From positions 9,723 to 73,722 of the forward strand of contig JBMFKS010000003.1 of assembly GCA_049972045.1 (NCBI GenBank): a DNA stretch of 64,000 nt. Direction: 5' to 3'. The translations under genes and the position numbers were made by a program. The notes under the pieces were generated by a model. The model had not been told where the DNA came from. It was given only the letters and a program-made list of their open reading frames with translations, and made no database searches. This document shows, one piece after another, positions 1 through 64,000 of this stretch (positions are counted from its first letter, which is position 1; each line of letters begins with the position of its first letter). Origin of the DNA: Anaerolineae bacterium (GTDB lineage: Bacteria; Chloroflexota; Anaerolineae; B4-G1; DUEL01).

Positions 1-662
1 CTCATCCAGGCGATCAGCGCGGTGGAGATGGTCAGCCCTGCCAGGGTCTTCCAGAGAGGCCACTCCGGCTTGCTATGTGCCCGACGATGAATCACTCCGG
101 GCTGGGAATCTCTGCTCCCGTTGTGGAGCAGATAGAACTGGCTCAGGATATAGACCAGCAGCATGGCTCCGGCCACTCCTAAACTCAGGTATTCCACAGC
201 CATGTGACCGGTGCCCACTTCTATGGCGTGACTGAAGAGGGAGGGGATGCCCAAGGCGATAACGGCCAGCATCAGCATCGTTGCGTTCAACCCGGCCTGC
301 GTGCGGTCAAATTTCTGGAGGCCATGCCGTAATCCTCCGACCAGGAGACTGAGCCCCATCACCAGCAGGAGATTGCCCAGGATAGAGCCCGTAATAGAGG
401 CCTTGACCAGTTCCAGCAATCCCGCGCGGATGGCGAAGAAGGTGATGATGAGTTCGGCCGCGTTCCCCAGCGTGCTGTTGATCAGGCCGCTGATCTGAGG
501 CCCGGCCCGCTCTGCCAGTGCCTCCGTCGCCCGACCCAGCAGCGCCGCCAGAGGGACGATGCCCAGCGCCGCCGCAGCGAAGGTCAGGACTGCCGGTCCA
601 CCCAGGTATCGGGAGAACAACGCAACCGGAACCAGAATCAATAGGCCATAGAGAGCCTTCAT
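1..662 (-). CDS. CaCA-family Ca2+/cation:proton antiporter, 3'-truncated by window edge
   Basis: Minus-strand translation from the ATG at 662-660 reads [22 protein letters not shown]...GNAAELIITFFA...GSILGNLLLV. These are the two alpha-repeat signatures of CaCA exchangers. The reading frame runs off coordinate 1. The start overlaps the upstream gene's stop as ATGA. Confidence 0.7.
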   Translation of the reverse strand, partial: MKALYGLLILVPVALFSRYLGGPAVLTFAAAALGIVPLAALLGRATEALAERAGPQISGLINSTLGNAAELIITFFAIRAGLLELVKASITGSILGNLLLVMGLSLLVGGLRHGLQKFDRTQAGLNATMLMLAVIALGIPSLFSHAIEVGTGHMAVEYLSLGVAGAMLLVYILSQFYLLHNGSRDSQPGVIHRRAHSKPEWPLWKTLAGLTISTALIAWM

Positions 663-1645
663 TGCTCCTCCGAGCCGAAAAGGGTAGAGGGGGCCTGGAT
701 GGGCACCATCACCCGCAGCGACCGGGGGACCACCCGGATGCCGACCGGTGTGGTTCCCAGGGGTTCCCCGTCGGCCTGGACGGCCATCGGCATCTCGGTC
801 CAGACGGTAACCTGACGGGCTGTCCGTTGCACCACCTGGGGGTTCTGGAGATGACGGCCTACGAACAGTTGGCCTGCCATTCGCAACATGTACAGAAATC
901 CCCCCAGTCCTTTGAACAGAAACACATCCAGCAGGCCGTCATCCATCCGGGCCTGGGGGGTTAAGTGGAAGATGGAGTACATCTGGACATTGCTGACCAC
1001 CACCAGGAGCGCGCGGCTCCGCAGGGCCCGCCCGTCCAGCACCAGATGGGTCCGCACGCCGGAGAACTCCCGTGCCAGTGTCAACCCGGCGATGACGTAG
1101 GGCAACACACCCAGCCGCTTGACCCGTTTCGGTCGGGGCTCCATATCCGAGGTGATCTGGGCGTCAAAACCGATGCCCGCCCACAGGAGGAAGTAGCGGT
1201 CGTTCAGGCGGCCCACATCCACTCTTCGGACGCGCCCCTCGGCCTGGGCAATCGCGGCTTCCCGCAGGCGGAAGGGATGGGTCAGGGTGTAGACGGGCAA
1301 GTGAAGTTGCCGCGCCCAGACGTTGCCGGTGCCCACCGGCAGGACGCCCAGCGCGGTCTCTGTGCCCACCAGGCCGTTGACGGCCTCGTTGACCGTCCCG
1401 TCCCCTCCGGCGGCCCACACGGTGTCCATTCCGGCCTGGGCGGCCTCCCGGGCCAGCGCGGTCGCTTCTCCGGCCCGGCGGGTGGTCTCTATCTCCACCG
1501 ACCAACCCCGGGCGGAGAGTTCCCGGCGCACCCGCTTCAGTTCTTTCCAGACGTCGCGGGGACCGGCAACGGGGTTATAGATGATGAGGCTTTTCACGCT
1601 GGGGATTATAGCACCGGCTCGCCGGCGCGCAACTCTCCTACGCAA
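659..1645 (-). CDS. YegS/BmrU-type lipid kinase (diacylglycerol-kinase catalytic-domain family)
   Basis: 328-aa ORF containing [15 protein letters not shown] and [14 protein letters not shown], the DAGK_cat signatures. The true start may be downstream of the annotated M. Confidence 0.8.
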
Positions 1646-1869
1646 CGGAAGTTGCCCATGACGTAATGTTGTCTCTTTTCCCCGCCTGTGTTACAATGGA
1701 AACAATCACGGCGCGAGCGCCCTCGGCGTGTGGCGCTGCGTGGCTGACCACGAGCGGCCTTGTAGCGCAGGCGAACAGCCTGCGCCCCATTAACCGAGAG
1801 GCGACCCCGCAAATTCTCAAAGAACCACCATCGCTCCGGATATTGATTCGGACAGGAGGCCACTGTTCC

Positions 1870-4872
<3,003 letters not shown>

Positions 4873-4874
4873 CG

Positions 4875-4905
4875 GGGGCAGGGCGCAGGGCGCAGGGCGC
4901 GGAAC
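4875..4905. repeat. Short heptamer tandem (GGCGCAG x3) directly after the glyQS stop
   Basis: The text gggcagggcgcagggcgcagggcgcgg belongs to the heptanucleotide repeat class seen elsewhere in the window. Confidence 0.6.
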
Positions 4906-5060
4906 CTGGTAACGCTTCCCTAACTGTTTTGTAACTGTTGACAGAAGTGCGAAATTTAAGGATCGTGTTATAATTGGAGTGGTTCGGTTCGTGATGGGCG
5001 GGGAAAGGGGAATTTTGTGGCGGAGGGAATTTCTCCACCTGCACAGGAGATAGCCTGGGC

Positions 5061-5441
5061 ATGAACCATCCAAAGATTTTATATATTGAGGATAATCCGG
5101 AGAACCGTTTGCTGATCCGGCGGATTCTGGAGGCGGAAGGGTACACCGTGGTGGAGGCTGTAGATGGGCCTTCCGGGTTGGAAGCAGCGGCATCCTCTCC
5201 GCCTGACCTGATTCTCCTGGACATCAACCTGCCGGAGATGGATGGGTACGAACTGGTGGGGAAGTTACGCCAGATTCCGGGTTTGGCGACGACTCCGATC
5301 ATTGCACTGACGGCCTATGCTCTGAAGGGAGATCGGGAACGCATCCTCTCTGCTGGTTGTGACGGCTATATTCAGAAGCCCATAGATGTGGACAGTTTAC
5401 CGGTTCAGGTGGCCTCATTTCTGAAGAAGGGGGCCGGCTGA
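5061..5441 (+). CDS. Single-domain response regulator (CheY-like receiver)
   Basis: ILYIEDNPENRLLIRRILEAEGYTV...LILLDINLPEMDGYEL...TAYALKGDRERILSAGCDGYIQKP carries the REC D/D/K signature positions. Confidence 0.85.
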   Translation: MNHPKILYIEDNPENRLLIRRILEAEGYTVVEAVDGPSGLEAAASSPPDLILLDINLPEMDGYELVGKLRQIPGLATTPIIALTAYALKGDRERILSAGCDGYIQKPIDVDSLPVQVASFLKKGAG

Positions 5442-5456
5442 GGTTGGGAGGCACCG

Positions 5457-5873
5457 ATGCCACCGCTAAACCCGCAGGATGTCACCGTTCTGGTAATTGA
5501 GGACAACCTGAACAACTTCCTGCTTATGGCCCGCCTGCTGGCGTTTGTTGGGGTGGGGCGCTGCGAGTGGAAGGCTTCCGGCTGGCAGGTGCTGGAGTAC
5601 GCTGAGACGTTGCCGCGCATAGACCTGATTTTGATGGACATTTTCCTCCCGGAGCGGGATGGCTATGAGGCTCTGAGCCTGCTGCGATCGCATCCTCGCT
5701 TCAAAGACGTTCCCATTATTGCGATCACGGCGGATGCCAGTGTGGAGAGCATGGAGCGGGCTCGCCAGGCTGGATTTAATGGTTTCATTGGCAAGCCGAT
5801 AGACCCGGACCGGTTTCCAGAGCAAATTTGGCGCATCCTGCGGGGTGAGCCCGTTTGGGACCCGGGGATATAA
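5457..5873 (+). CDS. Single-domain response regulator (receiver)
   Basis: VLVIEDNLNNFLLMARLL...LILMDIFLPERDGYEAL...ITADASVESMERARQAGFNGFIGKP is a REC fold. It lies 16 nt after the previous REC gene. Confidence 0.85.
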   Translation: MPPLNPQDVTVLVIEDNLNNFLLMARLLAFVGVGRCEWKASGWQVLEYAETLPRIDLILMDIFLPERDGYEALSLLRSHPRFKDVPIIAITADASVESMERARQAGFNGFIGKPIDPDRFPEQIWRILRGEPVWDPGI

Positions 5874-6008
5874 CCGGGTCTCCTTATTCGGGTCGAAAAG
5901 CCCTTCCTTTCCCGTGAACTGCGGAAGTCCTGCTTTTAAGCACTCTCCGCTGGGGTGGTGGTTACTCGTGGCGAGTGTGACCCATCCCGCGATCAGCGAG
6001 TAGCGAAA

Positions 6009-8348
6009 ATGGAGGCCTTTCCAGGGGCCGCTGGTCTGGAAGTGCCCGGCGTGGGGATGCGAGGCGGGCTGGGACGGACCATTCTGACCGCCTTCCTGAT
6101 ATTGGCGATTGTACCGCTCAGTGTTGTCAGTTGGTACGCCTCCACCCGTCACCGCGAGAATATCCAGGAGGAGGTGACGGGGAAACTGGTCACCATCGCC
6201 GCTCTGAAAGAGGCCCAGATTACCCGTTGGCTGGAGGAGCAAGCCGTCGCGCTGGACGACCCGGAACTGCGGGAAGCCATCTTCCGGGCGGCTGGAAGAA
6301 GCCCCGAAGAAATCCGCTCCCTCCTGACCACTCTCGCTTCCCAGAAGGGTGTTGAGGACCTGGCCCTGATTGGCCCTCAGGGTCGGGTGGAGTGGGCCGG
6401 GGATGCCTCCTGGGAGGGTGATACCGTTATCCTGCCTTCCAGCCCCGATGCCTTCGCTCTCCAGGTGTCTCCGAACCTTGCCGGACGGGAAGGGATTGTC
6501 CTGATCCGGCCGTTAAGTTCAGCCCGATGGCCCTCCATCGCGGCCCGGCTGACCGGGGAGGGCTTGATCCATATTCTGGAGGAACGGGCCGGCCTGGGCG
6601 AAACGGGAGAAGCCTACTTGGTGGATCAATGGGGGTTCGCCTGTCCACAAAATCGTCGGATCACCAGCCCGGCCATTCAGGCGGCCCTTTCCGGACAGGA
6701 CGGTCAGGGCCTGTATGAGAACTATAGGGGCACGCCCGTCATTGGCGTCTACCGGTGGCTCCCCACGCTGAGCCTGGCCCTGGTCGTGGAGCAGACGCAA
6801 GAGGAGGCCTTCGCGGGCAACGAGGCGGTGACTACCGCCGTCATTGCGGCCACCCTGGGCGTCGCCATCGCCACGGCGGCTATCGCCGCCGTGGTCACCC
6901 GCCAGATTACCCGACCGGTCGTCCGGCTGACGGAATCCGCTCTGCGGATTGCCGCCGGAGACCTCTCCCAGCGGGTGGACATCACCTCCCGGGACGAAAT
7001 TGGCATCCTGGCCCAGGTCTTCAATCAGATGGCGACGGAACTGGAGGCCCTGTACAACGACCTGGAGGCCAAAGTTGCGGAGCGAACCCGCCTTCTCCAG
7101 CAGGCCAACTACCAGATTCAGCGCCGCGCCATCCAGTTGCAGGCCAGCCTGGAGGTCGGGCAAGCGGTCACCTCCATCCTGGACCCGGACGCCTTGCTGG
7201 AGCACGTGGTGCGCGTGGTGCGGGATTGCTTTTATTACTCCCACGTCGCCGTTTACACCACGGACGAATCGGGCAATGGGTTGGTTCTTCGGGCTTCCGC
7301 AGGAGAGGCTGACCCGTTTCATGGCGCGCGTGTGACCGGCGAGTCTCTCAGCGCGGTCGGGCAAGCGTTCCGGGATGGTCGGGCGGTTCTGGAAAGCCGA
7401 CCGGTCTCCATCAGGGTGGGTCCGCCCCTCTCCTACGCCCGGGCGGAGGCGGCGCTCCCTCTCCGCCTGGGTGACCGGGTGCTGGGGGTGATGGACGTCC
7501 AGAGCACCCAGCCCGAGTCCTTTGACCAGGATGACGTCTCCGTCCTGCAGAACGTGGCCAATCAGGTCGCCATCGCCCTGGAGAACGCCCGGGCCTACGC
7601 GCTGGAGCGGGAGGCCGCCGAGCGGCTCCGGGAACTGGACCGCTCCAAGCGGCGCTTCCTGGCGAACATGTCCCACGAACTGCGCACGCCGTTGACCAAC
7701 ATTATCGGGTTTGCCCGGCTGATGCTGAAGGAGATAGACGGCCCGCTGACCGACCAGCAGCGGCATGACCTGGAAATCATCTACCACAACGGCGAGCATC
7801 TCCTGGGCCTCATCAATGACCTCCTGGACATCTCCCAGATTGAGGCCGGGATGATGGAACTGGAGTTCCGGGAAGTGGACCTGGGTGACCTGATCCGTAG
7901 CGTGATGGCCACCGCCAGCGCGCTGTTGCGGGGGAAGCCGGTTGTGATGCGGGAGATCATTGCTCCGCAATTGCCCAAGGTACGGGCCGACCCCACCCGC
8001 ATCCGGCAGGTCCTGTTGCGCATTCTGGCCAATGCGGCCAAGTTTACCGACCAGGGCACCATCACCGTCCGGGCGTGGGCAGAAAATGGGGAGGTCCGGG
8101 TCAGCGTCAGTGACACAGGTATTGGGATCCCTCCGGAGGCGCGGGAGCGCATCTTTGAGCGGTTTGAGCAGGGTGTGATGGAAAATGGCCGTCGCCCCGA
8201 TGGAACCGGCCTGGGGCTGGCGCTGAGCAAAGAGTTCGTGGAGATGCACGGCGGCCGTATTTGGGTGGAGAGCGAGGTCGGGAAGGGCTCTACCTTCACG
8301 TTCACGCTGCCTTTGCAGCCTGCCCCCTTTTCCACGAAAGGAGGCTGA
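6009..8348 (+). CDS. Sensor histidine kinase: extracytoplasmic sensor, TM, HAMP, S-helix, GAF, HisKA, HATPase
   Basis: TM segments flank a ~250-aa periplasmic domain. A HAMP domain (RLTESALRIAAGDLSQRVD...) is followed by ERTRLLQQANYQIQRRAIQLQAS, a GAF domain, the H-box [19 protein letters not shown], and N/G boxes ending [37 protein letters not shown]. The start is chosen at MEAF and could instead be the MRGG 16 codons later. Confidence 0.88.
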   Translation: MEAFPGAAGLEVPGVGMRGGLGRTILTAFLILAIVPLSVVSWYASTRHRENIQEEVTGKLVTIAALKEAQITRWLEEQAVALDDPELREAIFRAAGRSPEEIRSLLTTLASQKGVEDLALIGPQGRVEWAGDASWEGDTVILPSSPDAFALQVSPNLAGREGIVLIRPLSSARWPSIAARLTGEGLIHILEERAGLGETGEAYLVDQWGFACPQNRRITSPAIQAALSGQDGQGLYENYRGTPVIGVYRWLPTLSLALVVEQTQEEAFAGNEAVTTAVIAATLGVAIATAAIAAVVTRQITRPVVRLTESALRIAAGDLSQRVDITSRDEIGILAQVFNQMATELEALYNDLEAKVAERTRLLQQANYQIQRRAIQLQASLEVGQAVTSILDPDALLEHVVRVVRDCFYYSHVAVYTTDESGNGLVLRASAGEADPFHGARVTGESLSAVGQAFRDGRAVLESRPVSIRVGPPLSYARAEAALPLRLGDRVLGVMDVQSTQPESFDQDDVSVLQNVANQVAIALENARAYALEREAAERLRELDRSKRRFLANMSHELRTPLTNIIGFARLMLKEIDGPLTDQQRHDLEIIYHNGEHLLGLINDLLDISQIEAGMMELEFREVDLGDLIRSVMATASALLRGKPVVMREIIAPQLPKVRADPTRIRQVLLRILANAAKFTDQGTITVRAWAENGEVRVSVSDTGIGIPPEARERIFERFEQGVMENGRRPDGTGLGLALSKEFVEMHGGRIWVESEVGKGSTFTFTLPLQPAPFSTKGG

Positions 8349-8351
8349 ACG

Positions 8352-9191
8352 ATGGCTGTCGCAACCGTAGACCGGGAAACGATTCGGCGAATTCTGCGGG
8401 AAGAACTTCCCCGAATGGTGGAGGAAGACCAGGATTTTCGGTACTGGTTGACCGGGTGGATTGCAGAGACTTTCCCCAAACGCTCGGAGGTGGAGCAGGC
8501 ATTGGCGCAGGTCTTAGAGCATCTGGTCGCGCTGCGGGAGGACTTTAACCGCCAGTTCGCCCTGCAATCCCAGCGGCTGGAGGTCGTGGAGCAGCGGCTG
8601 GAGGTCGTGGAGCAGCGGCTGGAGGTCGTGGAGCAGCGGCTGGAGGTCGTGGAGCAGCGGCTGGATGCTTTTGAGCAGCGGATGGAGGAACTGCGCCAGG
8701 ATTTCAACCGCCAGATGATGCGTCTGGTGGAACGGCATGAGTCCCTGGAGCAACGGGTAAACCAAGGGTTTGCCCGGCTGGAAGCCACCGTGGGAGCGAT
8801 CGGGGCCCGCTGGGGGATGATGGCCGAGGAAGCCTTCCGTTCGGGAATGGCGGGCATCCTCCGGGACCAGTTTGGCTGGCAGGTGGAACGCCTCCTGATG
8901 ATGGATACCGAGGGCTTCGTCTTCGGACACCCTGATCAGGTGGAGATAGACATCGCCATCCACGACGGCGCCCACTGGCTGATTGAGATTCGCTCCTCCA
9001 TGAGCAAGGCCGAGATGTACACCTTTGTGCGCAAGGTGGAGTTCTATGAGCGGCTGCGGGGAGTCCAGGTGGCCCGACGGATCGTCATCTCCCCGATGAT
9101 CCACCCTCAGGCCCAGAAGGTCGCGGAGCGTCTGGGCATAGAACTGTACACCTCCGTCTACGACGTCTCGCCGGACCTGCGGGGGGGATGA
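8352..9191 (+). CDS. Coiled-coil protein with C-terminal Hjc-like PD-(D/E)XK (restriction-endonuclease-fold) domain; paralog of 16271..17215
   Basis: It starts 3 nt after the kinase stop with an upstream AAGGAGG. There is a heptad repeat LEVVEQR x4. The C-terminus reads IGARWGMMAEEAFRSG...FGHPDQVEIDIAIHDGAHWLIEIRSSMSKAEMYTFVRKVEFYER, an E...D...E-x-K spacing like Hjc and related nucleases. The family name is not certain. Confidence 0.6.
   Translation: MAVATVDRETIRRILREELPRMVEEDQDFRYWLTGWIAETFPKRSEVEQALAQVLEHLVALREDFNRQFALQSQRLEVVEQRLEVVEQRLEVVEQRLEVVEQRLDAFEQRMEELRQDFNRQMMRLVERHESLEQRVNQGFARLEATVGAIGARWGMMAEEAFRSGMAGILRDQFGWQVERLLMMDTEGFVFGHPDQVEIDIAIHDGAHWLIEIRSSMSKAEMYTFVRKVEFYERLRGVQVARRIVISPMIHPQAQKVAERLGIELYTSVYDVSPDLRGG
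8571..8663 (+). repeat. In-frame 21-bp tandem repeat (cagcggctggaggtcgtggag x ~4.4) encoding LEVVEQR heptads
   Basis: The direct repeat is visible in the sequence at 8571-8663. Confidence 0.85.
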
Positions 9192-9223
9192 GGGGTCCCG
9201 GGAAGAGGGGTGAGGCCAGCGAA

Positions 9224-10051
9224 ATGACCGCGGTAGTGGCGATCGCGAACCATAAAGGCGGCGTCGCTAAGACGACAACCTGCCTATCCCTGGGCGGTGC
9301 CCTGGCGGAGCAGGGGCTTCAGGTCTTGGTGGTAGACCTGGACCCTCAGGCGCATCTGACCCTCTCTCTGGGGCTCCGGCCCGAGGAACTCCGTCATACC
9401 CTTGCGGATGTGCTCCTGGAGCAGCAATCTGTGGTTGCGGTCAGCCGGGAGACATCGGTGGCGGGCCTGGACCTGGTGCCGGCCAGCGGCGAACTGGTGG
9501 TCCTGGACAAAGCCCTCTATGGCCGGCCCGGTTATGAGTACCGGTTGCGGCAGGCCCTGGGGCGGATGTCCGTCGCCTACGACTTTGTCCTGATGGACTG
9601 CCCTCCTTCCTTCGGCACCCTGACCCTCAACGCGCTCACCGCTGCCGATATGCTCATCATCCCGATACAGTGTGAGTACTATGCCTGGCGTTCCCTCCGC
9701 CCGATGCTGGAACTGGTGACGGTGGTCCGGCAGAAAACCAACCCTGCCCTCCGCTACCGTCTCCTGGTCACAATGTACGATGCGCGCAGCCGCATTCACC
9801 GGCTGATCTTGGAGCAAATTCACCGCTTTTTCCCCCAGGCCACTTTTCGGACGATTGTCCAGGTAGATACTCGCTTGCGGGAAAGCCCGGTCTATGGCCT
9901 GCCGGTGACCCAGTATGCCCCTCGCACGCGGGCCGCCGAGCAGTATCGGGCTGTTGCCCAGGAGATGATGGTCTGTTTCCCCCCCGCGCCGACGGTCATT
10001 ACGGGTCCACAAAGGGCGTGGCCTGTAGAGCATTCTGTCGCAAGCGGGTAG
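9224..10051 (+). CDS. ParA/MinD-family P-loop ATPase (orphan; no parB in window)
   Basis: It contains the deviant Walker A motif VAIANHKGGVAKTTT, plus VVDLDPQAHLT and LMDCPPSFGTLTLNAL. An ORF beginning earlier, at 9188, overlaps the upstream stop. Start M13 is preferred because it has an RBS. Confidence 0.85.
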   Translation: MTAVVAIANHKGGVAKTTTCLSLGGALAEQGLQVLVVDLDPQAHLTLSLGLRPEELRHTLADVLLEQQSVVAVSRETSVAGLDLVPASGELVVLDKALYGRPGYEYRLRQALGRMSVAYDFVLMDCPPSFGTLTLNALTAADMLIIPIQCEYYAWRSLRPMLELVTVVRQKTNPALRYRLLVTMYDARSRIHRLILEQIHRFFPQATFRTIVQVDTRLRESPVYGLPVTQYAPRTRAAEQYRAVAQEMMVCFPPAPTVITGPQRAWPVEHSVASG

Positions 10052-10076
10052 ATGGATAAAGCGAGGAACAGAGACG

Positions 10077-12293
10077 ATGGAGTCATTCAAGCGGTCACTG
10101 GAAGAACTGTTTTCGGATTTCACCCCACCCGCTCCGGAGGGTATCTCCCCTGCTCCCCAGGAGGAAAAGCCACCGGCTCCCGCCCCGGCCCCGCGCCAGC
10201 CCACAGAGGCTGTGCTTTCCGGGAAGGAAATCGCCAGGCAGGTTGGACCGGGAGTCTCGCTGATAGGGGCCCATGTCCGCAATATTCGCGCGCAACTCTT
10301 GGGGAATACGTTGATCATTCTGGTTGTGATTCTCTGGACCGCTTTCCTGATCGGCAGCGCGATGGTGCGGTTGAACCGGGCGGTTGCGGCGGTGGGGGAG
10401 GAGACCACGCGGGCCAATACGGCGCTGGCGGCAGGAAAGGCGGCGGCGGAACTCTTCGTCGCTATCGGACAGGGAACGCTGGCCCAGGACCCAGAAGTGC
10501 TGATCCGGGGCATCACCGAAGCGCGCGAGCACCTCCTGCAGACGCAGGACCGCCTTCTGGAGAGCGTTGCCCCGATTCCGGTGGAAGACCCCCTGTGGTC
10601 GGAATTGATCCGTCTACGGGCCGCTATCTCCCAGATGGATTCCTGGACCACTTATTTCATAGAACAGGCCCGCCGGTACAACTGGGAAAACATTCGGGCT
10701 TCTCAATTGTATCTGGTTCCCTATTATCTGAACGAAATCACCGCAGCAACGGTAGGGGTGGAAAAACTGACCCAGGAGCGGCTGGCCCTTGCCAACCAGG
10801 AGGCAGCCGCAGCGCGGGAAATACTGCGCAACATCACGATATCCTGGGGCATTGTTCTGCTTCTGGTGGTCATAGGGGTAAACGTTGCTTTCCTGCGCAG
10901 TATCGCCGACCCGCTGGAACGGCTGGCCGAAGCATCCGCTCGCCTGGCGGCCGGCCGTCTGGAGACGCGCGTCGCCATAGACCGGGCCGATGAGTTCGGC
11001 CGCCTGGCTCAGGCCTTCAATGATATGGCTGAGCATTTGCAGACCCTTTACAACGAATTGGAAGAGCGGGTGCAGGAGCGGACCCGCGCCCTTCAGGAAG
11101 CCAACTATGCCCTCCAGCGACGGGCCATCCAGTTGGAGGCCAGCGCCGAAGTGAGCCGATCCATCATCTCTATTTTCAACGTGGACGAGCTGCTGTGGCG
11201 GGCCGTCAACCTGATTCGGGACCGCTTCGGCTTCTACCACGCTGGCATTTTCCTGATGGACGAGACGGGGGAATGGGCCGTGCTGCGGGAGGCCACGGGC
11301 GAGGCAGGTGCCCAGATGAAGGCCCAGGGCCACCGCCTCCCGGTGGGGGAGACCAGCATGGTCGGCTGGACGGCCCTCCACCGCCGCCCCCGCATCGCCC
11401 TGGACGTGGGCCAGGACGCGGTCCACTTTGCCAACCCTCTCCTGCCCTACACCCGTTCGGAGATGACCCTCCCTCTGATGGTCGGTGGTCGTCTCCTGGG
11501 GGTGCTGGACGTTCAGTCCACCGAAGAGGCCGCCTTTGATGAAGACGACATTCGGGCTCTCCAAAGCATGGCCGACCAGTTGGCCATTGCCATAGAGAAC
11601 GCCCGACGGCTTTCCGAAGAAGCCTTGCTGCTGGAAGCGACCAGCCCCATCTACCGCTTTAGCCGCCGGCTGGGCAGCGCGGCCACCGTGGAGGACATCG
11701 CGGAGGTCATCATTGGAACCGTCTCCGAGACCGAGGCGGATGGCTGCGTGGTGGTGGAGTTTGAGTCCTCCGACGGGGTACCGGAAGCCTTGCTCTACCG
11801 GGGGGTCTGGCGGCGGGACCGGGAGCCCACCTTCCGGCCCGGGATGCGGATGGAGGCATCCGAGACCCCTCTGCCCACTCTCATGCTGAGTCGGATGTGG
11901 GTCAGTGAGGATGCCCAGCGAGATTCCCAGATGTCGGATAAGGCCCGGGAACTCTTCCGCGCTACCGGTGTCGGGGCTGTCGTCAACATCCCGCTGCGGG
12001 TGGGGGAGCGGTCTGTGGGTCAGGTCGTCATCCTGCGGTCCACACCGGGCCCCTTCTCTCCGGCGTCGCTGCGACTCTATGAGGTCATCGGCGACCAGGC
12101 GGCCGTCGCGCTGGAGCGGGCCCGCCTGCTGGAAAGGATGCGGCAGCGAGCGGAGCAGGAGGAGGCTCTGCGGAGCATCGCCGACCAGATTACGGCCACT
12201 TTTGACCTGCGAACGGCCCTGCAGACGACGCTACAGCAACTGACCCAGGTGCTGGACGCCCGCGGTGGCTATGCGGAACTGGGAACCAGGTAG
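10077..12293 (+). CDS. Membrane sensor protein: TM-periplasmic domain-TM-HAMP-S-helix-GAF-GAF, no output domain
   Basis: There are two hydrophobic helices. A HAMP domain (LAEASARLAAGRLETRVAIDRADEFGRLAQAFNDMAEHL) is followed by ERTRALQEANYALQRRAIQLEASAE and two GAF-like domains. No HisKA/HATPase, GGDEF, EAL or HTH domain is present. Confidence 0.8.
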   Translation: MESFKRSLEELFSDFTPPAPEGISPAPQEEKPPAPAPAPRQPTEAVLSGKEIARQVGPGVSLIGAHVRNIRAQLLGNTLIILVVILWTAFLIGSAMVRLNRAVAAVGEETTRANTALAAGKAAAELFVAIGQGTLAQDPEVLIRGITEAREHLLQTQDRLLESVAPIPVEDPLWSELIRLRAAISQMDSWTTYFIEQARRYNWENIRASQLYLVPYYLNEITAATVGVEKLTQERLALANQEAAAAREILRNITISWGIVLLLVVIGVNVAFLRSIADPLERLAEASARLAAGRLETRVAIDRADEFGRLAQAFNDMAEHLQTLYNELEERVQERTRALQEANYALQRRAIQLEASAEVSRSIISIFNVDELLWRAVNLIRDRFGFYHAGIFLMDETGEWAVLREATGEAGAQMKAQGHRLPVGETSMVGWTALHRRPRIALDVGQDAVHFANPLLPYTRSEMTLPLMVGGRLLGVLDVQSTEEAAFDEDDIRALQSMADQLAIAIENARRLSEEALLLEATSPIYRFSRRLGSAATVEDIAEVIIGTVSETEADGCVVVEFESSDGVPEALLYRGVWRRDREPTFRPGMRMEASETPLPTLMLSRMWVSEDAQRDSQMSDKARELFRATGVGAVVNIPLRVGERSVGQVVILRSTPGPFSPASLRLYEVIGDQAAVALERARLLERMRQRAEQEEALRSIADQITATFDLRTALQTTLQQLTQVLDARGGYAELGTR

Positions 12294-12327
12294 CACGGGC
12301 CTCAGCCTGTGCAAGGAGGCAGCTCAG

Positions 12328-13977
12328 ATGCCCGATACCCGACAGCCCAGTGAGATCACTGAATTTCAGGACTGGCAGGCTCGCGCGCTGAACGTTCTCC
12401 TGTTCGCGCTGACTCTCACCGCGACCCCAGTGATCATTTTCGTCGGAGTGGAAGCGATTCGCGCTCCGGAACGGGGTGCCGCCGCGCCGCTATTTGGTGC
12501 CTTGTACGTTTTTCTGGTCCTTCTGACCGTGCTCCGTCGGCTTCCGCAACGGATCCGGCTGATCGGTTTTCTGATCGTGGGGTATGCGGTAGCGGTGACC
12601 GCCTTTCTGCGGGGGGGGCTGGTCGGGGATGGACGCCTTTTCCTGATGATTCTCCCCCTGATGGCCCTGGCCCTCTCGGACCTGCGAATGGGCCTGGCTG
12701 CCGGCATTTGCAGTCTCCTGATTCATCTGGCTTTTGTGCTGTTTGCCCACCTGGGATGGCTCTCCCAGTGGGTCGTGGTGAAGGAGAACCCGCTGGCCCT
12801 CGGCGACTGGCTCACGGCCACGGCCGTTTTCCTGATGCTCCTGGCGGGCCTGTTCGTCATTGTGGGGCTCTCCAACCGCTCGCTGATCCGGGCCCTGGAG
12901 GCGAGCCGCCAGTTGGCGCAGGAACGGGCCGCGGCCTATAACCTGCTGGAGGGGCAGACCCGGGAACTGGAGCGGCGGACTCGCTGGCTGGAGGCCGCGA
13001 CCCATGCCGCTCGGGAGGCCGCTACGCTGGAAGAGCCGGATGTCCTGCTCTCCCGGGTGGCCGAGGAACTGGCCCGACGGATGGACTTGGAGGAGGTGAT
13101 TTTCTACACTGCGGGTCCGGAAGGCGAATTGGTTGCCCGGGCGATGGCGGAAAGTCGGCAGGTTGTGCCGGTGGATGTCATGCCCTCCGGCGCGTCGCCG
13201 CTGGCTCGGGAGGCCCTCCAGAGCGGCGCCGTCCGGTCGGGGTGGTGGGGTGGCCTGTACGAGGTAGCCTCCCCGCTGCGGCTTCAGGAGCGGACGCTAG
13301 GGGTGATGGTGGTTCGTTTCCCCACCGAAATCCGGATGGACGGGGCAGAGGCCGTCGTCTTGGGGTTAATCGCGAACCAACTGGCGGTGGCCCTGGAGAA
13401 CGCCCGCCTCTTCTCCGAAACCCGGGCCAGCCTGCGGGAACTGGAAGCCCTCTATCGCCGATACACGACCCAGGCCTGGGAACGGTTCGTCCGGGAGGCT
13501 CCGGAGAGTGTCCGCCTGTGGACGGGGCCGGAGGAGGTGCCGGAGGGGGTCTGGCAGGGCCTCTTTGAGCAGGCCCGCGCCTCCGGCTCGGTCGCGGTGG
13601 GCGAGGAGGATTCCCGGTACCTGCTGGCCGTGCCGGTGAAACTGCGGGGCGTGGCGATTGGTGTGCTGGGATTCCATCGGGAGCAGGCGGCGGGCCGGTG
13701 GCGTCCGGAGGAGATTGCCGCGGCGGAGACGGTGGCGGAACGGCTCGCGCTGGCGGTGGAGAACGCCCGTTTGCTGGAAGAGGCTCATCGCCGGGCCGCC
13801 CGGGAGCATCTGGTCGCCGAAATCACCGCCCGGCTGCGGGCCTCCCTGGACCCGGATACCGTCCTCAAGACCACCGTCCGGGAACTGGGGCGGGCGCTGC
13901 GGGCCCGCTGGGCGGCGGTGGAGATCACCGGACCGCTGCAGGAGGGGACGGGCCGCTCGCAGGAGGTAGGGGGATGA
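12328..13977 (+). CDS. Polytopic membrane N-domain fused to GAF domains (output-less sensor)
   Basis: A strong RBS (caaggagg) lies 8 nt before the ATG at 12328, and the longer ORF begins at 12265. There are 5-6 TM helices and then GAF-like regions (LGVMVVRFP..., [30 protein letters not shown]). The frame differs from the 10077 gene, and the two genes overlap by up to 28 nt. Confidence 0.75.
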   Translation: MPDTRQPSEITEFQDWQARALNVLLFALTLTATPVIIFVGVEAIRAPERGAAAPLFGALYVFLVLLTVLRRLPQRIRLIGFLIVGYAVAVTAFLRGGLVGDGRLFLMILPLMALALSDLRMGLAAGICSLLIHLAFVLFAHLGWLSQWVVVKENPLALGDWLTATAVFLMLLAGLFVIVGLSNRSLIRALEASRQLAQERAAAYNLLEGQTRELERRTRWLEAATHAAREAATLEEPDVLLSRVAEELARRMDLEEVIFYTAGPEGELVARAMAESRQVVPVDVMPSGASPLAREALQSGAVRSGWWGGLYEVASPLRLQERTLGVMVVRFPTEIRMDGAEAVVLGLIANQLAVALENARLFSETRASLRELEALYRRYTTQAWERFVREAPESVRLWTGPEEVPEGVWQGLFEQARASGSVAVGEEDSRYLLAVPVKLRGVAIGVLGFHREQAAGRWRPEEIAAAETVAERLALAVENARLLEEAHRRAAREHLVAEITARLRASLDPDTVLKTTVRELGRALRARWAAVEITGPLQEGTGRSQEVGG

Positions 13978-16289
13978 ACATCCAGATGAGCGCATTCTGG
14001 ATTGACCTGATTGTCTACGGGGCAGTGGCGGTGATCTCCGCTGTGCAGATTCTCGTTGTCCTGGGAGCGGGTATCCGGCGGCGGGTGAACCTGCTCTTTG
14101 CTTGGATGATGCTGATGATTGCCCTGTGGACGGGTACCGCTGTGGTGCTCCGGGTTTCCCTCTGGCGGGTCTGGCAGGCAGGGCCGGTTCAGCAGTTCTG
14201 GATGGAAATCTCTTCGCTGGCATTCCTCCTGATCGCCCCGCTGATGCTGGCCTTCAGTGCGGCCTATATAGAGACAAAGGCCCGCTGGCCCTACTGGCTC
14301 AGCCTTCTGGGGCTGGCGGGAATCGGCCTTTTTGCCGTTCCTCTTTTCCGCCATCAGGTAGTCTATAATGTCCACATCACCCCTTCCGGAGTAATATCCT
14401 GGGACCGTACGCCGCTCGCTTTCATCCTCTCTCTGCCCCAGACGGTTGGTCCGATTCTGAGCCTGGTTTTGCTGTGGCAGGAGCGGCGAATCCGGGATTA
14501 CTCCCTGATGGCGGCTTTCACTCTGATGCTGGTCTCTTCTCTGCTTTTTTCCGTCATTCAGGTGAACTTTCCATCCCTCAGCCTGACGACCCTGGTCGTG
14601 GTGGTGCTTCTGGCCTACGCGGTGCTGAACCGCCAACTCTTTCGCCCCCTGCGGGAGTTGACCCGGGAGTTGGAGAAGCGGGTGGAGGAGCGGACCCGGG
14701 AACTGGCGGAAACCTCCCTCCGCCTGCAGGAGGCCAACCGCGATCTGGCCCGCCGGACAGCCCAATTGGAAGCCGCTTCCGCAGTGGCCCGCCGTGCGGC
14801 CGAAATCCACGCTGTGGATGCTCTGCTGAACGAGACCGTTCGCCTCATCTCCGACCGCTTCGGCTTCTACCACGCGGGCATCTTCCTGATAGACGAAGCC
14901 CGGGAGTACGTCGTCCTGCGGGCCGCCTCGTCCGAGGGCGGGCAGCGGATGCTGGCCCGGGGCCACCGGCTTGCCGTCGGCGAGGAAGGGATCGTCGGCT
15001 ATGTGGCGGGGACGGGAAAGCCGCGGATCGCGCTGGACGTGGGCGAGGACGCGGTTTTCTTCAGCAACCCTGACCTCCCCCACACCCGCTCGGAGATGGC
15101 GTTGCCGCTGAAGGTGGGGGAGCAGGTCATCGGTGTGCTGGACGTCCAGTCGGTGGAGCCCTCCGCATTCACCGATGAGGATGTGACGGTCCTGCAGACG
15201 ATGGCCGATCAGATTGCCCTGGCCATTGAGAATGCCCGTCTGCTGGCGGAAGTCCAGGACCGCCTGCGGGAGGTGGAGACCCTGAGCCGGGAGTATGTCC
15301 GCCGGGAGTGGGAGCAGATGGTCTCCGAGCGGCCCGGCTGGGGGTACATCTACGACGGCGTAGAGGTGAGGCCCCGGGAGCGGGTTTCTCCTCCCGAAGG
15401 GGTTTCGCCGGGTATCACGGTCCCCTTGCAACTGGCAACAGGCGAGACCATCGGGCAAGTGGCGCTGGCTCTCCCCCATCGGCCTCCCACCGACGAGGAC
15501 GTGGCCCTGGCTCAGGCAGTGGCCCAGCAGGCCGCGCTGGCGTTGGAAAGCGCCCGCCTCTTCCAGGAGACCCGGCGGACGCTGGAGGAGATGGAATCCC
15601 TGTTCCGGGCCAGTGAGGCGATCAACACGGCCAGCACCCCCGATGACGTCCTGCGTGCATTTGTGGACCACGTGGTCCCGCCCCAGATTGACCGCTGTGT
15701 ATTGGCGCTCTTGGACCCCGAGAGTCCTTCAGAGGAGATGGCGGTGGATGCGGTGGCGGCCTGGGATCGGGGGAAGGAACGATCGCCTTCCCTGGGCCGC
15801 CGCTGGAGCATAGCTCAGATTCCCTTCATCGCCCGACGGTCTACGGAGCCGGTGGTCATATCGGACGTGGCGACATATCCAGACGTGGACGAGGTATCCC
15901 GATATGTGTTCATGAACGTCCTGGGGGTTCGGGCGGTCCTGGGAATCCCGCTGGTGGCCGGCGGGCGGCTCCTGGGCTGGCTGATGGTGGAGTCCCTCAC
16001 CAGACCCTACGAATTCAGCGAGCGGGAAGTCCGCCTCTACCGGACGCTGGCCGACCAGGCCGCGCTGGCGCTGGAGCGAATGCGCCTCTTTGAGGAGACC
16101 CGGCGCCGGGCGGAATGGGAGCGCATTCGCGCCGAGGTCGCCGCCCGCGTGCGCGCCTCTACCGACATAGAGACCATCCTGCGCACCGCCGTTCGGGAAA
16201 TGGGGCGGGCCTTCCGGGCGGCGGAGGGGGTCATCCAGTTGCACGGAGGGGACGGCCGGAAGGAGGGGGAATGGAGCAAGACGTCGTGA
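13974..16289 (+). CDS. 7-8 TM N-domain + coiled coil + 3-4 GAF domains (output-less sensor)
   Basis: The ATG at 13974 overlaps the upstream stop as ATGA. The N-terminal ~330 aa are hydrophobic. The rest contains LRELTRELEKRVEERTRELAETSLRLQEANRDLARRTAQLEAA and the conserved GAF cassette FGFYHAGIFLIDEAREYVVLRAASSEGG... Confidence 0.8.
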   Translation: MNIQMSAFWIDLIVYGAVAVISAVQILVVLGAGIRRRVNLLFAWMMLMIALWTGTAVVLRVSLWRVWQAGPVQQFWMEISSLAFLLIAPLMLAFSAAYIETKARWPYWLSLLGLAGIGLFAVPLFRHQVVYNVHITPSGVISWDRTPLAFILSLPQTVGPILSLVLLWQERRIRDYSLMAAFTLMLVSSLLFSVIQVNFPSLSLTTLVVVVLLAYAVLNRQLFRPLRELTRELEKRVEERTRELAETSLRLQEANRDLARRTAQLEAASAVARRAAEIHAVDALLNETVRLISDRFGFYHAGIFLIDEAREYVVLRAASSEGGQRMLARGHRLAVGEEGIVGYVAGTGKPRIALDVGEDAVFFSNPDLPHTRSEMALPLKVGEQVIGVLDVQSVEPSAFTDEDVTVLQTMADQIALAIENARLLAEVQDRLREVETLSREYVRREWEQMVSERPGWGYIYDGVEVRPRERVSPPEGVSPGITVPLQLATGETIGQVALALPHRPPTDEDVALAQAVAQQAALALESARLFQETRRTLEEMESLFRASEAINTASTPDDVLRAFVDHVVPPQIDRCVLALLDPESPSEEMAVDAVAAWDRGKERSPSLGRRWSIAQIPFIARRSTEPVVISDVATYPDVDEVSRYVFMNVLGVRAVLGIPLVAGGRLLGWLMVESLTRPYEFSEREVRLYRTLADQAALALERMRLFEETRRRAEWERIRAEVAARVRASTDIETILRTAVREMGRAFRAAEGVIQLHGGDGRKEGEWSKTS

Positions 16290-17215
16290 TCCTCATCCGC
16301 CAGAAATTGCCGGAACTGATGCGCACCGACCCGGAGATTCGGGAGTGGATTCTGGAACTGGGGCGGGAGTATTTCGCCGACCGGGCCCAGACCGACTCCC
16401 GCTTTGAGCAGATGCTGGAAGAACTACGCCGGGACCGGGAGGAATGGAGCCGCCGCTGGGAAGAGGAGAAAGCCGAGCGGGAGCGGCGGCTGGCAGAGGA
16501 GCGCGCGGAATCGGACCGCCGCTGGCGGAGGTGGCTGGCCCAATATGAGCGTCGCTGGCAACGGCAACTGGAAGAATGGAACCGCCGCTGGGAGGAAGAG
16601 AAAGCCGAAAGGCGCCGCCAGTGGGAGGAGGGAATGGCCGAATGGCGCCGCCAGTGGGAGGAGGAGAAGGCCGAATGGCGTCGCCAGTGGGAGGAGGGAA
16701 TGGCCGAATGGCGCCGCCAGTGGGAGGAGGGAATGGCCGAATGGCGCCGCCAGTGGGAGGAGAACCGGCAGGAGCATCAGGAGTTTCGGGCCTCCTTTGA
16801 CCGCCTGCTCCAGCGGGTAGATAGCAAAATCTCGGCCATCGGCGCTCGGTGGGGGATCTTCGCCGAATCGGCCTTCCGCGAGGGCATCCAGGCCATCCTG
16901 GAAGAGAGTTTCGGGGTGCAGGTCCTCCGATACCAGGCCTGGGACGAGCAGGGAGAGGTCTTTGACCAGCCGGACCAGGTGGAACTGGACCTCATCATCC
17001 GGGATGGCACCCTGATCATCTGCGAGATCAAATCCTCCATGAGTCGCTCGGATATGTACACCTTTGCCCGGAAAGTCCGTTTCTACGAACGGCACGAGGG
17101 TCGCCGGGCGAACCGGCGGATGGTGATTTCCCCGATGGTGGAGGAACGGGCCCTTCAGGTGGCCCATCGGTTGGGGATAGAGGTCTATACCCATGCCGAC
17201 GAGGTGCCGTTATAA
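16271..17215 (+). CDS. Coiled-coil protein with C-terminal Hjc-like PD-(D/E)XK domain; paralog of 8352..9191
   Basis: The ATG at 16271 follows GGAGG and lies 19 nt inside the upstream gene. A W/E/R-rich repeat reads RRQWEEGMAEW x ~4. The C-terminus, IGARWGIFAESAFREG...FDQPDQVELDLIIRDGTLIICEIKSSMSRSDMYTFARKVRFYER, is colinear with the 8352 protein. Confidence 0.6.
   Translation: MEQDVVILIRQKLPELMRTDPEIREWILELGREYFADRAQTDSRFEQMLEELRRDREEWSRRWEEEKAERERRLAEERAESDRRWRRWLAQYERRWQRQLEEWNRRWEEEKAERRRQWEEGMAEWRRQWEEEKAEWRRQWEEGMAEWRRQWEEGMAEWRRQWEENRQEHQEFRASFDRLLQRVDSKISAIGARWGIFAESAFREGIQAILEESFGVQVLRYQAWDEQGEVFDQPDQVELDLIIRDGTLIICEIKSSMSRSDMYTFARKVRFYERHEGRRANRRMVISPMVEERALQVAHRLGIEVYTHADEVPL
16608..16765 (+). 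repeat. In-frame 33-bp tandem repeat (~4.5 copies) encoding RRQWEE[G/E][M/K]AEW
   Basis: Direct repeats of cgccgccagtgggaggagggaatggccgaatgg are visible. Confidence 0.85.
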
Positions 17216-17266
17216 GCGAGACAACTGCGTGCGGTTGTCCGCCGCAAGAGGCGCAGGAGCACGATC

Positions 17267-19153
17267 ATGGAGCAAAGGATTCCGATCTCGCGAACCCCAA
17301 ACACCCTGGGCGGACGGCTGGCCGGCCTGGCCCTAATTCTCATCCTGATCGTACTGGCCGGCGGGGTGGTCGTCATCCGCCAGTTAATCCGCATCCGCGA
17401 CGCGGTGATCGCGATGCAGGAAGCCTCTACCCATATGGAGATGGCCCTCTCATCGGCCCACCAGACGACCGAACTGGTGCTCAATGTCCGGGAAGGCGTG
17501 GGCCAGGGACTGGGCGGGGCGGAATTGAACCAGCGGCTGGCTCCGTATCTGGTCACCCTGGAGACCCAGCGGCAGGCGCTGCAGGTAGAGGCGGAGCATC
17601 TTCCTCCCGGGAGTGACCTCCAGGCTCGGATGGCTACCGTGGGGACGGTTCTGGGAAACGTGAGCGGCGTGGCCCGCCAGATTCTCCAGGCGGTGGAACA
17701 GGAGGACCGGACTTGGGCCCGCTATCTGCTGGCCCAACTGAGTGTGAATCACCGACTGGTGGAACAAGAGACCATCCAACTGGTCGTGCTGGCCCGGGCG
17801 CGCCATGAACAGGCCCAGGCAGAGGCCCGCCTGGCCGCGCGACGGGTGCTTATCGTGGTCCCATTGGCGACGGTGGCGGTGATTCTGGTCGCGGCCGGGG
17901 CGGCCGTTCTGCTCCTGAGGGGGGTGGTCACCGGGGTCCGCATGCTCTCCGACTCCGCCGGGCAGTTGGCGGTGGGCCGCCTGGAGACCCGGGTGCCGGA
18001 GCGGGGATTGGAGGAGTTCCGCTTCCTGGCCCGGACCTTCAACAATATGGCTTCCGAACTCCAGCAACTGTATACCGGCTTGGAACGGCTGGTAGCCCGG
18101 CGCACCGCCGATCTGGCCCGCCGGACGGCCCAACTGGAAGCCGCTGCCTTCGTCGCCCGCCGCGCCGCCGAAATCCGCGATGTGGACACGCTTCTCAACG
18201 AGACCGTCCGCCTCATCTCCGACCGCTTCGGCTTCTACCACGCGGGGATCTTCCTGATAGACGAGGCGGGGGAATATGCCGTTCTGCGGGCGGCTTCTTC
18301 GGAGGGTGGGCGGCGGATGCTGGCCCGGGGCCACCGGCTGGCAGTGGGGAAGGTGGGCATCGTCGGCACCGTGGCGGGGACCGGCAGGCCCCGCATCGCG
18401 CTGGACGTGGGAGAGGATGCCGTCTTCTTTGACAATCCCGACCTGCCGCTGACCCGTTCGGAGATGGCGGTGCCGTTGAAGGTGGGAGACCGGGTCATCG
18501 GCGTGCTGGATGTGCAGTCCGTGGAGCCGGAAGCCTTCACGGACGAGGACGTGGCGGTCTTGCAGACGATGGCCGACCAGATCGCCCTGGCCATTGAGAA
18601 CGCCCGACTCCTGGAGGAGAGCCGCCGGGCACTGGAGGAACTGGAACGGTTGTACGGGGTGCGGGCGCGGGAAGCCTGGGAAATCGTGGCATCTTCTCGC
18701 CCGGCTGTTTACCGCTATACCGGAACGGATGTGGAACCGCTTCCAGCGCCGGTTCCGCCGACCGGTGAGGGGGATGGTCGCCATCTGACCGTGCCCATCC
18801 GCCTCTGGGGCCAGGCCATTGGCTCCATCCTGCTGCAACGCACGGAGGAGCAACCTCCCTGGTCGCCGGAGGAGCGGCAGTTGGGGGAGGAGATCGGGGA
18901 GCAGATCGCCCTGGCGCTGGAGAACGCCCGCCTGATCGCGGAGACGGAGAGCCGGGCCGCCCGGGAGCGGATGCTGGCCGAGATGACGGCCCGCCTGACT
19001 CGTTCGCTGGATATAGATGCCCTTCTGGATGCAGCGGTCCGGGAACTGGCCCGGCTGCCGGAGGTGGCGGAGGTGGCCGTCTATGTGGGCGGGCAGGAAG
19101 TATCATCCCCGCTCTCCCGAGAGCCCGGGCGGCGGGAGAGAGGGCGCGGGTAA
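17267..19153 (+). CDS. Membrane sensor protein: TM-helical periplasmic domain-TM-HAMP-S-helix-GAF-GAF, no output domain
   Basis: Two TM helices flank a ~170-aa helical domain. A HAMP domain (MLSDSAGQLAVGRLETRVPERGLEEFRFLARTFNNMASEL) is followed by the conserved GAF cassette and a second GAF-like region. Confidence 0.8.
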   Translation: MEQRIPISRTPNTLGGRLAGLALILILIVLAGGVVVIRQLIRIRDAVIAMQEASTHMEMALSSAHQTTELVLNVREGVGQGLGGAELNQRLAPYLVTLETQRQALQVEAEHLPPGSDLQARMATVGTVLGNVSGVARQILQAVEQEDRTWARYLLAQLSVNHRLVEQETIQLVVLARARHEQAQAEARLAARRVLIVVPLATVAVILVAAGAAVLLLRGVVTGVRMLSDSAGQLAVGRLETRVPERGLEEFRFLARTFNNMASELQQLYTGLERLVARRTADLARRTAQLEAAAFVARRAAEIRDVDTLLNETVRLISDRFGFYHAGIFLIDEAGEYAVLRAASSEGGRRMLARGHRLAVGKVGIVGTVAGTGRPRIALDVGEDAVFFDNPDLPLTRSEMAVPLKVGDRVIGVLDVQSVEPEAFTDEDVAVLQTMADQIALAIENARLLEESRRALEELERLYGVRAREAWEIVASSRPAVYRYTGTDVEPLPAPVPPTGEGDGRHLTVPIRLWGQAIGSILLQRTEEQPPWSPEERQLGEEIGEQIALALENARLIAETESRAARERMLAEMTARLTRSLDIDALLDAAVRELARLPEVAEVAVYVGGQEVSSPLSREPGRRERGRG

Positions 19154-19168
19154 GAACAGGGGAGCACT

Positions 19169-19774
19169 ATGAGGGTGACGACGTATCCGGAGGTCAAAAC
19201 CCCGGAGCAGATTCTCTACGAGTGGTTTGCCGAGCGGGTCTGGGAGGAGGACCTTTATCTGGAACTGGCGAACCGGGGGAACGTCTATGTGGAACTGGAC
19301 GACGGGAGGATCGTGTTTCCGATGATGCCGACCGTGCTGCACCAGATGGTCGTCCTGAACCTGGCCACCGCCCTGCGGGCGTACGCGCGCTCGCTTCCCG
19401 CACCCGGCCGGGTGTTGATCGCTCCGACGCCGATCCGTCTCTGGCCCCTGAAGATTCGGGAGCCCGATGTGGTGTTCTATAGGGCCGAACATCTGGACCG
19501 GGTGGGCGAGCAGGTGAGCGGGGTGCCCGATTTCGTCGCCGAGGTCCTTTCGCCGTCCACCCTGGCGCTGGATACCGGGCAGAAGATGGTGGAATATGCC
19601 CTGGCGGGCATCCCCGAGTACTGGCTGGTGGACCCGGACCGCCGGACCGTTGCCGTCTATGTCCTGGAAGGGACGGGTTACCGTCTGGCCGGAGAATACG
19701 GTGTCGGTCAGCGGGTAGCGGCGCAGACTCTGCCCGGCTTTTCGCTGGATGTGGATGAACTCTGGATGCCGTAA
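19169..19774 (+). CDS. Uma2-family (DUF820) restriction-endonuclease-fold protein
   Basis: GVPDFVAEVLSPSTLALDTGQKMVEYALAGIPEYWLVDPDRRTVAVY is the Uma2 signature. It starts 15 nt after the GAF-gene stop. Confidence 0.85.
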   Translation: MRVTTYPEVKTPEQILYEWFAERVWEEDLYLELANRGNVYVELDDGRIVFPMMPTVLHQMVVLNLATALRAYARSLPAPGRVLIAPTPIRLWPLKIREPDVVFYRAEHLDRVGEQVSGVPDFVAEVLSPSTLALDTGQKMVEYALAGIPEYWLVDPDRRTVAVYVLEGTGYRLAGEYGVGQRVAAQTLPGFSLDVDELWMP

Positions 19775-19789
19775 CGTTGCCCATCATGG

Positions 19790-20983
19790 ATGACCGAGGT
19801 GAGCCCGATGGAGACCTATGATGTCATCATCGTCGGTGCCGGCCCGGCGGGCCTATCCACGGCATTGCACCTGCAGCAGATGTCGCCCGATCTGGCCTCC
19901 CGGACTGTAATCCTGGAAAAGGCCCGTCACCCGCGCCCGAAACTCTGCGGTGGGGGGGTTCTGCCCGATGGAGAGATGGTTCTGGCGGATTTGGGCCTGG
20001 ATGTGGCCGAAGTGCCCTCTATGGAGGCAGTTTTCTCCTGCTTTGTTTTTGAGGATAGGGGGGCATGTCTGCGCGGAACGGCCCCTTACGCTTTTCGTGT
20101 TTTCCGCCGGGACGAGTTTGATGCCTGGCTGGCGCGCAAAGCGATGGAACGGGGACTGGACCTGCGGGAGGAGATACCGGTAATCGGGGTAGTTCCCGGC
20201 GACCCGTATGTGGAGATCATCACCGCCAGAGGTACCTACCGGGCCCGGGTAGTAGTCGCGGCGGATGGTGCGCACAGTCGGATCCGGCGGGTGATAGAAG
20301 ACCGCCGCAGGTCGCACTATATCTATGCGCTCTCCACGGTGACTCCGCCTCTTCCGGACGGGTCCTCTCATCGCCCGGAGCAGGCGTATTTTGACTTTAC
20401 CGCGATTTCCCGTGGCATACCCGGCTATATCTGGGACTTTCCCACTCAGGTGGAAGGGCAGCCGATGCGTTCCTGGGGGATTTACGACAGCAACACAGGG
20501 AGCCGGGACCCCCGTCGGAAGCAGGAACTCCTGGCAGCCGAAATGGCGCGACAGGGGTATCGGCTGGAGGAGTTTCCCCTGCAGGGGGAATCGGTCTACG
20601 CGTTCAGCCCGCGCAACGTCTTCTCCGCGCCGCACATTTTGCTGGTTGGCGATGCCCTGGGCGTGGAGAAAATGTTCGGTGAAGGGGTCAGCCCAGCAAT
20701 CGGGTGCGGCCGGATCGCAGTGGAAGCGATTGTGGACGCTTTCGCCAAGGGAGATTTTTCGTTCAAGGACTATCGGAGGCGTGTGTTGACCAGCGAGGTG
20801 GGGAAGGCCCTGACGGCGCGGGTCTTTCTTGCTGAAGTTCTCTACCGTGTCCGGAATCCCGTTGTTCAACGTTTCGTCTGGTGGCGGATGGGACGGCTTA
20901 TGAAATGGGGCGTTCAGCATATCCTGGCCAACTGGGCGGAGCGTGGTCGGAAAGCCCAGGGGAAGCCGCATCGGGAAGGCTAA
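19790..20983 (+). CDS. FAD-dependent oxidoreductase, geranylgeranyl-reductase-like family
   Basis: YDVIIVGAGPAGLSTALHL is a dinucleotide-binding GxGxxG motif. The protein is ~390 aa. Confidence 0.8.
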   Translation: MTEVSPMETYDVIIVGAGPAGLSTALHLQQMSPDLASRTVILEKARHPRPKLCGGGVLPDGEMVLADLGLDVAEVPSMEAVFSCFVFEDRGACLRGTAPYAFRVFRRDEFDAWLARKAMERGLDLREEIPVIGVVPGDPYVEIITARGTYRARVVVAADGAHSRIRRVIEDRRRSHYIYALSTVTPPLPDGSSHRPEQAYFDFTAISRGIPGYIWDFPTQVEGQPMRSWGIYDSNTGSRDPRRKQELLAAEMARQGYRLEEFPLQGESVYAFSPRNVFSAPHILLVGDALGVEKMFGEGVSPAIGCGRIAVEAIVDAFAKGDFSFKDYRRRVLTSEVGKALTARVFLAEVLYRVRNPVVQRFVWWRMGRLMKWGVQHILANWAERGRKAQGKPHREG

Positions 20984-21028
20984 CAACCGGCCTGCTGATT
21001 GTAGCGGAAGGAGAGGCTGGAGGAAAGG

Positions 21029-22789
21029 ATGGACAAAAGCAAACTTCGTCGGTGGTGGGAACGCCTGATAGCAGTGAACGTCCCGGATGAGGAAGAAGCC
21101 CGACTGGGCCGCCTGTTCAACACCCTTATGGTTATTTCCGTAGGAGTAGTTTTGGTTCTTAGCTTCAATTTCATCCTCGTGTGGCTTCTGGGGTACACTC
21201 CCTTGGCTCCCGCATTCATTGGGGCGGCGTTCCCCTGGTCCTTCATCCCGCTGAGCCTCTTTTGCCTCTTCCAGGCCAAAAGAGGACGGGTCCGCCAGAT
21301 GATCACGCTGTATGTCTGGACACATTTCCTTGGAGTCGCTCTGGCAGTCTTTTTGTTTGAAGGCATCCGTTCGGCCGGCTGGCTTTTGTTCAGTGCGACG
21401 ATTATCATCGCTGGAATGTTAATTCGCCCCGATTACGCCCTCCGTGTGGCGGGCTTGGTGCTGGGATACTACTTTGTCCTGCTTGTTCTGACTCTACTGG
21501 GAATCTACACACCGCCGCTGACTACTGGGCCACAGGGACAGGTCTTTTCCACAATGTTTGTGACTTTGCTGATGCCTGTCCTGACGGTTGCCGTGCTGAC
21601 CTACCTGAACACCCGCAGCCTGCAGGATGCTCTGAGTCGCCTGCGGTTGACCAGCCGGGAACTGGAGGAGCAACGACGCACGCTGGAGGACCAGGTCGCT
21701 GCCCGCACCGCCGACCTGGCCCGCCGCACGGCCCAACTGGAGGCGGCGGCCACTGTGGCCCGGCGGGCCGCCGCCATCCGGGATGTCCAGGCCCTGCTGG
21801 ATGAGACCGTCCGCCTCATCTCCGACCGCTTCGGCTTTTACCACGTGGGCATCTTTCTGCTGGATGAACGGGGAGAGTACGCCGTCCTCCAGGCGGCCTC
21901 CTCCGAGGGCGGGCAGCGGATGCTGGCCCGGGGCCACCGATTGCGAGTGGGGGAAGGCGGCATCGTGGGCCATGTGGCGGGGACCGGCCAGCCCCGCATC
22001 GCGCTGGACGTGGGCGCCGATGCCGTCTTCTTTGACAACCCCGACCTGCCGCGGACCCGTTCGGAGATGGCGCTGCCGCTGAAGGTGGGGGAGCGGGTCA
22101 TCGGCGTGCTGGATGTGCAGTCGGAGGAGCCGGCGGCCTTCACGGATGAGGACGTGGCGGTCCTGCAGACGATGGCCGACCAGATCGCCCTGGCCATTGA
22201 GAACGCCCGCACACTGGAACAGATGGAGCGGACGGTGCAGGAACTGGAGCGGGTCTACGGGGAGTACACTCGGGAGGCCTGGCAGACGGTCCGGCAGGCC
22301 CGTCGGTGGGTGGGCCGCCGCTATCGCCGCCTGGTCCCCGAATCGGCAGAAGAACTGACCGAAGAGGCCCGCCGGGCCCTTTCGGAGGGCCGTTCGGTCC
22401 TGCAGCCCCTGCGGGAAGAAGGCGATGGCCGGGTGACCGGCACCCTCCTGGCCGTCCCGATGAAACTGCGGGGCCAGGTCATCGGCGCGCTGAACCTGCG
22501 TTTTGCCGCCCCGGAGGTGCCGCCGGAGGCCGTTCAGATGGTGGAAGCCATCGCCGACCGGCTGGCCCTGGCGCTGGAAAACGCGCGCCTCCTGGAGGAG
22601 ACCCGCCGTCACGCCGAGCGGGACCGGAGGATCGCCGAAATCACGGCGAAGGTGCGGGCCTCTATGGACCCGGAGACCATCCTGCGTACGGCCGCACGGG
22701 AACTGGGAGCCGCGCTGGGGGTGGACCGGGTGGTGGTGCATATGAGCCCGCCTCCCTCTCTCCGAAGAGATGAGAGAGATACGGAGTAG
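21029..22789 (+). CDS. Polytopic membrane N-domain + coiled coil + GAF-GAF (output-less sensor)
   Basis: There are ~6 TM helices. The coiled coil (LEEQRRTLEDQVAARTADLARRTAQLEAAATVARRAAAIRDV) is followed by the conserved GAF cassette. Confidence 0.75.
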   Translation: MDKSKLRRWWERLIAVNVPDEEEARLGRLFNTLMVISVGVVLVLSFNFILVWLLGYTPLAPAFIGAAFPWSFIPLSLFCLFQAKRGRVRQMITLYVWTHFLGVALAVFLFEGIRSAGWLLFSATIIIAGMLIRPDYALRVAGLVLGYYFVLLVLTLLGIYTPPLTTGPQGQVFSTMFVTLLMPVLTVAVLTYLNTRSLQDALSRLRLTSRELEEQRRTLEDQVAARTADLARRTAQLEAAATVARRAAAIRDVQALLDETVRLISDRFGFYHVGIFLLDERGEYAVLQAASSEGGQRMLARGHRLRVGEGGIVGHVAGTGQPRIALDVGADAVFFDNPDLPRTRSEMALPLKVGERVIGVLDVQSEEPAAFTDEDVAVLQTMADQIALAIENARTLEQMERTVQELERVYGEYTREAWQTVRQARRWVGRRYRRLVPESAEELTEEARRALSEGRSVLQPLREEGDGRVTGTLLAVPMKLRGQVIGALNLRFAAPEVPPEAVQMVEAIADRLALALENARLLEETRRHAERDRRIAEITAKVRASMDPETILRTAARELGAALGVDRVVVHMSPPPSLRRDERDTE

Positions 22790-25700
22790 GTGGCAAGGGA
22801 TGATCCGAAACAGAGTCCGTCCAGACTGGCTGCTGCTGAACCGATACCTTTCGCGCTGGGGAGACCGGTATATCGGGCGTGTGACGGCCCTGGCCGAATT
22901 GGCCTCAGTGCTGGCCGCTGCGCTTAGTATTTATTACATCTCAGCCACCATCGTGTTGAGCCAGAGGGAGATCTGGGGGCTGATTCTGCTGGTCGGTGTG
23001 CTGGTCTTCCTGGCCAATGGGTCGGGTCTTTTCTACGCCCTGCGGGCGACGGCTCGTGTGCGAAGAGCCCTGCGGGATGGAGGCTCCCTGCCCGTCGGGG
23101 AGGAGGAGCTCATCCTCCGGGAAGCAACATCGTTTCCCTGGCGTTTTGCACGCTTTGCGTTTGTCAATACGGTCCTGGTCGTCGTTGTCCCGGGCCTGGC
23201 GCTGGCCTATGTGCTGATCGGTATTCGGCTCTCCAACCTACCGTACCTCTTCGTCGGCGGCCTTGTGGCTACTATATGGATCTCCATTTATTACTACTTT
23301 GTGCTGGAATGGCTTTTCTGGCCAGTGCGCCAGGTGCTGTTCTCCCGTTCCGCTGGGCTGCACCAGCGCCATCTGGCAGGGCCAGGCATTCAGGCCCGTA
23401 TGCTGGTGGTCTACATAATTTTGCTGGCTACGACCCTTTTGATGGTCGGAACTCTCGTCTATCGCAAGAGCGAGCAGGCGGTAGCACCGGGAGCCAACCC
23501 TATCCTGGTTCTGCGGAGCATGCAGGGCCACATCCTGTTTATCGGGCTGATGAGCCTGTTTTTGGGTGTGGGATTCTCCGTCCTGCTGGCGCGCATGGTC
23601 GCCCGCCCCATCCGGCGGCTGATGGACACGATGGCTGAGGTGGAAAGGGGAGACATGAGCCGCCGAGGCGAACTCCTCTCCACCGATGAAACCGGGCACC
23701 TGACCCTCGCGTTTAACCGGATGATCGGCCAGTTACAGATGCTCCAGATGGGCCTGGAGGAAGAAGTAACCCGGCGCACCGCCGACCTGGCCCGCCGCAC
23801 GGCCCAACTGGAGGCCGCTGCCTTCATCGCCCGCCGCGCCGCCGAAATCCGCGATGTGGACACGCTTCTCAACGAGACCGTCCGCCTCATCTCCGACCGC
23901 TTCGGCTTCTACCACGCGGGGATCTTCCTGATAGACGAGGCGGGGGAATATGCCGTTCTGCGGGCGGCTTCTTCGGAGGGTGGGCGGCGGATGCTGGCCC
24001 GGGGCCACCGGCTGGCAGTGGGGAAGGTGGGCATCGTCGGCACCGTGGCGGGGACCGGCAGGCCCCGCATCGCGCTGGACGTGGGCGCCGATGCCGTCTT
24101 CTTTGACAACCCCGACCTGCCGCGGACCCGTTCGGAGATGGCGCTGCCGCTGAAGGTGGGGGAGCGGGTCATCGGCGTGCTGGATGTGCAGTCGGAGGAG
24201 CCGGCGGCCTTCACGGACGAGGACGTGGCGGTCCTGCAGACGATGGCTGACCAGATCGCCCTGGCCGTTGAGAACGCGCGGCTGCTGGAGGAAACACGGC
24301 GAGCGCTGGAGGAACTCCGCACCCTCTATGGGGAGCGTCTCCGCGAGGCCTGGGAACGGCTGGAAGGTTTCCCGCCCGCCCTGGTCTACGACCGCGTGAC
24401 GGTTACCCCCATGGAAGCCCCACCGCCCGTCCCGGCGGTGGAAGAGGCCCTGCGGCAGGGGCAGGTCGTCGCTCTCAGCGAGCCGGATAACGGCCGGGCC
24501 GTCATCGCCGCACCTCTCCGCCTGCACGACCAGGTCATCGGCGCCATCGCCCTGGAGGAAACCGACCAGGCCCACCCCTGGACGGAAGACGAGGTGGCCC
24601 TGGTCCAGGCCGTCAGCGAACAGGTGGCCCTGGCGCTGGAGAGCGCCCGCCTCTACCAGATGGAACAGCGCCGCCGCTTCATCGCTGACACTCTGCAGGA
24701 GATCGCCCGCGTCGTCGGCTCCACGCTGGACCTGGAGGAGGTCACCAACCGGCTGCTGGACCAACTGGAGCGCCTCATCCCCTTTGATGTCGCCGTCATT
24801 CACTTGCTACGCGGGGAACGGCGAGAGATCGTCGGCGGGCGAGGGATGAACTTGGAGGCCATGCGGCGGTGGCTGGAGAAACAGCCGCCCGTCTCCCAGG
24901 ACCCGCTGCTGGCAGAGGTCATCCGGACCCGCGCGCCCGTGATCATCGCCGATGCCCAGACCGACCCGCGCTGGAGGCGCCCCAGGGCCCGCTCCGGTAT
25001 GGCCGTCCCCCTGATCTTGGGTGAGGAAGTCATTGGCTTCCTGCTGGTGGACCACCCCAGGCCGGGGATGTACACCGAAGAGACGGCCGCGCTGGCAACC
25101 GCCGTGGCCGCCCAGGCCGCCGTCGCCGTCCAGAACGCCCGGCTGTACGAAGAGGCCCGGCGGGGCGCCGACCAGATGCAGGCCCTCTACGAGACCGGCC
25201 GCGCCCTCTCCTCCACGCTGGACGTGGATCAGGTCATCCAGACCGTCCTGGAGACGGTTTCCCGGCTGATGGGCTGCGAGTTTGCCATCATCTCGCTGGT
25301 GGATGAGGGGGAAGGCACCATCGGCTTCAGCCACGGCATCTGGGAGGGGGTGTTTGACCGGTATCCGGAGTGGGTAGACAAGTCCCGGTATCCCCTGGAT
25401 CATCCGGACATCATCGCCGATGTATACCGGACGGGCCGTACGGAGATTCTCACCGGCTGGGACGACCGCTTCAACCGGGAGATCTGGGAGAAGTACGGCC
25501 ATGAGCGCTACCTGCGGGTCTTCCTGCCCCTCCGTTTCCAGGAACGGACCATCGGCGTGGTGGAGGTCAGTTGGGACCGGAGCCGAAAGGCGCGGGTGAC
25601 CGAGGAGGAACTGCGGCTGCTCTCCACGCTGATGGACCAGGCCGCTATCGCCATTCAGAATGCCCGTCTCTACGCCGAGGCGCGGGAGCGGGCAATGGAG

Positions 25701-26891
25701 CAAGAGGGCCTGGCCCGGATCGCCGCCCTGGCCGTCTCCACGCTGGAACTGGAGCCCCTGCTGGAGGGGATGATGCGGGAGGCGGCCCCGCTGGTGGAGG
25801 CCGAGGGCGCGGCGCTGTTGCTCTACGATGAGGATACTCGCTCCCTGCGAACTCGCCACGTCCTGATACAGGGCGAATTCCTTCCCATTGCGCCAGGGTG
25901 GGAAATCCCGCTGGAAACGCCGGGGATGGAACAGAGCATCTTCGCCCGGGGCGGGGTTTATTACTCCAACCTGGGTCTGAGTGACCCCAATCTGATCCCG
26001 GCCTACGTCCCGCATATGGAACAACTGGGCGTCCGCAACTTCTGCGGCGTGGCCCTGCGGGTGCGGGACCGGAGCATCGGCGAACTCTATTTCATCAATC
26101 GCCCTCGCGGTTTCGGGTGCGATGAGGTCCGTCTTGCCCGGGCTATCGCAGGCTACATCGCCAACGCGCTGGCCCATGCCCGCCTCTTTGAGGAGGCCCG
26201 CCTGCGGGCCGAAGAATTGGCCGTCCTGAACGAACTGGGCCAGGCCCTCACGGCCCAACTGGACGTGCAGCAGGTGCTGGAAGAGGCCTACCGGGGTGCC
26301 AGCCGCCTGCTGGATACCACCAACTTCTATATTGCCTTTTACGACCTCCAGCAGGGGATAGTGAGTTTCCCCCTGTCTGTGGAGGAGAATGAACGACGTC
26401 CCTATCGCACTCGCCCCTTTGCCAACGGCCTGACGGAGTACATCCTCCGGAACCGGAAACCGGTGCTGATAGAGGAGGATCTGCCTGCCCGTCTGCAGGA
26501 GATGGGGGTGGATATGGTCGGTCGGCCGGCTCAATCCTGGCTGGGCGTGCCGCTGATGGTGGGCGATGAGGTGCTCGGGGTGATGGCGGTGCAGAGTTAT
26601 ACCACGCCGCGGGCGTACGACAAGCACGACCTGGACCTGTTGACTGCGGTTGCCAGCCAGGTAGCGATCGCCCTGCAGAACGCGCGCTCCTACGAAGAGG
26701 CCCGGCGGCGGGCGGAACGGGAGCATCTGGCCCGGCAGATTGTGGAGCGGATCCAGGCCGCTCCGGATGTGGAAAGCGTCCTCCAGGTGGCGGTGCGGGA
26801 ACTGGGGCGCGCCCTGCGAGTGCCGCGATCCTTTGTCCAACTGGGAATTCCCGAAGGGGGCGATGGCCAGACCCCGCCAACGGGGGCGTGA
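22770..26891 (+). CDS. Large membrane sensor: TM region-HAMP-S-helix followed by ~6 GAF domains, no output domain
   Basis: The N-terminal 270 aa are hydrophobic. A HAMP domain (MVARPIRRLMDTMAEVERGDMSRRGELLSTDETGHLTLAFNRMIGQL) is followed by repeated GAF-like units with LALAxENARL motifs. It overlaps the previous gene end, and an alternative start lies at 22800. Confidence 0.8.
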   Translation: MREIRSRWQGMIRNRVRPDWLLLNRYLSRWGDRYIGRVTALAELASVLAAALSIYYISATIVLSQREIWGLILLVGVLVFLANGSGLFYALRATARVRRALRDGGSLPVGEEELILREATSFPWRFARFAFVNTVLVVVVPGLALAYVLIGIRLSNLPYLFVGGLVATIWISIYYYFVLEWLFWPVRQVLFSRSAGLHQRHLAGPGIQARMLVVYIILLATTLLMVGTLVYRKSEQAVAPGANPILVLRSMQGHILFIGLMSLFLGVGFSVLLARMVARPIRRLMDTMAEVERGDMSRRGELLSTDETGHLTLAFNRMIGQLQMLQMGLEEEVTRRTADLARRTAQLEAAAFIARRAAEIRDVDTLLNETVRLISDRFGFYHAGIFLIDEAGEYAVLRAASSEGGRRMLARGHRLAVGKVGIVGTVAGTGRPRIALDVGADAVFFDNPDLPRTRSEMALPLKVGERVIGVLDVQSEEPAAFTDEDVAVLQTMADQIALAVENARLLEETRRALEELRTLYGERLREAWERLEGFPPALVYDRVTVTPMEAPPPVPAVEEALRQGQVVALSEPDNGRAVIAAPLRLHDQVIGAIALEETDQAHPWTEDEVALVQAVSEQVALALESARLYQMEQRRRFIADTLQEIARVVGSTLDLEEVTNRLLDQLERLIPFDVAVIHLLRGERREIVGGRGMNLEAMRRWLEKQPPVSQDPLLAEVIRTRAPVIIADAQTDPRWRRPRARSGMAVPLILGEEVIGFLLVDHPRPGMYTEETAALATAVAAQAAVAVQNARLYEEARRGADQMQALYETGRALSSTLDVDQVIQTVLETVSRLMGCEFAIISLVDEGEGTIGFSHGIWEGVFDRYPEWVDKSRYPLDHPDIIADVYRTGRTEILTGWDDRFNREIWEKYGHERYLRVFLPLRFQERTIGVVEVSWDRSRKARVTEEELRLLSTLMDQAAIAIQNARLYAEARERAMEQEGLARIAALAVSTLELEPLLEGMMREAAPLVEAEGAALLLYDEDTRSLRTRHVLIQGEFLPIAPGWEIPLETPGMEQSIFARGGVYYSNLGLSDPNLIPAYVPHMEQLGVRNFCGVALRVRDRSIGELYFINRPRGFGCDEVRLARAIAGYIANALAHARLFEEARLRAEELAVLNELGQALTAQLDVQQVLEEAYRGASRLLDTTNFYIAFYDLQQGIVSFPLSVEENERRPYRTRPFANGLTEYILRNRKPVLIEEDLPARLQEMGVDMVGRPAQSWLGVPLMVGDEVLGVMAVQSYTTPRAYDKHDLDLLTAVASQVAIALQNARSYEEARRRAEREHLARQIVERIQAAPDVESVLQVAVRELGRALRVPRSFVQLGIPEGGDGQTPPTGA

Positions 26892-26942
26892 CCGCCCTTC
26901 GGAGAATCATCTTTGTCACTCTATTTTTAAGGAGGATTCACC

Positions 26943-27737
26943 ATGGAACGCCGCATCACTGCAATGGACACCAGCATTCCCAACGCCGGCCGGGTCTATG
27001 ACTACGTCCTGGGCGGCACTCACAACTTTGAGGCAGACCGGCAGGCCGCCGAATATATGATCAGCCTGGTTCCCTCTACCCGCAAGTGGGTCCGCATGCT
27101 GCGGATGTTCATGCAGGAATCGGTGCTTCGGCTCAGCGAGGAGGGGTTTGGTCATTTCCTGGACCTGGCCTCCGGCCTGCCAACGGTGGAGCACATCCAC
27201 GCGCTCGCGCCCCACGCCAAGGTAATCTATGTGGATAACGACCCGGTGGTCGTGGCCTACGGCACCCAGTTGCTGGAAGGACATCCTAATGCCCGCTACC
27301 TGGAAGCCGATATTCGCGACATTGATGCCCTCCTGCGCTCGCCGGTCATTTCCGAAATGTTCGGAGAGGAACGGAAGGTGGCGATCGGCTTCAACGCGGT
27401 CACCTGCTTTTTGACCGAGGAGGAAATCCGCCGGATCGCTCGGGCGCTCTACGAGTGGGCGGCGCCGGGGAGCAAGTTGTTCGCCACCTTTGAGACCAAA
27501 GACCCCCATCGGATAACGCCGAAGATGGAGCAGTTTCTGGCGATGTTTGACCAGATGGGGAGCCCTTATCACTTCCTGACCCTGGAGCAAGCTATGGAGT
27601 GGATGAAACCCTGGGAGGCCGATGAGCGAGGATACCGGCCCCTGGCAGAGTGGTTGGGCATGCCGGATCAGATCACTGAGGCCGACCGAGAAGGGGTGGG
27701 ACTGGAGTTTTACGGGGCCATCCTGGTCAAACGATGA
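26943..27737 (+). CDS. SAM-dependent methyltransferase (actinobacterial-type SAM_MT / PF04672-like)
   Basis: MERRITAMDTSIPNAGRVYDYVLGGTHNFEADRQAAE... matches this family's N-terminal hallmark. AAGGAGG lies 7 nt upstream. Confidence 0.7.
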   Translation: MERRITAMDTSIPNAGRVYDYVLGGTHNFEADRQAAEYMISLVPSTRKWVRMLRMFMQESVLRLSEEGFGHFLDLASGLPTVEHIHALAPHAKVIYVDNDPVVVAYGTQLLEGHPNARYLEADIRDIDALLRSPVISEMFGEERKVAIGFNAVTCFLTEEEIRRIARALYEWAAPGSKLFATFETKDPHRITPKMEQFLAMFDQMGSPYHFLTLEQAMEWMKPWEADERGYRPLAEWLGMPDQITEADREGVGLEFYGAILVKR

Positions 27738-27785
27738 TGCCCTTTTTCTCATGGAACAAAGCCCTTTGGGCTATTTCTGAGCCCT

Positions 27786-28170
27786 GCTGTGCCCTTCAGT
27801 CCGAGGGGCTTCCCACGCCGAGGGCTTGCCCGAGCCCCTCGGGGCGAGCCCCTTCGGCCACGCCGCGGATTTAGCCTGCGGCTGCGGGGCTCGGCGCAAC
27901 GCTGGCGGCCTGTGCTACCTGTAGTGCAGGTGTCAACCGGCAGATACAGGCCCCCTCGCGGGGCCTTGGGCTGAGGGCCCCCTCGGCCACGCCGCGAGCG
28001 GCTCGCCGCGTGGCGGGCTGAGCCCTCGGGGCGAAGCCTTCGGCCCGAGGGCTCGGGGCTGGCCTGGCGGCCTGCGCGGCGCCGTAGCGCAGGCTGTTAG
28101 CCTGCATTTCGCAGACCTGACAGACCTGCGCTCCGCTTTGGCGGCGGCCTCGCCGCCGCCACGAGAAGTA
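27786..28170. repeat. Cluster of GC-rich palindromic intergenic elements (family B: gtagcgcaggctgttagcctgca... / caggccccctcgcggggcc... / ccctcggggcg hairpins)
   Basis: Near-identical blocks recur at 36893-37110, with partial copies at 1762-1790, 49680-49740, 50820-50900, 51945-52045 and 58615-58640. Confidence 0.8.
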
Positions 28171-28199
28171 CCTCCCTGTTTCGGCAAGGAGCGAAGGGG

Positions 28200-31100
28200 A
28201 TGGAATCTCAGGGGACGGACCGTCTGGAACTTCTGGAGAGAGTAGAGAACCACAAATCATTCCTGCAGAAGCGGGTGGAAGAAGCTCTGCGTCGCAACGT
28301 GTTTCACAACACCGCCCGCATGGCCTCCCTCCGTCCGTTGCCAGAGGTGGCCCGGTTCTTGGTGGAGATGTTCCTCCAGGAGGTGGCGGGCACCCTGCAG
28401 GTTGAAGACTGCTCCCAGCGTGTGAGCGAATGGGTGCGGTTGGGTTTGAGTGCCCAATCCGTGGCGGAGGCCTTTACCACCCTTTCCCGGGTCTTATCGG
28501 AAGTCCTGGATGGGGACTCCTTCAAGGCCGTCCTTCCCCATCTGGAAACCTACCGCTCCCGCTGGATCCTCACCCTGGTAGATACTCGCACCCAGGATGC
28601 GATCACCGAGTTTGAACGGACCTACCGGGGCCTGAACGTAGCCCTGGAAGAACAAATCCAGCGAGAACGGGAGGCTCGGGCCGAACTCCAACGCCGTCAG
28701 GTTCAACTCCAGGCAGCGGCCAATATCGCCCGCGTGGCGACCTCCATCCTGGACCTGCCCACCCTTCTGCAGACCGCCGTGGACACGCTTTGCCAAGAGT
28801 TTGGCCTCTATTACGTGGGCCTTTTCCTGGTGGACGAGGCTGGCCGGTACGCGGTCCTGAAAGCCGGTACAGGGGAAGCGGGTCGGAAGATGGTGGAGGA
28901 AGGCTACCGGCTGGAGGTTGGGGGACACTCCATGATCGGCTGGTGCATCGCCCATCGCCAGCCGCGCATCGCTTTGGATGTCGGTGCGGACGCTGTCCGC
29001 TTTGAGAACCCTCTGCTTCCCAACACCCGGTCCGAACTGGCAATCCCGCTGATCGTGGGTGAGGAGGTCGTCGGCGCACTGACGATCCAGAGCGAGCGGG
29101 AGGCCGCCTTCTCGCCGGAAGACATCACGACCTTTGAGGTTGTGGCGGACCAATTAGCGGTTGCGATTCGGAATGCCCGGTTATTTGAGCAGTTCCAGGA
29201 AACCCTCCGGCAGATGGAGGCGACCCAGGCTCGTTACATCCGGCAGGAGTGGGCTACTTATCTCAGCCGTTGGCCGGAGCACCCCGGGTACCAGTATGAC
29301 CTGGAGACGGTCTCCCCGCTTCTCCAGCCTGTTCCCCTTCCGGTCGTGGAGATGCCTCTGGACCGCCCGCTGGTCACCGAGTCGGATGGGCGTTCCCTCC
29401 TGATGGCCCCTGTTCTGATCGGCAAGCAGCCCATCGGCCTGCTGGGATTGGAAGAAACCGACCCTCGGGTCTGGACAGAAGACGAACTGGCCCTCATCAC
29501 GACGGTCCAGGAGCAACTGGCGCTGGCCCTGGAAAACCGTCGCCTCTTTGAGCAGACCCGCCAGGCTCTGGCGGAGACAGAAATGCTCTATCAGGCCAGT
29601 GCGGAACTGAACGCTGCCCAATCCTACGAGGAAATCCTGGCCGTCCTGCAAAAATACACCCTGGTTGGCGAGGCCGACCGCAACGTGAGCCTGAACCTCT
29701 ACAACCGGCCGTGGGTGGGGGAGGATGTCCCGGAATGGAGCATCCCTGTGGCCCGCTGGACCCGCTTGCCGTCGGAGGCTCTGAGCGACCGGTATCCTCT
29801 GCGCGCTTTCCCCTCCGCCGCCTGTCTGCTCCGACCGGATGCTCCCACCCTGATTTCCGATGTGAGGAATGACCCCCGGATGGACGAGCGGGCTCGGGCG
29901 CTGTATCAGGACCGCTTCCAGGCGGGCAGCACCATCTTCGTCCCGCTCGTGGTGGCTGGGCAGTGGATCGGCTATGTCAACGCGATCTACAGCATGCCCC
30001 GCGAGTTCCCGGAGGATGCGGTTCGGCGCCTGATGTCCCTGGCCGCGCAGGCCGCCGTCGCCGTTCAGTCCATTCGCCGCCTGGAGGAAGTGCGCCAGGC
30101 CCTGACCGAGACGGAAGCCCTCTATCAGGCCGCCCGGGCTATCAGTGAGGCGACATCGGTGGAGGAGATTGTGCGCGGCGCGGCGATGGTCGCCCGGCCC
30201 CTCGGCTTCACTGCCTGCTCCCTTACCCTCGCCACCCTCACCGACCCGGATGGTATCCCCACTCACGGCGATATCTACCCGGTGATCGCGGCCGGAGGGG
30301 ACTGGATGGCCATGCCGCCGATGCACGCCTTCCCCATCGCCGACCGGAAGGCTGCCCGCCGGGTGCTGGACGAGCCCGACTTCGTCCTGGTCTACGCCGA
30401 CGTAGAGGACCCCAGCGCGGATATTCCCGACCCGGTTCGGGAGACCACCCGCAACATGGGGATGCGCGGGATGGTCACTGCCGGGTTGACCATCTTCGGG
30501 CGGGCGCTGGGCTTCCTGAGTTTCATCAGTCCCCATCCGCTGACCGGTCTCTCCGAGGAAAACATCCGCCGCATCCGCACCGTCGCCGACCAGGTCGCGG
30601 TGGCGCTGGAGAACCGCCGCCTGCTGGAGGAGACCCGTCGGCGGGCAGCCCAACTGGCCACCGCCGCCGAAGTCTCCGCGGCCGCGTCGTCCATTCTCAG
30701 CCTGGAGGAACTCCTCCCGCAGACGGCCGAACTCATCCGCCAGCGGTTTGACCTCTACTACGTCGGGATCTTCCTGCTGGATGAGACGGGCCGCTGGGCG
30801 GTGCTCCGGGCCGGCACCGGCGAGGCCGGTCGCCAGATGCTGGCCGCCGGCCACAAACTGGAGGTCGGTGGAAAATCCATGATCGGCTGGTGCACGGCCA
30901 ACGCCAAAGCCCGCATCGCGCTGGACGTGGGCACGGAGGCCATCCGCTTTGATAACCCGCTCCTGCCCAACACCCGCTCCGAGATGGCCCTGCCGCTCAT
31001 CTCCCGGGGCCGGGTCATCGGCGCGATGACCATCCAGTCCGATCGGCCCGCCGCTTTCACCCAGGAGGACATCATCGCCCTGCAGACGATGGCGGATCAG

Positions 31101-34100
31101 TTGGCAACGGCCATTGAGAACGCGCGCCTCTTCGCCGAAACGGGTCAAGCCCTGACGGAGACCCGGGAACTCTTTGAGGCCGGACGGGTTATCGGCGCTG
31201 CCACCACCCCCGCCGAAGTGGCTCAGGCGCTGGTCCAATACGTTGCCCGCACCGGCCTGGACCTGGCCCGCGTGATACTGGTGGAGCCGCCGGGCGATCC
31301 CACCCACATTGTGATGGGGGAGCACTGGACGGCGGACGGACGCCCGGTCCATCCCTACGGCACCCGCCTTCCCCTCGCCGACTTTGGCCTGCGCTCGTTT
31401 ATCTCTCCCACTGAGGCCTTCACGGTGGAGGACATCTACGCCGACCCGCGCATAGATGCCCATGCCCGAACGGTCCTGGAAGTCCTGCGGCTGCGCTCCT
31501 TCGCCCTGGTGCCGATCTCTATCGGCTCGCGAATGCTGGGGGGGCTCTTGGTAGGGCGAGATACCCCCTACGCCTTTCCGGAGAAACTGGTCCGGAATCT
31601 CTGGACGCTCTGCGGTCAGGCCGCGACCGCGATGGAGAACTTGCGCCTGCTGGAGGAGACCCGCCGCCGGGCCCGGGAACTGGAGGCCATCAACGAAATC
31701 GGCCGCACCATCAGTTCGGTCCTGAACCCGCAGGCCCTGATGCGGCAGATTGTGGACATCACCAAGTCCCGCTTCGGCTACCACCTTGTCAGCATCCTGC
31801 TGACGGAAGATCGCAGACTGGTGTTGGAGGATGGGAGCAGCATCGGGGACTCGGACCAACGGCTCCAGCCCCGCAGTCTCATCCTGGAGATAGACCGGCC
31901 TGGTATTGTCACCGACGCGGCGCGCACGGGCCAGCCGGTGCTGGTCAACGACGTTCTGAGCGACCCCCGGTACATCACCGTGCCGGAACTGTCGGCCACC
32001 CGCTCCGAACTGGCCGTCCCGATAGAGGTGAAAGGGCAGGTCATCGGCGTTCTGGACGTCCAGAGCGATCGTCCCGATGCCTTCGGCCCGGCCGATGTGT
32101 TGCTGATGACCTCGCTGGCCAGCCAGGCCGGCGTCGCGCTGGAGAACGCCCGTCTGTTCGCGGAGACGGAAGCGACGGCCCGCCGTCGGGCCCTCGTCAG
32201 CGAGGTGCTCCAGGTGGCAGCGACCACAATGGACCCGGACGATCTGTTCCGTCGGGCAACCGGGGCCATCTCCCGCCAACTGGAGATGCCCACGGCTGTG
32301 ATGGCGTGGGAGCCGGAGACCGAAACCCTCCGGTTGGTTATGGTTCACGACGCGACGGGGAAAGAGGTCTCCCCGCCCCGTCCGGACGTGCGGATGGGCC
32401 GCCAGCAGGCCGCGCCGATGGTGGAGGCCCTCTTCCGGCCGGATGTGACGGTCCTGCGGGACGCTCCCCGCCTGGCCTATGGACGAATGGTAGGCATCGC
32501 CCACCAGTGGGGGTTGATAGATGCGGCGCTGGCCCCGATGATGATCCGTGGCCAACCGGTGGGCCTGCTGGTCCTGGGGCGTCCATCCGGACACCCGCCT
32601 ATTGACGAGGACGAGGTGGCATTCCTGCGCATCATCGCCGCCAACCTGAGCGTGGCCTGGGAGAACGCCCGCCTCTACCAGGAGGCTGTGGAGACGGCGG
32701 AACGGCTCAAGGAGATGGACCGGCTCAAATCCCAGTTCCTGGCGAATATGTCCCACGAACTGCGGACGCCGCTTAACTCCATCATCGGCTTCTCCCGCGT
32801 CATCCTCAAGGGGATTGATGGCCCTATCACCGAGCAGCAGCGGCAGGACCTGGAGGCGATCTTCAACAGTGGCCAGCACCTGCTCGGCCTCATCAACGAC
32901 ATCCTGGACATCTCCAAGATTGAGGCGGGTAAGATGGAACTCGCCTTTGAGCCCACTGACCTGCAGGAGATTATCCGGGGTGTAATGTCTACGGCCATTG
33001 CCCTGGTGAAAGACAAACCGATAGAACTTCAGCAGTCGGTCCCGGCCGACCTGCCCACCATCATCGCCGATAGCCGCCGGGTCCGGCAGATCCTGCTGAA
33101 CCTGGTCTCCAACGCAGCCAAGTTTACCGATCGGGGTTTCATCCGGGTGGAAGCCAAAGTGGAGGGGGATCACGTGGTCATCTCCGTCTCCGATAGCGGC
33201 ATCGGCATCCCGCCGGAGAAACTGCCGCGCATCTTTGAGGCCTTCACGCAGGTGGACGCCTCGCCGTCCCGCAAGTACGGCGGCACCGGCCTGGGGCTGA
33301 CCATCAGCAAATCCTTCATTGAACTGCACGGCGGCAAAATCTGGGTGGAGAGTGAGTTGGGCAAGGGCTCCACCTTTACCTTCACTCTGCCCATCCAGGG
33401 GCCGCCCCAGATCCGGCCAGGAGCCGAACCGCAGGCGGAGGAGGCCCCACGGGCAGAAGAGGCGCCGACCCCGGTTCCCGAAGCACCGGGGCGGGTGGTG
33501 CTCTGCGTGGATGATGATGAAGGGGTGATCACCCTCTTCCGCCGGTACCTGGACAAACAGGGGTATCGGGTGGTGGGCCTGAGTGACCCGTTCCGGGTGG
33601 TGGAGGCGGTGAAGCAGATTCGCCCCTTTGCCATCACGCTGGACGTGATGATGCCGGGCAAAGATGGCTGGCAGGTCATTCAGGAACTGAAGGCCGACCC
33701 GGAGACCCGGAATATCCCGGTGATTATGTGCACCATCGTCGCCGAGAAGGGGAGAGGGCTGAGCCTGGGGGCCGCCGACTATCTGGTTAAGCCCATCCTG
33801 GAGCAGGACTTAATCACTGCGCTGGATCGGTTGGACCGGGAGGAGGGACGCCACCGGGTGCTGGTGGTGGACGATCAGCCGGACGACCGCAGCCTTCTGC
33901 GGCGGATGATTGAGACGCAGGAAGGGTACGAGGTCTTAGAGGCTGCCAGCGGTCAGGAGGCCATCCTGCTGGTCCACCAGCGCCGTCCGCATATCATCAT
34001 CCTGGACCTGCTGATGCCGGGGATGGACGGATTTGCTGTCCTGGAGGCACTGAAGGCCGATGAGGCCACCCGTTCCATCCCCATCATCGTGGTGACGGCC

Positions 34101-34235
34101 AAAGAATTGACGGAGAAGGACCGGCAGGCGCTCAACCATCGGATTGAGGCGTTGATCCAGAAGGGGGTTCTGCAGAGAGAGGAGTTGCTGGAGGACGTGG
34201 CGGCGGCGTTGCGCAAACTGGCGCGGGTCGCCTGA
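28200..34235 (+). CDS. Giant cytoplasmic hybrid histidine kinase: ~8 GAF domains-HisKA-HATPase-REC-REC
   Basis: This 2011-aa ORF has repeated GAF cassettes ([28 protein letters not shown]..., [28 protein letters not shown]...). The H-box is [19 protein letters not shown] and the G-box is [37 protein letters not shown]. Two receiver domains follow (VLCVDDDEG...[20 protein letters not shown]...[10 protein letters not shown]). There is no TM segment. Confidence 0.9.
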
Positions 34236-34252
34236 GCAAAGCGGCCCCCTAT

Positions 34253-34289
34253 GTGCCAGGCACTTCCAGAAGTGCCTGGCACTTTTTTA
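34253..34289. terminator. Bidirectional rho-independent terminator between convergent genes
   Basis: A perfect 30-nt palindrome gtgccaggcacttccagaagtgcctggcac is followed by tttttta. It lies between the kinase stop (34235) and the minus-strand gene stop (34287). Confidence 0.65.
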
Positions 34290-34925
34290 TTCCGCCTCCA
34301 TCAGCGCACGCAGCGCATAGGTCACCCGCCGGGGCCGGGGAGTGAGGAGCCCCAGGGACTCCCACTCCTGGGCCAGTCGCTGCAGGCGGCGCAGGGAGAC
34401 CTGCCCCCGAAACGCCTCCCGCAGGCGAACCAGGTCAAACCGCCCGTCCAGGTGCTCCAGCGTGTACCGGACCAGTTCTCGCTCCAGCGGACTCAGGGTC
34501 GGGAAGGAGGCCGGCGGGCTGACCTGGGGGGCGATGGCGGATGCCTGGAGCATCTGCAGCCATTGGGCGGCCTCCGCAATCAGGTGGCCCATATTGAAGT
34601 AGAGCCGGTTCGCCCACTCGGCTACCCCCTGCAGGTCGTGAATGTACGGCGGGGAGGTGAGCAGAGTGCCGTAAGCCGCGAAGGGGAAGTCTGCCCGGTT
34701 GAATATTCCGGCCCGACCGTTGCTGGCCTGGGCGCGGATCACATCCCACCGCTCCTCGGTGACGGTGAAATCCAGCCAGAAGGTGACCAGAATGCCGCCC
34801 GCCAGTCGCCAGTACCAGGCCGCTCCCAGCCGGCCCACGTAACCGGGCACCCGCCGGGCGATTTCCTCAAAGATAACGTCCGCCAGCCGCAGGGCCTGAA
34901 AGGAAGGGTAGAATAGTGGGGACAT
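34287..34925 (-). CDS. Hypothetical protein (C-terminal region looks like a winged-helix-type domain)
   Basis: This 212-aa ORF has coding-like codon usage and no recognisable family. Its start abuts the heptamer array. Confidence 0.45.
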   Translation of the reverse strand: MSPLFYPSFQALRLADVIFEEIARRVPGYVGRLGAAWYWRLAGGILVTFWLDFTVTEERWDVIRAQASNGRAGIFNRADFPFAAYGTLLTSPPYIHDLQGVAEWANRLYFNMGHLIAEAAQWLQMLQASAIAPQVSPPASFPTLSPLERELVRYTLEHLDGRFDLVRLREAFRGQVSLRRLQRLAQEWESLGLLTPRPRRVTYALRALMEAE

Positions 34926-34933
34926 GGTTCACC

Positions 34934-35079
34934 GTCGCAGGTCGCAGGTCGCAGGTCGCAGGGCGCAGGTCGCAGGTCGCAGGTCGCAGGGCGCAGGTCG
35001 CAGGGCGCAAGTCGCAGGTCGCAGGTCGCAAGCAATCCGTCGTCTGTGGTCTGTGGTCTGTGGTCTGTCGTCCGTCGTC
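34934..35079. repeat. Heptanucleotide tandem arrays: (GTCGCAG/GGCGCAG) x ~14 then (GTCTGTG/GTCCGTC) x ~5
   Basis: It reads gtcgcaggtcgcaggtcgcagggcgcagg...gtctgtggtctgtggtctgtggtctgtcgtccgtcgtc. The unit length of 7 is non-coding periodicity. Confidence 0.9.
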
Positions 35080-36800
35080 TACCTCTGGAACTCCCGCGCC
35101 AGTTGAGCGGTGCTGATGTGGATCATCGTCGGGCGGCCGTGGGGGCAGGTGCGCGGGCTGGCACACCCCTCCAGCGCCCGCAGCAGTTCCTCCATCTCCT
35201 CCCGGGCCAGCACCTGCCCGGCTTTCATCGCCCCTTGTTTGCACACCTGCCGGATAATCGCTCGCTCTATCTCCTCCTCCGCTCCTCCGCTTTCCCGCCC
35301 CCCTGCTCCCGCGCCCTCCTCCGCCAGCCCCCGGGCGACCTCCATCAGCACCTCCCGGGGGTGCGCTGCGGTGAGCACGGCCGGCAGCGCCCGCACCAGA
35401 AAAGTGTTCCCCCCGAACGGTTCCACCTCCACCCCCAGGCGGCGCAGGGTCTCCTGGTGGGCCTCCACCAGTCCCGCCCACTCGGGCGGCAGGTCCACCG
35501 CCGCCGGCTCCAGCAGCGGCTGGGCCGGAATGCCGGTTGCCCGCTGGGCCATCAGTCGCTCGTAGAGCACCCGCTCGTGGGCTGCGTGCTGGTCTATCAG
35601 GTAGAGACCGTCCGGCCCTTCGGCGATGATATAGGTTGCTGCCACCTGCCCGACCACCCGGAGGGGCGGCAGTCCGCCGGGAAAGACCGGCGGCGAAATG
35701 ACCGGCATAGGGACGGGCCGGAACGGCTCGCTGGTCGGCCGCTCCGGGGGCCGGCCCTCCGGCGCGTGGGGGATAAGGGCCGGTCTGGGGATGACCCGCA
35801 TGGCCGGGATGCCGCCTTCCTCTGTTACTGCCCGCCGCACCGCCCGCTGCACGGCCCGGAAGGCCCCGTCCCCGTCCCGGAAGCGCACTTCCGCCTTGGC
35901 GGGATGGACGTTGACGTCTACGTCCTCCGGCGGGAGGGTGATGCTCACCACCGCCAGCGGATACCGTCCGGCGGGGAGGAGCGTGTGGTAGGCCTGGATG
36001 ATGGCGTAGGTCAGGCGCGCGTCCTGGACCCAGCGCCCGTTGACAAAAAGCGTGATTTCCCCCCGGTCGGCCCGGTGGAGGTGCGGCGGGCTGACGAACC
36101 CCGTCACCCGAATCGCCTCATCCTCCTCCGGCAGGACCTCCACCAGCGCACTTCCCACCTCCACGCCGTAGACCGCCACCAGCACATCCCGCATCTGCCC
36201 GGTGCCGGGCGACCGGAAGACCTCCCGCCCGTCGTGGGCCAGGGTGAAGCGCCGGTCAGGGTAGGCCATCGCGTAGCGGGTGACCCAGGCGTCTATGTGA
36301 TGGCGCTCGGTGGCCGAGGAGCGGAGGAACTTGCGGCGCGCGGGGACATTGTAGAAAATGTCTTCCACGGTGACCGTCGTCCCCGGCGGGCGGCCGACCG
36401 AGCGGCGGCTCACCACCTCCCCTCCCTCCAGCCGGATGAGGGTGCCGGTCTCCTCGCCCGCCGCGCGCGTGACGCAGGTCACCCGGCTGACGGCGGCGAT
36501 AGAGGCCAGCGCCTCGCCCCGGAAACCCAGGGTCCGGACCCGCGACAGGTCCTCCGCCGAGGCCAGTTTGCTGGTGGCGTGACGCCGGAAGGCCAGTTCC
36601 ACCTCCGCCGCGGGGATGCCGCAGCCGTCGTCGGCGACGCGCATCATGCGCTTTCCACCGTCGGCGACCTCCACGCGGATCTCCCGCGCGCCCGCGTCTA
36701 TGCTGTTCTCCACCAGTTCCTTGACCACCGACGCGGGCCGGCCCACCACCTCACCGGCGGCAATCTGGGCGATGATTTCGGGGGGAAGAACCCGGATCAT
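35079..36800 (-). CDS. mutL: DNA mismatch repair protein MutL
   Basis: The N-terminus is MIRVLPPEIIAQIAAGEVVGRPASVVKELVENSIDAGA, and the C-terminal motif is CPHGRPTMIHIS. The listed longer ORF (to 36842) only reads through the upstream heptamer array. Confidence 0.9.
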   Translation of the reverse strand: MIRVLPPEIIAQIAAGEVVGRPASVVKELVENSIDAGAREIRVEVADGGKRMMRVADDGCGIPAAEVELAFRRHATSKLASAEDLSRVRTLGFRGEALASIAAVSRVTCVTRAAGEETGTLIRLEGGEVVSRRSVGRPPGTTVTVEDIFYNVPARRKFLRSSATERHHIDAWVTRYAMAYPDRRFTLAHDGREVFRSPGTGQMRDVLVAVYGVEVGSALVEVLPEEDEAIRVTGFVSPPHLHRADRGEITLFVNGRWVQDARLTYAIIQAYHTLLPAGRYPLAVVSITLPPEDVDVNVHPAKAEVRFRDGDGAFRAVQRAVRRAVTEEGGIPAMRVIPRPALIPHAPEGRPPERPTSEPFRPVPMPVISPPVFPGGLPPLRVVGQVAATYIIAEGPDGLYLIDQHAAHERVLYERLMAQRATGIPAQPLLEPAAVDLPPEWAGLVEAHQETLRRLGVEVEPFGGNTFLVRALPAVLTAAHPREVLMEVARGLAEEGAGAGGRESGGAEEEIERAIIRQVCKQGAMKAGQVLAREEMEELLRALEGCASPRTCPHGRPTMIHISTAQLAREFQR

Positions 36801-36805
36801 GGTAC

Positions 36806-36864
36806 AGGTCGCAGGTCGCAAGTCGCAGGGCGCAGGGCGCAAGTCGCAGGGCGCAGGGCGCAGG
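36806..36864. repeat. Heptanucleotide tandem array (GTCGCAG/GGCGCAG x ~8), same orientation as the 34934 array
   Basis: The array ggtcgcaggtcgcaagtcgcagggcgcagggcgcaagtcgcagggcgcagggcgcagg sits immediately upstream of the mutL start. Confidence 0.9.
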
Positions 36865-36892
36865 AAAGGTGAACGCAGATAAACGCAAAAGG

Positions 36893-37110
36893 AATGTAGC
36901 GCAGGCTGTTAGCCTGCAAATACAGGCCCCCTCGCGGGGCCTTGGGCCGAGGGCCCCCTCGGCCACGCCGCGAGCGGCTCGCCGCGTGGCAGGCTGAGCC
37001 CCTCGGGGCGTGGCCCTCGGGGCGCAGCGGAGTGGCGCCGAAAGCGGCACTTCACTTTGTTCCGTGCCGCACTACAAGCAGCAGGCCTGGCGGCCTGCGC
37101 TCCGTTGTAA
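36893..37110. repeat. Family B GC-rich palindromic element cluster (second large copy)
   Basis: The ~90 bp from gtagcgcaggctgttagcctgca through ggctgagcccctcggggcg are near-identical to 28030-28110 and 27940-28040 in rearranged order. Confidence 0.8.
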
Positions 37111-37169
37111 CCAATTTACGGGCGGCGTATTCCCTCACCACGGGAATTCCCAGAGCGCCCAGATTTTTC

Positions 37170-37790
37170 TCATCCGCGTCCGATGGGAATCCGCCTCTCC
37201 TCCCCGCGCAGGAGGCGGCGAATGTTGGGCCGCAGGGCCCAGATCGTCAGCGCGGAGGTGAGCAGTGCGTGGACCTCGTAGGCCCAGGGGACGGCCCCCC
37301 GGGCGGCCCCCACCGCGAAGGCCAGGGGAAGGAAGAGGGCCACCGAGATGGAGCCGACGGACGCGTAGCGGGTCAGGAAGGCGGCGGCCAGCAGGACGGG
37401 GATCGCCAGCAGGCCCCCAAGGGGCCAGAGGGCCGCTGCCCCGCCGACGGAGGTTGCCGTTCCGGCCCCGCCCCGGAAGCGCAGGAAGCAGGAGTGGTTA
37501 TGGCCCAGGGCGGCGGCGAAGCCTGCCAGCGCCTGCGCCAGCGGCGGCGTCCCCAACGCCCGCGCCAGCCCGACGGCCGCGGCGCCCTTCAGCGCGTCTC
37601 CCAGGCCGGTGGCGACGGCGGCCCCCCAGCCGGCAGCCCGCAGAACGTTCGTCCCACCCGTCCGCCCGCTCCCTACCTGCCGGACGTCCAGCCCCCGGGA
37701 GAGGCGGACCACCAGAAACCCCACCGGGAGGGAGCCCAGGAGGTAGCCTGCCACCAGAGCGATCAGCCAGGGCGCCGTTCTTGCCAGCAT
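37170..37790 (-). CDS. plsY: Glycerol-3-phosphate acyltransferase PlsY
   Basis: MLARTAPWLIALVAGYLLGSLPVGFLVVRL...GSGRTGGTNVLRAAG is the PlsY GSGNxGATN-type motif. The protein is polytopic. Confidence 0.85.
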   Translation of the reverse strand: MLARTAPWLIALVAGYLLGSLPVGFLVVRLSRGLDVRQVGSGRTGGTNVLRAAGWGAAVATGLGDALKGAAAVGLARALGTPPLAQALAGFAAALGHNHSCFLRFRGGAGTATSVGGAAALWPLGGLLAIPVLLAAAFLTRYASVGSISVALFLPLAFAVGAARGAVPWAYEVHALLTSALTIWALRPNIRRLLRGEERRIPIGRG

Positions 37791-37865
37791 GTCGCGTCTG
37801 CATTCATGGAGGGCAGAAGAGTCGCGGGGTTTGCGGCGGCGGCCGGAGGCCGCCGCCGCAAACCC

Positions 37866-38738
37866 CTATGGTCTTCCTGCACCGCCCCCGGTCGCCGGGG
37901 GGCTGGCAGAGGAACCGAGAAATTCGGCCAGCGCGTCCTCCCATGGCCGCAGGGTGATCCCCAGCGCGGCGGCCGCGGTGTTGGCCAGCGGGGCAAAGCG
38001 CGGCGGCGTGGAGTCCCGCTGAAACTGCTCCAGCCGGATGGGCTCCACGGGGATGTGCCCCCGGCCGGTCATGCGGAGGATGGCCCGCGCAAACTCGTAA
38101 CGGGAACAGTAACCGCTGTTGGTCAGATGGTAAATGCCATAGGCGCCGGTGCGAATGAGTGCCGCCAGCGCGGCCGCCAGGTCGAGCGCATAAGTGGGAT
38201 TGCTGACCTCGTCCGAAACGACACGCAGGGCCCCCCGCTCGTCGGCTAACTGGATAATCCGATGGGGGAAGTTCCGCCCCCCAGGGGCGTAGAGCCAGGC
38301 CGTCCGCACGATGTAGAAGCGGGTCAGCAGGTGGGAGACCAGCCACTCGCCCGCCGCTTTGGAGCGCCCGTAGGGATTGATGGGGCGAAGGGGATCCCAT
38401 TCCCGGTACGGTTCCGTCGCCGTGCCGTCAAAGACCTCGTTGGTGCTGATGTAGACCAGGGCGGCGCCGACCTCCGCGCAGGCCAGGGCGACGTTCTGGG
38501 TGCCCATCGCGTTGACCCGGTAGGCCCGCTCCGGATCCCGGGCGCATCCGTCCACATCGGTCCAGGCGGCGGCATGGATGACCACATCCGGTGCGCAGGC
38601 GGCTATGGCGGCCCGGATGGCGGCCCGGTCGGTGATGTCCACCTCCGGGAGGTCGCACCCGACAATGGTCTCTCCGGCCAGCACCTGCTTCAGGGCTCGG
38701 CCCAGTTGCCCCTTCTCTCCTGTGATGAAGACACGCAT
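37866..38738 (-). CDS. rfbD: dTDP-4-dehydrorhamnose reductase
   Basis: MRVFITGEKGQLGRALKQVL...VVIHAAAWTDVDGCARDPERAYRVNAMGTQNVALAC matches the RmlD family. The longer ORF (to 38840) would overlap the tRNA gene, so the internal start at 38738 is used. Confidence 0.85.
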   Translation of the reverse strand: MRVFITGEKGQLGRALKQVLAGETIVGCDLPEVDITDRAAIRAAIAACAPDVVIHAAAWTDVDGCARDPERAYRVNAMGTQNVALACAEVGAALVYISTNEVFDGTATEPYREWDPLRPINPYGRSKAAGEWLVSHLLTRFYIVRTAWLYAPGGRNFPHRIIQLADERGALRVVSDEVSNPTYALDLAAALAALIRTGAYGIYHLTNSGYCSRYEFARAILRMTGRGHIPVEPIRLEQFQRDSTPPRFAPLANTAAAALGITLRPWEDALAEFLGSSASPPATGGGAGRP

Positions 38739-38807
38739 TCCGTGCTCTGGCCTCCTGAACGGAAAACGGCCGGGTGGTGCCCCTGGCCGTTCCTGGGAAG
38801 GTCTGAA

Positions 38808-38883
38808 GGTGCCCCTGGCGCGACTCGAACGCGCGGCCAAGAACTTAGGAGGTTCCTGCTCTATCCTTCTGAGCTACAGGGGC
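38808..38883 (-). tRNA. tRNA-Arg (anticodon CCT)
   Basis: The minus-strand read GCCCCTG TA GCTC AGAAGGATA GAGC A GGAAC CTCCTAA GTTCT TGGCC GCGCG TTCGAGT CGCGC CAGGGGC A CC was folded by hand. It gives a 7-bp acceptor stem, 4-bp D stem, 5-bp anticodon stem with loop CU-CCU-AA, and a 5-bp T stem with TTCGAGT loop. Confidence 0.85.
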
Positions 38884-38921
38884 AGGCACTGAGAATTATA
38901 ACGCAAGTTCGGCGAGATAGC

Positions 38922-38961
38922 AAAAAAGGGGCTGGCGACGGCTTTTCCGCCGCCATGCCCC
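38922..38961 (-). terminator. Probable rho-independent terminator after pgk
   Basis: On the minus strand an imperfect GC hairpin (ggggcatggcggcgg aaaag ccgtcgccagcccc) is followed by TTTTTT. It sits 10 nt after the pgk stop. Confidence 0.45.
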
Positions 38962-38971
38962 CAGTTTTCCT

Positions 38972-40159
38972 CTACCGGTCGCTCAGCACGGCCACGCCGG
39001 GGAGGGTCCGCCCTTCCAGAAACTCCAGGCTGGCCCCACCGCCGGTGGAGATGTGGCTGAAGCGGTCGGCCAGGCCGCTCTGCTGGACGGCCGCGACCGA
39101 ATCCCCGCCGCCGACGATGGTGATGGCTCCCAGGCCCGCCAGCGCCTTCGCCAGGGCGAAGGTTCCCTGGGCAAAGCGCGGCAGCTCAAAGACGCCCAGG
39201 GGGCCGTTCCAGAGGACGGTGCGCGCGCCGCTCAGCGCGGATTCAAAAGTGGAAATGGTCTTGGGCCCCACGTCCAGCACCCGCCATCCCGGCGGCACCT
39301 CGTTGGGAGCCACGACGCGGGTCTGCGCGTCGTTGTCAAAAGCATCGGCGATCACCACATCTACCGGCAGGACCAGGCGGCTTTTGCCCCGCTCCAGGAG
39401 CGACCGGGCCGTCTCCACGGCTTCTGCCTCCACCAGCGAGTCCCCCATCTCAAAGCCCATGGCCTTGAAGAAGGTGTTGGCCATCCCGCCGCCGATGAGC
39501 AGGCGGTCGCATTTCTCCAGCAGCCGCTCTATCACACCGATCTTGTCGGAGATTTTGGCGCCGCCCAGGATGGCGACGAAAGGCCGCTGGGGCTCCTCCA
39601 CCGCGCGCCCCAGGAATTCCAGTTCCTTCTCCATCAGCAGGCCTGCCACTGCCTCGCCGCCTCGCTCCCGGACGATGCGCGCTACCCCTTCGGTGGACGC
39701 GTGGGCCCGGTGGGCCGTCCCGAAGGCATCGTTGACGTACAGGTCGCCCAGGGCGGCCAGTTTCGCGGCAAAGGCCGGGTCGTTGGTCTCCTCCTCGGGG
39801 TGGAAGCGAAGGTTCTCCAGCAGAACCACATCGCCCGGCTTCAGGGCCGCGCAGGCCGCCTCCACTTCTGGGCCGACGCAGTCATCCAGTGGGCGGACCG
39901 GACGGCCCAGGAGTTCCGAAAGGCGCGCCGCCACCGGACCCAGGGAGTACTCAGGGTTGGGCTTCCCCTTAGGGCGGCCCAGATGGGACATCAGGATGAG
40001 GGCGGCGCCGTGCCCCAGCAGATACTGAATCGTCGGCAATGAGGCGCGGATGCGGGTATCGTCGGTCACCCGGCCTTCTTTGACCGGGACGTTGAAGTCC
40101 ACCCGCATCAGCACCCGTTTGCCGGAGACGTCCACATCTCGGATGGTCTTCTTGTTCAT
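38972..40159 (-). CDS. pgk: Phosphoglycerate kinase
   Basis: [25 protein letters not shown]...[11 protein letters not shown]...[11 protein letters not shown] is canonical PGK. Confidence 0.95.
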
Positions 40160-40201
40160 TGGCGACCTCCAGGGGGACGGGGGTGCGGGGCCCGGCCCGG
40201 G

Positions 40202-41727
<1,526 letters not shown>

Positions 41728-42093
41728 AGAGGACCTCGCCGGATTCCCGCACCCGGCGGGCGAAAGGAAGATCGTCGGTCAGTTCCACCAGGTCTATCGG
41801 CTCGCCGCTGGCTTCCTCCAGCGCCCGCCAGAGGGCAAAGTAGTCCTCGGCGCTCAGTTTCCCCTCCACGGCGACGTCCACGTCCGATTGAGCCTCCATC
41901 TCTCCGGGGCGGGTAACCGAGCCAAAGAGGTAGGCCCGCCGGACGGCGGCAAAGCGTGGGAACACCCGGGGCGCCGCCTCCCGCAGGGCCCGAAGGGCTT
42001 TCTGCCGCCGGGCCTCGCGGGTCCGATATTCGGCTTCCCGCCGCCGCCGCAGGTTCTCCCGCGCGGCGGCGATCTCTTCGGGAGACCATGCCG

Positions 42094-42330
42094 TCATTCC
42101 CTGCGGTCCCTTCCGGCAGTCTGCAGTTCCCTGAAAGTCCTCTGCGCCAGCGTCACCGCCTCCTCCGCCATCGCCAGCGCATAAGAGGCATCCGCTTCGT
42201 CAAACAACTCCCATGGCGTCAACCCCGCGAATTCGTCGCCGTAATCGGTCTGGATATGGACATCAACCCGGAGCCGGTAGAGAGCAGGATCTGAACCTTT
42301 CACCGCGCCCCTTCCCCATCCAGCGACCAA
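42094..42330 (-). CDS. Small hypothetical protein (78 aa) upstream of the MNT/HEPN pair
   Basis: This is an ORF only; no motif was recognised. Its stop overlaps the NTase start as ATGA. Confidence 0.3.
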   Translation of the reverse strand: MVAGWGRGAVKGSDPALYRLRVDVHIQTDYGDEFAGLTPWELFDEADASYALAMAEEAVTLAQRTFRELQTAGRDRRE

Positions 42331-42798
42331 TCTGGCCTCGGGGTCGTTCCCAATTCCAGACCAGGTCCCGCCCCATCCGGACCCGCCGCAAACCTTGCTC
42401 CCGAATCAGGCGGCGCAGGCCGGCCAGTCGTTTCGCCATGGAATCTCGCGAATCGTACAGGATGACCCCGTCCAACGCCCCATCCAGAAACAGAGCGGGC
42501 AGGTAGTGGTTTGTCAACAGCACTTTTGTGGGTCTTTGCGCCCTCCCGTAGGGCAACTGCTCGCAGTTGCCCTACGGGAGTCCGGGCGAGAATCGCCACC
42601 CGCCCTCGCCACTCGGGCGGGAGTTATTGCTTCCAAAAAGAGATGCCGCTGAAACGGCTTCTGCGGTAAATACCGGGCAATCACCAGAAGGTCCCCATCG
42701 CTATCGGTATCTGCCTCGCCACGGGCTCGTGAACCGAAAAGAATGACCGCGATCAGGCGGTCGCCCAGCCCTTCCCGAAGAGCCTCCACCCCCGTCAT
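42263..42798 (-). pseudogene. Second nucleotidyltransferase gene split by insertion of a family C repeat element
   Basis: The N-terminal piece (42798-~42600) has ILFGSRARGEADTDSDGDLLV. Its reading frame then enters the repeat (..SCPTGGRKDPQKCC). The downstream piece (42556-42263) begins with the repeat-encoded MPYGRAQRPTKVLL and sits in a different frame. Confidence 0.5.
42508..42578 (-). mobile_element. Family C MITE-like element (cccgtagggcaactg..cagttgccctacgggagggcgcaaagacccacaaaagtgctgttgacaaacc), short copy
   Basis: It is the reverse complement of the elements at 50908-51032 and 52046-52177. It has an internal 12-bp inverted repeat and a terminal TTGACAAACC. Confidence 0.7.
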
Positions 42799-44087
42799 CG
42801 CCGCGTCTCCAGGATGCGCATCAGCGCGCGGGCCAGTTTCTCGCTGTCGTGCCGCCAGGGATGAGCCGAGTCCACCAGGTCGGCGGTGTGGAGGGTGTAG
42901 GAAGCACCCACCGGCACTTCCAGGCGGGGATGCTCAACGCCCTGGGGTAGCCGGTCGGCGCAGGCAAAGTTGTCGTTGGCCAGGACGATGGGGAAGAGGC
43001 CCGGGCCCACATGCCGCTCCAGCGCGGCCACATGGTCGCCGACGGTGTAGCCATCCGTCTCGCCCCGCTGAGTGGCTACATTGCAAACGTAGACCCGAAC
43101 GGCACGGGTGGCGGCGACGGCCTGGGCGATTTCCCGGACCAGCAGATTGGGCAGGACGCTGGTATACAGGGAGCCGGGCCCGGCGACGACCAGATCGGCC
43201 TCCAGAATCGCCCGCACCGCCCGGGGGTAGGCCGGAACATCGTCCGGTTCCAGATAGACCCGCTCAATCGCCCCGACCGTCTGGGTGATGGTGGATTCCC
43301 CCGCTACCCGCCGCACCCCTCTCTCGGCCGCATCCTCCCGCAGGTCGCCCATCAGGGTCACGTTGTGCAGGGTGCTGGGCAGCACCTCCCCCCGGATGGC
43401 CAGGACGCGGCTGGATTCCAGAATCGCGCGCTCAAAGGAGCCGGTCACTTCGGCCATCGCAGTGATGAAGAGATTGCCGAAACTGTGACCATCCAGACCG
43501 GCGTCCGCGCCCGCCGAGGGAAACCGGTACTGAAAGAGATGGGTGATGAGTCCCTCATCATCGGCCAGCGCTGCGATGCAGTTGCGGAAGTCGCCCGGGG
43601 GAAGAACCCCCAGGGCCCGACGCAAGCGCCCGGAACTGCCCCCGTCGTCGGCAACGGTGACAATCGCGGTGATGTTAGACGTGTAGGCTTTCAGCCCCCG
43701 GAGCAACGTTGCCAGCCCATGCCCCCCCCCGATCGCGACGACTTTTGGCCCCTGGCTGCTTTGCCGGTGTCGGTAGAGCGCCTCCACGACTTCGTGGCCG
43801 TCCCGGACAAAGGGGGAAAGGAGCACCCGGTTCAGACCGACCAGTCCCACAATCACCAGCCCCAGCCCCATCAGAATCAGGAGCGGGCCCCGGGTCCAAG
43901 AGGGCAGAAAGGCCAGCGATATATAGCGATAGATTCCGGAGAACAGGTAGAGTTGCCGGAAGAGAAGACCCGCCCCCAGGCCAACCAGGACAACGCCCAG
44001 CGTCAGCGTCAACAGCCAGCGTTTCACGCCGATGCCTGGGAGAAGCCATTTGATATAGGAACGGACCGATTCCGGCAACCGCACCAC
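42795..44087 (-). CDS. YvcK/CofD-like (UPF0052, gluconeogenesis factor family) with N-terminal membrane extension
   Basis: KVVAIGGGHGLATLLRGLKAYTSNITAIVTVADDGGSSGRLRRALGVLPPGDFRNC is the family signature. The first ~80 aa are hydrophobic. Confidence 0.85.
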   Translation of the reverse strand: MVRLPESVRSYIKWLLPGIGVKRWLLTLTLGVVLVGLGAGLLFRQLYLFSGIYRYISLAFLPSWTRGPLLILMGLGLVIVGLVGLNRVLLSPFVRDGHEVVEALYRHRQSSQGPKVVAIGGGHGLATLLRGLKAYTSNITAIVTVADDGGSSGRLRRALGVLPPGDFRNCIAALADDEGLITHLFQYRFPSAGADAGLDGHSFGNLFITAMAEVTGSFERAILESSRVLAIRGEVLPSTLHNVTLMGDLREDAAERGVRRVAGESTITQTVGAIERVYLEPDDVPAYPRAVRAILEADLVVAGPGSLYTSVLPNLLVREIAQAVAATRAVRVYVCNVATQRGETDGYTVGDHVAALERHVGPGLFPIVLANDNFACADRLPQGVEHPRLEVPVGASYTLHTADLVDSAHPWRHDSEKLARALMRILETRR

Positions 44088-44193
44088 CGATTCCCTGTGC
44101 CTTTATCATAACCAGCGATTGTCTGGCTTTTTCCCTTTGTACTACAAACCGGCCGATTTGTCAAACTGTTTCCCCGGGGGACTATCCCCGCGC

Positions 44194-44221
44194 TTGACAT
44201 CTCGGCCTGTTCCACTATACT
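44194..44221 (+). promoter_or_regulatory. Sigma-70-like promoter (TTGACA-16-TATACT) for the downstream gene
   Basis: It reads cgcTTGACAtctcggcctgttccacTATACTaaaac, about 40 nt upstream of the ATG at 44261. Confidence 0.5.
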
Positions 44222-44260
44222 AAAACAGGCTCATGCCCATATTCCCAGGAAAGGAGAACC

Positions 44261-44722
44261 ATGTCCTCAACCGGCCCCATCTTTGATGCGATGGTGCGCT
44301 TCTTCCGGGAAGACGACTGGCGCTATGAACAGTTGCCGGGGAAGCCCATCCTCCGGCTGGGCTTTCGGGGAAAGAACGGCACCTGGAACTGCTACGCGCA
44401 GGCGCGCGAACCGCAGCACCAGTTTGTCTTCTACTCCATTCTGGATGTCAACGTTCCCCCCAACCGCCGTCAGGCGATGGCCGAATTCCTCACCCGCGCC
44501 AACTATGGCCTGGTCATCGGCAACTTTGAGATGGACTTCAACGACGGCGAAGTCCGCTATAAGACCAGCATTGACGTGGAAGGCGACCGCCTGACCTCGG
44601 CGCTGATCAAGCAGATGGTCTACATCAACGTGCTGATGATGGACCGCTACCTGCCGGGGATTATGAAGGTGGCATTTGGCAACGCCGACCCCGCGCGGGC
44701 CATTGCCGAGATTGAGGGGTGA
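44261..44722 (+). CDS. YbjN-domain protein (putative sensory-transduction regulator / T3SS-chaperone-like fold)
   Basis: The 153-aa protein reads MSSTGPIFDAMVRFFREDDWRYEQLPGKPILRLGFRGKNGTWNCYAQA...FYSIL, a YbjN-like pattern. Confidence is moderate. Confidence 0.55.
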   Translation: MSSTGPIFDAMVRFFREDDWRYEQLPGKPILRLGFRGKNGTWNCYAQAREPQHQFVFYSILDVNVPPNRRQAMAEFLTRANYGLVIGNFEMDFNDGEVRYKTSIDVEGDRLTSALIKQMVYINVLMMDRYLPGIMKVAFGNADPARAIAEIEG

Positions 44723-45537
44723 TCACCAGCCTGAAAAACGACCGGGTCCGCCTGGTCCGGGCACTCCAGGAGCGGCGGCGCGTCCGTCAACGGGAGCGGC
44801 GGTTCGTCCTGGAGGGCGTCCGCCTCTGCCAGGAGGCGGCGGTGGCCGGCGCGCGCCCTCACTTCGTCCTGTATACCGCCCGCATCTGGGAGGACCCCCG
44901 GGGGCAGGCCCTGCTGACCGCCTGGCAGGAAGCCGGTGTTCCCTGCGAAGAAGTGAGCGACGGGGTAATGGCCGCCTGCTCCGACACGAGGACCCCGCAG
45001 GGGCTTCTGGCGGTTGTCCCGATTCCCGATCTGTCTCTACCCCCTCAGCCCACGCTGACCCTGATTCTGGACCGTCTGCGCGACCCGGGCAACCTGGGTA
45101 CCATTCTGCGCACTGCACTGGCCGCGGGCGTGGAGGGAGTCCTTCTGGCGCCGGGCACGGTGGACGCCACCCACCCCAGGGCGGTGCGGGCCGGGATGGG
45201 CGCCCACTTCCGCCTGCCGATGGTTGCCATGGACTGGGATGAGATCGCCCGCGCGGTCGCCGGATGCCGGGTCTACCTGGCGGATGCCCGGGGCGCAGTG
45301 GCCTACACCGACGCAGACTGGACGGGCCGGGTGGCCCTCATCGTGGGCGGGGAGGCCGCCGGGGCGGGGGAATGGGCCCGCGCGATGGCCGAAACCACCG
45401 TCGCCATCCCTCTGGCCAGCGGGGTGGAATCCCTCAACGCGGCGATCGCGGCGGCGGTCCTGCTCTTTGAGGCCGCGCGCCAGCGGCGCAGTCGGGCCGG
45501 ATCATCCGGCGCTACGGAGCACGGAACAGCAAGATGA
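44719..45537 (+). CDS. SpoU/TrmH-family RNA 2'-O-methyltransferase
   Basis: It contains LILDRLRDPGNLGTILRTALAAGVEGVLL and the C-terminal LNAAIAAAVLLFE. The start overlaps the previous stop as ATGA. Confidence 0.8.
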   Translation: MITSLKNDRVRLVRALQERRRVRQRERRFVLEGVRLCQEAAVAGARPHFVLYTARIWEDPRGQALLTAWQEAGVPCEEVSDGVMAACSDTRTPQGLLAVVPIPDLSLPPQPTLTLILDRLRDPGNLGTILRTALAAGVEGVLLAPGTVDATHPRAVRAGMGAHFRLPMVAMDWDEIARAVAGCRVYLADARGAVAYTDADWTGRVALIVGGEAAGAGEWARAMAETTVAIPLASGVESLNAAIAAAVLLFEAARQRRSRAGSSGATEHGTAR

Positions 45538-47186
45538 GCGACCTGCGCATCATCCCTCTGGGGGGCCTGGGGGAAGTCGGCAAGAACATGATGGCCGTGG
45601 AGTACGGCCAGGACATCCTGGTCATAGACGCCGGCCTGATGTTCCCCGAGTCGGATATGTACGGGGTGGATTTCATCATCCCCGACTACGGCTACCTGCG
45701 GGATAAGAAAGAGCGCGTGCGGGCCATCGTCGTCACCCACGGCCACGAAGACCACATCGGGGCGCTACCCTTCTTCCTGCGGGAGTTCCCTGTCCCCGTC
45801 TATGCCACCCGGCTGACCTGCGGCCTCATTGAAGTCAAACTCCGCCAGGCCCACCTCCTGCGAGAGACGGAACTGCACATCTGCGCGCCGGGCGACGTCC
45901 TGCAGATCGGCCCGTTCCGGGTGGAACCGTTCCACGTCTGCCACTCCATCCCGGATACGGTGGGACTGGGCATCACCACCCCGGCAGGCCTCATTGTCCA
46001 CTCCGGCGACTTCAAGTTTGACCACACCCCCGTGGACGGCCGGCCGACGGACTTCGCCAAACTGGCCGAATTTGCCGGACGGGGGGTACTGGTCCTGCTG
46101 GCCGACAGCACCAACGCCACCGAGCCGGGCACCACTCCCTCCGAGCAGGTAGTGACTCAGGCCCTGGACGACGTGATGCGGAAGGCGCCGGGACGGGTCA
46201 TCATCGCCACCTTCGCTTCCCTGATTTCCCGCATCCAGCAGGCCATAGATGTGGCCGCCCGCTACGGGCGCCGGATCGCCATCGCCGGCGCGACGATGGC
46301 GGAAAACGTCAAAATGGCCATCCGCCTGGGCTACCTGCACATCCCCGAGGGAATGATGGTCGGCCTGGGGGAGATGGAATCGCTCCCCCCGTCCCGCTGT
46401 CTGATTCTGGCCACCGGCGCGCAGGGGGAACCGACGGCGGTCCTGAGCCGCCTGGCCCTGGGGCAACACCCTTCCCTGAGCGTGCGACCCGGCGACACCG
46501 TTGTCCTCTCCTCCCACACCATCCCCGGCAACGAGGAGATGATCCACCGGGTCATCAACCGCCTGTTCCAGAAAGGAGCCGACGTCGTCTACCACCCCCT
46601 GGCCCCCGTCCACGTCTCCGGGCATGCCAGCCAGGAGGAGCAGAAACTGCTGCTGAACATCCTCCGCCCGCGCAACTTCGTCCCCATCCACGGTGAACTG
46701 CGCCACCTGAAACAGCACGCCAAACTGGCCGCCGAACTGGGCATCCCCCAGGAGCGCATCGCCGTGGTGGAAAACGGATACGTCCTGGATTTTGAGGACG
46801 ATAGCATCCGGGTTGGCGAGCGGGTGCCCGGCGGCTACGTCTTTGTGGACGGTTCGTGGGTGGGAGATGCGGTGGGCCCGGCGGTCATCCGGGACCGGGA
46901 GACGCTGGCTATGGCCGGGGTGTGCGTCGTCGTTTTCCGCTACAGCCCCCGGCGCGGGGCTCTGCTGGGCACCCCTCGGCTGACGGTGCGGGGGTTCGCC
47001 GCCCGCGACGCGGCGGAGGAGGTGATGGCGGGCGCGGTGGAAGTCGTCCGCCGCACCGTCCAGGAGGCCCGCCCGGGCACGCCCTCCGCCACGGTGGAAC
47101 GGCAGGTCCAGGCCGCCCTCTCCGAATTCTTCTACCAGCAGACCAAAAACCGACCCGAGGTGATCGTGGTGGCGGTGGAGGAATAA
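45534..47186 (+). CDS. rnj: Ribonuclease J
   Basis: MSDLRIIPLGGLGEVGKNMMAVEY, VTHGHEDHIGALP, and a beta-CASP with C-terminal domain in ~550 aa. The start overlaps the trmH-like stop as ATGA. Confidence 0.9.
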   Translation: MSDLRIIPLGGLGEVGKNMMAVEYGQDILVIDAGLMFPESDMYGVDFIIPDYGYLRDKKERVRAIVVTHGHEDHIGALPFFLREFPVPVYATRLTCGLIEVKLRQAHLLRETELHICAPGDVLQIGPFRVEPFHVCHSIPDTVGLGITTPAGLIVHSGDFKFDHTPVDGRPTDFAKLAEFAGRGVLVLLADSTNATEPGTTPSEQVVTQALDDVMRKAPGRVIIATFASLISRIQQAIDVAARYGRRIAIAGATMAENVKMAIRLGYLHIPEGMMVGLGEMESLPPSRCLILATGAQGEPTAVLSRLALGQHPSLSVRPGDTVVLSSHTIPGNEEMIHRVINRLFQKGADVVYHPLAPVHVSGHASQEEQKLLLNILRPRNFVPIHGELRHLKQHAKLAAELGIPQERIAVVENGYVLDFEDDSIRVGERVPGGYVFVDGSWVGDAVGPAVIRDRETLAMAGVCVVVFRYSPRRGALLGTPRLTVRGFAARDAAEEVMAGAVEVVRRTVQEARPGTPSATVERQVQAALSEFFYQQTKNRPEVIVVAVEE

Positions 47187-47188
47187 AC

Positions 47189-47227
47189 CCTGCGCCCTGC
47201 GACATGCGCCCTGCGACGTGCGACGTG
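47189..47227. repeat. Heptanucleotide tandem array (reverse-complement orientation: CCTGCGC/CTGCGAC)
   Basis: It reads ccctgcgccctgcgacatgcgccctgcgacgtgcgacgtg, directly after the rnj stop. Confidence 0.85.
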
Positions 47228-48471
47228 AAATGGACGAAGGACATTCTCCCCTGGGAGAAGACCCGCAAAAAACCCGTATCCTGATTGCCTACAAAGAGTT
47301 CCCTGCCCCATCGGTCGGGCATGCCGGTGGACAGGGGGTCTTCCGCCTCATCCAGGCGCTCCACCGGCGGGGCCATTCCGTCATCCTGGTCGCCCGACTG
47401 CGGCCGGAGGAGGCCCCTCTGGTGGAGGAGACCCGCCCCTTCTGTGAGCGCATCGTCACCGTTCCCCACCATCAGGCCCTCAGCGGGCCGCTCCCCCTGC
47501 GGATCGCGCGCAGTTATCTCTCCCTGCGGCGAGCCGTGGTGCGCACCCTCCGGGAGACCCGACCGGACCGGATGCTGGTGGAGTTCACCCAGACGGCCCT
47601 GGTCCTGCTGGGCGTGCGCCGTCCTCCCACCGCGCTCCGTCCCCACGACGTCAACTGGTTCCTGCTGGAGCAGCGGGCCCAGTATCAGCGAGGGCTGCGG
47701 CGGCTGGGGACACTGGCGCTGGCCCGGCTCTTCGGGCGACTGGAGCCCTGGCTCCTGCGGCGCTACGACCAGATTCTGGCCATCTCCGAGGGGGACCGGC
47801 GGCTGCTGACCCTGCGCTGTCGCCCCACGCCCACCCTGTTGCTCCCGCTGGCCCCTGCCCTCTCCTCCGATGCTCCACCTCATCCCGCCGTCCCGACGGG
47901 TGCCAACGTCCTCTTCGTCGGGGCGATGTACCGGGGGCCGAACATAGAGGCGGTGGACTGGTTCCTGAGCCAGGTCTGGCCCCGGGTGGCGGCGGAGGTG
48001 CCGGAGGCCCGGTTCTACGCGGTGGGGTACGCGCCGCCGCCCCAGATGCTGGCCCGCGCCGACGGCGAGCGGGTGTTCGTCACCGGCTACGCCGACGACC
48101 TGACCCCCTGGTATCAGGCCGCGACGGTCTTCGTCTCCCCGGTGCGGGTGGCCGGAGGGTTGCTGCAGAAGGTGCTGGACGCGCTGGCGATGGGGGTGCC
48201 GGTGGTGGCGACGTCGGTGAGCAACCACGGCATCGGGGCCAGCCCGGGCCGCCATCTGCTCATCGCCGACGAGCCGGAGGAGTTCGCCGCCGCCGTGGTC
48301 CAGTTGCTGCGGGACCCGGCGCTGCGGAAGCAATTGGGGCGGGCCGGGCAGGAGTTCGTGCGGGCCCGCTACAACCTGGATGAGGCGCTGGACCACTGGG
48401 AAGCGACCTGGTCGGGCACCGGGAGAGCCGGGAGGAAACGGTTCGGGCTGCGGGCACCCGAGATGGCCTGA
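47218..48471 (+). CDS. Glycosyltransferase family 1 (GT4-type)
   Basis: It has an N-terminal GT-B half and the C-terminal sequence FVSPVRVAGGLLQKVLDALAMGVPVVATSVSNHG (an EX7E-region-like motif). Confidence 0.8.
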   Translation: MRREMDEGHSPLGEDPQKTRILIAYKEFPAPSVGHAGGQGVFRLIQALHRRGHSVILVARLRPEEAPLVEETRPFCERIVTVPHHQALSGPLPLRIARSYLSLRRAVVRTLRETRPDRMLVEFTQTALVLLGVRRPPTALRPHDVNWFLLEQRAQYQRGLRRLGTLALARLFGRLEPWLLRRYDQILAISEGDRRLLTLRCRPTPTLLLPLAPALSSDAPPHPAVPTGANVLFVGAMYRGPNIEAVDWFLSQVWPRVAAEVPEARFYAVGYAPPPQMLARADGERVFVTGYADDLTPWYQAATVFVSPVRVAGGLLQKVLDALAMGVPVVATSVSNHGIGASPGRHLLIADEPEEFAAAVVQLLRDPALRKQLGRAGQEFVRARYNLDEALDHWEATWSGTGRAGRKRFGLRAPEMA

Positions 48472-48494
48472 TGCGACCCCGGTGGAGTACCGGA

Positions 48495-49676
48495 TCAACC
48501 CTGTGCCACCACTTCCCGATAGACTTCCTCCACCCGGGCAATCATCCGCTCCTGGGTGAATTCCGCCTCCACGCGCGCTCGTCCAGCCCGGCCCATCTCC
48601 ATCCGGAGGTCGGGGTGGTCCAGCAACGGGCGGAGGACTCCCGCCAGGGCCTGGGGGTCGCGGGGCGGCACGACCCGCCCCGTCACGCCGTCCTGGACCA
48701 CCCATGAGGTGCCACTCCCCACCTCCGTCGTGACGCAGGGCAGGCCCGAAGCCATCGCCTCCAGGAGGACGGTGCCGAAGGCCTCGGCGCGGGCGCTGGC
48801 CGGCAGAACGAAGATATGGGCCCGGTGGTAGAAGCCGGGCAGGTCGGCATCGGGGACCTCGCCCCGGAAGCGGACCCGGTCGGAGAGGCCCAGACGGGCG
48901 GCCAGCGCGGCCCACTCCTTCCCCATCGGCCCCTCCCCCACAACCTCCAGATAGACTCCGGGCAGTTCGGTCAATGCTTCCAGAAGGGTATCCACCCCCT
49001 TGTAGTACCGCAGTTTCCCCACAAAGAGCAACGTCGGCGGGCCGTCGTAGGGGGCGGGGGGCGGGACGAAACGGCGATGGTCCACTCCCAGCGGGACAAT
49101 GGTGCACTTTTCCCGCACGAGCCCCAGCCATGGCGAAGTCTCTATGTAGCGGGGACTGGTGGCGATAATCCGGTCAGCATGAGCCAGGACCCGCCGCAGC
49201 AGGGGGCCGTAGAGGCGCAGCCACCCCCGCTGGCGGACCACGTCGGAGTGGTGAGTGATGACGGTCGCCTGGGCCCGGCCCAGGACGTAGTTTGCCAGTT
49301 CGCCCAGAGGATAGGGGGAATGGACGTGAACGACGTCGGGGCGCAGACGGGCCAAACGGAGCGGCTGGCTCAGGCTTAGCGGCATGGACGCGGCGGTCGT
49401 CAGCCGCCCGGCGCGGATGACGGTCACCCCGTTCTCCTCCCGGACGGTGGTGCGCGGGCCGGGGTCGCAGACCAGGACGGTCACCCGATGGCCTGCCCGC
49501 GCCTGGGCTTCCGCCAGGACCTGGATGTGGTTCTCAATCCCACCCAGGACGGGGGGGTAGTCTTTGTAGAGGTGGAGGATGAACATATCGCGGATCGTCT
49601 TCGTGTTCTTTGTGGTTTGATTCGCCATTGCCTGCCCCCACCGGGAGAGACCCGGCGCTGGATGTCGTTGCGCCAT
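48495..49676 (-). CDS. Glycosyltransferase family 1 (GT4-type)
   Basis: It has ILHLYKDYPPVLGGIENHIQVLA at the N-terminus and FVLPASARAEAFGTVLLEAMASGLPCVTTEVGSG at the C-terminus. The start could be one of the internal Ms. Confidence 0.8.
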   Translation of the reverse strand: MAQRHPAPGLSRWGQAMANQTTKNTKTIRDMFILHLYKDYPPVLGGIENHIQVLAEAQARAGHRVTVLVCDPGPRTTVREENGVTVIRAGRLTTAASMPLSLSQPLRLARLRPDVVHVHSPYPLGELANYVLGRAQATVITHHSDVVRQRGWLRLYGPLLRRVLAHADRIIATSPRYIETSPWLGLVREKCTIVPLGVDHRRFVPPPAPYDGPPTLLFVGKLRYYKGVDTLLEALTELPGVYLEVVGEGPMGKEWAALAARLGLSDRVRFRGEVPDADLPGFYHRAHIFVLPASARAEAFGTVLLEAMASGLPCVTTEVGSGTSWVVQDGVTGRVVPPRDPQALAGVLRPLLDHPDLRMEMGRAGRARVEAEFTQERMIARVEEVYREVVAQG

Positions 49677-49732
49677 GCGCCGAAGACCTCGGCCCGAGGG
49701 CGTGGCGGGGCGTGGCCCTTCGGGCTATTTCT

Positions 49733-50659
49733 CTACCGGGCCAGGTACCAGCGGAGGAGGGCCAGGGCGGCGGAAGCGGAGGCGGCCTTGTTGGCTGACC
49801 GGTCGCCGGTCCAGCGGTGCTCCTCCACCCATTCCCCGTCGGGCGCAGAGAGCGCGAGATACGTCAGCCCGACGGGCTTTTGGGGGGTTCCGCCGCCCGG
49901 CCCGGCAATGCCGGTGGCAGCGAGGGCCAGGTCGGCCCCCAGGAGGCGGCGGGCCCCCCGCGCCATCGCCAGCGCCGTCTCTCGGCTGACCGCGCCGCGG
50001 GTCTCCAGAATCTCTCGGGGAACCCCTAACAACCGCTCCTTCACGGTGTTGGCGTAGGCGGTAACGGAGCCCAGGTAGTAATCCGAACTGCCCGGCACAT
50101 TGGTGATGCGGTGGCTGAGGAGGCCGCCGGTACAGGATTCGGCCGCGCCCAGGGTCAGGCCTCGCTCCCGCAGCAGGTGTCCGATCACTGCCTCCGGCAG
50201 CGGGTCCTCCCAACAGGCCAGGGGTGCTCTCAGGAGGCCCTCCAGGGCCTGCCGGGCCGTCCTCTGCTCTTCGGGCGTCAGCGGTAGGCATGCGAACTCC
50301 TCCTCATCCAGCACCCGCGTCCGACCGTCCGGGTCCACCCAGAGGTCCAGCGCCAGGTCCTCCGCGCGGATCTCGCCGGGGGCAATCCGGGCGGGGCGGG
50401 TGATGTTGCAATAGCGGCCCTTCAACTCTCCGTCCGGCGCGCGAATCTCAAAGACATTGTACCAGCGGTCGGCGTAGAAGGTCTCCAGCCAGAGGTCCCC
50501 CGGTTCCAGGCGCCCGTACTCCAGGTCCATCGGCGGTCGGTCCCAGACGGCGCGCATTAGGACAGCGTTGGGGGTCTGAAAGAGGAGCCGGGCCGGGTAC
50601 GAGATGACTTCCCGTCCCTGATGGTCCAGTTTGCGGATGATCCACGGGTCGCTTTTCAT
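49733..50659 (-). CDS. DUF402 (FomD-like NTP/NDP-ase) fused to CinA C-terminal / PncC NMN-deamidase domain
   Basis: The N-terminal half has YADRWYNVFEIRAPDGELKGRYCNITRPA...DLALDLWVDPDG. The C-terminal half has LGAAESCTGGLLSHRIT...GSSDYYLGSVTAYANTVKERLLGV. The ORF N-terminal extension to 50779 only reads through a palindromic repeat. Confidence 0.75.
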   Translation of the reverse strand: MKSDPWIIRKLDHQGREVISYPARLLFQTPNAVLMRAVWDRPPMDLEYGRLEPGDLWLETFYADRWYNVFEIRAPDGELKGRYCNITRPARIAPGEIRAEDLALDLWVDPDGRTRVLDEEEFACLPLTPEEQRTARQALEGLLRAPLACWEDPLPEAVIGHLLRERGLTLGAAESCTGGLLSHRITNVPGSSDYYLGSVTAYANTVKERLLGVPREILETRGAVSRETALAMARGARRLLGADLALAATGIAGPGGGTPQKPVGLTYLALSAPDGEWVEEHRWTGDRSANKAASASAALALLRWYLAR

Positions 50660-50907
50660 GAGTGACTCCACTGCAAAAAGGTCATTTTCCTGCAGAGGCC
50701 GCAGAGGACGCAGAGCAATGCTCATGAAAAACTTTGCGCTCTTTGCGTCCTTTGCGGTTAGTTTTTGCAGTAGACTCATGAGTCTCCCGCAAAAAACTCG
50801 CCGCAGAGGATAAAGTGCCTGGCGCGTTCAGCGCAGGTTGTTAGCCTGCACATACAAGACCTGACGGCCTGCGCTCCAGGGCTCAGATTGCCGATCTGAC
50901 CTACTTC

Positions 50908-51032
50908 AGTCAAGTTATACGTATGGGTCCGAATTGCCGACGCGGCGTAGGGCAACTGGGAACAGTTGCCCTACGGGCCGAATGGCCGACCTTGGAGGGC
51001 GCAAAGACCCGCAAAAGGGCTGTTGACAAACC
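50908..51032 (+). mobile_element. Family C MITE-like element, full-length copy
   Basis: It reads agtcaagttatacgtatgggtccgaattgccgac...gtagggcaactgggaacagttgccctac...gagggcgcaaagacccgcaaaagggctgttgacaaacc. It is ~85% identical to 52046-52177. Confidence 0.75.
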
Positions 51033-51131
51033 AGTAGGCTGGAGGGTAGCAATCGGCCGGACTTATTCTATCGCGGGCCCCGCTGCTGTCAATCCCCCCT
51101 GACCTGAAACCTTAAAATTTTCGCCCACCTA

Positions 51132-51182
51132 TTGACAACCGGCCGGTTCTGGTGTATAATGACTACTGGTCAGTATATGACC
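51132..51182 (+). promoter_or_regulatory. Consensus sigma-70 promoter (TTGACA-17-TATAAT) with overlapping TetR-type operator palindrome TGGTCA-N5-TGACC
   Basis: It reads aTTGACAaccggccggttctggtgTATAATgactacTGGTCAgtataTGACCca. It lies directly 5' of the TetR coding region. Confidence 0.6.
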
Positions 51183-51844
51183 CACAGTTAGTTGGGGGGA
51201 TTGCCGCGTTGACCACCCGAGCCCGGCGCGAGCGGGAGAAAGAGGAACGCCGCCAGTCCATCCTCCAGGCCGCGCGAGAGGTCTTCCTGGAGAAGGGCTT
51301 CTCCCGCGCCACGATGGACGATGTTGCTGAGCGCGCCGAGGTCAGCAAAGGCACCCTGTACCTGTATTTTGAGAGCAAGGAGACCCTCCTTGCTCATTTG
51401 CTTTTAGAAGGGCTGGATTCCCTCTACTCCTACCTGGAAGAGGCCTTCGCCCCCGACCGTCCCCTGAGCGCCGACGAACGCCTCCGGCGCATCGGCTGGG
51501 CCTACCTCCGGTTCTTCCAGGAAGAACCCCACTACTTCCGTTTCCTCATGGCCGTCAACGGCGAGCGATTCCGGGAGACGGTCACCCCCGAAATGTACCA
51601 GGAAGTTCTGGCGGCCAGCATGGAAGGGCTGAACCTGGTGGTTCAGGCGATAGAACAGGGCATTCAGGAGGGTTTATTCGCCTGCTGTGACGCTCGCCAG
51701 GCGGCAGCGACCCTCTGGGCCACCTTCAACGGCGTGCTGGAACTGATGAGCCATCCCCTGCGGCGGGATATGGTGGGCGTCAGCACCGATACGTTTTACC
51801 GGACCGCGCTGGAGACCGTGGTGCGGGGGATGCGCGCGTCGTGA
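51152..51844 (+). CDS. TetR/AcrR-family transcriptional regulator
   Basis: The HTH is ILQAAREVFLEKGFSRATMDDVAERAEVSKGTLYLYFESKE. The annotated ATG at 51152 lies inside the -10 hexamer. The real start is probably the in-frame TTG at 51209 or another downstream codon. Confidence 0.8.
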   Translation: MYNDYWSVYDPQLVGGIAALTTRARREREKEERRQSILQAAREVFLEKGFSRATMDDVAERAEVSKGTLYLYFESKETLLAHLLLEGLDSLYSYLEEAFAPDRPLSADERLRRIGWAYLRFFQEEPHYFRFLMAVNGERFRETVTPEMYQEVLAASMEGLNLVVQAIEQGIQEGLFACCDARQAAATLWATFNGVLELMSHPLRRDMVGVSTDTFYRTALETVVRGMRAS

Positions 51845-52045
51845 CCGGTAGCGGGTCGCCCATGGGAATGCAAGAGCGCCCGGACGTATTGCCGCTTAAC
51901 AAATGATTCGGGCAATCACCCGTTGGGTGGTTTTGCCCTCCTCATCCCCCCTGGCCGAGAAGGGGGAATCTTTTCCACCCCCTCCCCCTCGGGGCGTGGC
52001 CCTCGCCCGCCGCCGCAGGCCTCGGCCCGCCACGCCCTCGTGGTC

Positions 52046-52177
52046 AGTCAAGTTTGTACTTATGGGTCCGAATTGCCGACGGGGTCCGGGGCCCATGCAG
52101 GCCACAAGGCGTAGGGCAACGGCTCACAGTTGCCCTACTGGAGGGCGCAAAGACCCACAAAAGTGCTGTTACAAACC
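52046..52177 (+). mobile_element. Family C MITE-like element, third copy (terminal TTGACA degraded to TTACAA)
   Basis: It reads agtcaagtttgtacttatgggtccgaattgccgac...gtagggcaacggctcacagttgccctac..gagggcgcaaagacccacaaaagtgctgttacaaacc. It is preceded at 51945-52045 by family B hairpins. Confidence 0.75.
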
Positions 52178-52283
52178 ACTCGGGCCGCAGGCCCTTTGGC
52201 TGAGCGTCGGGCTGGGTATAACCAGATAGCAGGGCCCGGACACGGAACACGAAATACGCAATATTTACAAAAGGAGGTGCAGT

Positions 52284-53498
52284 GTGAAAGATGTGGTCAT
52301 TGTCAGTCCCCTGCGCACGCCGGTGGGAGCCCACGGCGGCGCGCTCCGCAGCCTGCGGGCTCAGGACCTGGCCTGCATCGTCTTCAAGGCCGTCCTGGAG
52401 CGGACCGGGATAGACCCGGGTATCCTGGATGAAGTGATTCTCGCCAATATCGGTCAGCCCTCGGATGCGGCGAACATCGGCCGGGTGGCCGCACTGATGG
52501 CCGGCGTCCCCATCCACGTCCCCGACTTCACCGTCCAGCGCAACTGTGCCTCCGGCATGCAGGCCATCACCTCCGCCTACCAGGCCATCCAGGCTGGCGA
52601 CGGGGAGATCTATCTGGTGGGCGGCACCGAAAGCATGAGCAATATCCCCTACATTCTGAAGGGCGCCCGCTGGGGGTACAAACTCCGCCATGCCGAACTG
52701 ACCGACGCCCTCTGGGAGGGCCTCACCGACCCCATCTGTGGGCAGATTATGGGCCGCACCGCCGAGAACCTGGCCGAGAAGTACAACATCTCCCGCCAGG
52801 AGCAGGACGAGTACGCGGTCCAATCCCACAAGAAGGCCTTCATGGCCCAGCGGATGGGCAAGTTCAACGACGAGATTGTCCCCGTGGAGGTCGTCAAGAA
52901 GGTCGCCGGGCAGGGGGTGGCGAAGGAGGTCATCACTCAGGACGAGACCATCAACCCCGGCCTCACCGTCCAGAAGGCGGCCCTCTATCCGGCCGTCTTC
53001 AAAGAGGGCGGCACGGTCACCCCGGCCAACTCCTGCCCCATCTCCGACGGCGCGGCGGCAATGATTGTTTGCACGGCGGAGAAAGCGGCCCAACTGGGCC
53101 TCAAGCCGACCGCGCGCATTGTCTCCTACGCCTACGCGGGCGTGGACCCGGCCTATATGGGCATCGGTCCCGCCTACGCGATGCCCAAGGCCCTGAAGCG
53201 GGCCGGCCTCAAACTGGAGGACATAGACGTCATTGAACTGAACGAAGCGTTCGCCGCACAGGTGCTGGCTGTCGCCAAAGAGATGCAGGCGCAGGGCTAC
53301 GACTGGGACTGGAACAAGGTCAACCCCAACGGCGGCGCTATCGCCCTGGGGCACCCCGTGGGCTGCACGGCCGCCAAACTGGTCGCCACACTCACCAACG
53401 AGATGCAGCGCCGCAAAGCCCGCTACGGCATTGATACGATGTGCGTCGGCGGCGGCCAGGGCGGCTGCCTGATCCTGGAGCGGATTCCGATGGATTAA
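52284..53498 (+). CDS. Acetyl-CoA C-acetyltransferase (thiolase II)
   Basis: The GTG start has AAGGAGG 6 nt upstream. VKDVVIVSPLRTPVGAHGGAL...NCASGMQAI...NPNGGAIALGHPVGCTAA shows thiolase active-site Cys/His contexts. Confidence 0.9.
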   Translation: MKDVVIVSPLRTPVGAHGGALRSLRAQDLACIVFKAVLERTGIDPGILDEVILANIGQPSDAANIGRVAALMAGVPIHVPDFTVQRNCASGMQAITSAYQAIQAGDGEIYLVGGTESMSNIPYILKGARWGYKLRHAELTDALWEGLTDPICGQIMGRTAENLAEKYNISRQEQDEYAVQSHKKAFMAQRMGKFNDEIVPVEVVKKVAGQGVAKEVITQDETINPGLTVQKAALYPAVFKEGGTVTPANSCPISDGAAAMIVCTAEKAAQLGLKPTARIVSYAYAGVDPAYMGIGPAYAMPKALKRAGLKLEDIDVIELNEAFAAQVLAVAKEMQAQGYDWDWNKVNPNGGAIALGHPVGCTAAKLVATLTNEMQRRKARYGIDTMCVGGGQGGCLILERIPMD

Positions 53499-53500
53499 AC

Positions 53501-53563
53501 AGACGACGGACGACAGACGACTGTGGTCCGTGGTCCGTCGTCCGTGGTCCGTGGTCCGTGGTC
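53501..53563. repeat. Heptanucleotide tandem array (GACGACG/GTCCGTG variants)
   Basis: The array cagacgacggacgacagacgactgtggtccgtggtccgtcgtccgtggtccgtggtccgtggtc fills the thiolase-hbd spacer. Confidence 0.85.
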
Positions 53564-53584
53564 AATCCTAACAGGAGGTGAAAG

Positions 53585-54808
53585 ATGTACATTTTCAAAG
53601 CGGCCGTGGTCGGTGCCGGGACAATGGGCGGGGAGATCGCCCAGGTCATCAGTTTTTCCGGTCTTCCCGTCGTCCTCAAAGACATTGACGAGAAGATGCT
53701 GGAGCGGGGGGTGGCCAAAGCCCGCGAAATCTATCAGCGCCGGGTGGAGAAGGGCAAGATGAGCGCGGGCGAGATGCAGGCCAAGATGGATCTCATCACC
53801 CCCACCCTCACCTACGATGGCTTTGAGGACGTGGACATCGTTATTGAGGCCGTCCCGGAGCGGATGGACATCAAGAAGCGGGTATTCCAGGAACTGGACG
53901 AGGTCTGCCCGGAGCAGACGATCTTCGCCAGCAACACCTCGGCCCTCTCCATCTCCGAGATGGGCGCGGCGACCAAACGCCCCCACAAAGTCATCGGCAT
54001 GCACTTCTTCAACCCCGCCAGCGTGATGAAACTGGTGGAGGTCATCCCCGGCCTGGATACCAGCCAGGAGACGGTAGACGACGTGGTGATGTTCGCCGAG
54101 AGCCTGCGCAAAATCCCCGTCGTCGTCCAGGAGTGCCCGGGCTTCCTGGTCAACCGGTTGCTCATGCCCTACCTGAACGAGGCAACGAAGGCGCTGGAGG
54201 AGGGCGCGGCGACCGCCAGCGAGATTGACCGGGCCGTGGTGGAGTGGGGCATGCCGATGGGGCCCTTCACGCTGATGGATATGCTGGGGCTGGACGTCTG
54301 CGCCCATGTCGGCCAGTACCTCTACAGCGAGTACGGCGACCGGATGGAGCCCGCCCGCCTCTTTGAGAAACTGGTCGCCGCCGGACGCCTGGGCGAGAAG
54401 ACCGGCGCCGGGTTCTACGACCACCCGGGCGGCGAATCCGAGGTCGTCTACAAGATGATTAAGGAACTTCAGGAATCGGGGGCTGTTCGTACCGGGACGA
54501 AGTTCTCGGTGGAACGGCTCATGTACCCGGTCATCAACGAGGCCGCCCTCTGCGTCCAGGAGCACATCGCCAGCATCAGCGACATTGATATGGCCATGGT
54601 CGCCGGGACCGGGATGACCTACGGCGGGGAGCGCATCGGCCCCCTGGCGATTGCCGACAAAATCGGCCTGGACGTGGTGGTCGCCAAACTGGAGGAACTG
54701 GCGAAGGAATTGGGCCCGCGCTTCCTGCCCTCCCGCCCGCTGAAACTGCGCGTCCGCGCCGGACACCTGGGCGTGAAGACGGGCAAGGGATTCCACGAGT
54801 ACGCGTAA
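53585..54808 (+). CDS. 3-hydroxyacyl-CoA dehydrogenase (NAD-binding + C-terminal domains)
   Basis: MYIFKAAVVGAGTMGGEIAQV carries a Rossmann GxGxxG motif, and the total of 407 aa is typical of fadB/hbd-like enzymes. Confidence 0.9.
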   Translation: MYIFKAAVVGAGTMGGEIAQVISFSGLPVVLKDIDEKMLERGVAKAREIYQRRVEKGKMSAGEMQAKMDLITPTLTYDGFEDVDIVIEAVPERMDIKKRVFQELDEVCPEQTIFASNTSALSISEMGAATKRPHKVIGMHFFNPASVMKLVEVIPGLDTSQETVDDVVMFAESLRKIPVVVQECPGFLVNRLLMPYLNEATKALEEGAATASEIDRAVVEWGMPMGPFTLMDMLGLDVCAHVGQYLYSEYGDRMEPARLFEKLVAAGRLGEKTGAGFYDHPGGESEVVYKMIKELQESGAVRTGTKFSVERLMYPVINEAALCVQEHIASISDIDMAMVAGTGMTYGGERIGPLAIADKIGLDVVVAKLEELAKELGPRFLPSRPLKLRVRAGHLGVKTGKGFHEYA

Positions 54809-54836
54809 CCCCGGGCCCTCGGTGTGCCCCGTAAAC

Positions 54837-54878
54837 GGAATACGGAGTACGCAGTACGGGCTTCGTACTCCGTATTCC
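54837..54878 (+). repeat. Perfect 15-bp-stem hairpin built from heptamer-like units (ggaatacggagtacg..cgtactccgtattcc), no T-tract
   Basis: It was seen by reverse-complementing the left arm. It lies between hbd and the crotonase gene. Confidence 0.75.
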
Positions 54879-54911
54879 GTACCATTCGCAACATTGCTGA
54901 GGAGGAACATC

Positions 54912-55712
54912 ATGGGCAACTGGCAGTACATCCGAACCGAAATTGAAGACCGCATCGCCACCCTTACCATTGACCACCCCCCCGTCAACTCCTTCAACCG
55001 GCAGGTGGTGACCGAACTGGAAGAGGCCATTGATGAACTGCTGGCCAACGACGAGGTGAAGGCCATTGTCATCACCGGCGGCGGGACCAATGCCTTCGTC
55101 GCCGGGGCCGACATCCCGGAGATCAAGAACTTGCTGGAGAACCCCGGCGAGAATTACGCCGCGTCCCGTGAGTTTATTGAGCGAGGCCAGCGGCTGTTCC
55201 TGAAGATTGAGCAGGCCACCAAGCCCATCATCGCCGCCATCAACGGCTTCTGCCTGGGCGGGGGTCTGGAACTGGCGATGGCCTGCCACATGCGGGTCTG
55301 CTCCGATCGGGCCCGCCTGGGCCAGCCGGAGATCAACCTGGGCATCATCCCCGGCTGGGGCGGCACCCAGCGGCTGCCCCGCATCGTCGGCAAGGGCAAG
55401 GCCATAGAACTCATCCTCACCGGCGACATGATCACCGCCCAGGAAGCCTACCGCCTCAACCTGGTCAACAAGGTTGTCCCGGCGGGCGCTGTCCTCAAGG
55501 AAGCCCGCGATCTGGCCCGCAAGATCGTCTCCAAGTCCAAATTCCCCATCGCCGCCGCGCTGCGCGCCATTGACCAGGGCCTGGCATTGCCCATTGAGGA
55601 GGGCCTGCGGGTGGAGGCGGAGCAGTTCGTCAGCCTGGCTGACACGGAGGACATCCGCGAGGGCATCAACGCCTTCCTGGAAAAGCGGCAGCCGCAGTTC
55701 AAGGACAGGTAA
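54912..55712 (+). CDS. Enoyl-CoA hydratase (crotonase family)
   Basis: [28 protein letters not shown]...[25 protein letters not shown] matches the crotonase family. The ATG at 54912 is preceded by GAGGAGG. Confidence 0.9.
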
Positions 55713-55740
55713 CGGGAGCAGGTCGCAGGTCGCACGGAGC
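55713..55740. repeat. Heptamer array (GCAGGTC x ~3), left flank of the four-helix-bundle gene
   Basis: It reads gagcaggtcgcaggtcgcacggagc. Confidence 0.8.
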
Positions 55741-55747
55741 GGGGAGG

Positions 55748-56134
55748 ATGTCGCAGAGCGGGAAGCCGAAGGGGTACGAGGAGACGGGAATCTGCCAGTT
55801 GGCTAAACAACTGGCGGTGGAAATCCACCGGATGACGCTGGAAGAACTGCCCAAATTTGAGATGTACGAAGAGGGTAGTCAGATTCGGCGGTCGTCCAAA
55901 TCCGTAGTGGCAAACTTCGTAGAAGCCTACGGGATGAAGCGCTACCCGGGCGACACAGTCCGTTACCTGACGTACTCCCTGGCTTCCTGCGACGAGACCA
56001 AATCGCACCTGGAAATGCTCTACGAGTCAGGTTCTCTGGCACCAGAGCGGTTTGAGTACTTCTACAATCAATACCGCAAACTGGGCGCTATGCTCTACAA
56101 CTACCGCGAAGCCGCTATCCAGGGCCGCGTGTAA
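55748..56134 (+). CDS. Four-helix-bundle protein (TIGR02436-type, 23S rRNA-intervening-sequence protein family)
   Basis: [62 protein letters not shown]...[11 protein letters not shown] shows the characteristic QxRRSxxSxxxNxxE pattern. It is inserted inside the beta-oxidation operon. Confidence 0.75.
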
Positions 56135-56182
56135 CCCTGCGACCTGCGACCTGCGACCCTGCGACCTGCGACCCTGTACACG
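56135..56182. repeat. Heptamer array in reverse-complement orientation (CTGCGAC x ~6), right flank of the four-helix-bundle gene
   Basis: It reads ccctgcgacctgcgacctgcgaccctgcgacctgcgaccctg, inverted relative to the left-flank array. Confidence 0.85.
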
Positions 56183-56193
56183 GGAGGTGACAT

Positions 56194-57351
56194 ATGGACT
56201 TCGCCCTGAGCGAAGAGCAACGGATGTTCCGCGACATGTTCCGCAACTTCGCCGCCAAAGAGGTCGCTCCCCGGGCCGAGGAGATAGACCACGCGGAGAC
56301 CCTTCCAAAAGAAATGCTCCGCAAGGCGGCCGAGCAGGGCTTCCTGGGCGCGACGGTTCCGGAGGACTATTACGGGGCGGCGCTGGACAACGTGAGTTAC
56401 GCCCTCCTGCTGGAGAACCTGGCCACGGCCTGCGCGTCCCTGGCGGTCATCGTGGCAGCCCATGTGAGCCAGGTGGCTATGAGCATTCTGGATTTCGGCA
56501 CCGACGCCCAGAAAGAGGAATGGCTGCCCGCCCTGGCTGGCGGTGAGGCTATCGGCGCCTTCGCCCTCAGCGAGCCTGATGCCGGCAGCGACATGCTGGC
56601 GCTGGAAACCCGCGCCCGCTACGAGGGCGATGACGTCGTCCTGGACGGGATCAAAACCTGGGTGACCAACGGCGAATGGGCGGGCCTCTTCCTGGTCTTC
56701 GCCCGCGGCCCGCAGGGGGTGGATGCCTATCTGATCCCGCGCGAGGCCCCCGGCCTGACCGTCGGCTACCGGGAGCCGACGCTGGGGCTGCGCTCCGCCT
56801 GCTTCAACACCCTCTACCTGGAGGGGTGCCGCGTCCCCCAGAGTTCCCGCCTGGGTGGTCCAGGGGAGGGCGCGGCCATTGCTCAACGCGCGGTGAACCG
56901 GATGGCGGTCGCGCTGGCCGCCGTCGGTCTGGGCCTGGCCGAGTCTTCGGTGGACGTCGCCGCCCAGTACGCCACGGAGCGGGTCCAGTTCGGCGTCCCC
57001 ATCGGTAAGAAGCAGGCCATCCAGAACTACATCGCCAACGCCTATGCCGAGACGGAGGCGCTGCGCTACCTGGTCTATCGGACGGCTTGGCTGATGGACC
57101 AGGGGGAGGACTTCTCCGTGGACGCCTCGGTTGTCAAGGCCTTCGGTGCCCGCATTGCCCGCAGCGTGACCAACTGGATGCTCCAGGTCCTGGGCGGCTA
57201 TGGCTTTATGGAGGACTACCCGATGGCCCGCAAGTACCGGGACGCCCGCGTTCTGGGCATCATTGGCGGCCCGACGGAGGTCCATCTATTCAACGTCGCG
57301 CGGCACATCTTCGCGCAGAGAGACCTGGAGATCGTGCCGCGGCACCAGTAA
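56194..57351 (+). CDS. Acyl-CoA dehydrogenase
   Basis: MDFALSEEQRMFRDMFRNFAAKEVAPRAEEID...QVLGGYGFMEDYPMARKYRDARVLGIIGGPTEV matches the ACAD family. Confidence 0.9.
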   Translation: MDFALSEEQRMFRDMFRNFAAKEVAPRAEEIDHAETLPKEMLRKAAEQGFLGATVPEDYYGAALDNVSYALLLENLATACASLAVIVAAHVSQVAMSILDFGTDAQKEEWLPALAGGEAIGAFALSEPDAGSDMLALETRARYEGDDVVLDGIKTWVTNGEWAGLFLVFARGPQGVDAYLIPREAPGLTVGYREPTLGLRSACFNTLYLEGCRVPQSSRLGGPGEGAAIAQRAVNRMAVALAAVGLGLAESSVDVAAQYATERVQFGVPIGKKQAIQNYIANAYAETEALRYLVYRTAWLMDQGEDFSVDASVVKAFGARIARSVTNWMLQVLGGYGFMEDYPMARKYRDARVLGIIGGPTEVHLFNVARHIFAQRDLEIVPRHQ

Positions 57352-57381
57352 CGGAACACGCAGTACGGAACGGAGGTCCCT

Positions 57382-58548
57382 ATGGATTTCACCTTTTCGC
57401 CCGAACACCAGGCCCTGCGCCGAATGATCCGGGAGTTCGCTGAGACGGAGATCGCGCCCATCGCGGCCGAATTGGACCGGGAGCACAAAGTCCCCCGGGA
57501 CATTATGCGCAAACTGGGGGAGATCGGCCTGCTGGGCGTCTGCTTCCCCCAGGAGTACGGCGGGATGGGCGCGGGCGAGACCGGCTACTGCATCCTGATG
57601 GAGGAACTGGGCCGCGTCTGTGCCAACACCGCCGTGAACGTGGGCGCCCACATCGGCATCGGCGCGATGTGCATCCACCTGGACGGCAACCCGGAGCAGA
57701 AGCGCAAGTACCTGACCCCCCTGGCGCGCGGGGAGAAAATCGCCGCCTTCGGCCTCACCGAGTCCAACGCCGGCTCCGACGCCGCCAACGTCCGCACCCG
57801 CGCCGTCCGGGAGGGGGACTCCTGGATTCTGGACGGCGGCAAAGTCTTCATCACCAACGGCGGCTACGCCGACATCATCACCGTCCTGGCGGTGACGGAC
57901 CCGGCCCTGGGCGCGCGCGGCGGCATCACCGCCTTTATCGTAGAGACGGACTGGCCCGGCTTCAAGGTGGCCCGGGAAGAGGACAAGATGGGCATCCGCG
58001 GCTCCAGCACCGCCGAACTGGTCTTTGAGGAACTGCGAGTCCCCCACGAGAACGTCCTGGGCAAAGTCGGCGAGGGGTTCGTAACCTTCATGAAGTCGCT
58101 GGATATGGGCCGGCTGACCCTGGGAGCGGCCTGTCTCGGCGGCGCGCAGCAGTTGCTGGAGCAGTGCGTCTACTGGGCCAAAACCCGCACCCAGTTCGGC
58201 GAGGCCCTGGCCCACAAGCAGGCCGTCCAGTGGATGATCGCCAATATGGCCACCGAGATTGAGGCCCTGCGCAGCCTGGTCTATCGGGTGGCCTGGCTGG
58301 TGGATACGGGCCAGCCCTTCACCCAACTGGCGGCGATGTGCAAACTCTACGGCTCCGAGGTCCTCTCCCGCGCCGTGGACATGGCCATTCAGATCCACGG
58401 CGGTCTGGGCCTCTCGCGGGACTTCCCCATTGAGCGGGCCTTCCGGGATGCCCGGATCAACGAAATCTTTGAAGGGACCAACGAGGTTCAGCGCATCGTC
58501 ATCGCCAGCAATATCTTCCGCGAGTTCGGCGTGCGGATCCGCCCGTAA
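57382..58548 (+). CDS. Acyl-CoA dehydrogenase (second paralog)
   Basis: MDFTFSPEHQALRRMIREFAETEIAPIAAELD...IQIHGGLGLSRDFPIERAFRDARINEIFEGTNEVQRIV matches the ACAD family. Confidence 0.9.
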   Translation: MDFTFSPEHQALRRMIREFAETEIAPIAAELDREHKVPRDIMRKLGEIGLLGVCFPQEYGGMGAGETGYCILMEELGRVCANTAVNVGAHIGIGAMCIHLDGNPEQKRKYLTPLARGEKIAAFGLTESNAGSDAANVRTRAVREGDSWILDGGKVFITNGGYADIITVLAVTDPALGARGGITAFIVETDWPGFKVAREEDKMGIRGSSTAELVFEELRVPHENVLGKVGEGFVTFMKSLDMGRLTLGAACLGGAQQLLEQCVYWAKTRTQFGEALAHKQAVQWMIANMATEIEALRSLVYRVAWLVDTGQPFTQLAAMCKLYGSEVLSRAVDMAIQIHGGLGLSRDFPIERAFRDARINEIFEGTNEVQRIVIASNIFREFGVRIRP

Positions 58549-58756
58549 CGGTCGCACGGAGCAGGGTCCGGGGAGCACCGGTCGGGTCTGTGCGGGCAGG
58601 AGAACAGCCCGTGCTATAAGTAGCGCAGGTTGCCAGGCCCGTACGAATCAACGGAGGACAAAACGGGGCGCACGACGGAGACAGGGGAGACGAAGGCGGC
58701 GGTCAAATTAACAAGCGAGTTCGCAGCCAAAGAGCGCAAGATTCATCTTGCGCCCC

Positions 58757-58946
58757 TTACCGGATGGGTCCGAAATCCTGACGGCTGATGCCTAACTCCC
58801 GGAGAACGGCGCGAACGGTCCCAGGAGCCAGGTCTCTGGAGCCCCAGTCCGGCACCGAGGCGACCTTCCCGGTGGGATGTGGTGGCTTCCCTTACCCGAA
58901 CGCAGTTCCTGGCATCCCAGATCGCGTAGTCGCCGGGCCAGTTCAC
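58757..58946 (-). pseudogene. hicA-like mRNA-interferase toxin gene interrupted by a frameshift
   Basis: Hand translation of the minus strand gives frame a ..NCVRVREATTSHRE.. (the HicA VRQ-GSH region), then frame b ..HPTGKVASVPDWGSRDLAPGTVRAVLRELGISRQDF* (the HicA C-terminal GTLRxILRQAGLS-like end). No single frame covers both halves. Confidence 0.5.
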
Positions 58947-58955
58947 GGTAGCGCA

Positions 58956-59210
58956 TCAGACTGCCACCAGCATCTCCACCGCCTGAGGGCGGTCAGCCGT
59001 GAACGGACGGAGAGCCGCAGGGGGTTCTATCCCCAATTCCTGCCAGGCCTCCAGCAGGCCGCTGAGGGCTTCCTGGACGTTGTGCAGAATCTCATCCGGA
59101 GTCCGGCCCTCGGTCACCAGGCCCGGGACATCCGGACTGGTGACCGTGTAGGTGCCCTCAGGATTGGGCTCCAGAAGAAGTCGGATAAAAAACATTTGAC
59201 TGGTCGCCAT
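58956..59210 (-). CDS. hicB: HicB-family antitoxin (UPF0150)
   Basis: The 84-aa protein reads MFFIRLLLEPNPEGTYTVTSPDVPGLVTEGRTPDEILHNVQEALSGLLEAWQELG, a HicB N-terminal RNase-H-like fold pattern. Confidence 0.7.
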   Translation of the reverse strand: MATSQMFFIRLLLEPNPEGTYTVTSPDVPGLVTEGRTPDEILHNVQEALSGLLEAWQELGIEPPAALRPFTADRPQAVEMLVAV

Positions 59211-59340
59211 CTCGCCCTGCCTGGTTTTCAGAATCTGTGCCCAGATATTATAGCACGGTGCGGGAGAGTCGCAACGATGACCGGTCGGGAGAGGCCGGTT
59301 GCCTGCCCCTGCGATTCAGGGAGGTAAGCGAAGGAGGAAA

Positions 59341-60132
59341 ATGATGCGCATCGTCGTTATACTCGGACGCGTTCTGGACCCCCGGGGGATCGTCGTCAAC
59401 CCGCGGGCGGGCCGAGTCTTCGTCAACCGGGAGGAGTACATCCTTCAGCCCGCCGACCGCTGCGCGCTGGAGGCCGCGCTGCGGATCAAAGAGACGGTCG
59501 GGGCCGAAGTGGTCGCTCTGCCGCGCGCTTTCTTGCCCGATGACGACATCCTGCGGCAGGCCCTGGCCATAGGCGCCGACCGGGCCATCTATCTCGCGGG
59601 CAAACCGACCGCGCTGCCCGACGACGGCCTGATGGCCCGGGTGCTGGTGGCCGCGATAGGGCGGCTGGGCGGCGCCGACCTCATCCTCACCGGCGCCACA
59701 ACCCTGGACACCGGTCAGGGTCAACTGGGACCGCGCCTGGCCGAAGCGCTGGGTTGGCCACAGATTGTCGGCGCCTGGGCCGCTGAGGTGGCCGATGGGG
59801 TCGTGCGGACGGTTCGGCAGGATGACGCCGGTTTCGTGCAGGTAGAGGCACCGCTTCCGGCGGTGGTCACCTTCGTCCCCGGCGCGCTGAAACTCCGCTA
59901 CCCCGACGGCCGGCGCCTCATCAACATCTACAAGGGCGTGGGCGACATCGCGGCCGCCCTGGAGCGCTGGGAGGCGAAGGACCTGGTTGCCCCGGAAGCA
60001 CTGACCCCTGTGCTGGAGCGGCGCGGGCAGGACTTCCCGCCGGAGCGGGAGCGCGGCGTCCGACTGACCGGGAGCGGGGAGGAGATGGCCCGCTCCGCCG
60101 CCGATGCCCTGCGGGCTCGGTTGGTTCGTTGA
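59341..60132 (+). CDS. etfB: Electron transfer flavoprotein beta subunit
   Basis: MMRIVVILGRVLDPRGIVVNPRAGRVFVNREEYILQPADRCALEAALRIKE matches ETF-beta. AGGAGG lies upstream, and the ORF's earlier M at 59299 lacks an RBS. Confidence 0.9.
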   Translation: MMRIVVILGRVLDPRGIVVNPRAGRVFVNREEYILQPADRCALEAALRIKETVGAEVVALPRAFLPDDDILRQALAIGADRAIYLAGKPTALPDDGLMARVLVAAIGRLGGADLILTGATTLDTGQGQLGPRLAEALGWPQIVGAWAAEVADGVVRTVRQDDAGFVQVEAPLPAVVTFVPGALKLRYPDGRRLINIYKGVGDIAAALERWEAKDLVAPEALTPVLERRGQDFPPERERGVRLTGSGEEMARSAADALRARLVR

Positions 60133-60346
60133 AACCACCAAGACACTTTGTTGAAACCACCAAGACACCAAGACACGAAGTATGAAAACTTTGTGTCTTC
60201 GTGTCTTTGTGGTGAAACCACCAAGACACCAAGACACGAAGTATAAAAACTTTGTGTCTTCGTGTCTTCGTGGTGAAACCGCCAAACCACCAAGACACGA
60301 AGTATAAAAACTTTGTGTCTTCGTGTCTTTGTGGTGAAACCACCAA
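60133..60346. repeat. Three tandem copies of a ~62-bp imperfect-palindromic, A/T-richer unit between etfB and etfA
   Basis: The unit gaaaccaccaagacaccaagacacgaagtat[g/a]aaaactttgtgtcttcgtgtctt[t/c]gtggt repeats three times. The left and right halves of each unit are near reverse complements. Confidence 0.85.
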
Positions 60347-61390
60347 ATGGAGGACCCTATGGACGCATCCTTCCTGGATTTACTGATGGCGCAGCAAGAG
60401 GAAGTCACCGAGGCGGAGGGCGGGGGTGGCATCTGGGTTGTCGCCGACGTGGTGGATGGCGCCGTTGCGCCGGTGACGCTGGAGGCCATCGGCGCGGCCC
60501 GCAACCTGGCGGGTGCCCTGGGCGCCTACGTCTACGCCGTGCTGCTGGGCGACGGCGTCTCCGACCTGGCTGCCACCCTCTACCAGGCCGGTGCCGACGG
60601 CGTCCGCGTGGCCGACCACCCCGCCCTGGCCTCGTTCGCCGTGGAGCCATACCTGGAAGTGCTGGTCAACCTCTTCCAGACCGAGGGGCCGGAGGTCATC
60701 CTCTTCGGCGCGACCCGGCAGGGGCAGGAACTGGCACCCCGGGTGGCCCAGCGGCTGGGCGGTGGGCTGATAGAACACGCCACCGCGATGACGCTGGATG
60801 AGGCGACCCGCACCGTCCAGGCTGCCGTCCCGATTTACGGCGGCGAGTACTTTGAGATCGTGGCCTGTCCTCAGGCCCGGCCCCAGGTGCTGACGGTGGA
60901 ACCGGGGGCTTTCCCCGCGCCCTTTATGGACCCCTACCGCAAGGGCGAGCCGAAGAGCATAGAGGTGACACCGGTGGAGCCCCGGGTGCGGGTACTGGGC
61001 CCGGCGGAGGACTTCACCCCGCCGGAGGTGCCGCTGGCGCAGGCCCCCGTCATCGTCGCGGCCGGGCGGCAGGCCGGGGACTTCGGGCTGGTGGAACAGT
61101 TGGCCGCCGTGCTGGGCGGCCGGGTGGCCGGAGACCGCGGCGCGCGGGACGCGGGTTGGATCGGCCCTGAACAGATCGTAGACGTCCGGGGCGTCACCGT
61201 CGCGCCGAAGGTGTACGTCGCGGTGGGGATTCGGGGTGACACCTTCCACAACGCCGCCATAGAGAACGCCCGCTTCATCCTGGCCATCCACCCCGACCCC
61301 ACCGCCCCTATCTTCCGAGTGGCTGACCTCTGCATAGAGGCCGACCCGAAGGAGGTGCTGCCGGCGCTCCTGACCGCGCTGGGGAAATAA
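60347..61390 (+). CDS. etfA: Electron transfer flavoprotein alpha subunit
   Basis: It has GIWVVADVVDGAVAPVTLEAIGAARNLAG and the C-terminal FAD-binding region VAVGIRGDTFHNAAIENARFILAIHPDPTAPIF. Confidence 0.9.
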   Translation: MEDPMDASFLDLLMAQQEEVTEAEGGGGIWVVADVVDGAVAPVTLEAIGAARNLAGALGAYVYAVLLGDGVSDLAATLYQAGADGVRVADHPALASFAVEPYLEVLVNLFQTEGPEVILFGATRQGQELAPRVAQRLGGGLIEHATAMTLDEATRTVQAAVPIYGGEYFEIVACPQARPQVLTVEPGAFPAPFMDPYRKGEPKSIEVTPVEPRVRVLGPAEDFTPPEVPLAQAPVIVAAGRQAGDFGLVEQLAAVLGGRVAGDRGARDAGWIGPEQIVDVRGVTVAPKVYVAVGIRGDTFHNAAIENARFILAIHPDPTAPIFRVADLCIEADPKEVLPALLTALGK

Positions 61391-61412
61391 CCCCGCCCTC
61401 GGATCCCCCCCG

Positions 61413-61446
61413 GTAGGTCGGATTGCCAATCCGACCTACTTTTTTA
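61413..61446 (+). terminator. Rho-independent terminator after etfA
   Basis: The perfect palindrome gtaggtcggattgccaatccgacctac is followed by tttttta, 23 nt after the etfA stop. Confidence 0.7.
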
Positions 61447-61548
61447 TGCCTGTGGCAGTGACGCTCTGGCCCACCCACCCCCGGTTGACACTCCGGTCAT
61501 TTCGGTGTACAAAACCAGCAGACCACCTTCGCGATCGGAGGTTGCCAG

Positions 61549-62532
61549 ATGAGCGCCCGACCTGTTGTCTATGTGACCCGCCGCATCCCGGAAACCGGCC
61601 TGGCCCCGGTACGGGAAGTCTGCCAGGTCCGCCTCTGGGAAGGGGAACTGCCGCCGCCGAAAACCGTACTCCTGCGGGAAGTGGCCGACTGCGACGGCCT
61701 GCTCTGCCTCCTCACCGACCCCATAGACGAAGAGGTGATGGCCGCGGGCGCCCGCCTGCGGGTCATCAGCCAGATGGCCGTGGGGGTGGATAACATTGAC
61801 CTGCGCGCGGCTACCGCCCGGGGCATCCCTGTCGGTCACACCCCGGGTGTGCTCACCGAAGCCACTGCCGACTTCACCTTCGCTCTGCTGATGGCGGCGG
61901 CCCGCCGTATCCCCGAGGGGGTGGATTACGTTCGGGCCGGGAAGTGGCGGACATGGGAACCGATGGGGCTGCTGGGCGTGGATGTCTGGGGGGCCACACT
62001 GGGCATCATCGGGCTGGGCCGCATTGGGACAGCGGTGGCCCGCCGCGCCCGCGGCTTTGCCATGCGCATCCTCTACTACGACCCCACCCGTCGGCCCGAC
62101 CTGGAGGCCGAACTGGGGGTGGAATACGCCGACCTGGATGACCTCCTGGCCCACTCCGATTTCGTCTCCCTCCACTGCCCGCTGACGCCGGAGACGTATC
62201 ACCTGATCGGCGAAGCGGCACTGCGGCGGATGAAGCCGACGGCTATCCTCATCAACGCCGCCCGGGGGCCCGTGGTGGACCCCGACGCGCTGGTGCGAGC
62301 CCTCTCCGAGGGCTGGATTCGTGCGGCCGCGCTGGATGTCACGGAACCGGAACCGATTCCGCCGGATCATCCCCTGGTCTCGCTGCCCAATTGCGTTGTC
62401 GTCCCCCACATTGCCAGCGCGACGGTCTCCACGCGGGAGCGAATGGCCGCGATGGCGGCGGAGAACCTTCTGGCGGGCCTGCGGGGCGAACGCCTCCCCT
62501 ATTGTGCCAACCCGGAGGTCTACGCTCGCTGA
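61549..62532 (+). CDS. D-isomer-specific 2-hydroxyacid dehydrogenase (glyoxylate/hydroxypyruvate reductase-like)
   Basis: It contains [28 protein letters not shown] (an NAD-binding motif) and ALDVTEPEP...[10 protein letters not shown]. The protein is 327 aa. Confidence 0.85.
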
Positions 62533-62593
62533 TAGGGGGAAGGGGGATTGGCGGCGGCCGAAGGCTGCCGCCAAAAATCTCCCGGGCTCCTGC

Positions 62594-62634
62594 TCAAAAC
62601 AAAAGGGGCAGGAACCTCACCGGTTGCCTGCCCC
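62594..62634 (-). terminator. Probable rho-independent terminator after groEL
   Basis: On the minus strand the hairpin ggggcaggcaaccggtgaggttcctgcccc is followed by ttttgttttg, about 30 nt after the groEL stop. Confidence 0.55.
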
Positions 62635-62663
62635 AGGAGAGACGGCCGTAACTGGCGGGGAGA

Positions 62664-64000
62664 TTAGTACTCCGGCATAGACGGCGTCTCCTTCTTCTCC
62701 TCCGGGATGTCGGTGACCAGCGCCTCGGTGGAGAGAATCATCGCCGCGATGGAGGCCGCGTTCTCAATCGCGCCCTTGGTCACCTTCGCCGGGTCAATAA
62801 TCCCCCGCTCCACCATGTCCACGTACTCGCCCGCCAGGACATCAAAGCCGATGCGCGGGTTGTTCTGCTCCTTCTGGAGCCGCCGGACCGTGTCCAGGAT
62901 GACGGCGCCGTCGTAGCCCGCATTCTCAGCAATCTGCTGGAGCGGGGCCTCCAGGGCGGTGCGGAGAATCTCCACGCCGGTCTGCTCGTCCCGGTACTGC
63001 ATCTTCACGTTGTCCAGCGCGGGGATGGCGTTGACCAGCGCCACGCCGCCGCCGGGGACGATCCCTTCCTCAATGGCCGCGCGGGTCGCGCTGAGAGCGT
63101 CCTCCACCCGGTGTTTCTTCTCCTTGAGTTCGGTCTCGGTGGCCGCACCCACGCGGATGATGGCAACGCCACCGGCCAGTTTCGCCAGCCGCTCCTGGAG
63201 TTTCTCCCGGTCGTAGTCGGAGGTGGACTTTTCAATCTCAACCTTGATCTGCTCCATGCGGCCCTTGATGGCCCGCTCGTCGCCCCGACCGCCGACGATG
63301 GTGGTATCGTCTTTGGTGACGATGACCTTGTCGGCCCGGCCCAGGTCGGCGATGGTGGCGCTCTCCAGTTTGCGGCCCTCCTCCTCGGTAATCACCCGAC
63401 CACCGGTGAGGATGGCGATGTCCTGCAGCATGGCCTTGCGCCGGTCGCCGAAGCCGGGGGCCTTCACCGCCACGCAGTTGAGCATCCCGCGCAGTTTGTT
63501 CACCACCAGCGTCGCCAGAGCGGCCCCGTCCACGTCCTCCGCAATCACCACCAGTTCCCGCTTGCCCTGCTGGACCAGTTTCTCCAGGATGGGCATCAGG
63601 TCCTCGGCGGCGGAGATCTTCTTGTCGTGGATGAGGATGTAGGGCTCCTCAATGACGCACTCCATCGTCTCCGGGTTGGTGATGAAGTAGGCGCTGATGT
63701 AGCCCCGATCAAACTGCATCCCCTCCACGTACTCCGTCTCAAACTCCAGCCCCTTGCTCTCTTCCACGGTGACGACGCCGTCCTTGCCGACTTTGTCCAT
63801 CACCTCGGCGATCAGTTCGCCGATCTCGCGGTCCTGGGCGGAGATGGCCGCCACGTTGGCGATTTCTTCTTTGGTGGTGACGGGGATGGACTGCTCGTCA
63901 ATCGCTTTGGCAACGGCCTTTGCGCCCTCCAGGATGCCGCGCTTGAGGAGCATGGGGTTGGCGCCGGCGGCCACGTTCTTCATCCCCTCGGTGATGATGA
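62664..64000 (-). CDS. groL: Chaperonin GroEL, 5' end beyond the window
   Basis: It contains ...[24 protein letters not shown]...GGGVALV.. and the C-terminus ...[10 protein letters not shown]. The reading frame continues to coordinate 64000 and beyond, and the listed M at 63983 is internal. Confidence 0.95.

Follow-up and report, generated by a model that had tools for sequence, protein, structure and literature searches.

Ligand-controlled nucleases are known from type III CRISPR systems, where Can1, Can2 and Card1 consist of a CARF sensor fused to a PD-(D/E)XK nuclease, with strict co-occurrence of the two. Phage T4 carries free-standing homing endonuclease genes (seg and mob) that are found between conserved genes. 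Proteins with the Pfam domains PDDEXK_10 and DUF3782 have been described as predicted PD-(D/E)XK endonucleases on coiled-coil stalks (Knizewski 2007, PMC1913061; Hartmann 2016, PMC4786415), and the papers found on this family report neither an experimentally characterised member nor a signalling context.

We analysed a stretch of 64,000 nucleotides from an Anaerolineae bacterium (hereafter the window), in which two genes of this family, here called PDX1 and PDX2, and one Uma2 gene lie within a long array of sensor genes (Table 1). An original prediction saw in them a possible output of the sensors. Our preferred reading, to which we assign a probability of about 0.6, is that PDX1 and PDX2 are optional NucS-like coiled-coil endonucleases (predicted) that would be co-transcribed with the sensors yet not wired to them.

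The sensor operon

Table 1. Sensor array genes and tandem repeats in the window, with the basis of each assignment
Feature	Position	Strand	Basis
REC1, single-domain response regulator	5061-5441	+	Pfam Response_reg E 9e-28; opens conserved module
REC2, single-domain response regulator	5457-5873	+	Pfam Response_reg E 1e-20
Sensor histidine kinase, HAMP-GAF-HisKA-HATPase_c	6009-8348	+	Pfam
PDX1, DUF3782 + PDDEXK_10	8352-9191	+	Pfam, AF2 model, Foldseek
21-bp tandem repeat x5.6, LEVVEQR heptads in PDX1 coiled coil	8571-8688	+	TRF
ParA/MinD-like ATPase (AAA_31)	9188-10051	+	Pfam
HAMP + 2 GAF protein, no output domain	10077-12293	+	Pfam
MASE11 + GAF protein, no output domain	12265-13977	+	Pfam
3-GAF membrane protein, no output domain	13974-16289	+	Pfam
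PDX2, DUF3782 + PDDEXK_10	16271-17215	+	Pfam, motif table, tree
33-bp tandem repeat x5.7, 11-aa unit in PDX2 coiled coil	16574-16762	+	TRF
HAMP + 2 GAF protein, no output domain	17267-19153	+	Pfam
Uma2 (DUF820) family protein	19169-19774	+	Pfam PF05685 E 8e-35
FAD-dependent oxidoreductase	19790-20983	+	Pfam
GAF protein	21029-22789	+	Pfam
HAMP + 6 GAF protein	22770-26891	+	Pfam
Methyltransf_19	26943-27737	+	Pfam
Hybrid kinase, 7 GAF + HisKA + HATPase + 2 REC	28200-34235	+	Pfam

According to a Pfam scan, positions 5061-34235 form a single array with all genes on the plus strand, in which 9 of the 17 genes encode GAF proteins. Its core (REC, REC, HAMP-GAF kinase, then the GAF array) occurs widely in metagenomes of Anaerolineae, where it was found at 80 loci (these and the loci from other genomes are identified below by numbers with the prefix L). 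REC1 precedes the kinase in almost all of them, REC2 shares 60-94% identity with the copies of relatives, and the kinase has a 779-aa homolog at 99% identity (P0240) and homologs in more than 120 clusters at 56% identity or more. NCBIfam matches of the ParA-like ATPase fall below the cut-offs. The gene for the MASE11 + GAF protein probably starts at an ATG around 12328, because its orthologs are 549-550 aa long. As predicted, five of the six GAF proteins encoded in 5955-22789 have no output domain that Pfam recognises. The genes of the array are tightly packed and probably co-transcribed; a promoter and terminator scan of 4800-21100 returned sites no more frequently than in shuffled sequence and has no bearing on co-transcription either way. 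With its REC-REC-kinase-ParA-like ATPase and many output-less HAMP, MASE11 and GAF proteins, this widespread Anaerolineae sensor super-operon is apparently undescribed before.

The original prediction placed three nuclease-fold genes directly behind sensor genes, and all six open reading frames are indeed found in this arrangement, with a spacing of 3 nt for PDX1, an overlap of 19 nt for PDX2 and a spacing of 15 nt for Uma2; GGAGG-type ribosome-binding sites are located within the 3' ends of the upstream genes. That this pairing is more than chance did not hold up: in relatives free of the insertions, the sensors are followed by ParA or by the FAD oxidoreductase, and since this is one same-strand array with nine GAF genes, essentially every non-GAF gene in it follows a GAF sensor.

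Domain content and fold of the three genes

Both PDX proteins match DUF3782 (PF12644; E 1e-22 and 80.4 bits for PDX1, E 2e-23 and 82.7 bits for PDX2, cut-off 24.4) and PDDEXK_10 (PF07788, formerly DUF1626; E 6e-23 and 81 bits for PDX1, E 1e-24 and 86.8 bits for PDX2, cut-off 21.2), while none of PDX1, PDX2 and Uma2 is covered by an NCBIfam model. PDX1 consists of N-terminal helices, a long coiled coil and a PD-(D/E)XK domain; in its AF2 model (pLDDT 83.8) one helix spans residues 44-153, and residues 157-266 have the order H-E-E-E-H-E-H-E at a pLDDT of around 85-97. When the PDB was searched with a sequence profile, only coiled-coil noise came back and the nuclease domain went undetected, so that a fold search was needed. 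With Foldseek, the best solved structures for the C-terminal domain of the PDX1 model were NucS (2vld) and EndoMS (5gkj), with E about 1e-3 and probability 1.0, and the other top matches include MspJI and VC1899 (1xmx). The fold class named in the original prediction is right for the three genes, judging from Pfam (PDDEXK_10 and Uma2) and, for the PDX1 model, from these Foldseek matches.

The catalytic signature of PDX2 is canonical (D...E-I-K). Motif III of PDX1, preceded by D200, is E212-I-R214, with Arg in place of the Lys of E-x-K, and this Arg is also present in its closest orthologs and in Thermoflexus paralogs; because of this replacement, catalysis by PDX1 is not assured. Residues E159, D200 and E212 are conserved or invariant across 77 homologs. 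The coiled coils of both proteins are rich in repeats (Table 1). Repeat units of PDX1 orthologs differ from those in the window, and PDX2 orthologs are 286, 297, 308, 319, 330, 352 and 374 aa long, i.e., their lengths differ by multiples of 11 aa. PDX1 of the conspecific contig L176 (258 aa) was considered as a within-species variant in repeat number and ruled out, as it merely reflects a different start-codon call.

Orthologs of PDX2 occupy the identical slot at L001-4, L059, L092-95 and L176. The dN/dS values are 0.07-0.13 for PDX1 and 0.15-0.20 for PDX2. Given their conservation in the Thermoflexales-like clade, dN/dS values of 0.07-0.20 overall and intact acidic active-site residues, PDX1 and PDX2 are real genes. 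They are paralogs, as had been predicted (44% identity over 172 aa, E 6e-41), and the tree places them in two deeply separated subfamilies, with PDX1 more distant from PDX2 than are homologs of PDX2 in other phyla, and on these grounds a recent tandem duplication of a sensor + nuclease unit was rejected. The locus does not hold three recurrent instances of one pairing, as had been proposed, since PDX1 and PDX2 belong to two deep subfamilies and Uma2 to another family.

The Uma2 match scores 120.3 bits (cut-off 27) and covers profile positions 4-171 of 172. Uma2 shares with PDX1 and PDX2 the fold class alone; the sequences are unrelated and Uma2 has no coiled coil. It is inserted behind the HAMP-GAF gene and ahead of the one for the FAD oxidoreductase; in relatives the latter comes straight after the former. 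The expectation that the adjacencies recur in relatives was borne out for two of the three genes; for Uma2 it failed, as the slot is empty in four related clade contigs (L092, L093, L094 and L095), and contig L176 ends before it. Uma2 is a multi-copy family (genomes of Thermus and Thermosynechococcus have 15-17 copies each), and judging from these comparisons the gene in the window appears to be a recent insertion specific to its lineage, unrelated to the PDX genes.

Presence and absence of PDX genes

Among the 80 metagenome loci with the REC-REC-kinase-GAF array, 58 have at least 1.3 kb after the kinase. A PDX gene follows the kinase in 10 of these and none is found there in the other 48. ParA lies within 2.5 kb after the kinase in 21 of the 58, and immediately 3' of it in 11 loci without PDX (L103, L106, L108, L121, L122, L124, L138, L142, L147, L154 and L162). 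PDX1 is missing at L103, L154, L106 and L108. At L103 and L154 (kinase 91.3% identical, REC2 94%) the difference is a clean indel that matches the PDX1 ORF exactly, and its junction shows no flanking repeats and no target duplications; these two loci, which end before the PDX2 slot, are nested within the PDX1-bearing clade, which implies that PDX1 was lost. At L126 the PDX gene is truncated upstream of D200 and the ExK motif, and L068 (kinase 55% identical) has no PDX at the kinase junction.

The original prediction considered that the nuclease-fold partner could be the missing effector of the sensors or an adaptor. The 48 arrays without PDX after the kinase and the clean indel at L103 and L154 speak against this, as do the truncated remnant at L126 and the absence of a sensor association outside the clade; because the sensors normally occur without PDX, the claim that the nuclease is their output should not be carried forward. 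Near-identical operons that carry PDX1 (L100), lack it (L103) or retain a truncated copy (L126) provide a natural experiment by which the function of DUF3782/PDDEXK_10 proteins becomes testable.

PDX1-type genes are also found at the identical kinase junction in three separate kinase clades, with kinase identity down to about 42%. The kinase stop is followed by the start codon after 2-25 nt or with a 4-nt overlap, the genes flanking the module differ between the clades, and the PDX1-type genes have a common N-terminal signature; a kinase is present upstream at L014 as well (annotated locus L091 and HMM scan). The shared junction and signature indicate that the association of PDX1 with the kinase is old and selectively retained in several lineages, which counts against our preferred reading. 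An ancient recruitment to the 3' end of the REC-REC-kinase operon, with PDX1 acting as a facultative nucleic-acid-directed output or adaptor where it is kept, would explain why three kinase clades have the gene at the identical junction and under purifying selection, and we hold it to be quite unlikely. More generally, PDX1 (and PDX2) could be a clade-specific accessory that the phosphorelay/GAF array has taken on as a facultative output or adaptor, e.g. a nuclease or nucleic-acid binder that responds to phospho-REC or contacts the sensors through its coiled coil and is controlled in this way. The response regulators of the module are single-domain proteins without DNA-binding output and five sensors lack output domains, so some downstream partner is needed, and both PDX subfamilies are found within the same array. 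The tight linkage to the kinase, kept in at least nine species despite the rearranged flanks, and the purifying selection on PDX fit such a role; the arrays that do without PDX, its clean loss from a 91%-identical relative and the truncated copy do not, nor does the rest of the PDX family, where there is no link to sensors. A further point against it comes from L006 and L012, in which the kinases are 41.5% identical with saturated dS, whereas the PDX1 nuclease domains are 88.5% identical (dS 0.57). This pattern shows lateral exchange of the PDX nuclease domain at least once, and a swap between arrays with kinases so different argues against co-adaptation. We regard the accessory role as unlikely.

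The same exchange is among the observations that would fit a selfish, homing-type element, i.e., a free-standing endonuclease gene that invades empty kinase-ParA junctions and passes through cycles of invasion, degeneration and loss. PD-(D/E)XK is one of the folds employed by homing endonucleases, and the presence/absence polymorphism at one exact junction among close relatives, the degenerate copy at L126, the patchy presence across three kinase clades and the phylogenetic discordance at L006/L012, suggestive of recent lateral transfer, all count in this direction. However, only the C-terminal portion of the PDX gene was transferred in L006, as would be expected of gene conversion between resident copies rather than of homing, the junction carries no repeats or duplications, and strong purifying selection and long vertical retention do not agree with such cycles. 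Positions elsewhere in the family are stable within genera (the Thermoflexus loci L027, L038, L053 and L055 have a common DUF2298 neighbour). Among PHROGs, PDX1 matches coiled-coil families only and its nuclease domain has none, and PDX relatives were not found in 2.9 million viral contigs, for which reason a phage origin of PDX was also dropped. A homing-type element is thus very unlikely in our view.

The best 80 PDX genome loci belong to Chloroflexota, Desulfobacterota, Nitrospirota, Cyanobacteria, Chromatiaceae and ANME archaea. The upstream neighbours represent 109 Pfam families, and 6 of 71, all from one clade, contain GAF or HAMP; the downstream neighbours represent 119 families; according to a local HMM scan, sensors are found beside PDX only at L009-L015 (the seven closest Anaerolineae relatives) and in a few stragglers. 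Six assemblies hold 2-3 PDX copies each among the top 80 loci. Against our preferred reading, two PDX subfamilies and Uma2 in one 29-kb array exceed what a random scatter of a few copies per genome would predict.

PADLOC matches raise the possibility that PDX and Uma2 act on their own as nucleases against phages or plasmids, with the array as a permissive landing site: PDX1 and PDX2 match PDLC01085 ('C3a181') over the full length of the model (E 7e-17 and 7e-14) and Uma2 matches the phage-defence candidate PDC-S03 (E 6e-27), both of them unvalidated candidate models. The variable, multi-copy distribution would suit defence genes, and so would the occasional neighbours of PDX across the family, a nucleotidyltransferase at one locus and Uma2 at two; most PDX neighbours are nevertheless housekeeping genes and the positions are stable within genera. 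In the neighbourhood of these genes in the window, the Pfam scan found no defence-island content, the neighbours being sensors, ParA, an oxidoreductase and a methyltransferase. A defence role for these genes seems highly improbable.

Under our preferred reading of optional endonucleases, PDX1 and PDX2 are ordinary members of a widespread prokaryotic family, in which a repeat-rich coiled-coil stalk joins a short helical domain at the N-terminus to a PD-(D/E)XK domain of the NucS/Hjc-like type. In Thermoflexales-like Anaerolineae the two genes sit in intergenic junctions of the long REC-REC-kinase-(ParA)-GAF operon and would be expressed by read-through and translational coupling. They are under purifying selection where present and would be dispensable to the sensor array: most orthologous arrays lack them, very close relatives have cleanly lost PDX1, one lineage shows decay, and the nuclease domain has been exchanged laterally. 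The proteins may act, independently of the sensors, as oligomeric metal-dependent endonucleases or nucleic-acid binders on DNA or RNA, with a possible role in genome maintenance or genetic conflict, not as output of the GAF proteins.

Comparison with known systems

PDX1 and PDX2 match both models of the PDDEXK_10/DUF3782 family far above the gathering scores and have an equal taxonomic spread, including Chloroflexi; there is no essential difference from the family, although PDX1 and the proteins closest to it have Arg for the motif III Lys. The Uma2/DUF820 family, to which ORF 19169-19774 belongs over its full length, has a PD-(D/E)XK fold; in thermophiles and cyanobacteria it is present in multiple copies and varies between strains. 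Like NucS/EndoMS, PDX has a minimal nuclease core, with the D...ExK arrangement in PDX2 and Arg for its Lys in PDX1, but the sequence identity is only 16-17% and PDX is not a member of that family. PDX lacks the N-terminal DNA-binding/dimerisation domain of NucS and the PCNA/clamp motif, and has a long coiled-coil stalk instead.

A ligand sensor that controls a PD-(D/E)XK nuclease, as in Can1, Can2 and Card1, is the concept that the original prediction proposed, and if true it would have meant a new class of two-component output, in which output-less GAF sensors act through a stand-alone nuclease. Unlike in those proteins, PDX and the sensors are separate genes, and their pairing is facultative (10 of 58 arrays). 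As with seg and mob of phage T4, PDX is a small nuclease gene that fills the exact junction of two conserved genes and is oriented as they are, with presence/absence polymorphism, degenerate copies and lateral exchange; in contrast to them, it is carried on the chromosomes of uncultured bacteria and not by viruses, is under strong purifying selection and has long been retained by vertical descent.

Nuclease-fold genes within a GAF-rich array

PDX1 and PDX2, two of the three nuclease-fold genes found behind sensor genes in the window, are typical representatives of an already known but uncharacterised family of predicted nucleases. In one clade they are lodged between genes of a large sensor operon, with which they are predicted to be co-expressed; they would be under selection for their own sake, with gain, loss and recombination independent of the sensors. 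The original prediction treated three sensor genes and the small genes behind them as coupled signalling pairs. Its six ORFs are present, its junctions hold (the first pair 3 nt apart, the second overlapping by 19 nt, the third 15 nt apart), and Shine-Dalgarno-like GGAGG ribosome-binding sites were found inside the upstream genes. The fold assignment was also right (the best solved-structure matches of PDX1 are the PD-(D/E)XK domains of NucS/EndoMS, MspJI and VC1899), and PDX1 and PDX2 are indeed paralogs, with 44% identity over 172 aa.

The window (GC ~65%) is a fragment of an Anaerolineae MAG, in which all genes of 5061–34235 lie on the + strand and 9 out of 17 encode GAF proteins. Because this array consists mostly of GAF genes on the same strand, a position directly behind a GAF sensor is the default for any array gene; sensor adjacency alone is uninformative within it. 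In relatives without the insertions, ParA comes next after the kinase, and the oxidoreductase next after the HAMP-GAF gene.

Table. Features of the sensor array, in gene order, and of its PDX repeats
Feature	Coordinates	Strand	Basis
REC		+	
REC		+	
Sensor kinase, HAMP-GAF-HisKA-HATPase_c	6009–8348	+	Pfam
PDX1, DUF3782 + PDDEXK_10	8352–9191	+	Pfam
ParA-like ATPase		+	
HAMP-GAF		+	
MASE11-GAF		+	
Three GAF domains without output (3xGAF)	13974–16289	+	Pfam
PDX2, DUF3782 + PDDEXK_10	16271–17215	+	Pfam
HAMP + two GAF (HAMP-GAF)	17267–19153	+	Pfam
Uma2	19169–19774	+	Pfam
FAD oxidoreductase		+	
GAF		+	
HAMP-6xGAF		+	
Methyltransf_19		+	
7xGAF-kinase-REC-REC		+	
21-bp tandem repeat x5.6, PDX1 coiled coil	8571–8688		
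33-bp tandem repeat x5.7, PDX2 coiled coil	16574–16762		

The C-termini of the output-less GAF proteins (10077–12293, 12265–13977, 13974–16289, 17267–19153 and 21029–22789) consist, by eye, of a coiled-coil linker followed by what appears to be no more than the initial helix and strand of another GAF domain (e.g. '...AARVRASTDIETILRTAVREMGRAFRAAEGVIQL'). This piece may represent either a GAF fragment, truncated or capping, or an element for docking. Directly upstream of the array is a fused glycyl-tRNA synthetase alpha+beta ORF (1666–4872; 1068 aa as listed, with annotated relatives of 1000 aa, tRNA-synt_2e + 2f), whose position is kept in the window clade only. The MASE11-GAF gene is found in one relative (L093) and missing from the otherwise collinear L092, so the GAF gene content of the array varies between close strains.

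Conservation of the pairs, from the sensor and the nuclease side

The sensor-nuclease adjacency proposed earlier is syntenic for kinase-PDX1, syntenic in closer relatives only for 3xGAF-PDX2 (spacing -19 to +263 nt), and not conserved for HAMP-GAF-Uma2. The order REC-REC-kinase-PDX1 recurs with a gap of 3–25 nt or a 4-nt overlap (L001–L008, L089–L091, L092–L095 and L009–L015), with PDX1 identities of 42–76% across these contigs. Genes outside this module differ (glyQS, FAD-oxidase plus GntR, or a GTPase plus another kinase), and the gene behind PDX1 may be ParA-like, encode a periplasmic binding protein, or already be HAMP-GAF. As for the third pair, the next gene behind the HAMP-GAF ortholog is the FAD oxidoreductase in L092, L093 and L095 and another HAMP-GAF gene in L094, without Uma2 between them. 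In nucleotide alignments with relatives the Uma2 ORF is a simple insertion in the window. Uma2 is a multi-copy, strain-variable family, of which Thermus thermophilus and certain Thermosynechococcus strains have 15–17 copies (PMC1274311, PMC9403480), and here it is an unrelated recent insertion.

Using the kinase sensor region as query, we retrieved 80 metagenome loci (L096–L175); more than 120 kinase homolog clusters were found at ≥56% identity. Essentially all 80 loci have REC-REC-kinase followed by GAF genes. PDX presence was scored in the 58 loci that extend 1.3 kb or more past the kinase: PDX is found behind the kinase in only 10, and ParA within 2.5 kb downstream of the kinase in 21 (as the very next gene in 11 of these 21, those without PDX). 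The proposed sensor-nuclease signalling architecture does not hold up, because the partner is missing from most orthologous sensor modules, a stronger and reciprocal form of the lack of synteny by which it was to be judged. The array thus exists without the nuclease in most lineages, and presumably works without it. Widespread in Anaerolineae metagenomes, the array comprises two single-domain REC genes and the HAMP-GAF kinase, in many cases a ParA/MinD-like ATPase, then a series of output-less HAMP/MASE11/dCache-GAF genes and, at its end, a multi-GAF hybrid kinase; it is apparently a signalling super-operon that has yet to be characterised.

Two loci (L103, Ga0101945_1001012, and L154, Ga0209276_100195) have a kinase 91.3% and a REC2 94% identical to those of the window, and in both only 13 nt (~8313–8326) separate the kinase stop codon from the start of ParA; alignment with the window gives an indel matching exactly the PDX1 ORF. 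Since both are nested within the PDX1-bearing clade on the kinase tree, the absence of PDX1 is a loss, and they provide a natural PDX1 knockout suited to comparison. L106 and L108 (kinase 80–81%) are also without PDX1. In L126 (kinase 56%), a PDX gene of 222 aa (3462–4130) starts 2 nt past the kinase stop, with ParA 58 nt further, and ends '...FGRPDKVGGG*', just short of where the catalytic D and ExK would lie; this copy seems to be in decay. PDX is absent from the kinase junction of Anaerolineae bacterium F17_42 (L068; kinase 55%), where a HAMP-GAF gene follows directly; a PDX2-like gene (5804–6511) lies 2 kb upstream of its REC-REC-kinase (8601–11859), which puts a family member close to this module but in another position.

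From the nuclease side, a scan in which each species was represented by a single genome gave at least 519 PDX relatives, of which the best 80 loci were examined. They come from Chloroflexota, Desulfobacterota, Nitrospirota, Cyanobacteria, purple sulfur bacteria and ANME archaea, and six assemblies among them carry 2–3 PDX copies each. Their upstream neighbours span 109 Pfam families, and just 6 out of 71 of these neighbours contain GAF or HAMP; their downstream neighbours span 119 families, none recurrent. According to a local HMM scan of these 80 loci, the REC-REC-kinase-GAF context is confined to L009–L015 and a few stragglers. No PDX relative was found in 2.9 million viral contigs. A signalling architecture is an unlikely, minority reading for this clade, which survives because the junction position is kept in three kinase clades under purifying selection.

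Selection and descent of the PDX genes

Residues E159, D200 and E212 vary little or not at all among 77 homologs. Against clade relatives, dN/dS is 0.07–0.13 for the PDX1 nuclease domain and 0.15–0.20 for PDX2, comparable to the kinase catalytic domain (0.05–0.12). Both observations argue that PDX1 and PDX2 are genuine genes with a role of their own. The motif III Lys is replaced by Arg (residue 214, E-I-R-S-S) in PDX1, its closest orthologs and Thermoflexus paralogs; PDX2 keeps the canonical Lys, and in the remaining family members the motif reads E-x-K. Even with this Arg, the PDX1 nuclease domain is under strong purifying selection.

PDX1 and PDX2 belong to two deeply separated subfamilies. 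A common N-terminal signature (..EELP....FRY.L.G...ETF...LEHL..LREDFNRQM) is present in every kinase-linked PDX1-type protein, the L126 remnant among them, which is consistent with a single ancient acquisition, inherited vertically since then and lost several times. We also observed a PDX1 mosaic in two loci (L006 10001–10822 and L012 5601–6374). Its nuclease domain is 88.5% identical to that of the window (dS 0.57) and its N-terminus resembles the other clade of kinase-linked PDX1-type proteins (type B), while the adjacent kinase and REC genes are only 41–59% identical (kinase 41.5%), with saturated dS. Judged from these sequences, the nuclease domain was probably exchanged laterally or replaced by gene conversion. 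The coiled coils consist of lineage-specific, in-frame tandem repeats: PDX2 orthologs range from 286 to 374 aa in steps that are multiples of 11 aa, and PDX1 orthologs differ from one another in repeat unit (7-, 11- and 25-residue).

Relation to known families

A database protein (P0001) annotated as 'PD-(D/E)XK nuclease family protein [Anaerolineae bacterium]' is identical to PDX1. The PADLOC profile PDLC01085 'C3a181' (which carries an odd description, diadenylate cyclase) is matched across its whole length by PDX1 and by PDX2, and PDC-S03, a defence candidate, matches Uma2. With PADLOC-DB profiles for both, the PDX and Uma2 families have been flagged elsewhere as defence-associated candidates; we take these matches as leads only. 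An experimental function of the PF07788/DUF3782 family was not found in the literature. PF07788 (DUF1626) has been predicted to be a PD-(D/E)XK domain linked to DUF91/NucS and Hjc/Hje, with an N-terminal coiled coil (PMC1913061), and the DUF3782 stalk has been noted in 'a family of prokaryotic endonucleases' (PMC4786415).

Follow-up and report, generated by a model that had tools for sequence, protein, structure and literature searches.

Two COG5493 paralogs with long repetitive stalks as accessory inserts in a signalling operon of an Anaerolineae bacterium

Genes A and B and their operon setting

The stretch of DNA analysed here (the window, 64 kb in total, from a hot-spring Anaerolineae bacterium) carries two genes, referred to as A and B, which are both present in the list of its open reading frames and whose predicted products join a long repetitive helical stalk to a C-terminal domain of PD-(D/E)XK nuclease type (Table 1). 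Both were called with identical boundaries in the public MAG record GCA_049970195.1, and a protein identical to A is found in NCBI MAG records under the annotation 'PD-(D/E)XK nuclease family protein'. The C-terminal regions of A and B were aligned by BLASTP without gaps, with 73 identities in 156 positions (47%, E 1e-45), and a weak match also connected their N-terminal helices (13/45 identities, E 4e-4). The architecture proposed from the letters alone in the initial annotation proved correct, namely two paralogs sharing an N-terminal helix and a C-terminal domain, separated by divergent repetitive helical stalks. No paralogs beyond A and B were found by tblastn in the 64-kb window, where a third match to a 'GARWG' regular expression proved to be a chance pentapeptide.

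The two genes are embedded in an operon array whose order, RR-RR-HK-A-ParA-...-GAF/GAF-B-HAMP/GAF, is kept in at least eight contigs. The neighbours with Pfam matches are signalling genes, a ParA-like gene, a Uma2 gene and an oxidoreductase, while Pfam matched nothing in a few distal ORFs. The Shine-Dalgarno sequence of A, AAAGGAGG, sits within the C-terminal tail extension of the histidine kinase (HK), and the start of B overlaps the stop codon (16287-16289) of the upstream GAF-GAF gene, the overlap being 19 nt. The longest ORF would set the start of the ParA-like gene downstream of A at position 9188, which is wrong; the real start is at 9224, and therefore A does not overlap ParA. Promoter and terminator scans around A and B returned sites no more frequently than in shuffled controls. 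The stability of a hairpin after B did not exceed that of its shuffles (z -0.06); since contig L090 has this hairpin too, at its empty site, it is not part of a cassette.

Table 1. Positions of genes A and B, their parts and related features in the window
Feature	Position	Strand	Description	Basis
Left junction of A insert	8316..8351	+	HK C-terminal tail extension PAPFSTKGG-stop	
Gene A	8352..9191	+	279 aa, DUF3782 + PDDEXK_10, Arg-type (motif III E-I-R)	ORF, Pfam
A N-terminal two-helix module	8373..8471	+	helices 8-25 and 27-40	AlphaFold secondary structure, family consensus
A stalk	8481..8813	+	one continuous predicted helix, residues 44-154 (~111 residues)	AlphaFold
21-bp in-frame array in A	8571..8688	+	5.6 copies	TRF score 194
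A GARWG junction motif	8802..8816	+	residues 151-155, boundary of stalk and globular domain, predicted hinge	
A PD-(D/E)XK domain	8820..9152	+	residues 157-267	Pfam, AlphaFold topology, column conservation
A catalytic-type residues	8826-8828, 8949-8951, 8985-8987, 8991-8993	+	E159, D200, E212, R214	codons verified
Gene B	16271..17215	+	314 aa, DUF3782 + PDDEXK_10, Lys-type (motif III E-I-K)	MAG gene call, Pfam
B stalk	16403..16831	+	residues 45-187, phased 11-residue units (AEWRRQWEEGM and relatives)	
33-bp in-frame array in B	16574..16762	+	5.7 copies, 89% matches	TRF score 290
B GARWG junction motif	16841..16855	+	residues 191-195	conservation, codons
B PD-(D/E)XK domain	16859..17191	+	residues 197-307	
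B catalytic-type residues	16865-16867, 16988-16990, 17024-17026, 17030-17032	+	E199, D240, E252, K254	
Uma2 (PF05685, DUF820) gene	19169-19774		in operon array holding A and B	

Family, fold and active-site motifs

Against Pfam gathering cut-offs of 24.4 (PF12644, DUF3782) and 21.2 (PF07788, PDDEXK_10, formerly DUF1626), A scored 80.4 and 81.0 bits (E 1.1e-22 and 6.2e-23) and B scored 82.7 and 86.8 bits (E 2e-23 and 9.5e-25), so that the early guess of DUF3782 proved right. The two domains are adjacent and in the same order as in COG5493, a helical N-terminus followed by the nuclease (the PF07788 match in A spans residues 196-264), and nothing categorical sets A and B apart from that family, A having E-x-R instead of E-x-K. 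A and B are two diverged COG5493 paralogs and new members of a known family, which was placed in the PD-(D/E)XK group by computational means (PMC1913061, PMC3424549) and was known from Chloroflexi among other bacteria, its patchy spread suggesting horizontal transfer (PMC3424549). The literature found on the family consists of computational papers only, with no biochemically characterised member.

The nuclease motifs are strongly conserved across homologs. The acidic positions E199, D240 and E252 (B numbering) are kept in at least 238 of 239 aligned sequences, and the same holds for the near-invariant PDQ, SS and RK motifs; the GARWG motif is comparably constant, with both Gly and the Arg in at least 238 sequences, Trp in 237 and Ala in 223. 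The E...D...E-x-K signature that had been read in both proteins held as regards the restriction-endonuclease-like fold and the acidic positions, but not as regards the Lys of A, which is replaced by Arg. Neither of the outcomes named beforehand as refuting the idea, a lack of any nuclease-fold profile match or catalytic positions that vary between homologs, was observed. At the position of K254, Lys was found in 194 and Arg in 41 of the 239 aligned sequences, a motif scan detected the Arg variant in 55 of 273 family sequences, and this Arg is invariant within the A clade; Thr variants of motif III in archaea were described in the 2007 family paper. Judged from the motif, the substitution might weaken or abolish the predicted catalysis of A.

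By sequence the family has no solved homolog, since a search of its profile against all PDB chains returned coiled-coil noise, with Cas4 SSO0001 (4ic1) as the best nuclease at E 0.55. Matches in NCBIfam and PHROGs (SMC, Rad50, hemolysin XhlA and others) were compositional, reflecting low-complexity coiled coil, and a Pfam RmuC match (E 0.045) was rejected because it falls in the stalk, outside the nuclease domain. The NucS N-terminal domain is a beta-barrel involved in DNA binding and dimerisation. The A model, in contrast, is all-helical in its N-terminus and stalk, and A and B fall outside the NucS/EndoMS family of mismatch-specific nucleases from archaea and actinobacteria, having no Pfam DUF91 match and only about 15% identity. 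Similarly, the archaeal restriction-endonuclease-like AF1548 (PDB 1y88) shows 16% identity, has no helical stalk and is itself uncharacterised. The spacing of the signature had also been taken as a likeness to Hjc, which would make A and B Holliday-junction resolvases with contingency-locus-like repeats. This is very improbable, as neither protein has an Hjc Pfam match, 57 solved chains fit better than Hjc in the fold search, a long N-terminal stalk (~110-145 residues) plus module stands against a compact single-domain homodimer, the genes are dispensable and multi-copy, and the repeat units, multiples of 3 bp within the ORF, offer no frameshift switch.

Helical stalks and repeat-number polymorphism

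In the AlphaFold model of A, the stalk is predicted with pLDDT 90-98 over residues 51-130, and the pLDDT drops below 50 at residues 148-154, in front of the globular domain. The N-terminal module of A carries the family motif (E)ELPxxLxxxPxxR and is mosaic between orthologs, with 42-43% identity in L005 and L007 and 82% in L094. The B stalk is composed of 25% Glu, 23% Arg and 11% Trp, its self-identity peaks at lag 11 and its hydrophobic period is 3.65. Many K-type family stalks present a single hydrophobic residue (Trp) per 7-11 residues; such stalks are poor in hydrophobics, unlike a canonical coiled coil, and therefore the oligomerisation step is uncertain. No membrane-associated Pfam family matched A or B.

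The array of A consists of four base-for-base identical copies (8571-8654) encoding QRLEVVE heptads, as had been noted initially, followed by two degenerate copies. The 33-bp repeats of B, first described as perfect and present in about 4.5 copies, do exist but are near-perfect and more extensive: four consecutive units match the unit at 16706 with 0-3 differences in 33 bases, a weaker register reaches back to about 16442, and the 11-residue phase runs through nearly the whole stalk, amounting to about 12-13 units. The array listed in Table 1 is the most recently homogenised part of this longer series.

Both stalks are polymorphic in repeat number, as had been anticipated. The A variant P0244 has three rather than four QRLEVVE units and is otherwise identical, the ortholog P0010 has one RLEVVEQ unit only, and all length differences among 13 A orthologs fall within the stalk segment. 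Likewise, the A variants P0004 (285 aa, on 2 contigs) and P0266 (296 aa, on 12 contigs) are one 11-aa unit apart, and the B orthologs measure 286, 297, 308, 319, 330, 341, 352 and 374 aa, in steps of whole 11-aa units. The two genes do not change in concert: contigs L002 and L003 encode identical A proteins together with B proteins of 341 and 319 aa, respectively, and the A/B length pairs observed (in aa) were 285/319, 285/341, 267/297, 267/330 and 279/314. This independent variation makes it unlikely that A and B form a heteromer held together by stalks of matching length.

The initial comparison with contingency loci held in part. Copy number differs among close strains, as at such loci, but the units lie within the ORFs and every variant observed is in frame, with 7- or 11-aa steps; since both unit lengths, 21 and 33 bp, are divisible by three, slippage alters stalk length and cannot act as an on/off switch. 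In streptococcal M proteins and trimeric autotransporter adhesins, stalk length also varies by whole in-frame units with helical phase preserved, and these proteins are secreted to the cell surface, where immune selection acts on them; A and B differ from them in having a nuclease head and no membrane-associated match. A stalk-length allelic series is rare for intracellular enzymes, and the natural one found here, in which B spans 9 to 17 hendecads and A has 3 or 4 heptads in tandem, raises the direct question of whether length matters.

Repetitive stalks are common in the family, with internal repeats in 156 of 249 stalks (lags 7, 11, 14, 18, 21, 22 or 25) and stalk lengths of 57-231 residues. 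B and its orthologs use 11-residue units of the AEW(N/R)RRWEEE(R/K) type, and Trp/Arg/Glu-rich units are conserved across phyla, where shorter (N/Q)(R/K)(R/K)W(E/D)E(Q/N) units occur 7 or 11 residues apart. An architectural parallel is given by the crenarchaeal DUF3782 endonucleases and by Tcar0761 (PDB 5APZ), of the same Pfam stalk family, in which an N-terminal coiled-coil stalk is likewise set on a PD-(D/E)XK domain (PMC4786415). Archaeal DUF3782 stalks contain nonads, which give rise to beta-layers within trimeric coiled coils, and bacterial members were said to lack 'nonads or related periodicities' (PMC4786415). The stalks of A and B are heptad and hendecad arrays, unlike the archaeal nonads, and that of B is rich in Glu, Arg and Trp with few core hydrophobics. 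Neither the phased repeat ladder nor the insert-like behaviour was found in the computational papers retrieved on the family.

The family is concentrated in Chloroflexota, Cyanobacteria, Desulfobacterota, Thioploca/Beggiatoa-like bacteria and KSB3, many of which are filamentous groups. This distribution, the length and repetitiveness of the stalks and the Lys-to-Arg change of the A clade could be accommodated if the proteins were catalytically dead, cytoskeleton-like or filament-forming structural elements that merely retained a nuclease-fold head. Nevertheless, the near-invariant acidic residues, the basic residue and the PDQ, SS and RK motifs argue for a maintained active site, and close relatives do without the genes, which makes a structural function quite improbable.

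Accessory status, local history and possible role

In the related contigs L090, L097, L098 and L099, the RR-RR-HK-ParA-GAF genes are kept, A and B are absent and the junctions are clean, whereas the sites are occupied in L091-L096, L002 and L007; occupied and empty alleles of the same sites thus coexist. A search for remnants of A or B at the empty sites found none. In L090 these sites are the HK-ParA junction (L090:9040-9130) and the GG-HG2 spacer (L090:16340-16720). In L090 and L097, which nest within the clade carrying both genes at about 3% from L094, the HK stops directly after ...TLPLQ(S) and ParA begins about 40 nt further on. A and B are, therefore, accessory inserts in this signalling operon. 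The MASE11-GAF gene is missing in L094 and the GAF array itself is recombinationally unstable, so presence/absence is not specific to the nuclease genes.

The history of A is discordant with that of its flanking genes. Between the window and L005, the C-terminal domain of A shows 87% protein identity and 67% identity at 4-fold sites, whereas its flanks reach 44-59% and 33-48%, respectively. The synonymous divergence of B, in contrast, agrees with its flanks, and B therefore looks vertically inherited within the clade.

The kept gene order and the tight joining to neighbouring genes would be expected if A and B were integral accessory parts of the HAMP/GAF two-component system, as output effectors or scaffolds docking onto sensor helices, and an A-type gene also lies behind a HAMP-GAF histidine kinase in L005, where the kinase is only ~41-44% identical. 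However, close relatives keep the whole array without A and B, the stalk length of each gene varies without relation to that of the other or to the flanks, and HAMP/GAF-type neighbours occur at 5 of 80 loci across phyla, including L005 and L007 of the same lineage. Moreover, the Thermoflexus Arg-type protein P0066 is encoded in an ATP-synthase neighbourhood, between ATP-synthase genes and a DUF2298 gene, which led to the rejection of an Arg-type-specific link to histidine kinases. Integral membership in the signalling system is accordingly unlikely, although a local functional link might still exist, because the Shine-Dalgarno sequence of A lies in the HK tail and the start of B overlaps the upstream stop.

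At the family level, no conserved partner gene emerged from 80 loci of GTDB species representatives, where the largest neighbour clusters (Uma2, ABC transporters and sugar-nucleotide enzymes) cover 5-8 loci each. Several genomes hold 2-3 family copies, and at 50% identity the family falls into roughly 770 clusters. The family had no match in 2.9 M viral contigs (IMG/VR), 50,697 phage records (INPHARED) or 72,556 plasmids (PLSDB), and is therefore not typical mobile-element cargo, an idea that these searches left unsupported. The accessory state of A and B, the discordance between A and its flanks, the lack of a family-wide partner gene and the lack of phage or plasmid matches are new observations for this family.

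PD-(D/E)XK homing endonucleases exist, I-Ssp6803I being an example. A and B could similarly be free-standing, homing-endonuclease-like selfish genes, which would cut an empty intergenic site and be copied in by repair together with some flank; this would explain the spread of the family into unrelated operons. Several observations fit such behaviour: the occupied and empty alleles at the same site with clean junctions, in relatives 3-10% diverged; the discordant history and mosaic structure of A; the location of family genes inside unrelated operons whose genes are closely packed, as between a MocA oxidoreductase and a UDP-glucose dehydrogenase, where the gaps measure -4 to +19 nt; and their multi-copy, patchy distribution (PMC3424549 for patchiness). 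In addition, L090 and L094 are 95-97% identical on the left side of A, 83-88% identical from one site to the other and 90% identical on the right side of B. This pattern, which comes from this one contig pair only, is reminiscent of a co-conversion or replacement tract with A and B as its limits. On the other hand, the positions are stable over about 10% divergence, B is concordant with its flanks, searches of the phage and plasmid collections gave no match to the family, known homing endonucleases have no long repetitive stalk and a non-nuclease gene of the same array (MASE11-GAF) varies in presence as well. Homing thus appears as a possible but rather doubtful explanation.

With somewhat better than even confidence, A and B are considered stand-alone stalked PD-(D/E)XK endonucleases, carried as dispensable inserts and most likely engaged in genome conflict. 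Each protein comprises four parts, a two-helix N-terminal module, a very long helical stalk, a flexible GARWG hinge and the C-terminal PD-(D/E)XK domain. Nuclease activity and its substrate, the oligomeric state and the role in the cell are inferred, as follows. The stalks, built from heptad and/or hendecad repeats, may self-associate or act as rigid single-helix spacers, setting the distance of the nuclease head or heads from the N-terminal module, and the head would cleave nucleic acids, DNA being the most likely substrate, with the Mg2+-dependent chemistry typical of PD-(D/E)XK enzymes. Slippage or unequal recombination adds or removes whole units (21 bp, or 7 aa; 33 bp, or 11 aa), so that helical phase is preserved while stalk length differs between strains. 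As non-core, recombinationally exchanged inserts, both genes would borrow the transcription of the operon, and their role would be defence-like or selfish rather than housekeeping.

A bolder and rather speculative proposal, which is improbable as it stands, is that COG5493 represents a class of nuclease cassettes, so far unrecognised, which reside on chromosomes and hitchhike in operons, whether as selfish genes of the homing kind or as defence nucleases acting alone, with the hypervariable stalk as an adjustable ruler. The stalk would then space an N-terminal recognition module from the head, and changes in repeat number would rapidly diversify where or what the enzyme cuts; the Trp/Arg/Glu units might themselves be functional and not a passive spacer, for instance as a single alpha-helix of the ER/K type or as a rod that binds nucleic acid.

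Since 2007 the family has been known solely as a computational prediction, and the A/B locus offers handles on its function. In addition to the stalk-length series, the natural occupied and empty alleles at the same operon sites provide defined substrates for the homing or defence question, and Lys-type and Arg-type active sites are paired in one operon. If A and B were ordinary accessory nucleases, the outcome would be a tidier annotation and the caution that nuclease-fold genes within signalling operons are not necessarily members of the pathway.

One further observation touches on defence. The PADLOC model PDLC01085 (C3a181) matches A (E 6.7e-17, profile positions 3-226 of 226) and B (E 6.7e-14). 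C3a181 is a type III CRISPR accessory candidate with Tpen_1359 as its representative and 3 occurrences (PMC6546367); no type III cas cassette was found beside A and B and no CRISPR-like array in the 64-kb window. Its PADLOC label 'Diadenylate cyclase' was set aside as a tentative tag given by the source paper to a 3-member cluster, and no cyclase match was obtained in Pfam or the fold search, so C3a181 was kept as a weak defence-island hint only. The Uma2 proteins, putative restriction endonucleases, belong to a separate Pfam family and have no stalk, but they are likewise multi-copy PD-(D/E)XK proteins present or absent between relatives, and Uma2 is both the most recurrent family-wide neighbour of COG5493 genes and a member of the operon array that holds A and B.

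Family, fold and active-site motifs of the two genes

The gene content of the window (G+C ~65%) was the same as that of contig JBMFNK010000039 of GCA_049970195.1, an Anaerolineae MAG, in whose record genes A and B are both called (see table). The initial annotation had described these as paralogous coiled-coil proteins with a Hjc-like nuclease fold and in-frame tandem repeats, and the gene calls, BLASTP and Tandem Repeats Finder confirmed the two genes, their paralogy and the repeats. In BLASTP, the C-terminal 156 residues of A and B were 47% identical without gaps (E 1e-45), the N-terminal 45 residues matched weakly (E 4e-4), and tblastn found no third paralog in the window.

Both proteins matched Pfam DUF3782 (PF12644) and PDDEXK_10 (PF07788, formerly DUF1626; COG5493) with E ~1e-23, and a protein identical to A is named by NCBI 'PD-(D/E)XK nuclease family protein'. 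The literature on this family is purely computational. DUF1626 was placed in the PD-(D/E)XK superfamily in 2007, in a study that linked it remotely to DUF91/NucS, restriction endonucleases and Hjc/Hje and noted its N-terminal coiled coil (PMC1913061). A 2012 census listed its function as unknown and suggested horizontal transfer from its patchy distribution (PMC3424549), crenarchaeal members were used for their nonad-containing stalks in a study of alpha/beta coiled coils (PMC4786415), and in archaea the domain was found near HEPN/MNT modules (PMC3710099). The top Foldseek match was EndoMS, and many type II restriction enzymes were also listed; a Hjc-type resolvase is very improbable.

In an alignment of 239 C-terminal domains (237 database homologs, A and B), E199, D240 and E252 (B numbering) were conserved in at least 238 sequences, as were R193, G195, F202-R203, D225, G228, P234 and E238, and S255-S256 was conserved in 236. 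The basic residue of motif III was Lys in 194/239 and Arg in 41/239, the latter group including A, whose 13 close orthologs all carried E-I-R. The nuclease fold first proposed thus held, with profile matches found and the catalytic positions conserved, and both proteins would have nuclease chemistry, judging from fold and motifs. Catalytically dead proteins with a structural role, a reading that the long stalks might invite, are improbable beside this near-invariance.

Coordinates of the features in and around genes A and B
Feature	Position in window	Strand	Details
Signalling gene array	5061-34235	+	~30 kb, co-directional
Gene A	8352-9191	+	279 aa; gene call in GCA_049970195.1 record
21-bp tandem array, gene A	8571-8688		Tandem Repeats Finder
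ParA-like ATPase	9224 (true start)		
Gene B	16271-17215	+	314 aa; gene call in GCA_049970195.1 record
Trp-unit stalk	16403-16831		also in P0181, P0193, P0184, P0162 (homologs from other phyla)
33-bp tandem array, gene B	16574-16762		Tandem Repeats Finder, 89% matches
Uma2 (PF05685), putative PD-(D/E)XK endonuclease	19169-19774	+	16 nt past HAMP-GAF gene

Stalk architecture and repeat-number polymorphism

The full-length model of A comprised two short helices (8-25 and 27-40), a single unbroken helix (44-154) and the nuclease domain, which followed a low-confidence break coinciding exactly with the near-invariant GARWG motif. Across the family (n=249 members), the stalk ranged from 57 to 231 residues, with hydrophobic periods of 3.5 to 3.67, and carried internal repeats in 156 members, at lags (7, 11, 14, 18, 21, 22 or 25) that combine heptads and hendecads. 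A orthologs mostly used DFNQRMEDLRR, a unit of 11 residues in which three positions are hydrophobic; A of the window had instead expanded a heptad. The B stalk was composed of 25% Glu, 23% Arg and 11% Trp, and akin to it were other Lys-type stalks, from Thermodesulfovibrio, Desulfosoma and Thioploca among others, in which a Trp unit, (N/Q)(R/K)(R/K)W(E/D)E(Q/N), recurred at intervals of 7 or 11 residues. This unit holds about one hydrophobic residue, which is not the pattern of a canonical a/d coiled coil and would be unusual in any coiled coil; the Lys-type stalk may be a single alpha-helix of ER/K type or a surface for binding.

Copies 1-4 of the A array were base-for-base identical, each encoding QRLEVVE, and the best units of the B array differed by 0-3 bases. 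The in-frame 33-bp array initially reported in B was present, the main refinement being that the 11-residue register spans essentially the whole stalk. Unit number varied among orthologs of both genes. For example, the homolog P0244 differed from A only in having three instead of four QRLEVVE units, and P0010, an A ortholog 78% identical, had a single RLEVVEQ unit. Similarly, the A variants P0004 (285 aa, 2 contigs) and P0266 (296 aa, 12 contigs) differed by one 11-residue unit, and P0265, also of 285 aa, occurred on 29 contigs. B orthologs whose N- and C-terminal parts were identical formed a ladder of 286, 297, 308, 319, 330, 341, 352 and 374 aa (9 to 17 units), always in steps of 11 residues, and the expansions flanked a conserved central unit pair on either side. 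B of the window and P0121 (99% identical) differed solely in the unit variants filling two positions, and two related contigs (L002 and L003) with identical A proteins encoded B proteins of 341 and 319 aa, respectively. Several repeat-number variants recurred in independent assemblies, which makes random errors of assembly an unlikely source; collapse of short reads may account for some. With every unit a multiple of 3 bp, the variation is one of stalk length and not of on/off phase, and the helical stalks would be evolvable in-frame repeat arrays.

The signalling array and the separate histories of A and B

The array opens with two receiver proteins, a HAMP-GAF histidine kinase, A, the ParA-like ATPase and HAMP-GAF-GAF, MASE11-GAF and GAF-GAF proteins, followed by B, a HAMP-GAF protein, Uma2, an FAD oxidoreductase, and further GAF proteins up to a hybrid kinase of 2011 aa, which has five GAF domains and two receiver domains. 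Many of its HAMP/GAF/MASE11 proteins were without output domains, and one protein of 1373 aa had six GAF domains. A starts 3 nt past the kinase stop, its Shine-Dalgarno sequence lying within the kinase tail, and the B start overlaps the stop of the upstream gene. This order, from the receivers to the HAMP-GAF gene and with A and B, recurred in at least eight related contigs. Such coupling would suit an integral signalling component, which is nevertheless unlikely, as related loci fetched with the ParA-like gene as anchor kept the receiver-receiver-kinase-ParA-GAF array with both A and B absent. These were L090 and L097 (ParA 93%, kinase 91% identical to the window) and the more distant L098 (78-81%) and L099 (50-68%). 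In L090, the kinase ended in ...TLPLQS* and ParA started ~40 nt downstream, and no A or B remnants were detectable in the relatives lacking both genes. The window Uma2 gene was absent at its position in all related contigs.

A neighbour-joining tree of both receivers and the kinase placed L090 and L097 inside the clade carrying A and B, ~3% from L094 and L002, so that the absence represents recent loss or allelic replacement. Identity between L090 and L094 was 95-97% to the left of the A site, 83-88% from the A to the B site and 90% beyond B, a pattern suggestive of a single recombination tract with the two genes as its boundaries. L094 also lacked the MASE11-GAF gene; gene content thus varies between close relatives, and recombination keeps the array as a whole in flux. 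Compared with L005, the C-terminal domain of A in the window was identical at 87% of residues and at 67% of 4-fold sites, versus 44-59% and 33-48% (near saturation) for the flanking receivers and kinase. Within the close clade, A was more diverged at 4-fold sites (~58%) than kinase and ParA (72-75%), and its N-terminal module had been swapped independently (43% identity in L007, flanks roughly 90%). B, unlike A, tracked its flanks (63-68% for both). A and B are dispensable inserts, and the history of A is discordant with its flanks; in this lineage they would ride the signalling operon as accessory inserts.

At the B site, spacers of relatives (L094:15370-15520, L090:16345-16720) held REP-like palindromes (GCAGGATTTATCCTGC repeats) and G/C-rich inverted repeats. 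A hairpin, GACAACTGC...GTTGTC, lies 3' of B (17219-17240) and was also found at the L090 empty site.

Family distribution, a possible conflict role and other features of the window

The family comprised 767 clusters at 50% identity among 1.84 billion representatives, and had no matches in IMG/VR, INPHARED phages or PLSDB plasmids. Representative species of GTDB supplied 80 loci, spread over Chloroflexota, Cyanobacteria, Desulfobacterota, Nitrospirota, Thioploca/Beggiatoa-like bacteria and KSB3, among which no conserved partner gene was found; the largest neighbour families reached just 5-8 loci. Commonest was Uma2, itself a multi-copy PD-(D/E)XK family (8 of ~80 loci, in other phyla), and the window Uma2 matched the PADLOC defence candidate PDC-S03 (E 6e-27). 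The remaining neighbours belonged to unrelated operons, such as ABC transporters and sugar-nucleotide enzymes, and there the family gene was often squeezed in, -4 to +19 nt from its neighbours. A Thermoflexus Arg-type homolog adjoins ATP-synthase genes. Several genomes held 2-3 copies within the top 80 hits alone. A and B also weakly matched the type III CRISPR accessory candidate C3a181, a cluster of three occurrences, and no cas genes or CRISPR array were recognisable in the 64-kb window, so this link is thin support.

The patchy multi-copy distribution, presence/absence with discordant history, Uma2 association and weak C3a181 match point to a conflict-type role, defence-like or selfish. 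In the best-supported reading, which we consider probable, A and B belong to a known, uncharacterised family and act as stand-alone PD-(D/E)XK endonucleases on evolvable repeat stalks, carried as accessory inserts in such a role. A homing-like selfish element, to which occupied and empty alleles would also be congenial, is rather unlikely, if less so than a signalling component; B tracks its flanks. Pfam, COG and earlier papers already cover the family, its predicted fold and its architecture. What is added here is description: a repeat ladder that preserves phase, a pair of paralogs of Arg and Lys type, a hendecad stalk rich in Trp, Arg and Glu, and alleles both occupied and empty whose phylogeny is discordant. 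These additions reveal no new mechanism and make an old function-unknown family experimentally approachable.

Elsewhere in the window, no Pfam match at E <= 1e-5 was obtained for plus-strand ORFs of 221, 608, 435 and 588 aa (34251-40028) or for a 740-aa minus-strand ORF (46909-49131). The 608-aa ORF (35046-36872) is flanked at both ends by GGTCGCA-like heptanucleotide tandem arrays (34920-35051 and 36794-36869), which resemble the short tandemly repeated (STRR) heptamers of cyanobacteria. At 60149-60331, a 61-nt unit occurs three times in tandem (92-100% identical), each copy holding the internal palindrome GACACGAAG...CTTCGTGTC.

Follow-up and report, generated by a model that had tools for sequence, protein, structure and literature searches.

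Concerted evolution of the first GAF cassettes of three tandem sensor genes in an Anaerolineae genome: evidence for interlocus gene conversion

The locus

The window is a stretch of 64,000 nucleotides of a MAG contig assigned to an Anaerolineae bacterium. We name four of its GAF genes A, B, C and D, and we use W for the copies found in the window genome. Genes B, C and D are tandem paralogous sensor genes on one strand, and they share a cassette of ~550-600 nt that covers the last part of the S-helix together with the first GAF domain. The genes and their cassettes, in window coordinates, are:

13698..16289, + strand: gene A, GAF protein (Pfam GAF)
14725-15318, + strand: cassette of gene A, an unconverted paralogue that served as internal outgroup
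17267..19153, + strand: gene B (ORF), with membrane N-module, HAMP, S-helix, GAF and then a second, weaker stretch that resembles GAF
18092..18686, + strand: cassette B, S-helix end and first GAF, in the same register as D (offset 5674)
21029..22789, + strand: gene C (ORF, Pfam), with a distinct N-module, cassette C and a GAF-like part at the C-terminus
21695..22289, + strand: cassette C, in the same register as D (offset 2071)
22800..26891, + strand: gene D (ORF, Pfam), with N-module, HAMP and six GAF stretches
22800..23765, + strand: N-module and HAMP of gene D, of the type we call X (BLASTP)
23766..24360, + strand: cassette D, mosaic

The GAF domains match Pfam profiles (PF01590 / PF13185 / PF13492) at 1e-25 to 1e-97, above the curated cut-offs. 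The HAMP profile match is above its curated cut-off in B and D, and the same Pfam profile search finds no HAMP match in gene C. In gene B the matches are HAMP at 216-267 and GAF at 304-444, and its orthologues are L1_8087 and L2_7416. The ORF of gene D opens at 22770 and its annotated start is at 22800; the product is 100% identical to NCBI MGC9081729.1. Exact-protein look-ups of B and of D, each translated from its first ATG, had no hit; the annotated start of D is 10 codons further in. Genes B and D have no output domain, and we describe B, C and D as output-less. A search of solved structures with the GAF domain returned remote relatives only (E>=1e-5), without a clue to the ligand.

Distances of 2.1-5.7 kb separate the B, C and D cassettes, whose identity to each other exceeds 80%; the core of the gene A cassette is 78-80% identical to B, C or D. 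For comparison, we took the syntenic loci of three further species-level genomes of Chloroflexota (Thermoflexales-like), all of which contain the same cassettes. Cassette C and its tail have as orthologues the X genes of L001, L002, L003 and L006. The N-module of gene C (aa 1-205) has as its sole match the N-module of L2_A, at 48%.

Identical tracts in cassette D

An earlier note on this DNA had proposed that the first GAF cassette of gene D is a patchwork of segments of two neighbors. Self-BLAST of the window confirms the tracts, and they are arranged as follows:

18153..18411, + strand: B copy of the 259-nt B=D tract, invariant in strains L011, L012 and L010
21991..22176, + strand: counterpart in C of the C=D tract, 186 nt long, with a single mismatch at 22147 (= D 24218)
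23775..23815, + strand: exact C=D run of 41 nt at the left edge, where B differs at 3 sites
23827..24085, + strand: B-like tract of D, 259 nt, about the first 60% of the GAF domain
24062..24085, + strand: 24-nt block shared without difference by B, C and D, site of the switch from B-like to C-like
24086..24247, + strand: C-like tract of D past the switch, 162 nt, about the last 40% of the GAF domain, one mismatch at 24218

Self-BLAST and base-by-base comparison give an exact run of 259 nt between B 18153-18411 and D 23827-24085, where about 250 nt had been noticed at ~18164-18413 and ~23842-24081, positions that were right to within ~15 nt. Over the longer ungapped alignment of B 18092-18642 with D 23766-24316 the identity is 94.6%; the background identity over the cassette, between B and C, is 83%. 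The second exact run, of 156 nt, joins C 21991-22146 to D 24062-24217, and it is followed by one mismatch at 24218 and then 29 identical bases up to 24247. For this single-mismatch tract, the earlier reading of D (24070-24221) was right, and that of C (22009-22160) was about 10 nt off, the register being C = D - 2071. In strain L011+L008 all 186 nt of the C=D tract are exact. The run at 23775-23815 carries little information, since this region is conserved throughout the copies. Farther downstream, a patch of 15 substitutions at 24917-24959 has no donor among the compared sequences.

How unexpected are these runs? We permuted the polymorphic sites 10,000 times, in the manner of GENECONV. The W B-D run has 67 consecutive concordant polymorphic sites vs. 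a permutation maximum of 35, and the W C-D run has 34 vs. a maximum of 15. With P<1e-4 for both, chance is excluded, and the tracts are longer than the overall divergence predicts. Pairs that include A show no significant tract in the same test (P 0.41-0.72).

Synonymous sites tell us at which level the identity arose. In the B=D tract dS is 0 over 73 synonymous sites, and in the C=D tract it is 0.024. Within the same tracts, orthologues have dS of 0.34-0.94 and unconverted paralogues of ~0.6. The right flank has dS of 0.93-1.1; divergence of the flanking regions at many synonymous sites had been noticed earlier. Homogenization therefore reaches synonymous sites, and it acts on the DNA and not via protein constraint.

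The trees agree with this. For the B=D tract, neighbor joining groups (W_B,W_D) with 100% bootstrap, (L1_B,L1_C,L1_D) with 100% and (L6_B,L6_C) with 88%; for the C=D tract it groups (W_C,W_D) with 99% and (L1_C,L1_D) with 100%. The right flank (24248-24360) sorts by orthology instead, with bootstraps of 100% for A and 96% for C, and so does the cassette of gene A, both in the identity matrices and in the segment trees. Tracts that cluster by genome next to a flank that clusters by orthology constitute an incongruence of topology.

Other species and other strains

In two of the three other species, different paralogue pairs are significantly homogenized. As an example, the C'-D' pair of L001 has 88 concordant polymorphic sites over ~343 nt (P<1e-4, permutation), and its B'-D' pair also has P<1e-4. 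For L002, the permutation test reports no significant tract. The highest within-genome identities between paralogues are 94.6% (W, B-D), 94.1% (L001, C-D) and 90% (L006, B-C and B-D), when orthologous cassettes are 83-89.5% identical and non-orthologous B/C/D pairs across genomes average 83.6%. The L001 tracts lie on a 462-kb contig, L006 comes from a JGI metagenome, and the projects are unrelated. We say that the B, C and D cassettes evolve in concert, by interlocus gene conversion, because the same process is seen independently in sister species in which other pairs are converted.

A scan of genome and metagenome contigs with the D N-module finds species-level relatives only (63-67% aa), none of them conspecific. 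Closer at hand, strain-level comparison shows that the mosaic is common to at least five near-identical MAG or metagenome assemblies (99.4-99.9%), whose contigs were drawn from a protein search and a cluster listing. At sites 24086/88/89/110, every B copy assembled in its own context reads AAGT and every such C copy reads CCCC; D reads CCCC in W, L007 and L008, and AAGT in L009. Since D varies among strains at 24086-24110 and B and C do not, we take D as the probable recipient, and the conversion as recent; a fixed B and C with a variable D fits a recipient D. The suggestion that conversion is recent and ongoing, and that D is a patchwork of a B-like and then a C-like tract, is supported by the one copy that is polymorphic among strains. 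In addition, W and L007 have a derived G in both copies, at D 24124 and at C 22053, where both copies have T in L011+L008 and in L009.

The direction of the main 259-nt B-D event, judged from outgroup sequences, is weakly indicated. The nearest outgroup to the B=D tract is L6_B with 23 differences, followed by L2_D with 30 and L6_D with 34. These distances are largely uninformative on direction because the outgroup cassettes have been homogenized too.

Alternative explanations

The source of the window is a MAG, and thus we need to ask whether the D path could be chimeric (D left flank, B, C, D right flank), or its differences collapsed, such that no single genome contains the identical tracts. 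Repeats of this kind do confuse assemblers, as sister assemblies break at the paralogous tracts or walk across them: the L011 contig ends exactly at 24085 and L008 starts 55 nt before that, contigs of L012, L013 and L010 end inside tracts, L009 carries an exact repeat of 2003 nt of its own sequence, and the path of L010 goes from B through a D-type tract into C. Bubble removal could merge single differences situated farther than a k-mer from the edge of a tract, and so inflate identity; the shared G at 24124/22053 could be mimicked in this way, and the perfect identity could be partly enforced by the assembler. A path jump requires exact shared k-mers, however, and no B=D run to the left of 23827 exceeds 16 nt. 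L007, L009, L010 and L011 all link the D-specific 23813 G and 23826 A to the tract; over 23766-24144, which includes the left junction of D and the tract, L007 has 0 mismatches and L011 has 1. Strains L011 and L009 have a D-specific SNP (23879 G) inside the tract, and the stop of L011 at precisely the point where B and D diverge is what a repeat truly present in the reads would produce. Moreover, analogous tracts between other paralogue pairs occur in MAGs of unrelated projects (L001, L006). We regard an assembly artefact as very improbable. Selective constraint on the protein, codon usage or mRNA structure could also be proposed to preserve the tracts by itself, without recombination, and the GAF domain is under purifying selection (orthologue dN/dS ~0.1-0.2). 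Yet orthologous synonymous sites vary freely in the very same tracts, the converted pair changes from species to species, and the identity stops abruptly with dS ~1 beyond; constraint alone is effectively refuted. A simple recent duplication is rejected, as the tracts lie internally, between flanks that are old on either side.

A different question is how much of the mosaic was inherited. By BLASTP the N-module of D is 62-64% identical to those of the L1, L2 and L6 X genes, and its HAMP is 69-75% identical to theirs vs. 41-44% to the Y HAMP. In other species the X-type N-module and HAMP head the gene that carries cassette C. The body of D past ~24248 is Y-type, and therefore the junction lies within the cassette. 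Gene D might then descend from an unequal crossover between two cassettes, one in an X-type gene that runs from X N-module and HAMP through cassette C to the C tail, the other in a Y-type gene built of Y N-module, cassette D and multi-GAF body, so that the C-like edges at 23775-23815 and 24086-24247 would be remnants of the X cassette and only the central B-like tract would have been converted later. That no Y N-module occurs in the window speaks for this, as does the fact that all other database proteins covering at least 89% of the N-module-through-cassette query are X-type proteins of 659-709 aa. On the other hand, the D N-module differs from those of the other species at ~36-38% of its amino acids, which implies an old fusion, and an old fusion should have accumulated differences in C/D pieces that are almost identical. 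The strain variation of D at 24086-24110 requires a later exchange anyway, the remaining architecture is common to all strains, and the module upstream in C is unrelated to X, so that extra events would be needed. A partly inherited mosaic is unlikely as the account of the cassette, even if some C-like pieces of D could derive in part from an older X-Y fusion and not be fresh copies.

A model of the exchange

Taking all this together, the first-GAF cassettes of the tandem genes B, C and D are very probably mosaic through interlocus gene conversion. The long tracts, the dS near 0, the incongruent trees and the independent homogenization in other species support the segmental conversion proposed from the window alone.

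At their spacing and identity, the cassettes can template each other. We propose that they would act as mutual templates in homologous repair, presumably RecA-dependent, in which tracts of 150-350 nt are copied non-reciprocally. In the first GAF of D, B sequence would have overwritten 23827-24085, C sequence would occupy 24086-24247, and the change from B to C would fall within the 24-nt block common to the three copies. The outcome would be a D GAF that is a chimera of B and C, and three sensors with different N-modules and a near-identical first GAF. The more diverged cassette of A would no longer take part. We infer the enzymology, RecA or gap repair, and likewise the selective value of conversion, if any.

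Conversion had also been put forward as a way of shuffling ligand-binding cassettes. What it chiefly does here is homogenize the cassette, not diversify it. There is shuffling, but of the N-terminal modules at the cassette boundary: the cassette is the junction at which N-terminal sensor modules differ between lineages. It is conceivable, and we offer this as a tentative idea, that the S-helix/GAF1 cassette is a conserved recombination hinge that re-assorts whole N-modules onto different signaling bodies, with conversion keeping the hinge cassettes alike. Under such a scheme, gene D would have received an X N-module and HAMP on a multi-GAF Y body, gene C a module otherwise seen only on L002 cassette A, here on an X body, and the Y N-module would have been lost in this species. 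Homogenized GAF1 domains might also permit mixed B/C/D dimers that would signal to the neighboring giant GAF histidine kinase, E (28200..34235).

Relation to known systems

The mechanism is known, and conceptually this is ordinary gene conversion in a new example. It does provide a well-documented natural case of domain-level concerted evolution in bacterial signaling proteins, in which one internal domain stays near-identical among adjacent sensors while the input modules diverge or swap, and this bears on the expansion and rewiring of large sensor families. The cassette trees follow the genome and not the gene, and therefore orthology and phylogeny of GAF-rich proteins call for caution. Six or more sister contigs are broken or wrongly joined at the tracts, which is a practical caution for metagenome assembly.

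RecA-dependent gene conversion drives the concerted evolution of bacterial paralogues such as tufA/tufB in Salmonella and the rRNA operons. Concerted evolution and gene conversion among bacterial paralogues are reportedly the subject of a 2005 review by Santoyo and Romero. As in those cases, copying is between dispersed or tandem paralogues of one chromosome, where it would here too be non-reciprocal, paralogues are closer than orthologues, synonymous sites are homogenized, and the tracts are a few hundred nt. Unlike those cases, here one internal cassette is homogenized and the N- and C-terminal parts stay distinct, there are three partners, the converted pair differs between sister species, and the genomes are uncultured MAGs.

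The pilE/pilS system of Neisseria and vlsE of Borrelia are cassette-based systems of antigenic variation, and they too build a mosaic expressed gene by conversion from neighboring homologous cassettes. Their donors are silent, promoterless and partial, and high programmed rates generate diversity. Here, each of B, C and D is a full-length ORF with its own start codon and is kept as an ORF in the three other species, and the net effect is homogenization; programmed cassette variation of that antigenic type is rejected.

Our literature search brought up no earlier description of gene conversion between GAF or HAMP sensors in bacteria. The nearest case is that of Trypanosoma brucei, where TbrPDEB2 received the GAF-A domain of TbrPDEB1 by gene conversion (PMC2689650). 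The likeness is in the tandem paralogues (there ~2.4 kb apart), in a GAF segment being converted, and in the conversion being strain-specific. The trypanosome genes are eukaryotic phosphodiesterases with a catalytic output, in which a whole domain went into one allele; ours are output-less HAMP-GAF sensors of a bacterium, and the recipient GAF is chimeric from two donors. In methanogens, duplicated mtrA genes show long-lasting gene conversion (PMC4632066). That system differs in involving an enzyme subunit with two copies only, where we have a sensory domain, and it resembles ours in the persistent conversion of neighboring prokaryotic duplicates, in parallel in separate lineages.

The sensor gene array

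Genes A to E form an array of GAF sensor genes, all on one strand. The cassette that concerns us, the end of the S-helix plus the first GAF domain, occurs in A to D; HAMP domains occur in B and D, and A to D all lack an output domain. Matches to solved structures are remote for these GAF domains, and do not indicate a ligand for the predicted GAF1.

Sensor genes in the window (all on one strand)
Gene A: 13698..16289; cassette 14725-15318
Gene B: 17267..19153; cassette 18092-18686
Gene C: 21029..22789; cassette 21695-22289
Gene D: 22800..26891 (ORF from 22770); cassette 23766-24360
Gene E: 28200..34235; multi-GAF hybrid histidine kinase, outside this cassette set

The cassettes align in fixed registers (B = D - 5674; C = D - 2071). 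Between B and C lie a Uma2-family (PD-(D/E)XK) gene and a FAD-oxidoreductase gene (19169-20983), both confined to this species; in the related-species loci L001, L002 and L006 they are absent, and the next sensor gene directly follows B. Between A and B (16115-17215) there is a DUF3782 / PDDEXK_10 nuclease-family gene with internal tandem repeats (16430-16762; offsets 66 and 132 nt; copies 70-90% identical), which appears to be broken into two shorter ORFs in the sister-strain contig L011. Self-comparison of the window also reports an approximately 125-nt repeat with 90% identity between its copies (27920-28043, upstream of E, and 36895-37020), short-period arrays at 34923-35030 and 36798-36864, and direct and inverted repeats at 60149-60346, all unrelated to the GAF cassettes.

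Identical tracts in the D cassette

The first GAF cassette of D had been described in an earlier note as a patchwork taken from two neighbours by recent gene conversion. The alignments bear out the patchwork, with tract coordinates that were correct to within 10-15 nt. B and D align without gaps across 551 nt at 94.6% identity, and their longest exact run is 259 nt (B 18153-18411 = D 23827-24085). For C and D the exact run is 156 nt (C 21991-22146 = D 24062-24217), followed, after a single mismatch at 24218, by another 29 identical bases up to 24247. The two tracts overlap at 24062-24085, which is identical in B, C and D, and it is within this block that D switches from B-like to C-like. At the left edge of the D cassette, C and D have 41 exact nucleotides in common (23775-23815). 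As background, B-C identity is 83%, and A is 78-80% identical to B, C or D over the cassette core.

To ask how surprising such runs are, we permuted the polymorphic sites 10,000 times in a GENECONV-style test, using the paralogue pairs of the window, L001 and L002. The window B-D pair has 67 concordant polymorphic sites in a row (permutation mean 13.8, maximum 35; P<1e-4), and the C-D pair has 34 (mean 6.3, maximum 15; P<1e-4), so both tracts are longer than chance would give, as the earlier note had expected; pairs that include A have no significant tract. By the Nei-Gojobori method, the B=D tract has 0 differences at 73 synonymous sites, and the C=D tract has a dS of 0.024. For the same segments, orthologues of other species have dS 0.34-0.94, and the same paralogue pairs directly to the right of the tracts (24246-24356) have dS 0.93-1.1, the synonymous divergence of the flanks that had been noticed before. 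Because dS is near zero in the tracts and high in both comparisons, the tract identity is a property of the DNA and not of protein constraint. The orthologue values rule out selection alone as what keeps the tracts identical.

The same cassettes in related species

Using the D N-module as query, we found syntenic loci in three other species-level Chloroflexota lineages: L001 (MAG Tumba.bins.32), L002 (Thermoflexales MAG-30) and L006 (a JGI metagenome contig), with 80-87% DNA identity to the window, plus short pieces from related genomes (L003-L005). Cassettes A, B, C and D are present in all three full loci.

Identity of paralogous cassette cores within genomes
Window B-D: 94.6%
L001 C-D: 94.1%
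L001 B-D: 90.4%
L006 B-C: 90%
L006 B-D: 90%
L002 B-D: 87.6%

Orthologous cassettes are only 83-89.5% identical between genomes, and non-orthologous B/C/D pairs across genomes have a mean of 83.6%. In L001, the C-D pair has 88 concordant sites (about 343 nt; P<1e-4), and its B-D pair also has a significant tract (P<1e-4); in L002 the same permutation finds none. In neighbor-joining trees (300 bootstraps), sequences inside the tracts cluster by genome: for the B=D tract, B and D of the window (100%), B, C and D of L001 (100%), and B and C of L006 (88%); for the C=D tract, C and D of the window (99%) and of L001 (100%). The right flank (24248-24360) clusters by orthology (A 100%, C 96%). Paralogues more alike than orthologues, together with this conflict between tract and flank trees, point to classical concerted evolution by recurrent gene conversion. 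The cassette conversions are independent in several lineages; cassette A, which is more diverged, stands outside the exchange.

Strain variation and alternative explanations

NCBI MGC9081729.1, encoded on a 75-kb contig of an 'Anaerolineae bacterium' MAG, matches the D protein at 100% identity, and therefore the window is MAG sequence. Sister assemblies at 99.4-99.9% identity are L007, L011 with L008 (one MAG), L009, L010, and the JGI contigs L012 and L013. The left junction of D and its B-like tract recur in them, with 0 mismatches in L007 over 23766-24144. A private SNP (23879 G) in D of L011 and L009 implies that B and D were resolved there, at 258/259 identical. At sites 24086/88/89/110, wherever assembled in their own context, B reads AAGT and C reads CCCC; D reads CCCC in the window, L007 and L008, and AAGT in L009. 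Since D varies where B and C are fixed, D is the changing copy, hence probably a recipient. At least one exchange took place later than the split of these strains, about 0.5% diverged, which agrees with the conversion having been called recent. A derived G at the equivalent positions C 22053 and D 24124 is present in both copies in the window and L007, where both copies of L011/L008 and L009, and all other homologues, have T.

Also in D, in its second GAF, 24917-24959 has 15 substitutions in 43 nt relative to L008 and L009, although identity to these strains is otherwise about 99.5%. Since the window version agrees with the L001 and L002 orthologues (94%), it is L008 and L009 that carry the derived patch. 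No donor turned up among the sequences compared; a short tract converted from a paralogue that was not sampled, or DNA imported from a different strain, may account for the patch.

Could the mosaic be an assembly artefact, even a chimeric walk? The same tracts visibly mislead assemblers in L008-L013. L011 stops exactly at 24085 and L008 starts 55 nt to the left of that point, an overlap that resembles a k-mer junction; L010, L012 and L013 terminate within tracts. Positions 1-2003 of L009 exactly repeat its 5675-7677 (window 22141-24143), which span the C tail, the D N-module and the B=D tract of this contig, and the sequence then goes on into the tail of B; this is either a graph mis-walk or a true 5.7-kb tandem duplication by unequal crossover of the B and D cassettes. 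(The junction yields a 675-aa 'hybrid' protein, P0124.) L010 8896-9500 runs from window B 18092-18411 through a D-type junction into C from 22015, that is, B N-module, B=D tract, C=D tract and C tail; it leaves out 3.6 kb (the B tail, the Uma2 and FAD genes, and the C N-module), and is either a true deletion variant or an assembly skip. Its junction sequence is identical to the D mosaic. An assembler could also merge isolated differences deep in the tracts, and the 'perfect' identity and the shared G at 24124/22053 are therefore provisional. Breaks at the tracts, however, mean that several samples have the shared k-mers in their reads, evidence against a pure artefact. Moreover, left of 23827 the B-D identical runs are at most 16 nt, yet L007, L009, L010 and L011 join D-specific sites to the tract. 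We consider a chimeric walk generating the entire mosaic unlikely, and an artefact of any kind very improbable.

A partial alternative is that the C-like edges of the D cassette were inherited from a fusion between X, the genes that carry cassette C in other species, and Y, the true D orthologues there. The N-module and HAMP of D are indeed X-type (over aa 1-325 they correspond to the modules heading X in L001, L002, L003 and L006, with 62-75% identity, and 41-44% to the HAMP of Y), and D becomes Y-like from about 24248. We regard such inheritance as improbable, if less so than an artefact, and prefer segmental gene conversion for the mosaic.

Re-assortment of modules at the cassette boundary

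All other database proteins covering at least 89% of the query, N-module through cassette, are X-type (659-709 aa), and therefore the D architecture is derived. The Y N-module was not found in the window. The C N-module (aa 1-205; 21029-21643) resembles only that of L002 gene A (4795..7110), at 48%, and in L001 and L006 none of the genes A, B, X and Y has an equivalent; N-modules have thus been re-assorted among paralogues in different lineages. (L002 gene A itself lacks the N-module present on A of the window, L001 and L006.) The module junctions are located at the cassette start. This suggests, though with rather low probability, that unequal crossovers also use the cassette as their shared sequence when input modules are re-assorted.

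In L001 (12092..20131) and L006 (12024..20126), D and the histidine kinase E are one ORF of 2679-2701 aa. The L001 junction is clean, directly after a GAF C-terminal helix (15989/15990; window counterpart region 26707-30092). The window and L002 have them as two genes, with a Methyltransf_19 gene (window 26943..27737) between. D may once have been the N-terminal half of a giant GAF kinase and have become detached, or the change may have gone the other way.

Mechanism and comparison with known systems

The best explanation, which we hold to be quite probable from the sequences, is that a neighbouring paralogous cassette serves as template for homologous, presumably RecA-dependent, repair. Such repair would leave non-reciprocal tracts of 150-350 nt, and would place the B-like to C-like change of D in a block common to all three copies. 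Conversion would maintain cassette similarity, and similarity would maintain convertibility. The first GAF of D is in consequence a chimera, its first ~60% equal to B and its last ~40% equal to C, so that B, C and D combine different input modules with almost the same first GAF. Permutation, dS, tract and flank trees, and strain variation all favor the segmental conversion proposed in the earlier note, whose underlying observation of the tracts is confirmed.

That bacterial paralogues undergo gene conversion and evolve in concert is well established, for example for tufA/tufB and rRNA operons. Our literature search found no report of gene conversion in bacterial HAMP-GAF sensors. Published cases include GAF-domain conversion between tandem phosphodiesterase genes of Trypanosoma brucei (PMC2689650) and long-lasting conversion of mtrA duplicates in methanogens (PMC4632066). 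The array in the window is an unusually clean new example of a known process, not a new kind of system.

Follow-up and report, generated by a model that had tools for sequence, protein, structure and literature searches.

Several families of short bacterial repeats provide a reference for the element described in this study. The BOX elements of Streptococcus pneumoniae are modular boxA-boxB-boxC repeats, whose modules are not bounded by terminal inverted repeats (TIRs) with target duplications. The elements Correia, RUP and Nezha duplicate TA, and HUH transposition makes no target duplication. Described bacterial MITEs include Correia/NEMIS in Neisseria, RUP in Streptococcus pneumoniae, Nezha in cyanobacteria and ERIC/YPAL in enterobacteria (PMC3733652). 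The three related repeats that we have analysed in the genome of an Anaerolineae bacterium very probably constitute a family of MITEs, and thus non-coding derivatives of an insertion sequence (IS), a reading to which we assign a probability of about 0.8. The repeat family is real but ordinary in that it adds another MITE family and no new kind of system. Its MITE-like character, which had been proposed in an initial annotation of the locus, is reflected in the presence of TIRs, of directly repeated 4-bp flanks, of empty orthologous sites and of copies in other assemblies.

All coordinates refer to positions in the analysed stretch of 64,000 nt (the window; Anaerolineae bacterium GCA_049972045.1, contig JBMFKS010000003.1, 9,723-73,722, forward), unless another locus is named. 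The window contains three copies, termed A (50905-51033, plus strand, 129 nt; nhmmer E=6e-41), B (52041-52178, plus strand, 138 nt; nhmmer E=1.6e-42) and C (42507-42576, minus strand). The three blocks of shared sequence that had initially been described were all recovered at their places. These are the 31-nt right arm GGAGGGCGCAAAGACCCRCAAAAGKGCTGTT at 42516-42546 (minus), 50994-51024 (plus) and 52140-52170 (plus), with 0 occurrences expected from 100 shuffles, the palindrome GTAGGGCAAC-N8-GTTGCCCTAC at 42548-42575, 50947-50974 and 52111-52138, with 0.01 expected by chance, and the 20-nt left arm TATGGGTCCGAATTGCCGAC, which was found at 50922 and 52061 and hence only in both plus-strand copies. 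While the places of the copies stand, their ends lie further out than initially assigned. An nhmmer profile of five copies found no extra copy in the window, where no further match to the TIRs was detected either.

The organization of the family is most completely represented in a 168-nt copy found on a different contig (copy D, L011:4193-4360, minus strand), which corresponds to the full-length form and combines all modules of the window copies. Copy A consists of left TIR, left arm, hairpin, the GGCCGAATGGCCGACCTTG module and right TIR and is devoid of the middle module of B and D, and its altered left terminus (T--TCAGTCAAG) leaves its tip 2 nt shorter. Copy B contains both TIRs, the left arm, the middle module and the hairpin without the 19-nt module that follows the hairpin, and the truncated copy C comprises hairpin and right TIR only, without left arm. 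When judged from the shared modules, these differences resemble deletions from a master form of 168 nt, and the elements may decay by internal deletion, with A presumably having lost the middle, B the post-hairpin module and C the whole left half. The element broadly measures 130-170 bp, and a relative detected in L005 measures 229 nt. Coding capacity is absent, as six-frame translations are repeat-derived, stop-containing or unconserved between copies, and the indels between copies are not multiples of three. The ends of open reading frames to which attention had initially been drawn (..SCPTGGRKDPQKCC, MPYGRAQRPTKVLL, MPYWRAQRPTKVLL) do exist as mechanical ORFs, but they are mere translations of repeat DNA.

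The elements are bounded by imperfect TIRs of about 28 nt with the consensus ends 5'-TGGTYWGTCAA...TTGACAAACCA-3'. In copy D, the left (TGGTCAGTCAAGTTTATACTTATGGGTC) and the right TIR (GACCCACAAAAGTGCTGTTGACAAACCA) agree at 18 of 28 positions in an end-anchored comparison, a value that is reached in 2 of 20000 shuffles when 16 offsets are allowed. A gapped local alignment of the TIRs with harsh mismatch scoring is not significant, and the TIR identity of the Anaerolineae copies is only ~64%. The motif TTGACA, which had initially been considered terminal, is present in the element end but is in fact subterminal, located 5 nt from the right end inside the right TIR, and it reads TT-ACA in copy B. 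Outside of the termini, the 4-bp flanks are identical at one register (TGGT...ACCA) in three independent elements, with CTCG on both sides of copy B (52037-52040 and 52179-52182), GTAG on both sides of copy D and ATAG on both sides of the L005 element, for which the naive chance is (1/256)^3. A 2-bp duplication of TA of the IS630 type, which was the first idea, was rejected since the bases beside TA/TC also match in the three complete elements, thus extending the duplication to 4 bp. Similarly, a conserved cleavage tetranucleotide of the IS200/IS605 type was discarded, as the right tetranucleotide varies together with the left flank. Target duplication is found in all complete copies save A, whose flanks CTAC (50901-50904) and GTAG (51034-51037) are unmatched as a direct repeat. 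In its vicinity, the left side of copy A abuts ~250 nt that are missing from the related locus L015, and this junction is thus rearranged. The right flank is GTAG in both A and L004, and it is CTAC in the truncated copy C, where the same tetranucleotide is found in the empty site of L009. Small size without coding capacity, TIRs, target duplication and presence or absence at sites with empty counterparts, which together characterize MITEs, are all found in this family, of which three copies reside in 64 kb.

Scans of genome and metagenome collections, which used the right-arm pattern, located the family beyond the window. In species-representative genomes, one true extra copy was found, located at the very beginning of a 1.6-kb contig (L004) from an Anaerolineae MAG, and three other matches were dismissed as chance, of which one is located in undefined context and two in apparent coding sequence that was read by eye and that we take to be trpF-like. 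The only true match in the metagenome scan resides on an unrelated low-GC contig (L005), where it occupies 229 nt of the minus strand (531->303), with termini TGGTTTGTCAGG...GGTTGACAAACCA (given at greater length as TGGTTTGTCAGGTTTGTTTTTGTGGTC ... GACCCACAAAAGCACGGTTGACAAACCA) that match as TIRs at ~21/27 positions, the first 10 nt being identical, and with an unrelated interior. The combination of the same termini with an unrelated interior implies that the family is defined by its ends, as expected of transposase-binding sites. When six-frame translations of the element were compared to a protein database, the only match was P0121, annotated as 'NapC/NirT cytochrome c', in which translated repeat forms the C-terminal tail and whose contig L011 carries copy D. 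Scans of viral contigs and a blastn search of plasmids gave no match, and an autonomous IS or a transposase bounded by the same ends was encountered neither in the window, the fetched loci, the viral contigs and the plasmids nor next to any copy.

Among related assemblies, L010 shares 99.84% identity with the window and contains the same three copies. Decayed copies were found at L011:5006-5042, where the stem contains a compensatory change (GCAGGG..CCCTGC, L011:5011-5038), and at L007:8488-8586 upstream of a CofD-like gene. About six distinct insertion sites were seen among the window, the collection matches and the fetched loci. In light of the copies and decayed copies distributed across relatives, the family is older than the split of these lineages, which are ~90% identical, and further insertions have followed it. 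Contigs L004 and L018 start inside a copy and three further MAG contigs (P0242-P0244) end inside copy D, with assembly breaks within copies found in at least five assemblies.

The interaction of the family with a host gene is illustrated by copy C, which is located in a gene coding for an MNT-like nucleotidyltransferase (NTase; 42263..42798, minus strand) with a GS...DxD motif (PF01909/PF18765) and an ortholog of 153 aa. The remnant of its HEPN partner (PF05168) is found at 42094..42330 on the same strand, with an ortholog of 112 aa in L009, and an intact Polbeta-NTase/HepT-like pair (41245-42097) is located directly downstream of both. A search with the two NTase fragments joined identified intact 153-aa homologs (P0001-P0003, 75-81% identity) and, as P0008, the 94-aa NTase fragment itself, which is annotated in an NCBI MAG. 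The loci L007 and L009, which share ~90% DNA identity with the window, contain in synteny a CofD-like gene, the intact NTase and then GAPDH and PGK. Copy C is missing at the syntenic sites of L007, L008 and L009 (~90% identity), where the NTase is intact and where CTAC or ATAC is found at the junction. In the DNA alignment, 69 nt (TAGGGCAAC...AAACCAC; 42506-42574) are found in place of the 14 nt AGGAGTTTGAGGC(A/C) of the orthologs, resulting in a net change of +55 nt and a frame shift. The right junction reads ...AAACCA/CTAC/CTGCCC, compared to GGC/CTAC/CTGCCC at the empty site of L009, with CTAC corresponding to 42503-42506 in minus-strand reading. The initial claim that a copy splits the NTase gene is thus correct in that the orthologs are intact, but what is found is a truncated fragment in exchange for 14 nt instead of a clean insertion.

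A similar refinement concerns the change in reading frame, which had been placed exactly at the element and which does occur there, but also ~60 nt upstream, where an extra G at ~42633 already shifts the frame. This insertion is one of three other lesions in the NTase, the remaining two being an 18-nt deletion near the start and the loss of 1 nt at ~42343, and in the HEPN remnant ~130-140 nt of the 5' part are deleted between GGGTT(T)G repeats. Intact ORFs of NTase and HEPN in relatives (153 aa and 112 aa) are thus opposed by a pair with four NTase lesions and a HEPN 5' deletion in the window. In view of the three further lesions and the truncated HEPN, the element is one lesion in a decaying pseudogene pair, and its insertion was not necessarily the inactivating event. 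Since copy C is a replacement, its history requires a second event. In the simplest case, the element would have landed at CTAC in the NTase gene of the pair, and a later deletion, presumably between CG dinucleotides, would have removed its left half, one CTAC and 13-14 nt of the gene.

Copies A and B are located upstream of genes for a TetR protein and a thiolase, with their TTGACA end facing both, as initially noted. At this locus, TetR orthologs share 84-93% identity and the five fetched TetR-thiolase loci (L012-L017) are all without A and B. The spacer between the two genes spans 440 nt in the window compared to 66-244 nt in the loci of relatives, whose spacers are unalignable and in L012-L014 filled by arrays of the heptamer CACTTGC. 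From the start codon of a CinA-like gene to the renewed onset of similarity to L015, the distance is ~390 nt in the window but 37 in L015, the former consisting of copy A and ~250 nt of other repeat-rich sequence, and to the right of copy A GTAG-GCTGG aligns to GTAT-GCCCTG of L015. With the spacers of relatives being diverged or rearranged, no base-precise empty site was obtainable for A or B.

The arrangement of these copies had led to the proposal that the element would provide a portable -35 box, which is not sustained by our analysis. In our scans, no -10 was found at 16-18 nt from any TTGACA of the element, including those at 51024 and 42516, copy B has lost the G of the motif and TetR is equipped with its own promoter (51132-51160, plus strand; TTGACA-17-TATAAT, 12/12), which is located outside the element and followed by the palindrome GGTCAGTATATGACC. 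Promoter and trailing palindrome are almost invariant in all relatives, which are without copy A, and the only other sigma-70-like site in the region is divergent (51092->51065, minus strand). A junction promoter, in which the -35 of the right end would be combined with a -10 of the left end in a circle, was rejected with a hand-estimated spacing of at least 19 nt. In the MITE reading, the motif would belong to the end that is bound by the transposase, and any promoter effect would be incidental.

In each copy of the window, the center is occupied by a hairpin (50946..50975 in A, 52110..52138 in B and 42547..42576 in C). It is headed by GTAG and in A contains a 13-bp stem and the loop GGAA, in B one G.A mismatch adjoins the loop and in C the 4-nt loop is reverse-complemented in L010 (CGAG vs CTCG). 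The same GTAG-headed hairpin, CGTAGGGCAACTG-N4-CAGTTGCCCTACG, is shared by all Anaerolineae copies, with a perfect 13-bp stem as rule, and neither in the window nor in 18 loci was it found without the arms. A run of T following the hairpin is absent in either orientation, and it is thus not a canonical terminator.

These properties bear on other conceivable readings of the family, two of which assign a function to the element in the host. Its predicted folds are more stable than shuffles, with z between -2.3 and -4.5 over all copies (-4.1 in A, -4.1 in D and -4.5 in C), as would be expected if the family encoded a small structured RNA that is transcribed from or through the element. The excess stability, however, can be traced to the perfect 13-bp hairpin and to base pairing between both ends, as any MITE would show, and an RNA gene appears exceedingly improbable for a repeat that gains or loses whole modules between copies, has copies in either orientation, within a pseudogene as well as under the 3' end of an annotated gene, and is framed by neither promoter nor terminator. 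In line with these features, Rfam 15 shows no gathering-score match anywhere in the window and none over any copy at E<=1. A role as domesticated regulatory cassette would mean that TetR and thiolase are driven or modulated by the outward-facing TTGACA, either alone or together with the hairpin in the capacity of operator or terminator. Such a role receives support from the location and orientation of A and B and from the fact that A is placed between the conserved divergent promoter and the CinA-like gene and is probably part of the leader transcript. It is nevertheless a very improbable reading, since the element lacks a suitably spaced -10, with TT-ACA in B, and its hairpin lacks a T-tract, since the perfect promoter of TetR is conserved in relatives that run the same operon without the element, and since the gene that harbors C is a pseudogene and D is oriented antisense to a gene called on the opposite strand, into whose annotated 3' end it points.

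Two further readings concern the mode of mobilization and both appear unlikely. In a repeat of the REP/REPIN type, the GTAG palindrome would be the active part, mobilized as single-stranded DNA by a RAYT, an IS200/IS605-like HUH tyrosine transposase cleaving at GTAG, with the arms as passengers or as a 'TIR' version. The GTAG-headed hairpin with a stem of 12-13 bp and variable 4-nt loops, the compensatory change in the decayed L011 copy and flanks that often read GTAG/CTAC are in accordance with such a mechanism, as is a second family of small GTAG-adjacent palindromes in the window, and the flip of the loop between assemblies indicates that the hairpin behaves as hairpin in DNA. There is also precedent in the literature, which describes GTAG repeats whose stems measure 12-13 bp, REPs of the GTAG type in Chloroflexi and RAYT genes flanked by TIRs (PMC3733652). 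In contrast, the hairpin is never found alone but always within the arms, the L005 relative has kept the termini and not the hairpin, the flank varies (CTCG, ATAG, GTAG) and yet is the same on both sides, as in a target duplication, and no RAYT gene adjoins any copy, all of which leaves this reading improbable. The same low likelihood applies to a hybrid between a TIR transposon and a REP, where a GTAG hairpin inside TIRs would be inserted at GTAG-like sites by a TIR-associated HUH transposase instead of a DDE enzyme. Such a mechanism would involve extrusion of the hairpin in vivo, at which the loop flip hints, and, if correct, would connect the biology of REPs with that of MITEs in Chloroflexota.

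In the preferred reading of the family as MITEs, a transposase that is encoded elsewhere would bind the ~28-nt ends and integrate the element through cuts staggered by 4 bp, preferably at NTAG/CTAC. The 168-nt form is arranged as 4-bp duplication, left TIR, spacer, hairpin, short module, right TIR and the same duplication. The transposase is probably a DDE enzyme, and 5'-TG...CA-3' termini in conjunction with a 4-bp duplication would suit an IS3-like parent. The family may currently be active or may have been so in the past. Observations that count against this reading are the lack of an autonomous IS or transposase with matching ends in the searched material, the low number of about six insertion sites, the TIR identity of only ~64% with its non-significant gapped alignment, the missing clean empty sites of A and B, the unmatched flanks of A, the replacement of 14 by 69 nt in C and the GTAG-headed hairpin, which together with the GTAG-like target recalls REP/RAYT biology.

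The description of the element is mainly of practical value and has consequences for the interpretation of public data. It explains the contig breaks of these Anaerolineae MAGs at these points and it accounts for the annotations of a 94-aa 'nucleotidyltransferase' and of a NapC/NirT cytochrome c that ends in a nonsense tail, which both originate from genes that run into the repeat. It also identifies the NTase-HEPN module of the window as a pseudogene pair, and the insertion sites serve as markers that separate closely related populations. The family could ultimately point the way to the parent IS and to its host range, since a relative with the same ends resides in an unrelated low-GC genome.

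Collectively, these results define the relationship of the family to known systems. The interrupted host module, as distinct from the element, resembles the toxin-antitoxin-like MNT/HEPN pairs, where an NTase with a GS...DxD motif is followed by a small HEPN gene, but the pair of the window carries two frameshifts and two deletions in addition to a MITE fragment. With BOX, the family shares modules (left arm, middle, hairpin, post-hairpin and right arm) that are present or absent between copies; unlike in BOX, these modules sit between TIRs and their differences have the appearance of deletions from the master form. With REPs, which are RAYT-mobilized 20-40-bp palindromes headed by GTAG, and with REPINs, it has in common the GTAG-headed palindrome, a stem of 12-13 bp as in the 'GTAG-24' class (PMC3733652), variable loops, a compensatory change and the possibility of an intragenic location. 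It differs from both in that the hairpin is embedded in ~28-nt TIRs and never forms the repeat unit itself, in the 4-bp duplications and in the absence of an adjoining RAYT gene. From the bacterial MITEs listed above, the family is set apart by the lack of any sequence similarity found, by a 4-bp duplication at NTAG-like sites, by the GTAG-headed central hairpin of 13 bp and by its host, an uncultured Anaerolineae/Thermoflexales-like lineage of Chloroflexota. In its general features, it nevertheless resembles these MITEs, being a non-coding element of 70-300 bp with TIRs of 15-30 bp and short target duplications, which is mostly intergenic and occasionally intragenic, can be folded as a whole into a long hairpin, occurs in variants with internal deletions and differs in its presence between close relatives.

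The truncated copy C (42507-42576, minus strand) of the MITE, which resides in the nucleotidyltransferase (NTase) pseudogene of a decayed NTase-HEPN pair, carries a hairpin whose 4-nt loop, located at 42559-42564 in the window and at 10235-10240 in the closely related assembly L010, is exactly reverse-complemented between the two. Read with the right arm downstream, the loop is CGAG in the window and CTCG in L010, whereas both assemblies are elsewhere 99.84% identical. The difference looks like a polymorphism resulting from hairpin-mediated loop inversion, and the palindrome would thus behave as a hairpin in DNA. Immediately downstream of the decayed pair, a second and apparently intact pair is found on the minus strand (41245-42097), where the gene of a Polbeta-type NTase of 135 aa overlaps with that of a HepT-like protein of 160 aa (PF20797, E=4e-28).

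A gene call affected by the repeat is encountered in L011, the contig carrying the full-length 168-nt copy D. The protein annotated there as 'NapC/NirT cytochrome c' (3250-4341, 363 aa) reaches into copy D with its C-terminal third, which is rich in Arg and Pro and nonsense-looking; a frameshift or an over-extended reading frame probably underlies this call. The gene also appears in three other MAGs, where it is 'partial' since the contig stops within the repeat.

At the TetR-thiolase locus, window 51132-51190 contains a perfect TTGACA-17-TATAAT promoter followed by the palindrome GGTCAGTATATGACC. Since both are almost unchanged in six relatives, this region is probably the autoregulatory operator of TetR. 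A divergent promoter (11/12) is located at 51092->51065. The approximately 250 nt between the start codon of the CinA-like gene and copy A (50660-50904) are missing in L015, the closest relative having this spacer. This segment includes a self-complementary part (50748-50810) and one palindrome AGCGCAGGCTGTTAGCCTGCA (50830-50850), and its first 120 nt are similar to positions 23-140 of the syntenic relative L007 (75%). It probably represents one or more additional small insertions, which would make the spacer an insertion hot spot.

Heptamer tandem repeats form intergenic arrays of the CAGGTCG/CAGGGCG and GTGGTCC types at 34910-35067, 36784-36892, 47188-47227, 55712-55778 and ~53500-53580, with GTGGTCC found near 53.5 kb. 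The orthologous TetR-thiolase spacer of the relatives L012-L014 holds other heptamer arrays (CACTTGC), whose length is unequal among the three. At 60149-60346, a 61-nt unit is repeated in three tandem copies of 93-100% identity, each with an internal inverted repeat ACCAAGACACGAAG...CTTCGTGTCTTTGT. Very large ORFs of up to 2011 aa (~7000-34000) contain numerous diverged internal repeats of 230-300 nt, assigned to families D1-D13 in a repeat scan, which are putative protein-domain repeats and not mobile DNA.

The palindrome AGCGCAGGCTGTTAGCCTGCA defines a second small repeat family, with three window copies (28086-28106, 36898-36918 and 50830-50850) at 0-1 mismatch compared to 0 expected by chance, and no copy in the examined loci of relatives. 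In two copies it is directly preceded by GT, resulting in a GTAG head, and the family is REP-like.
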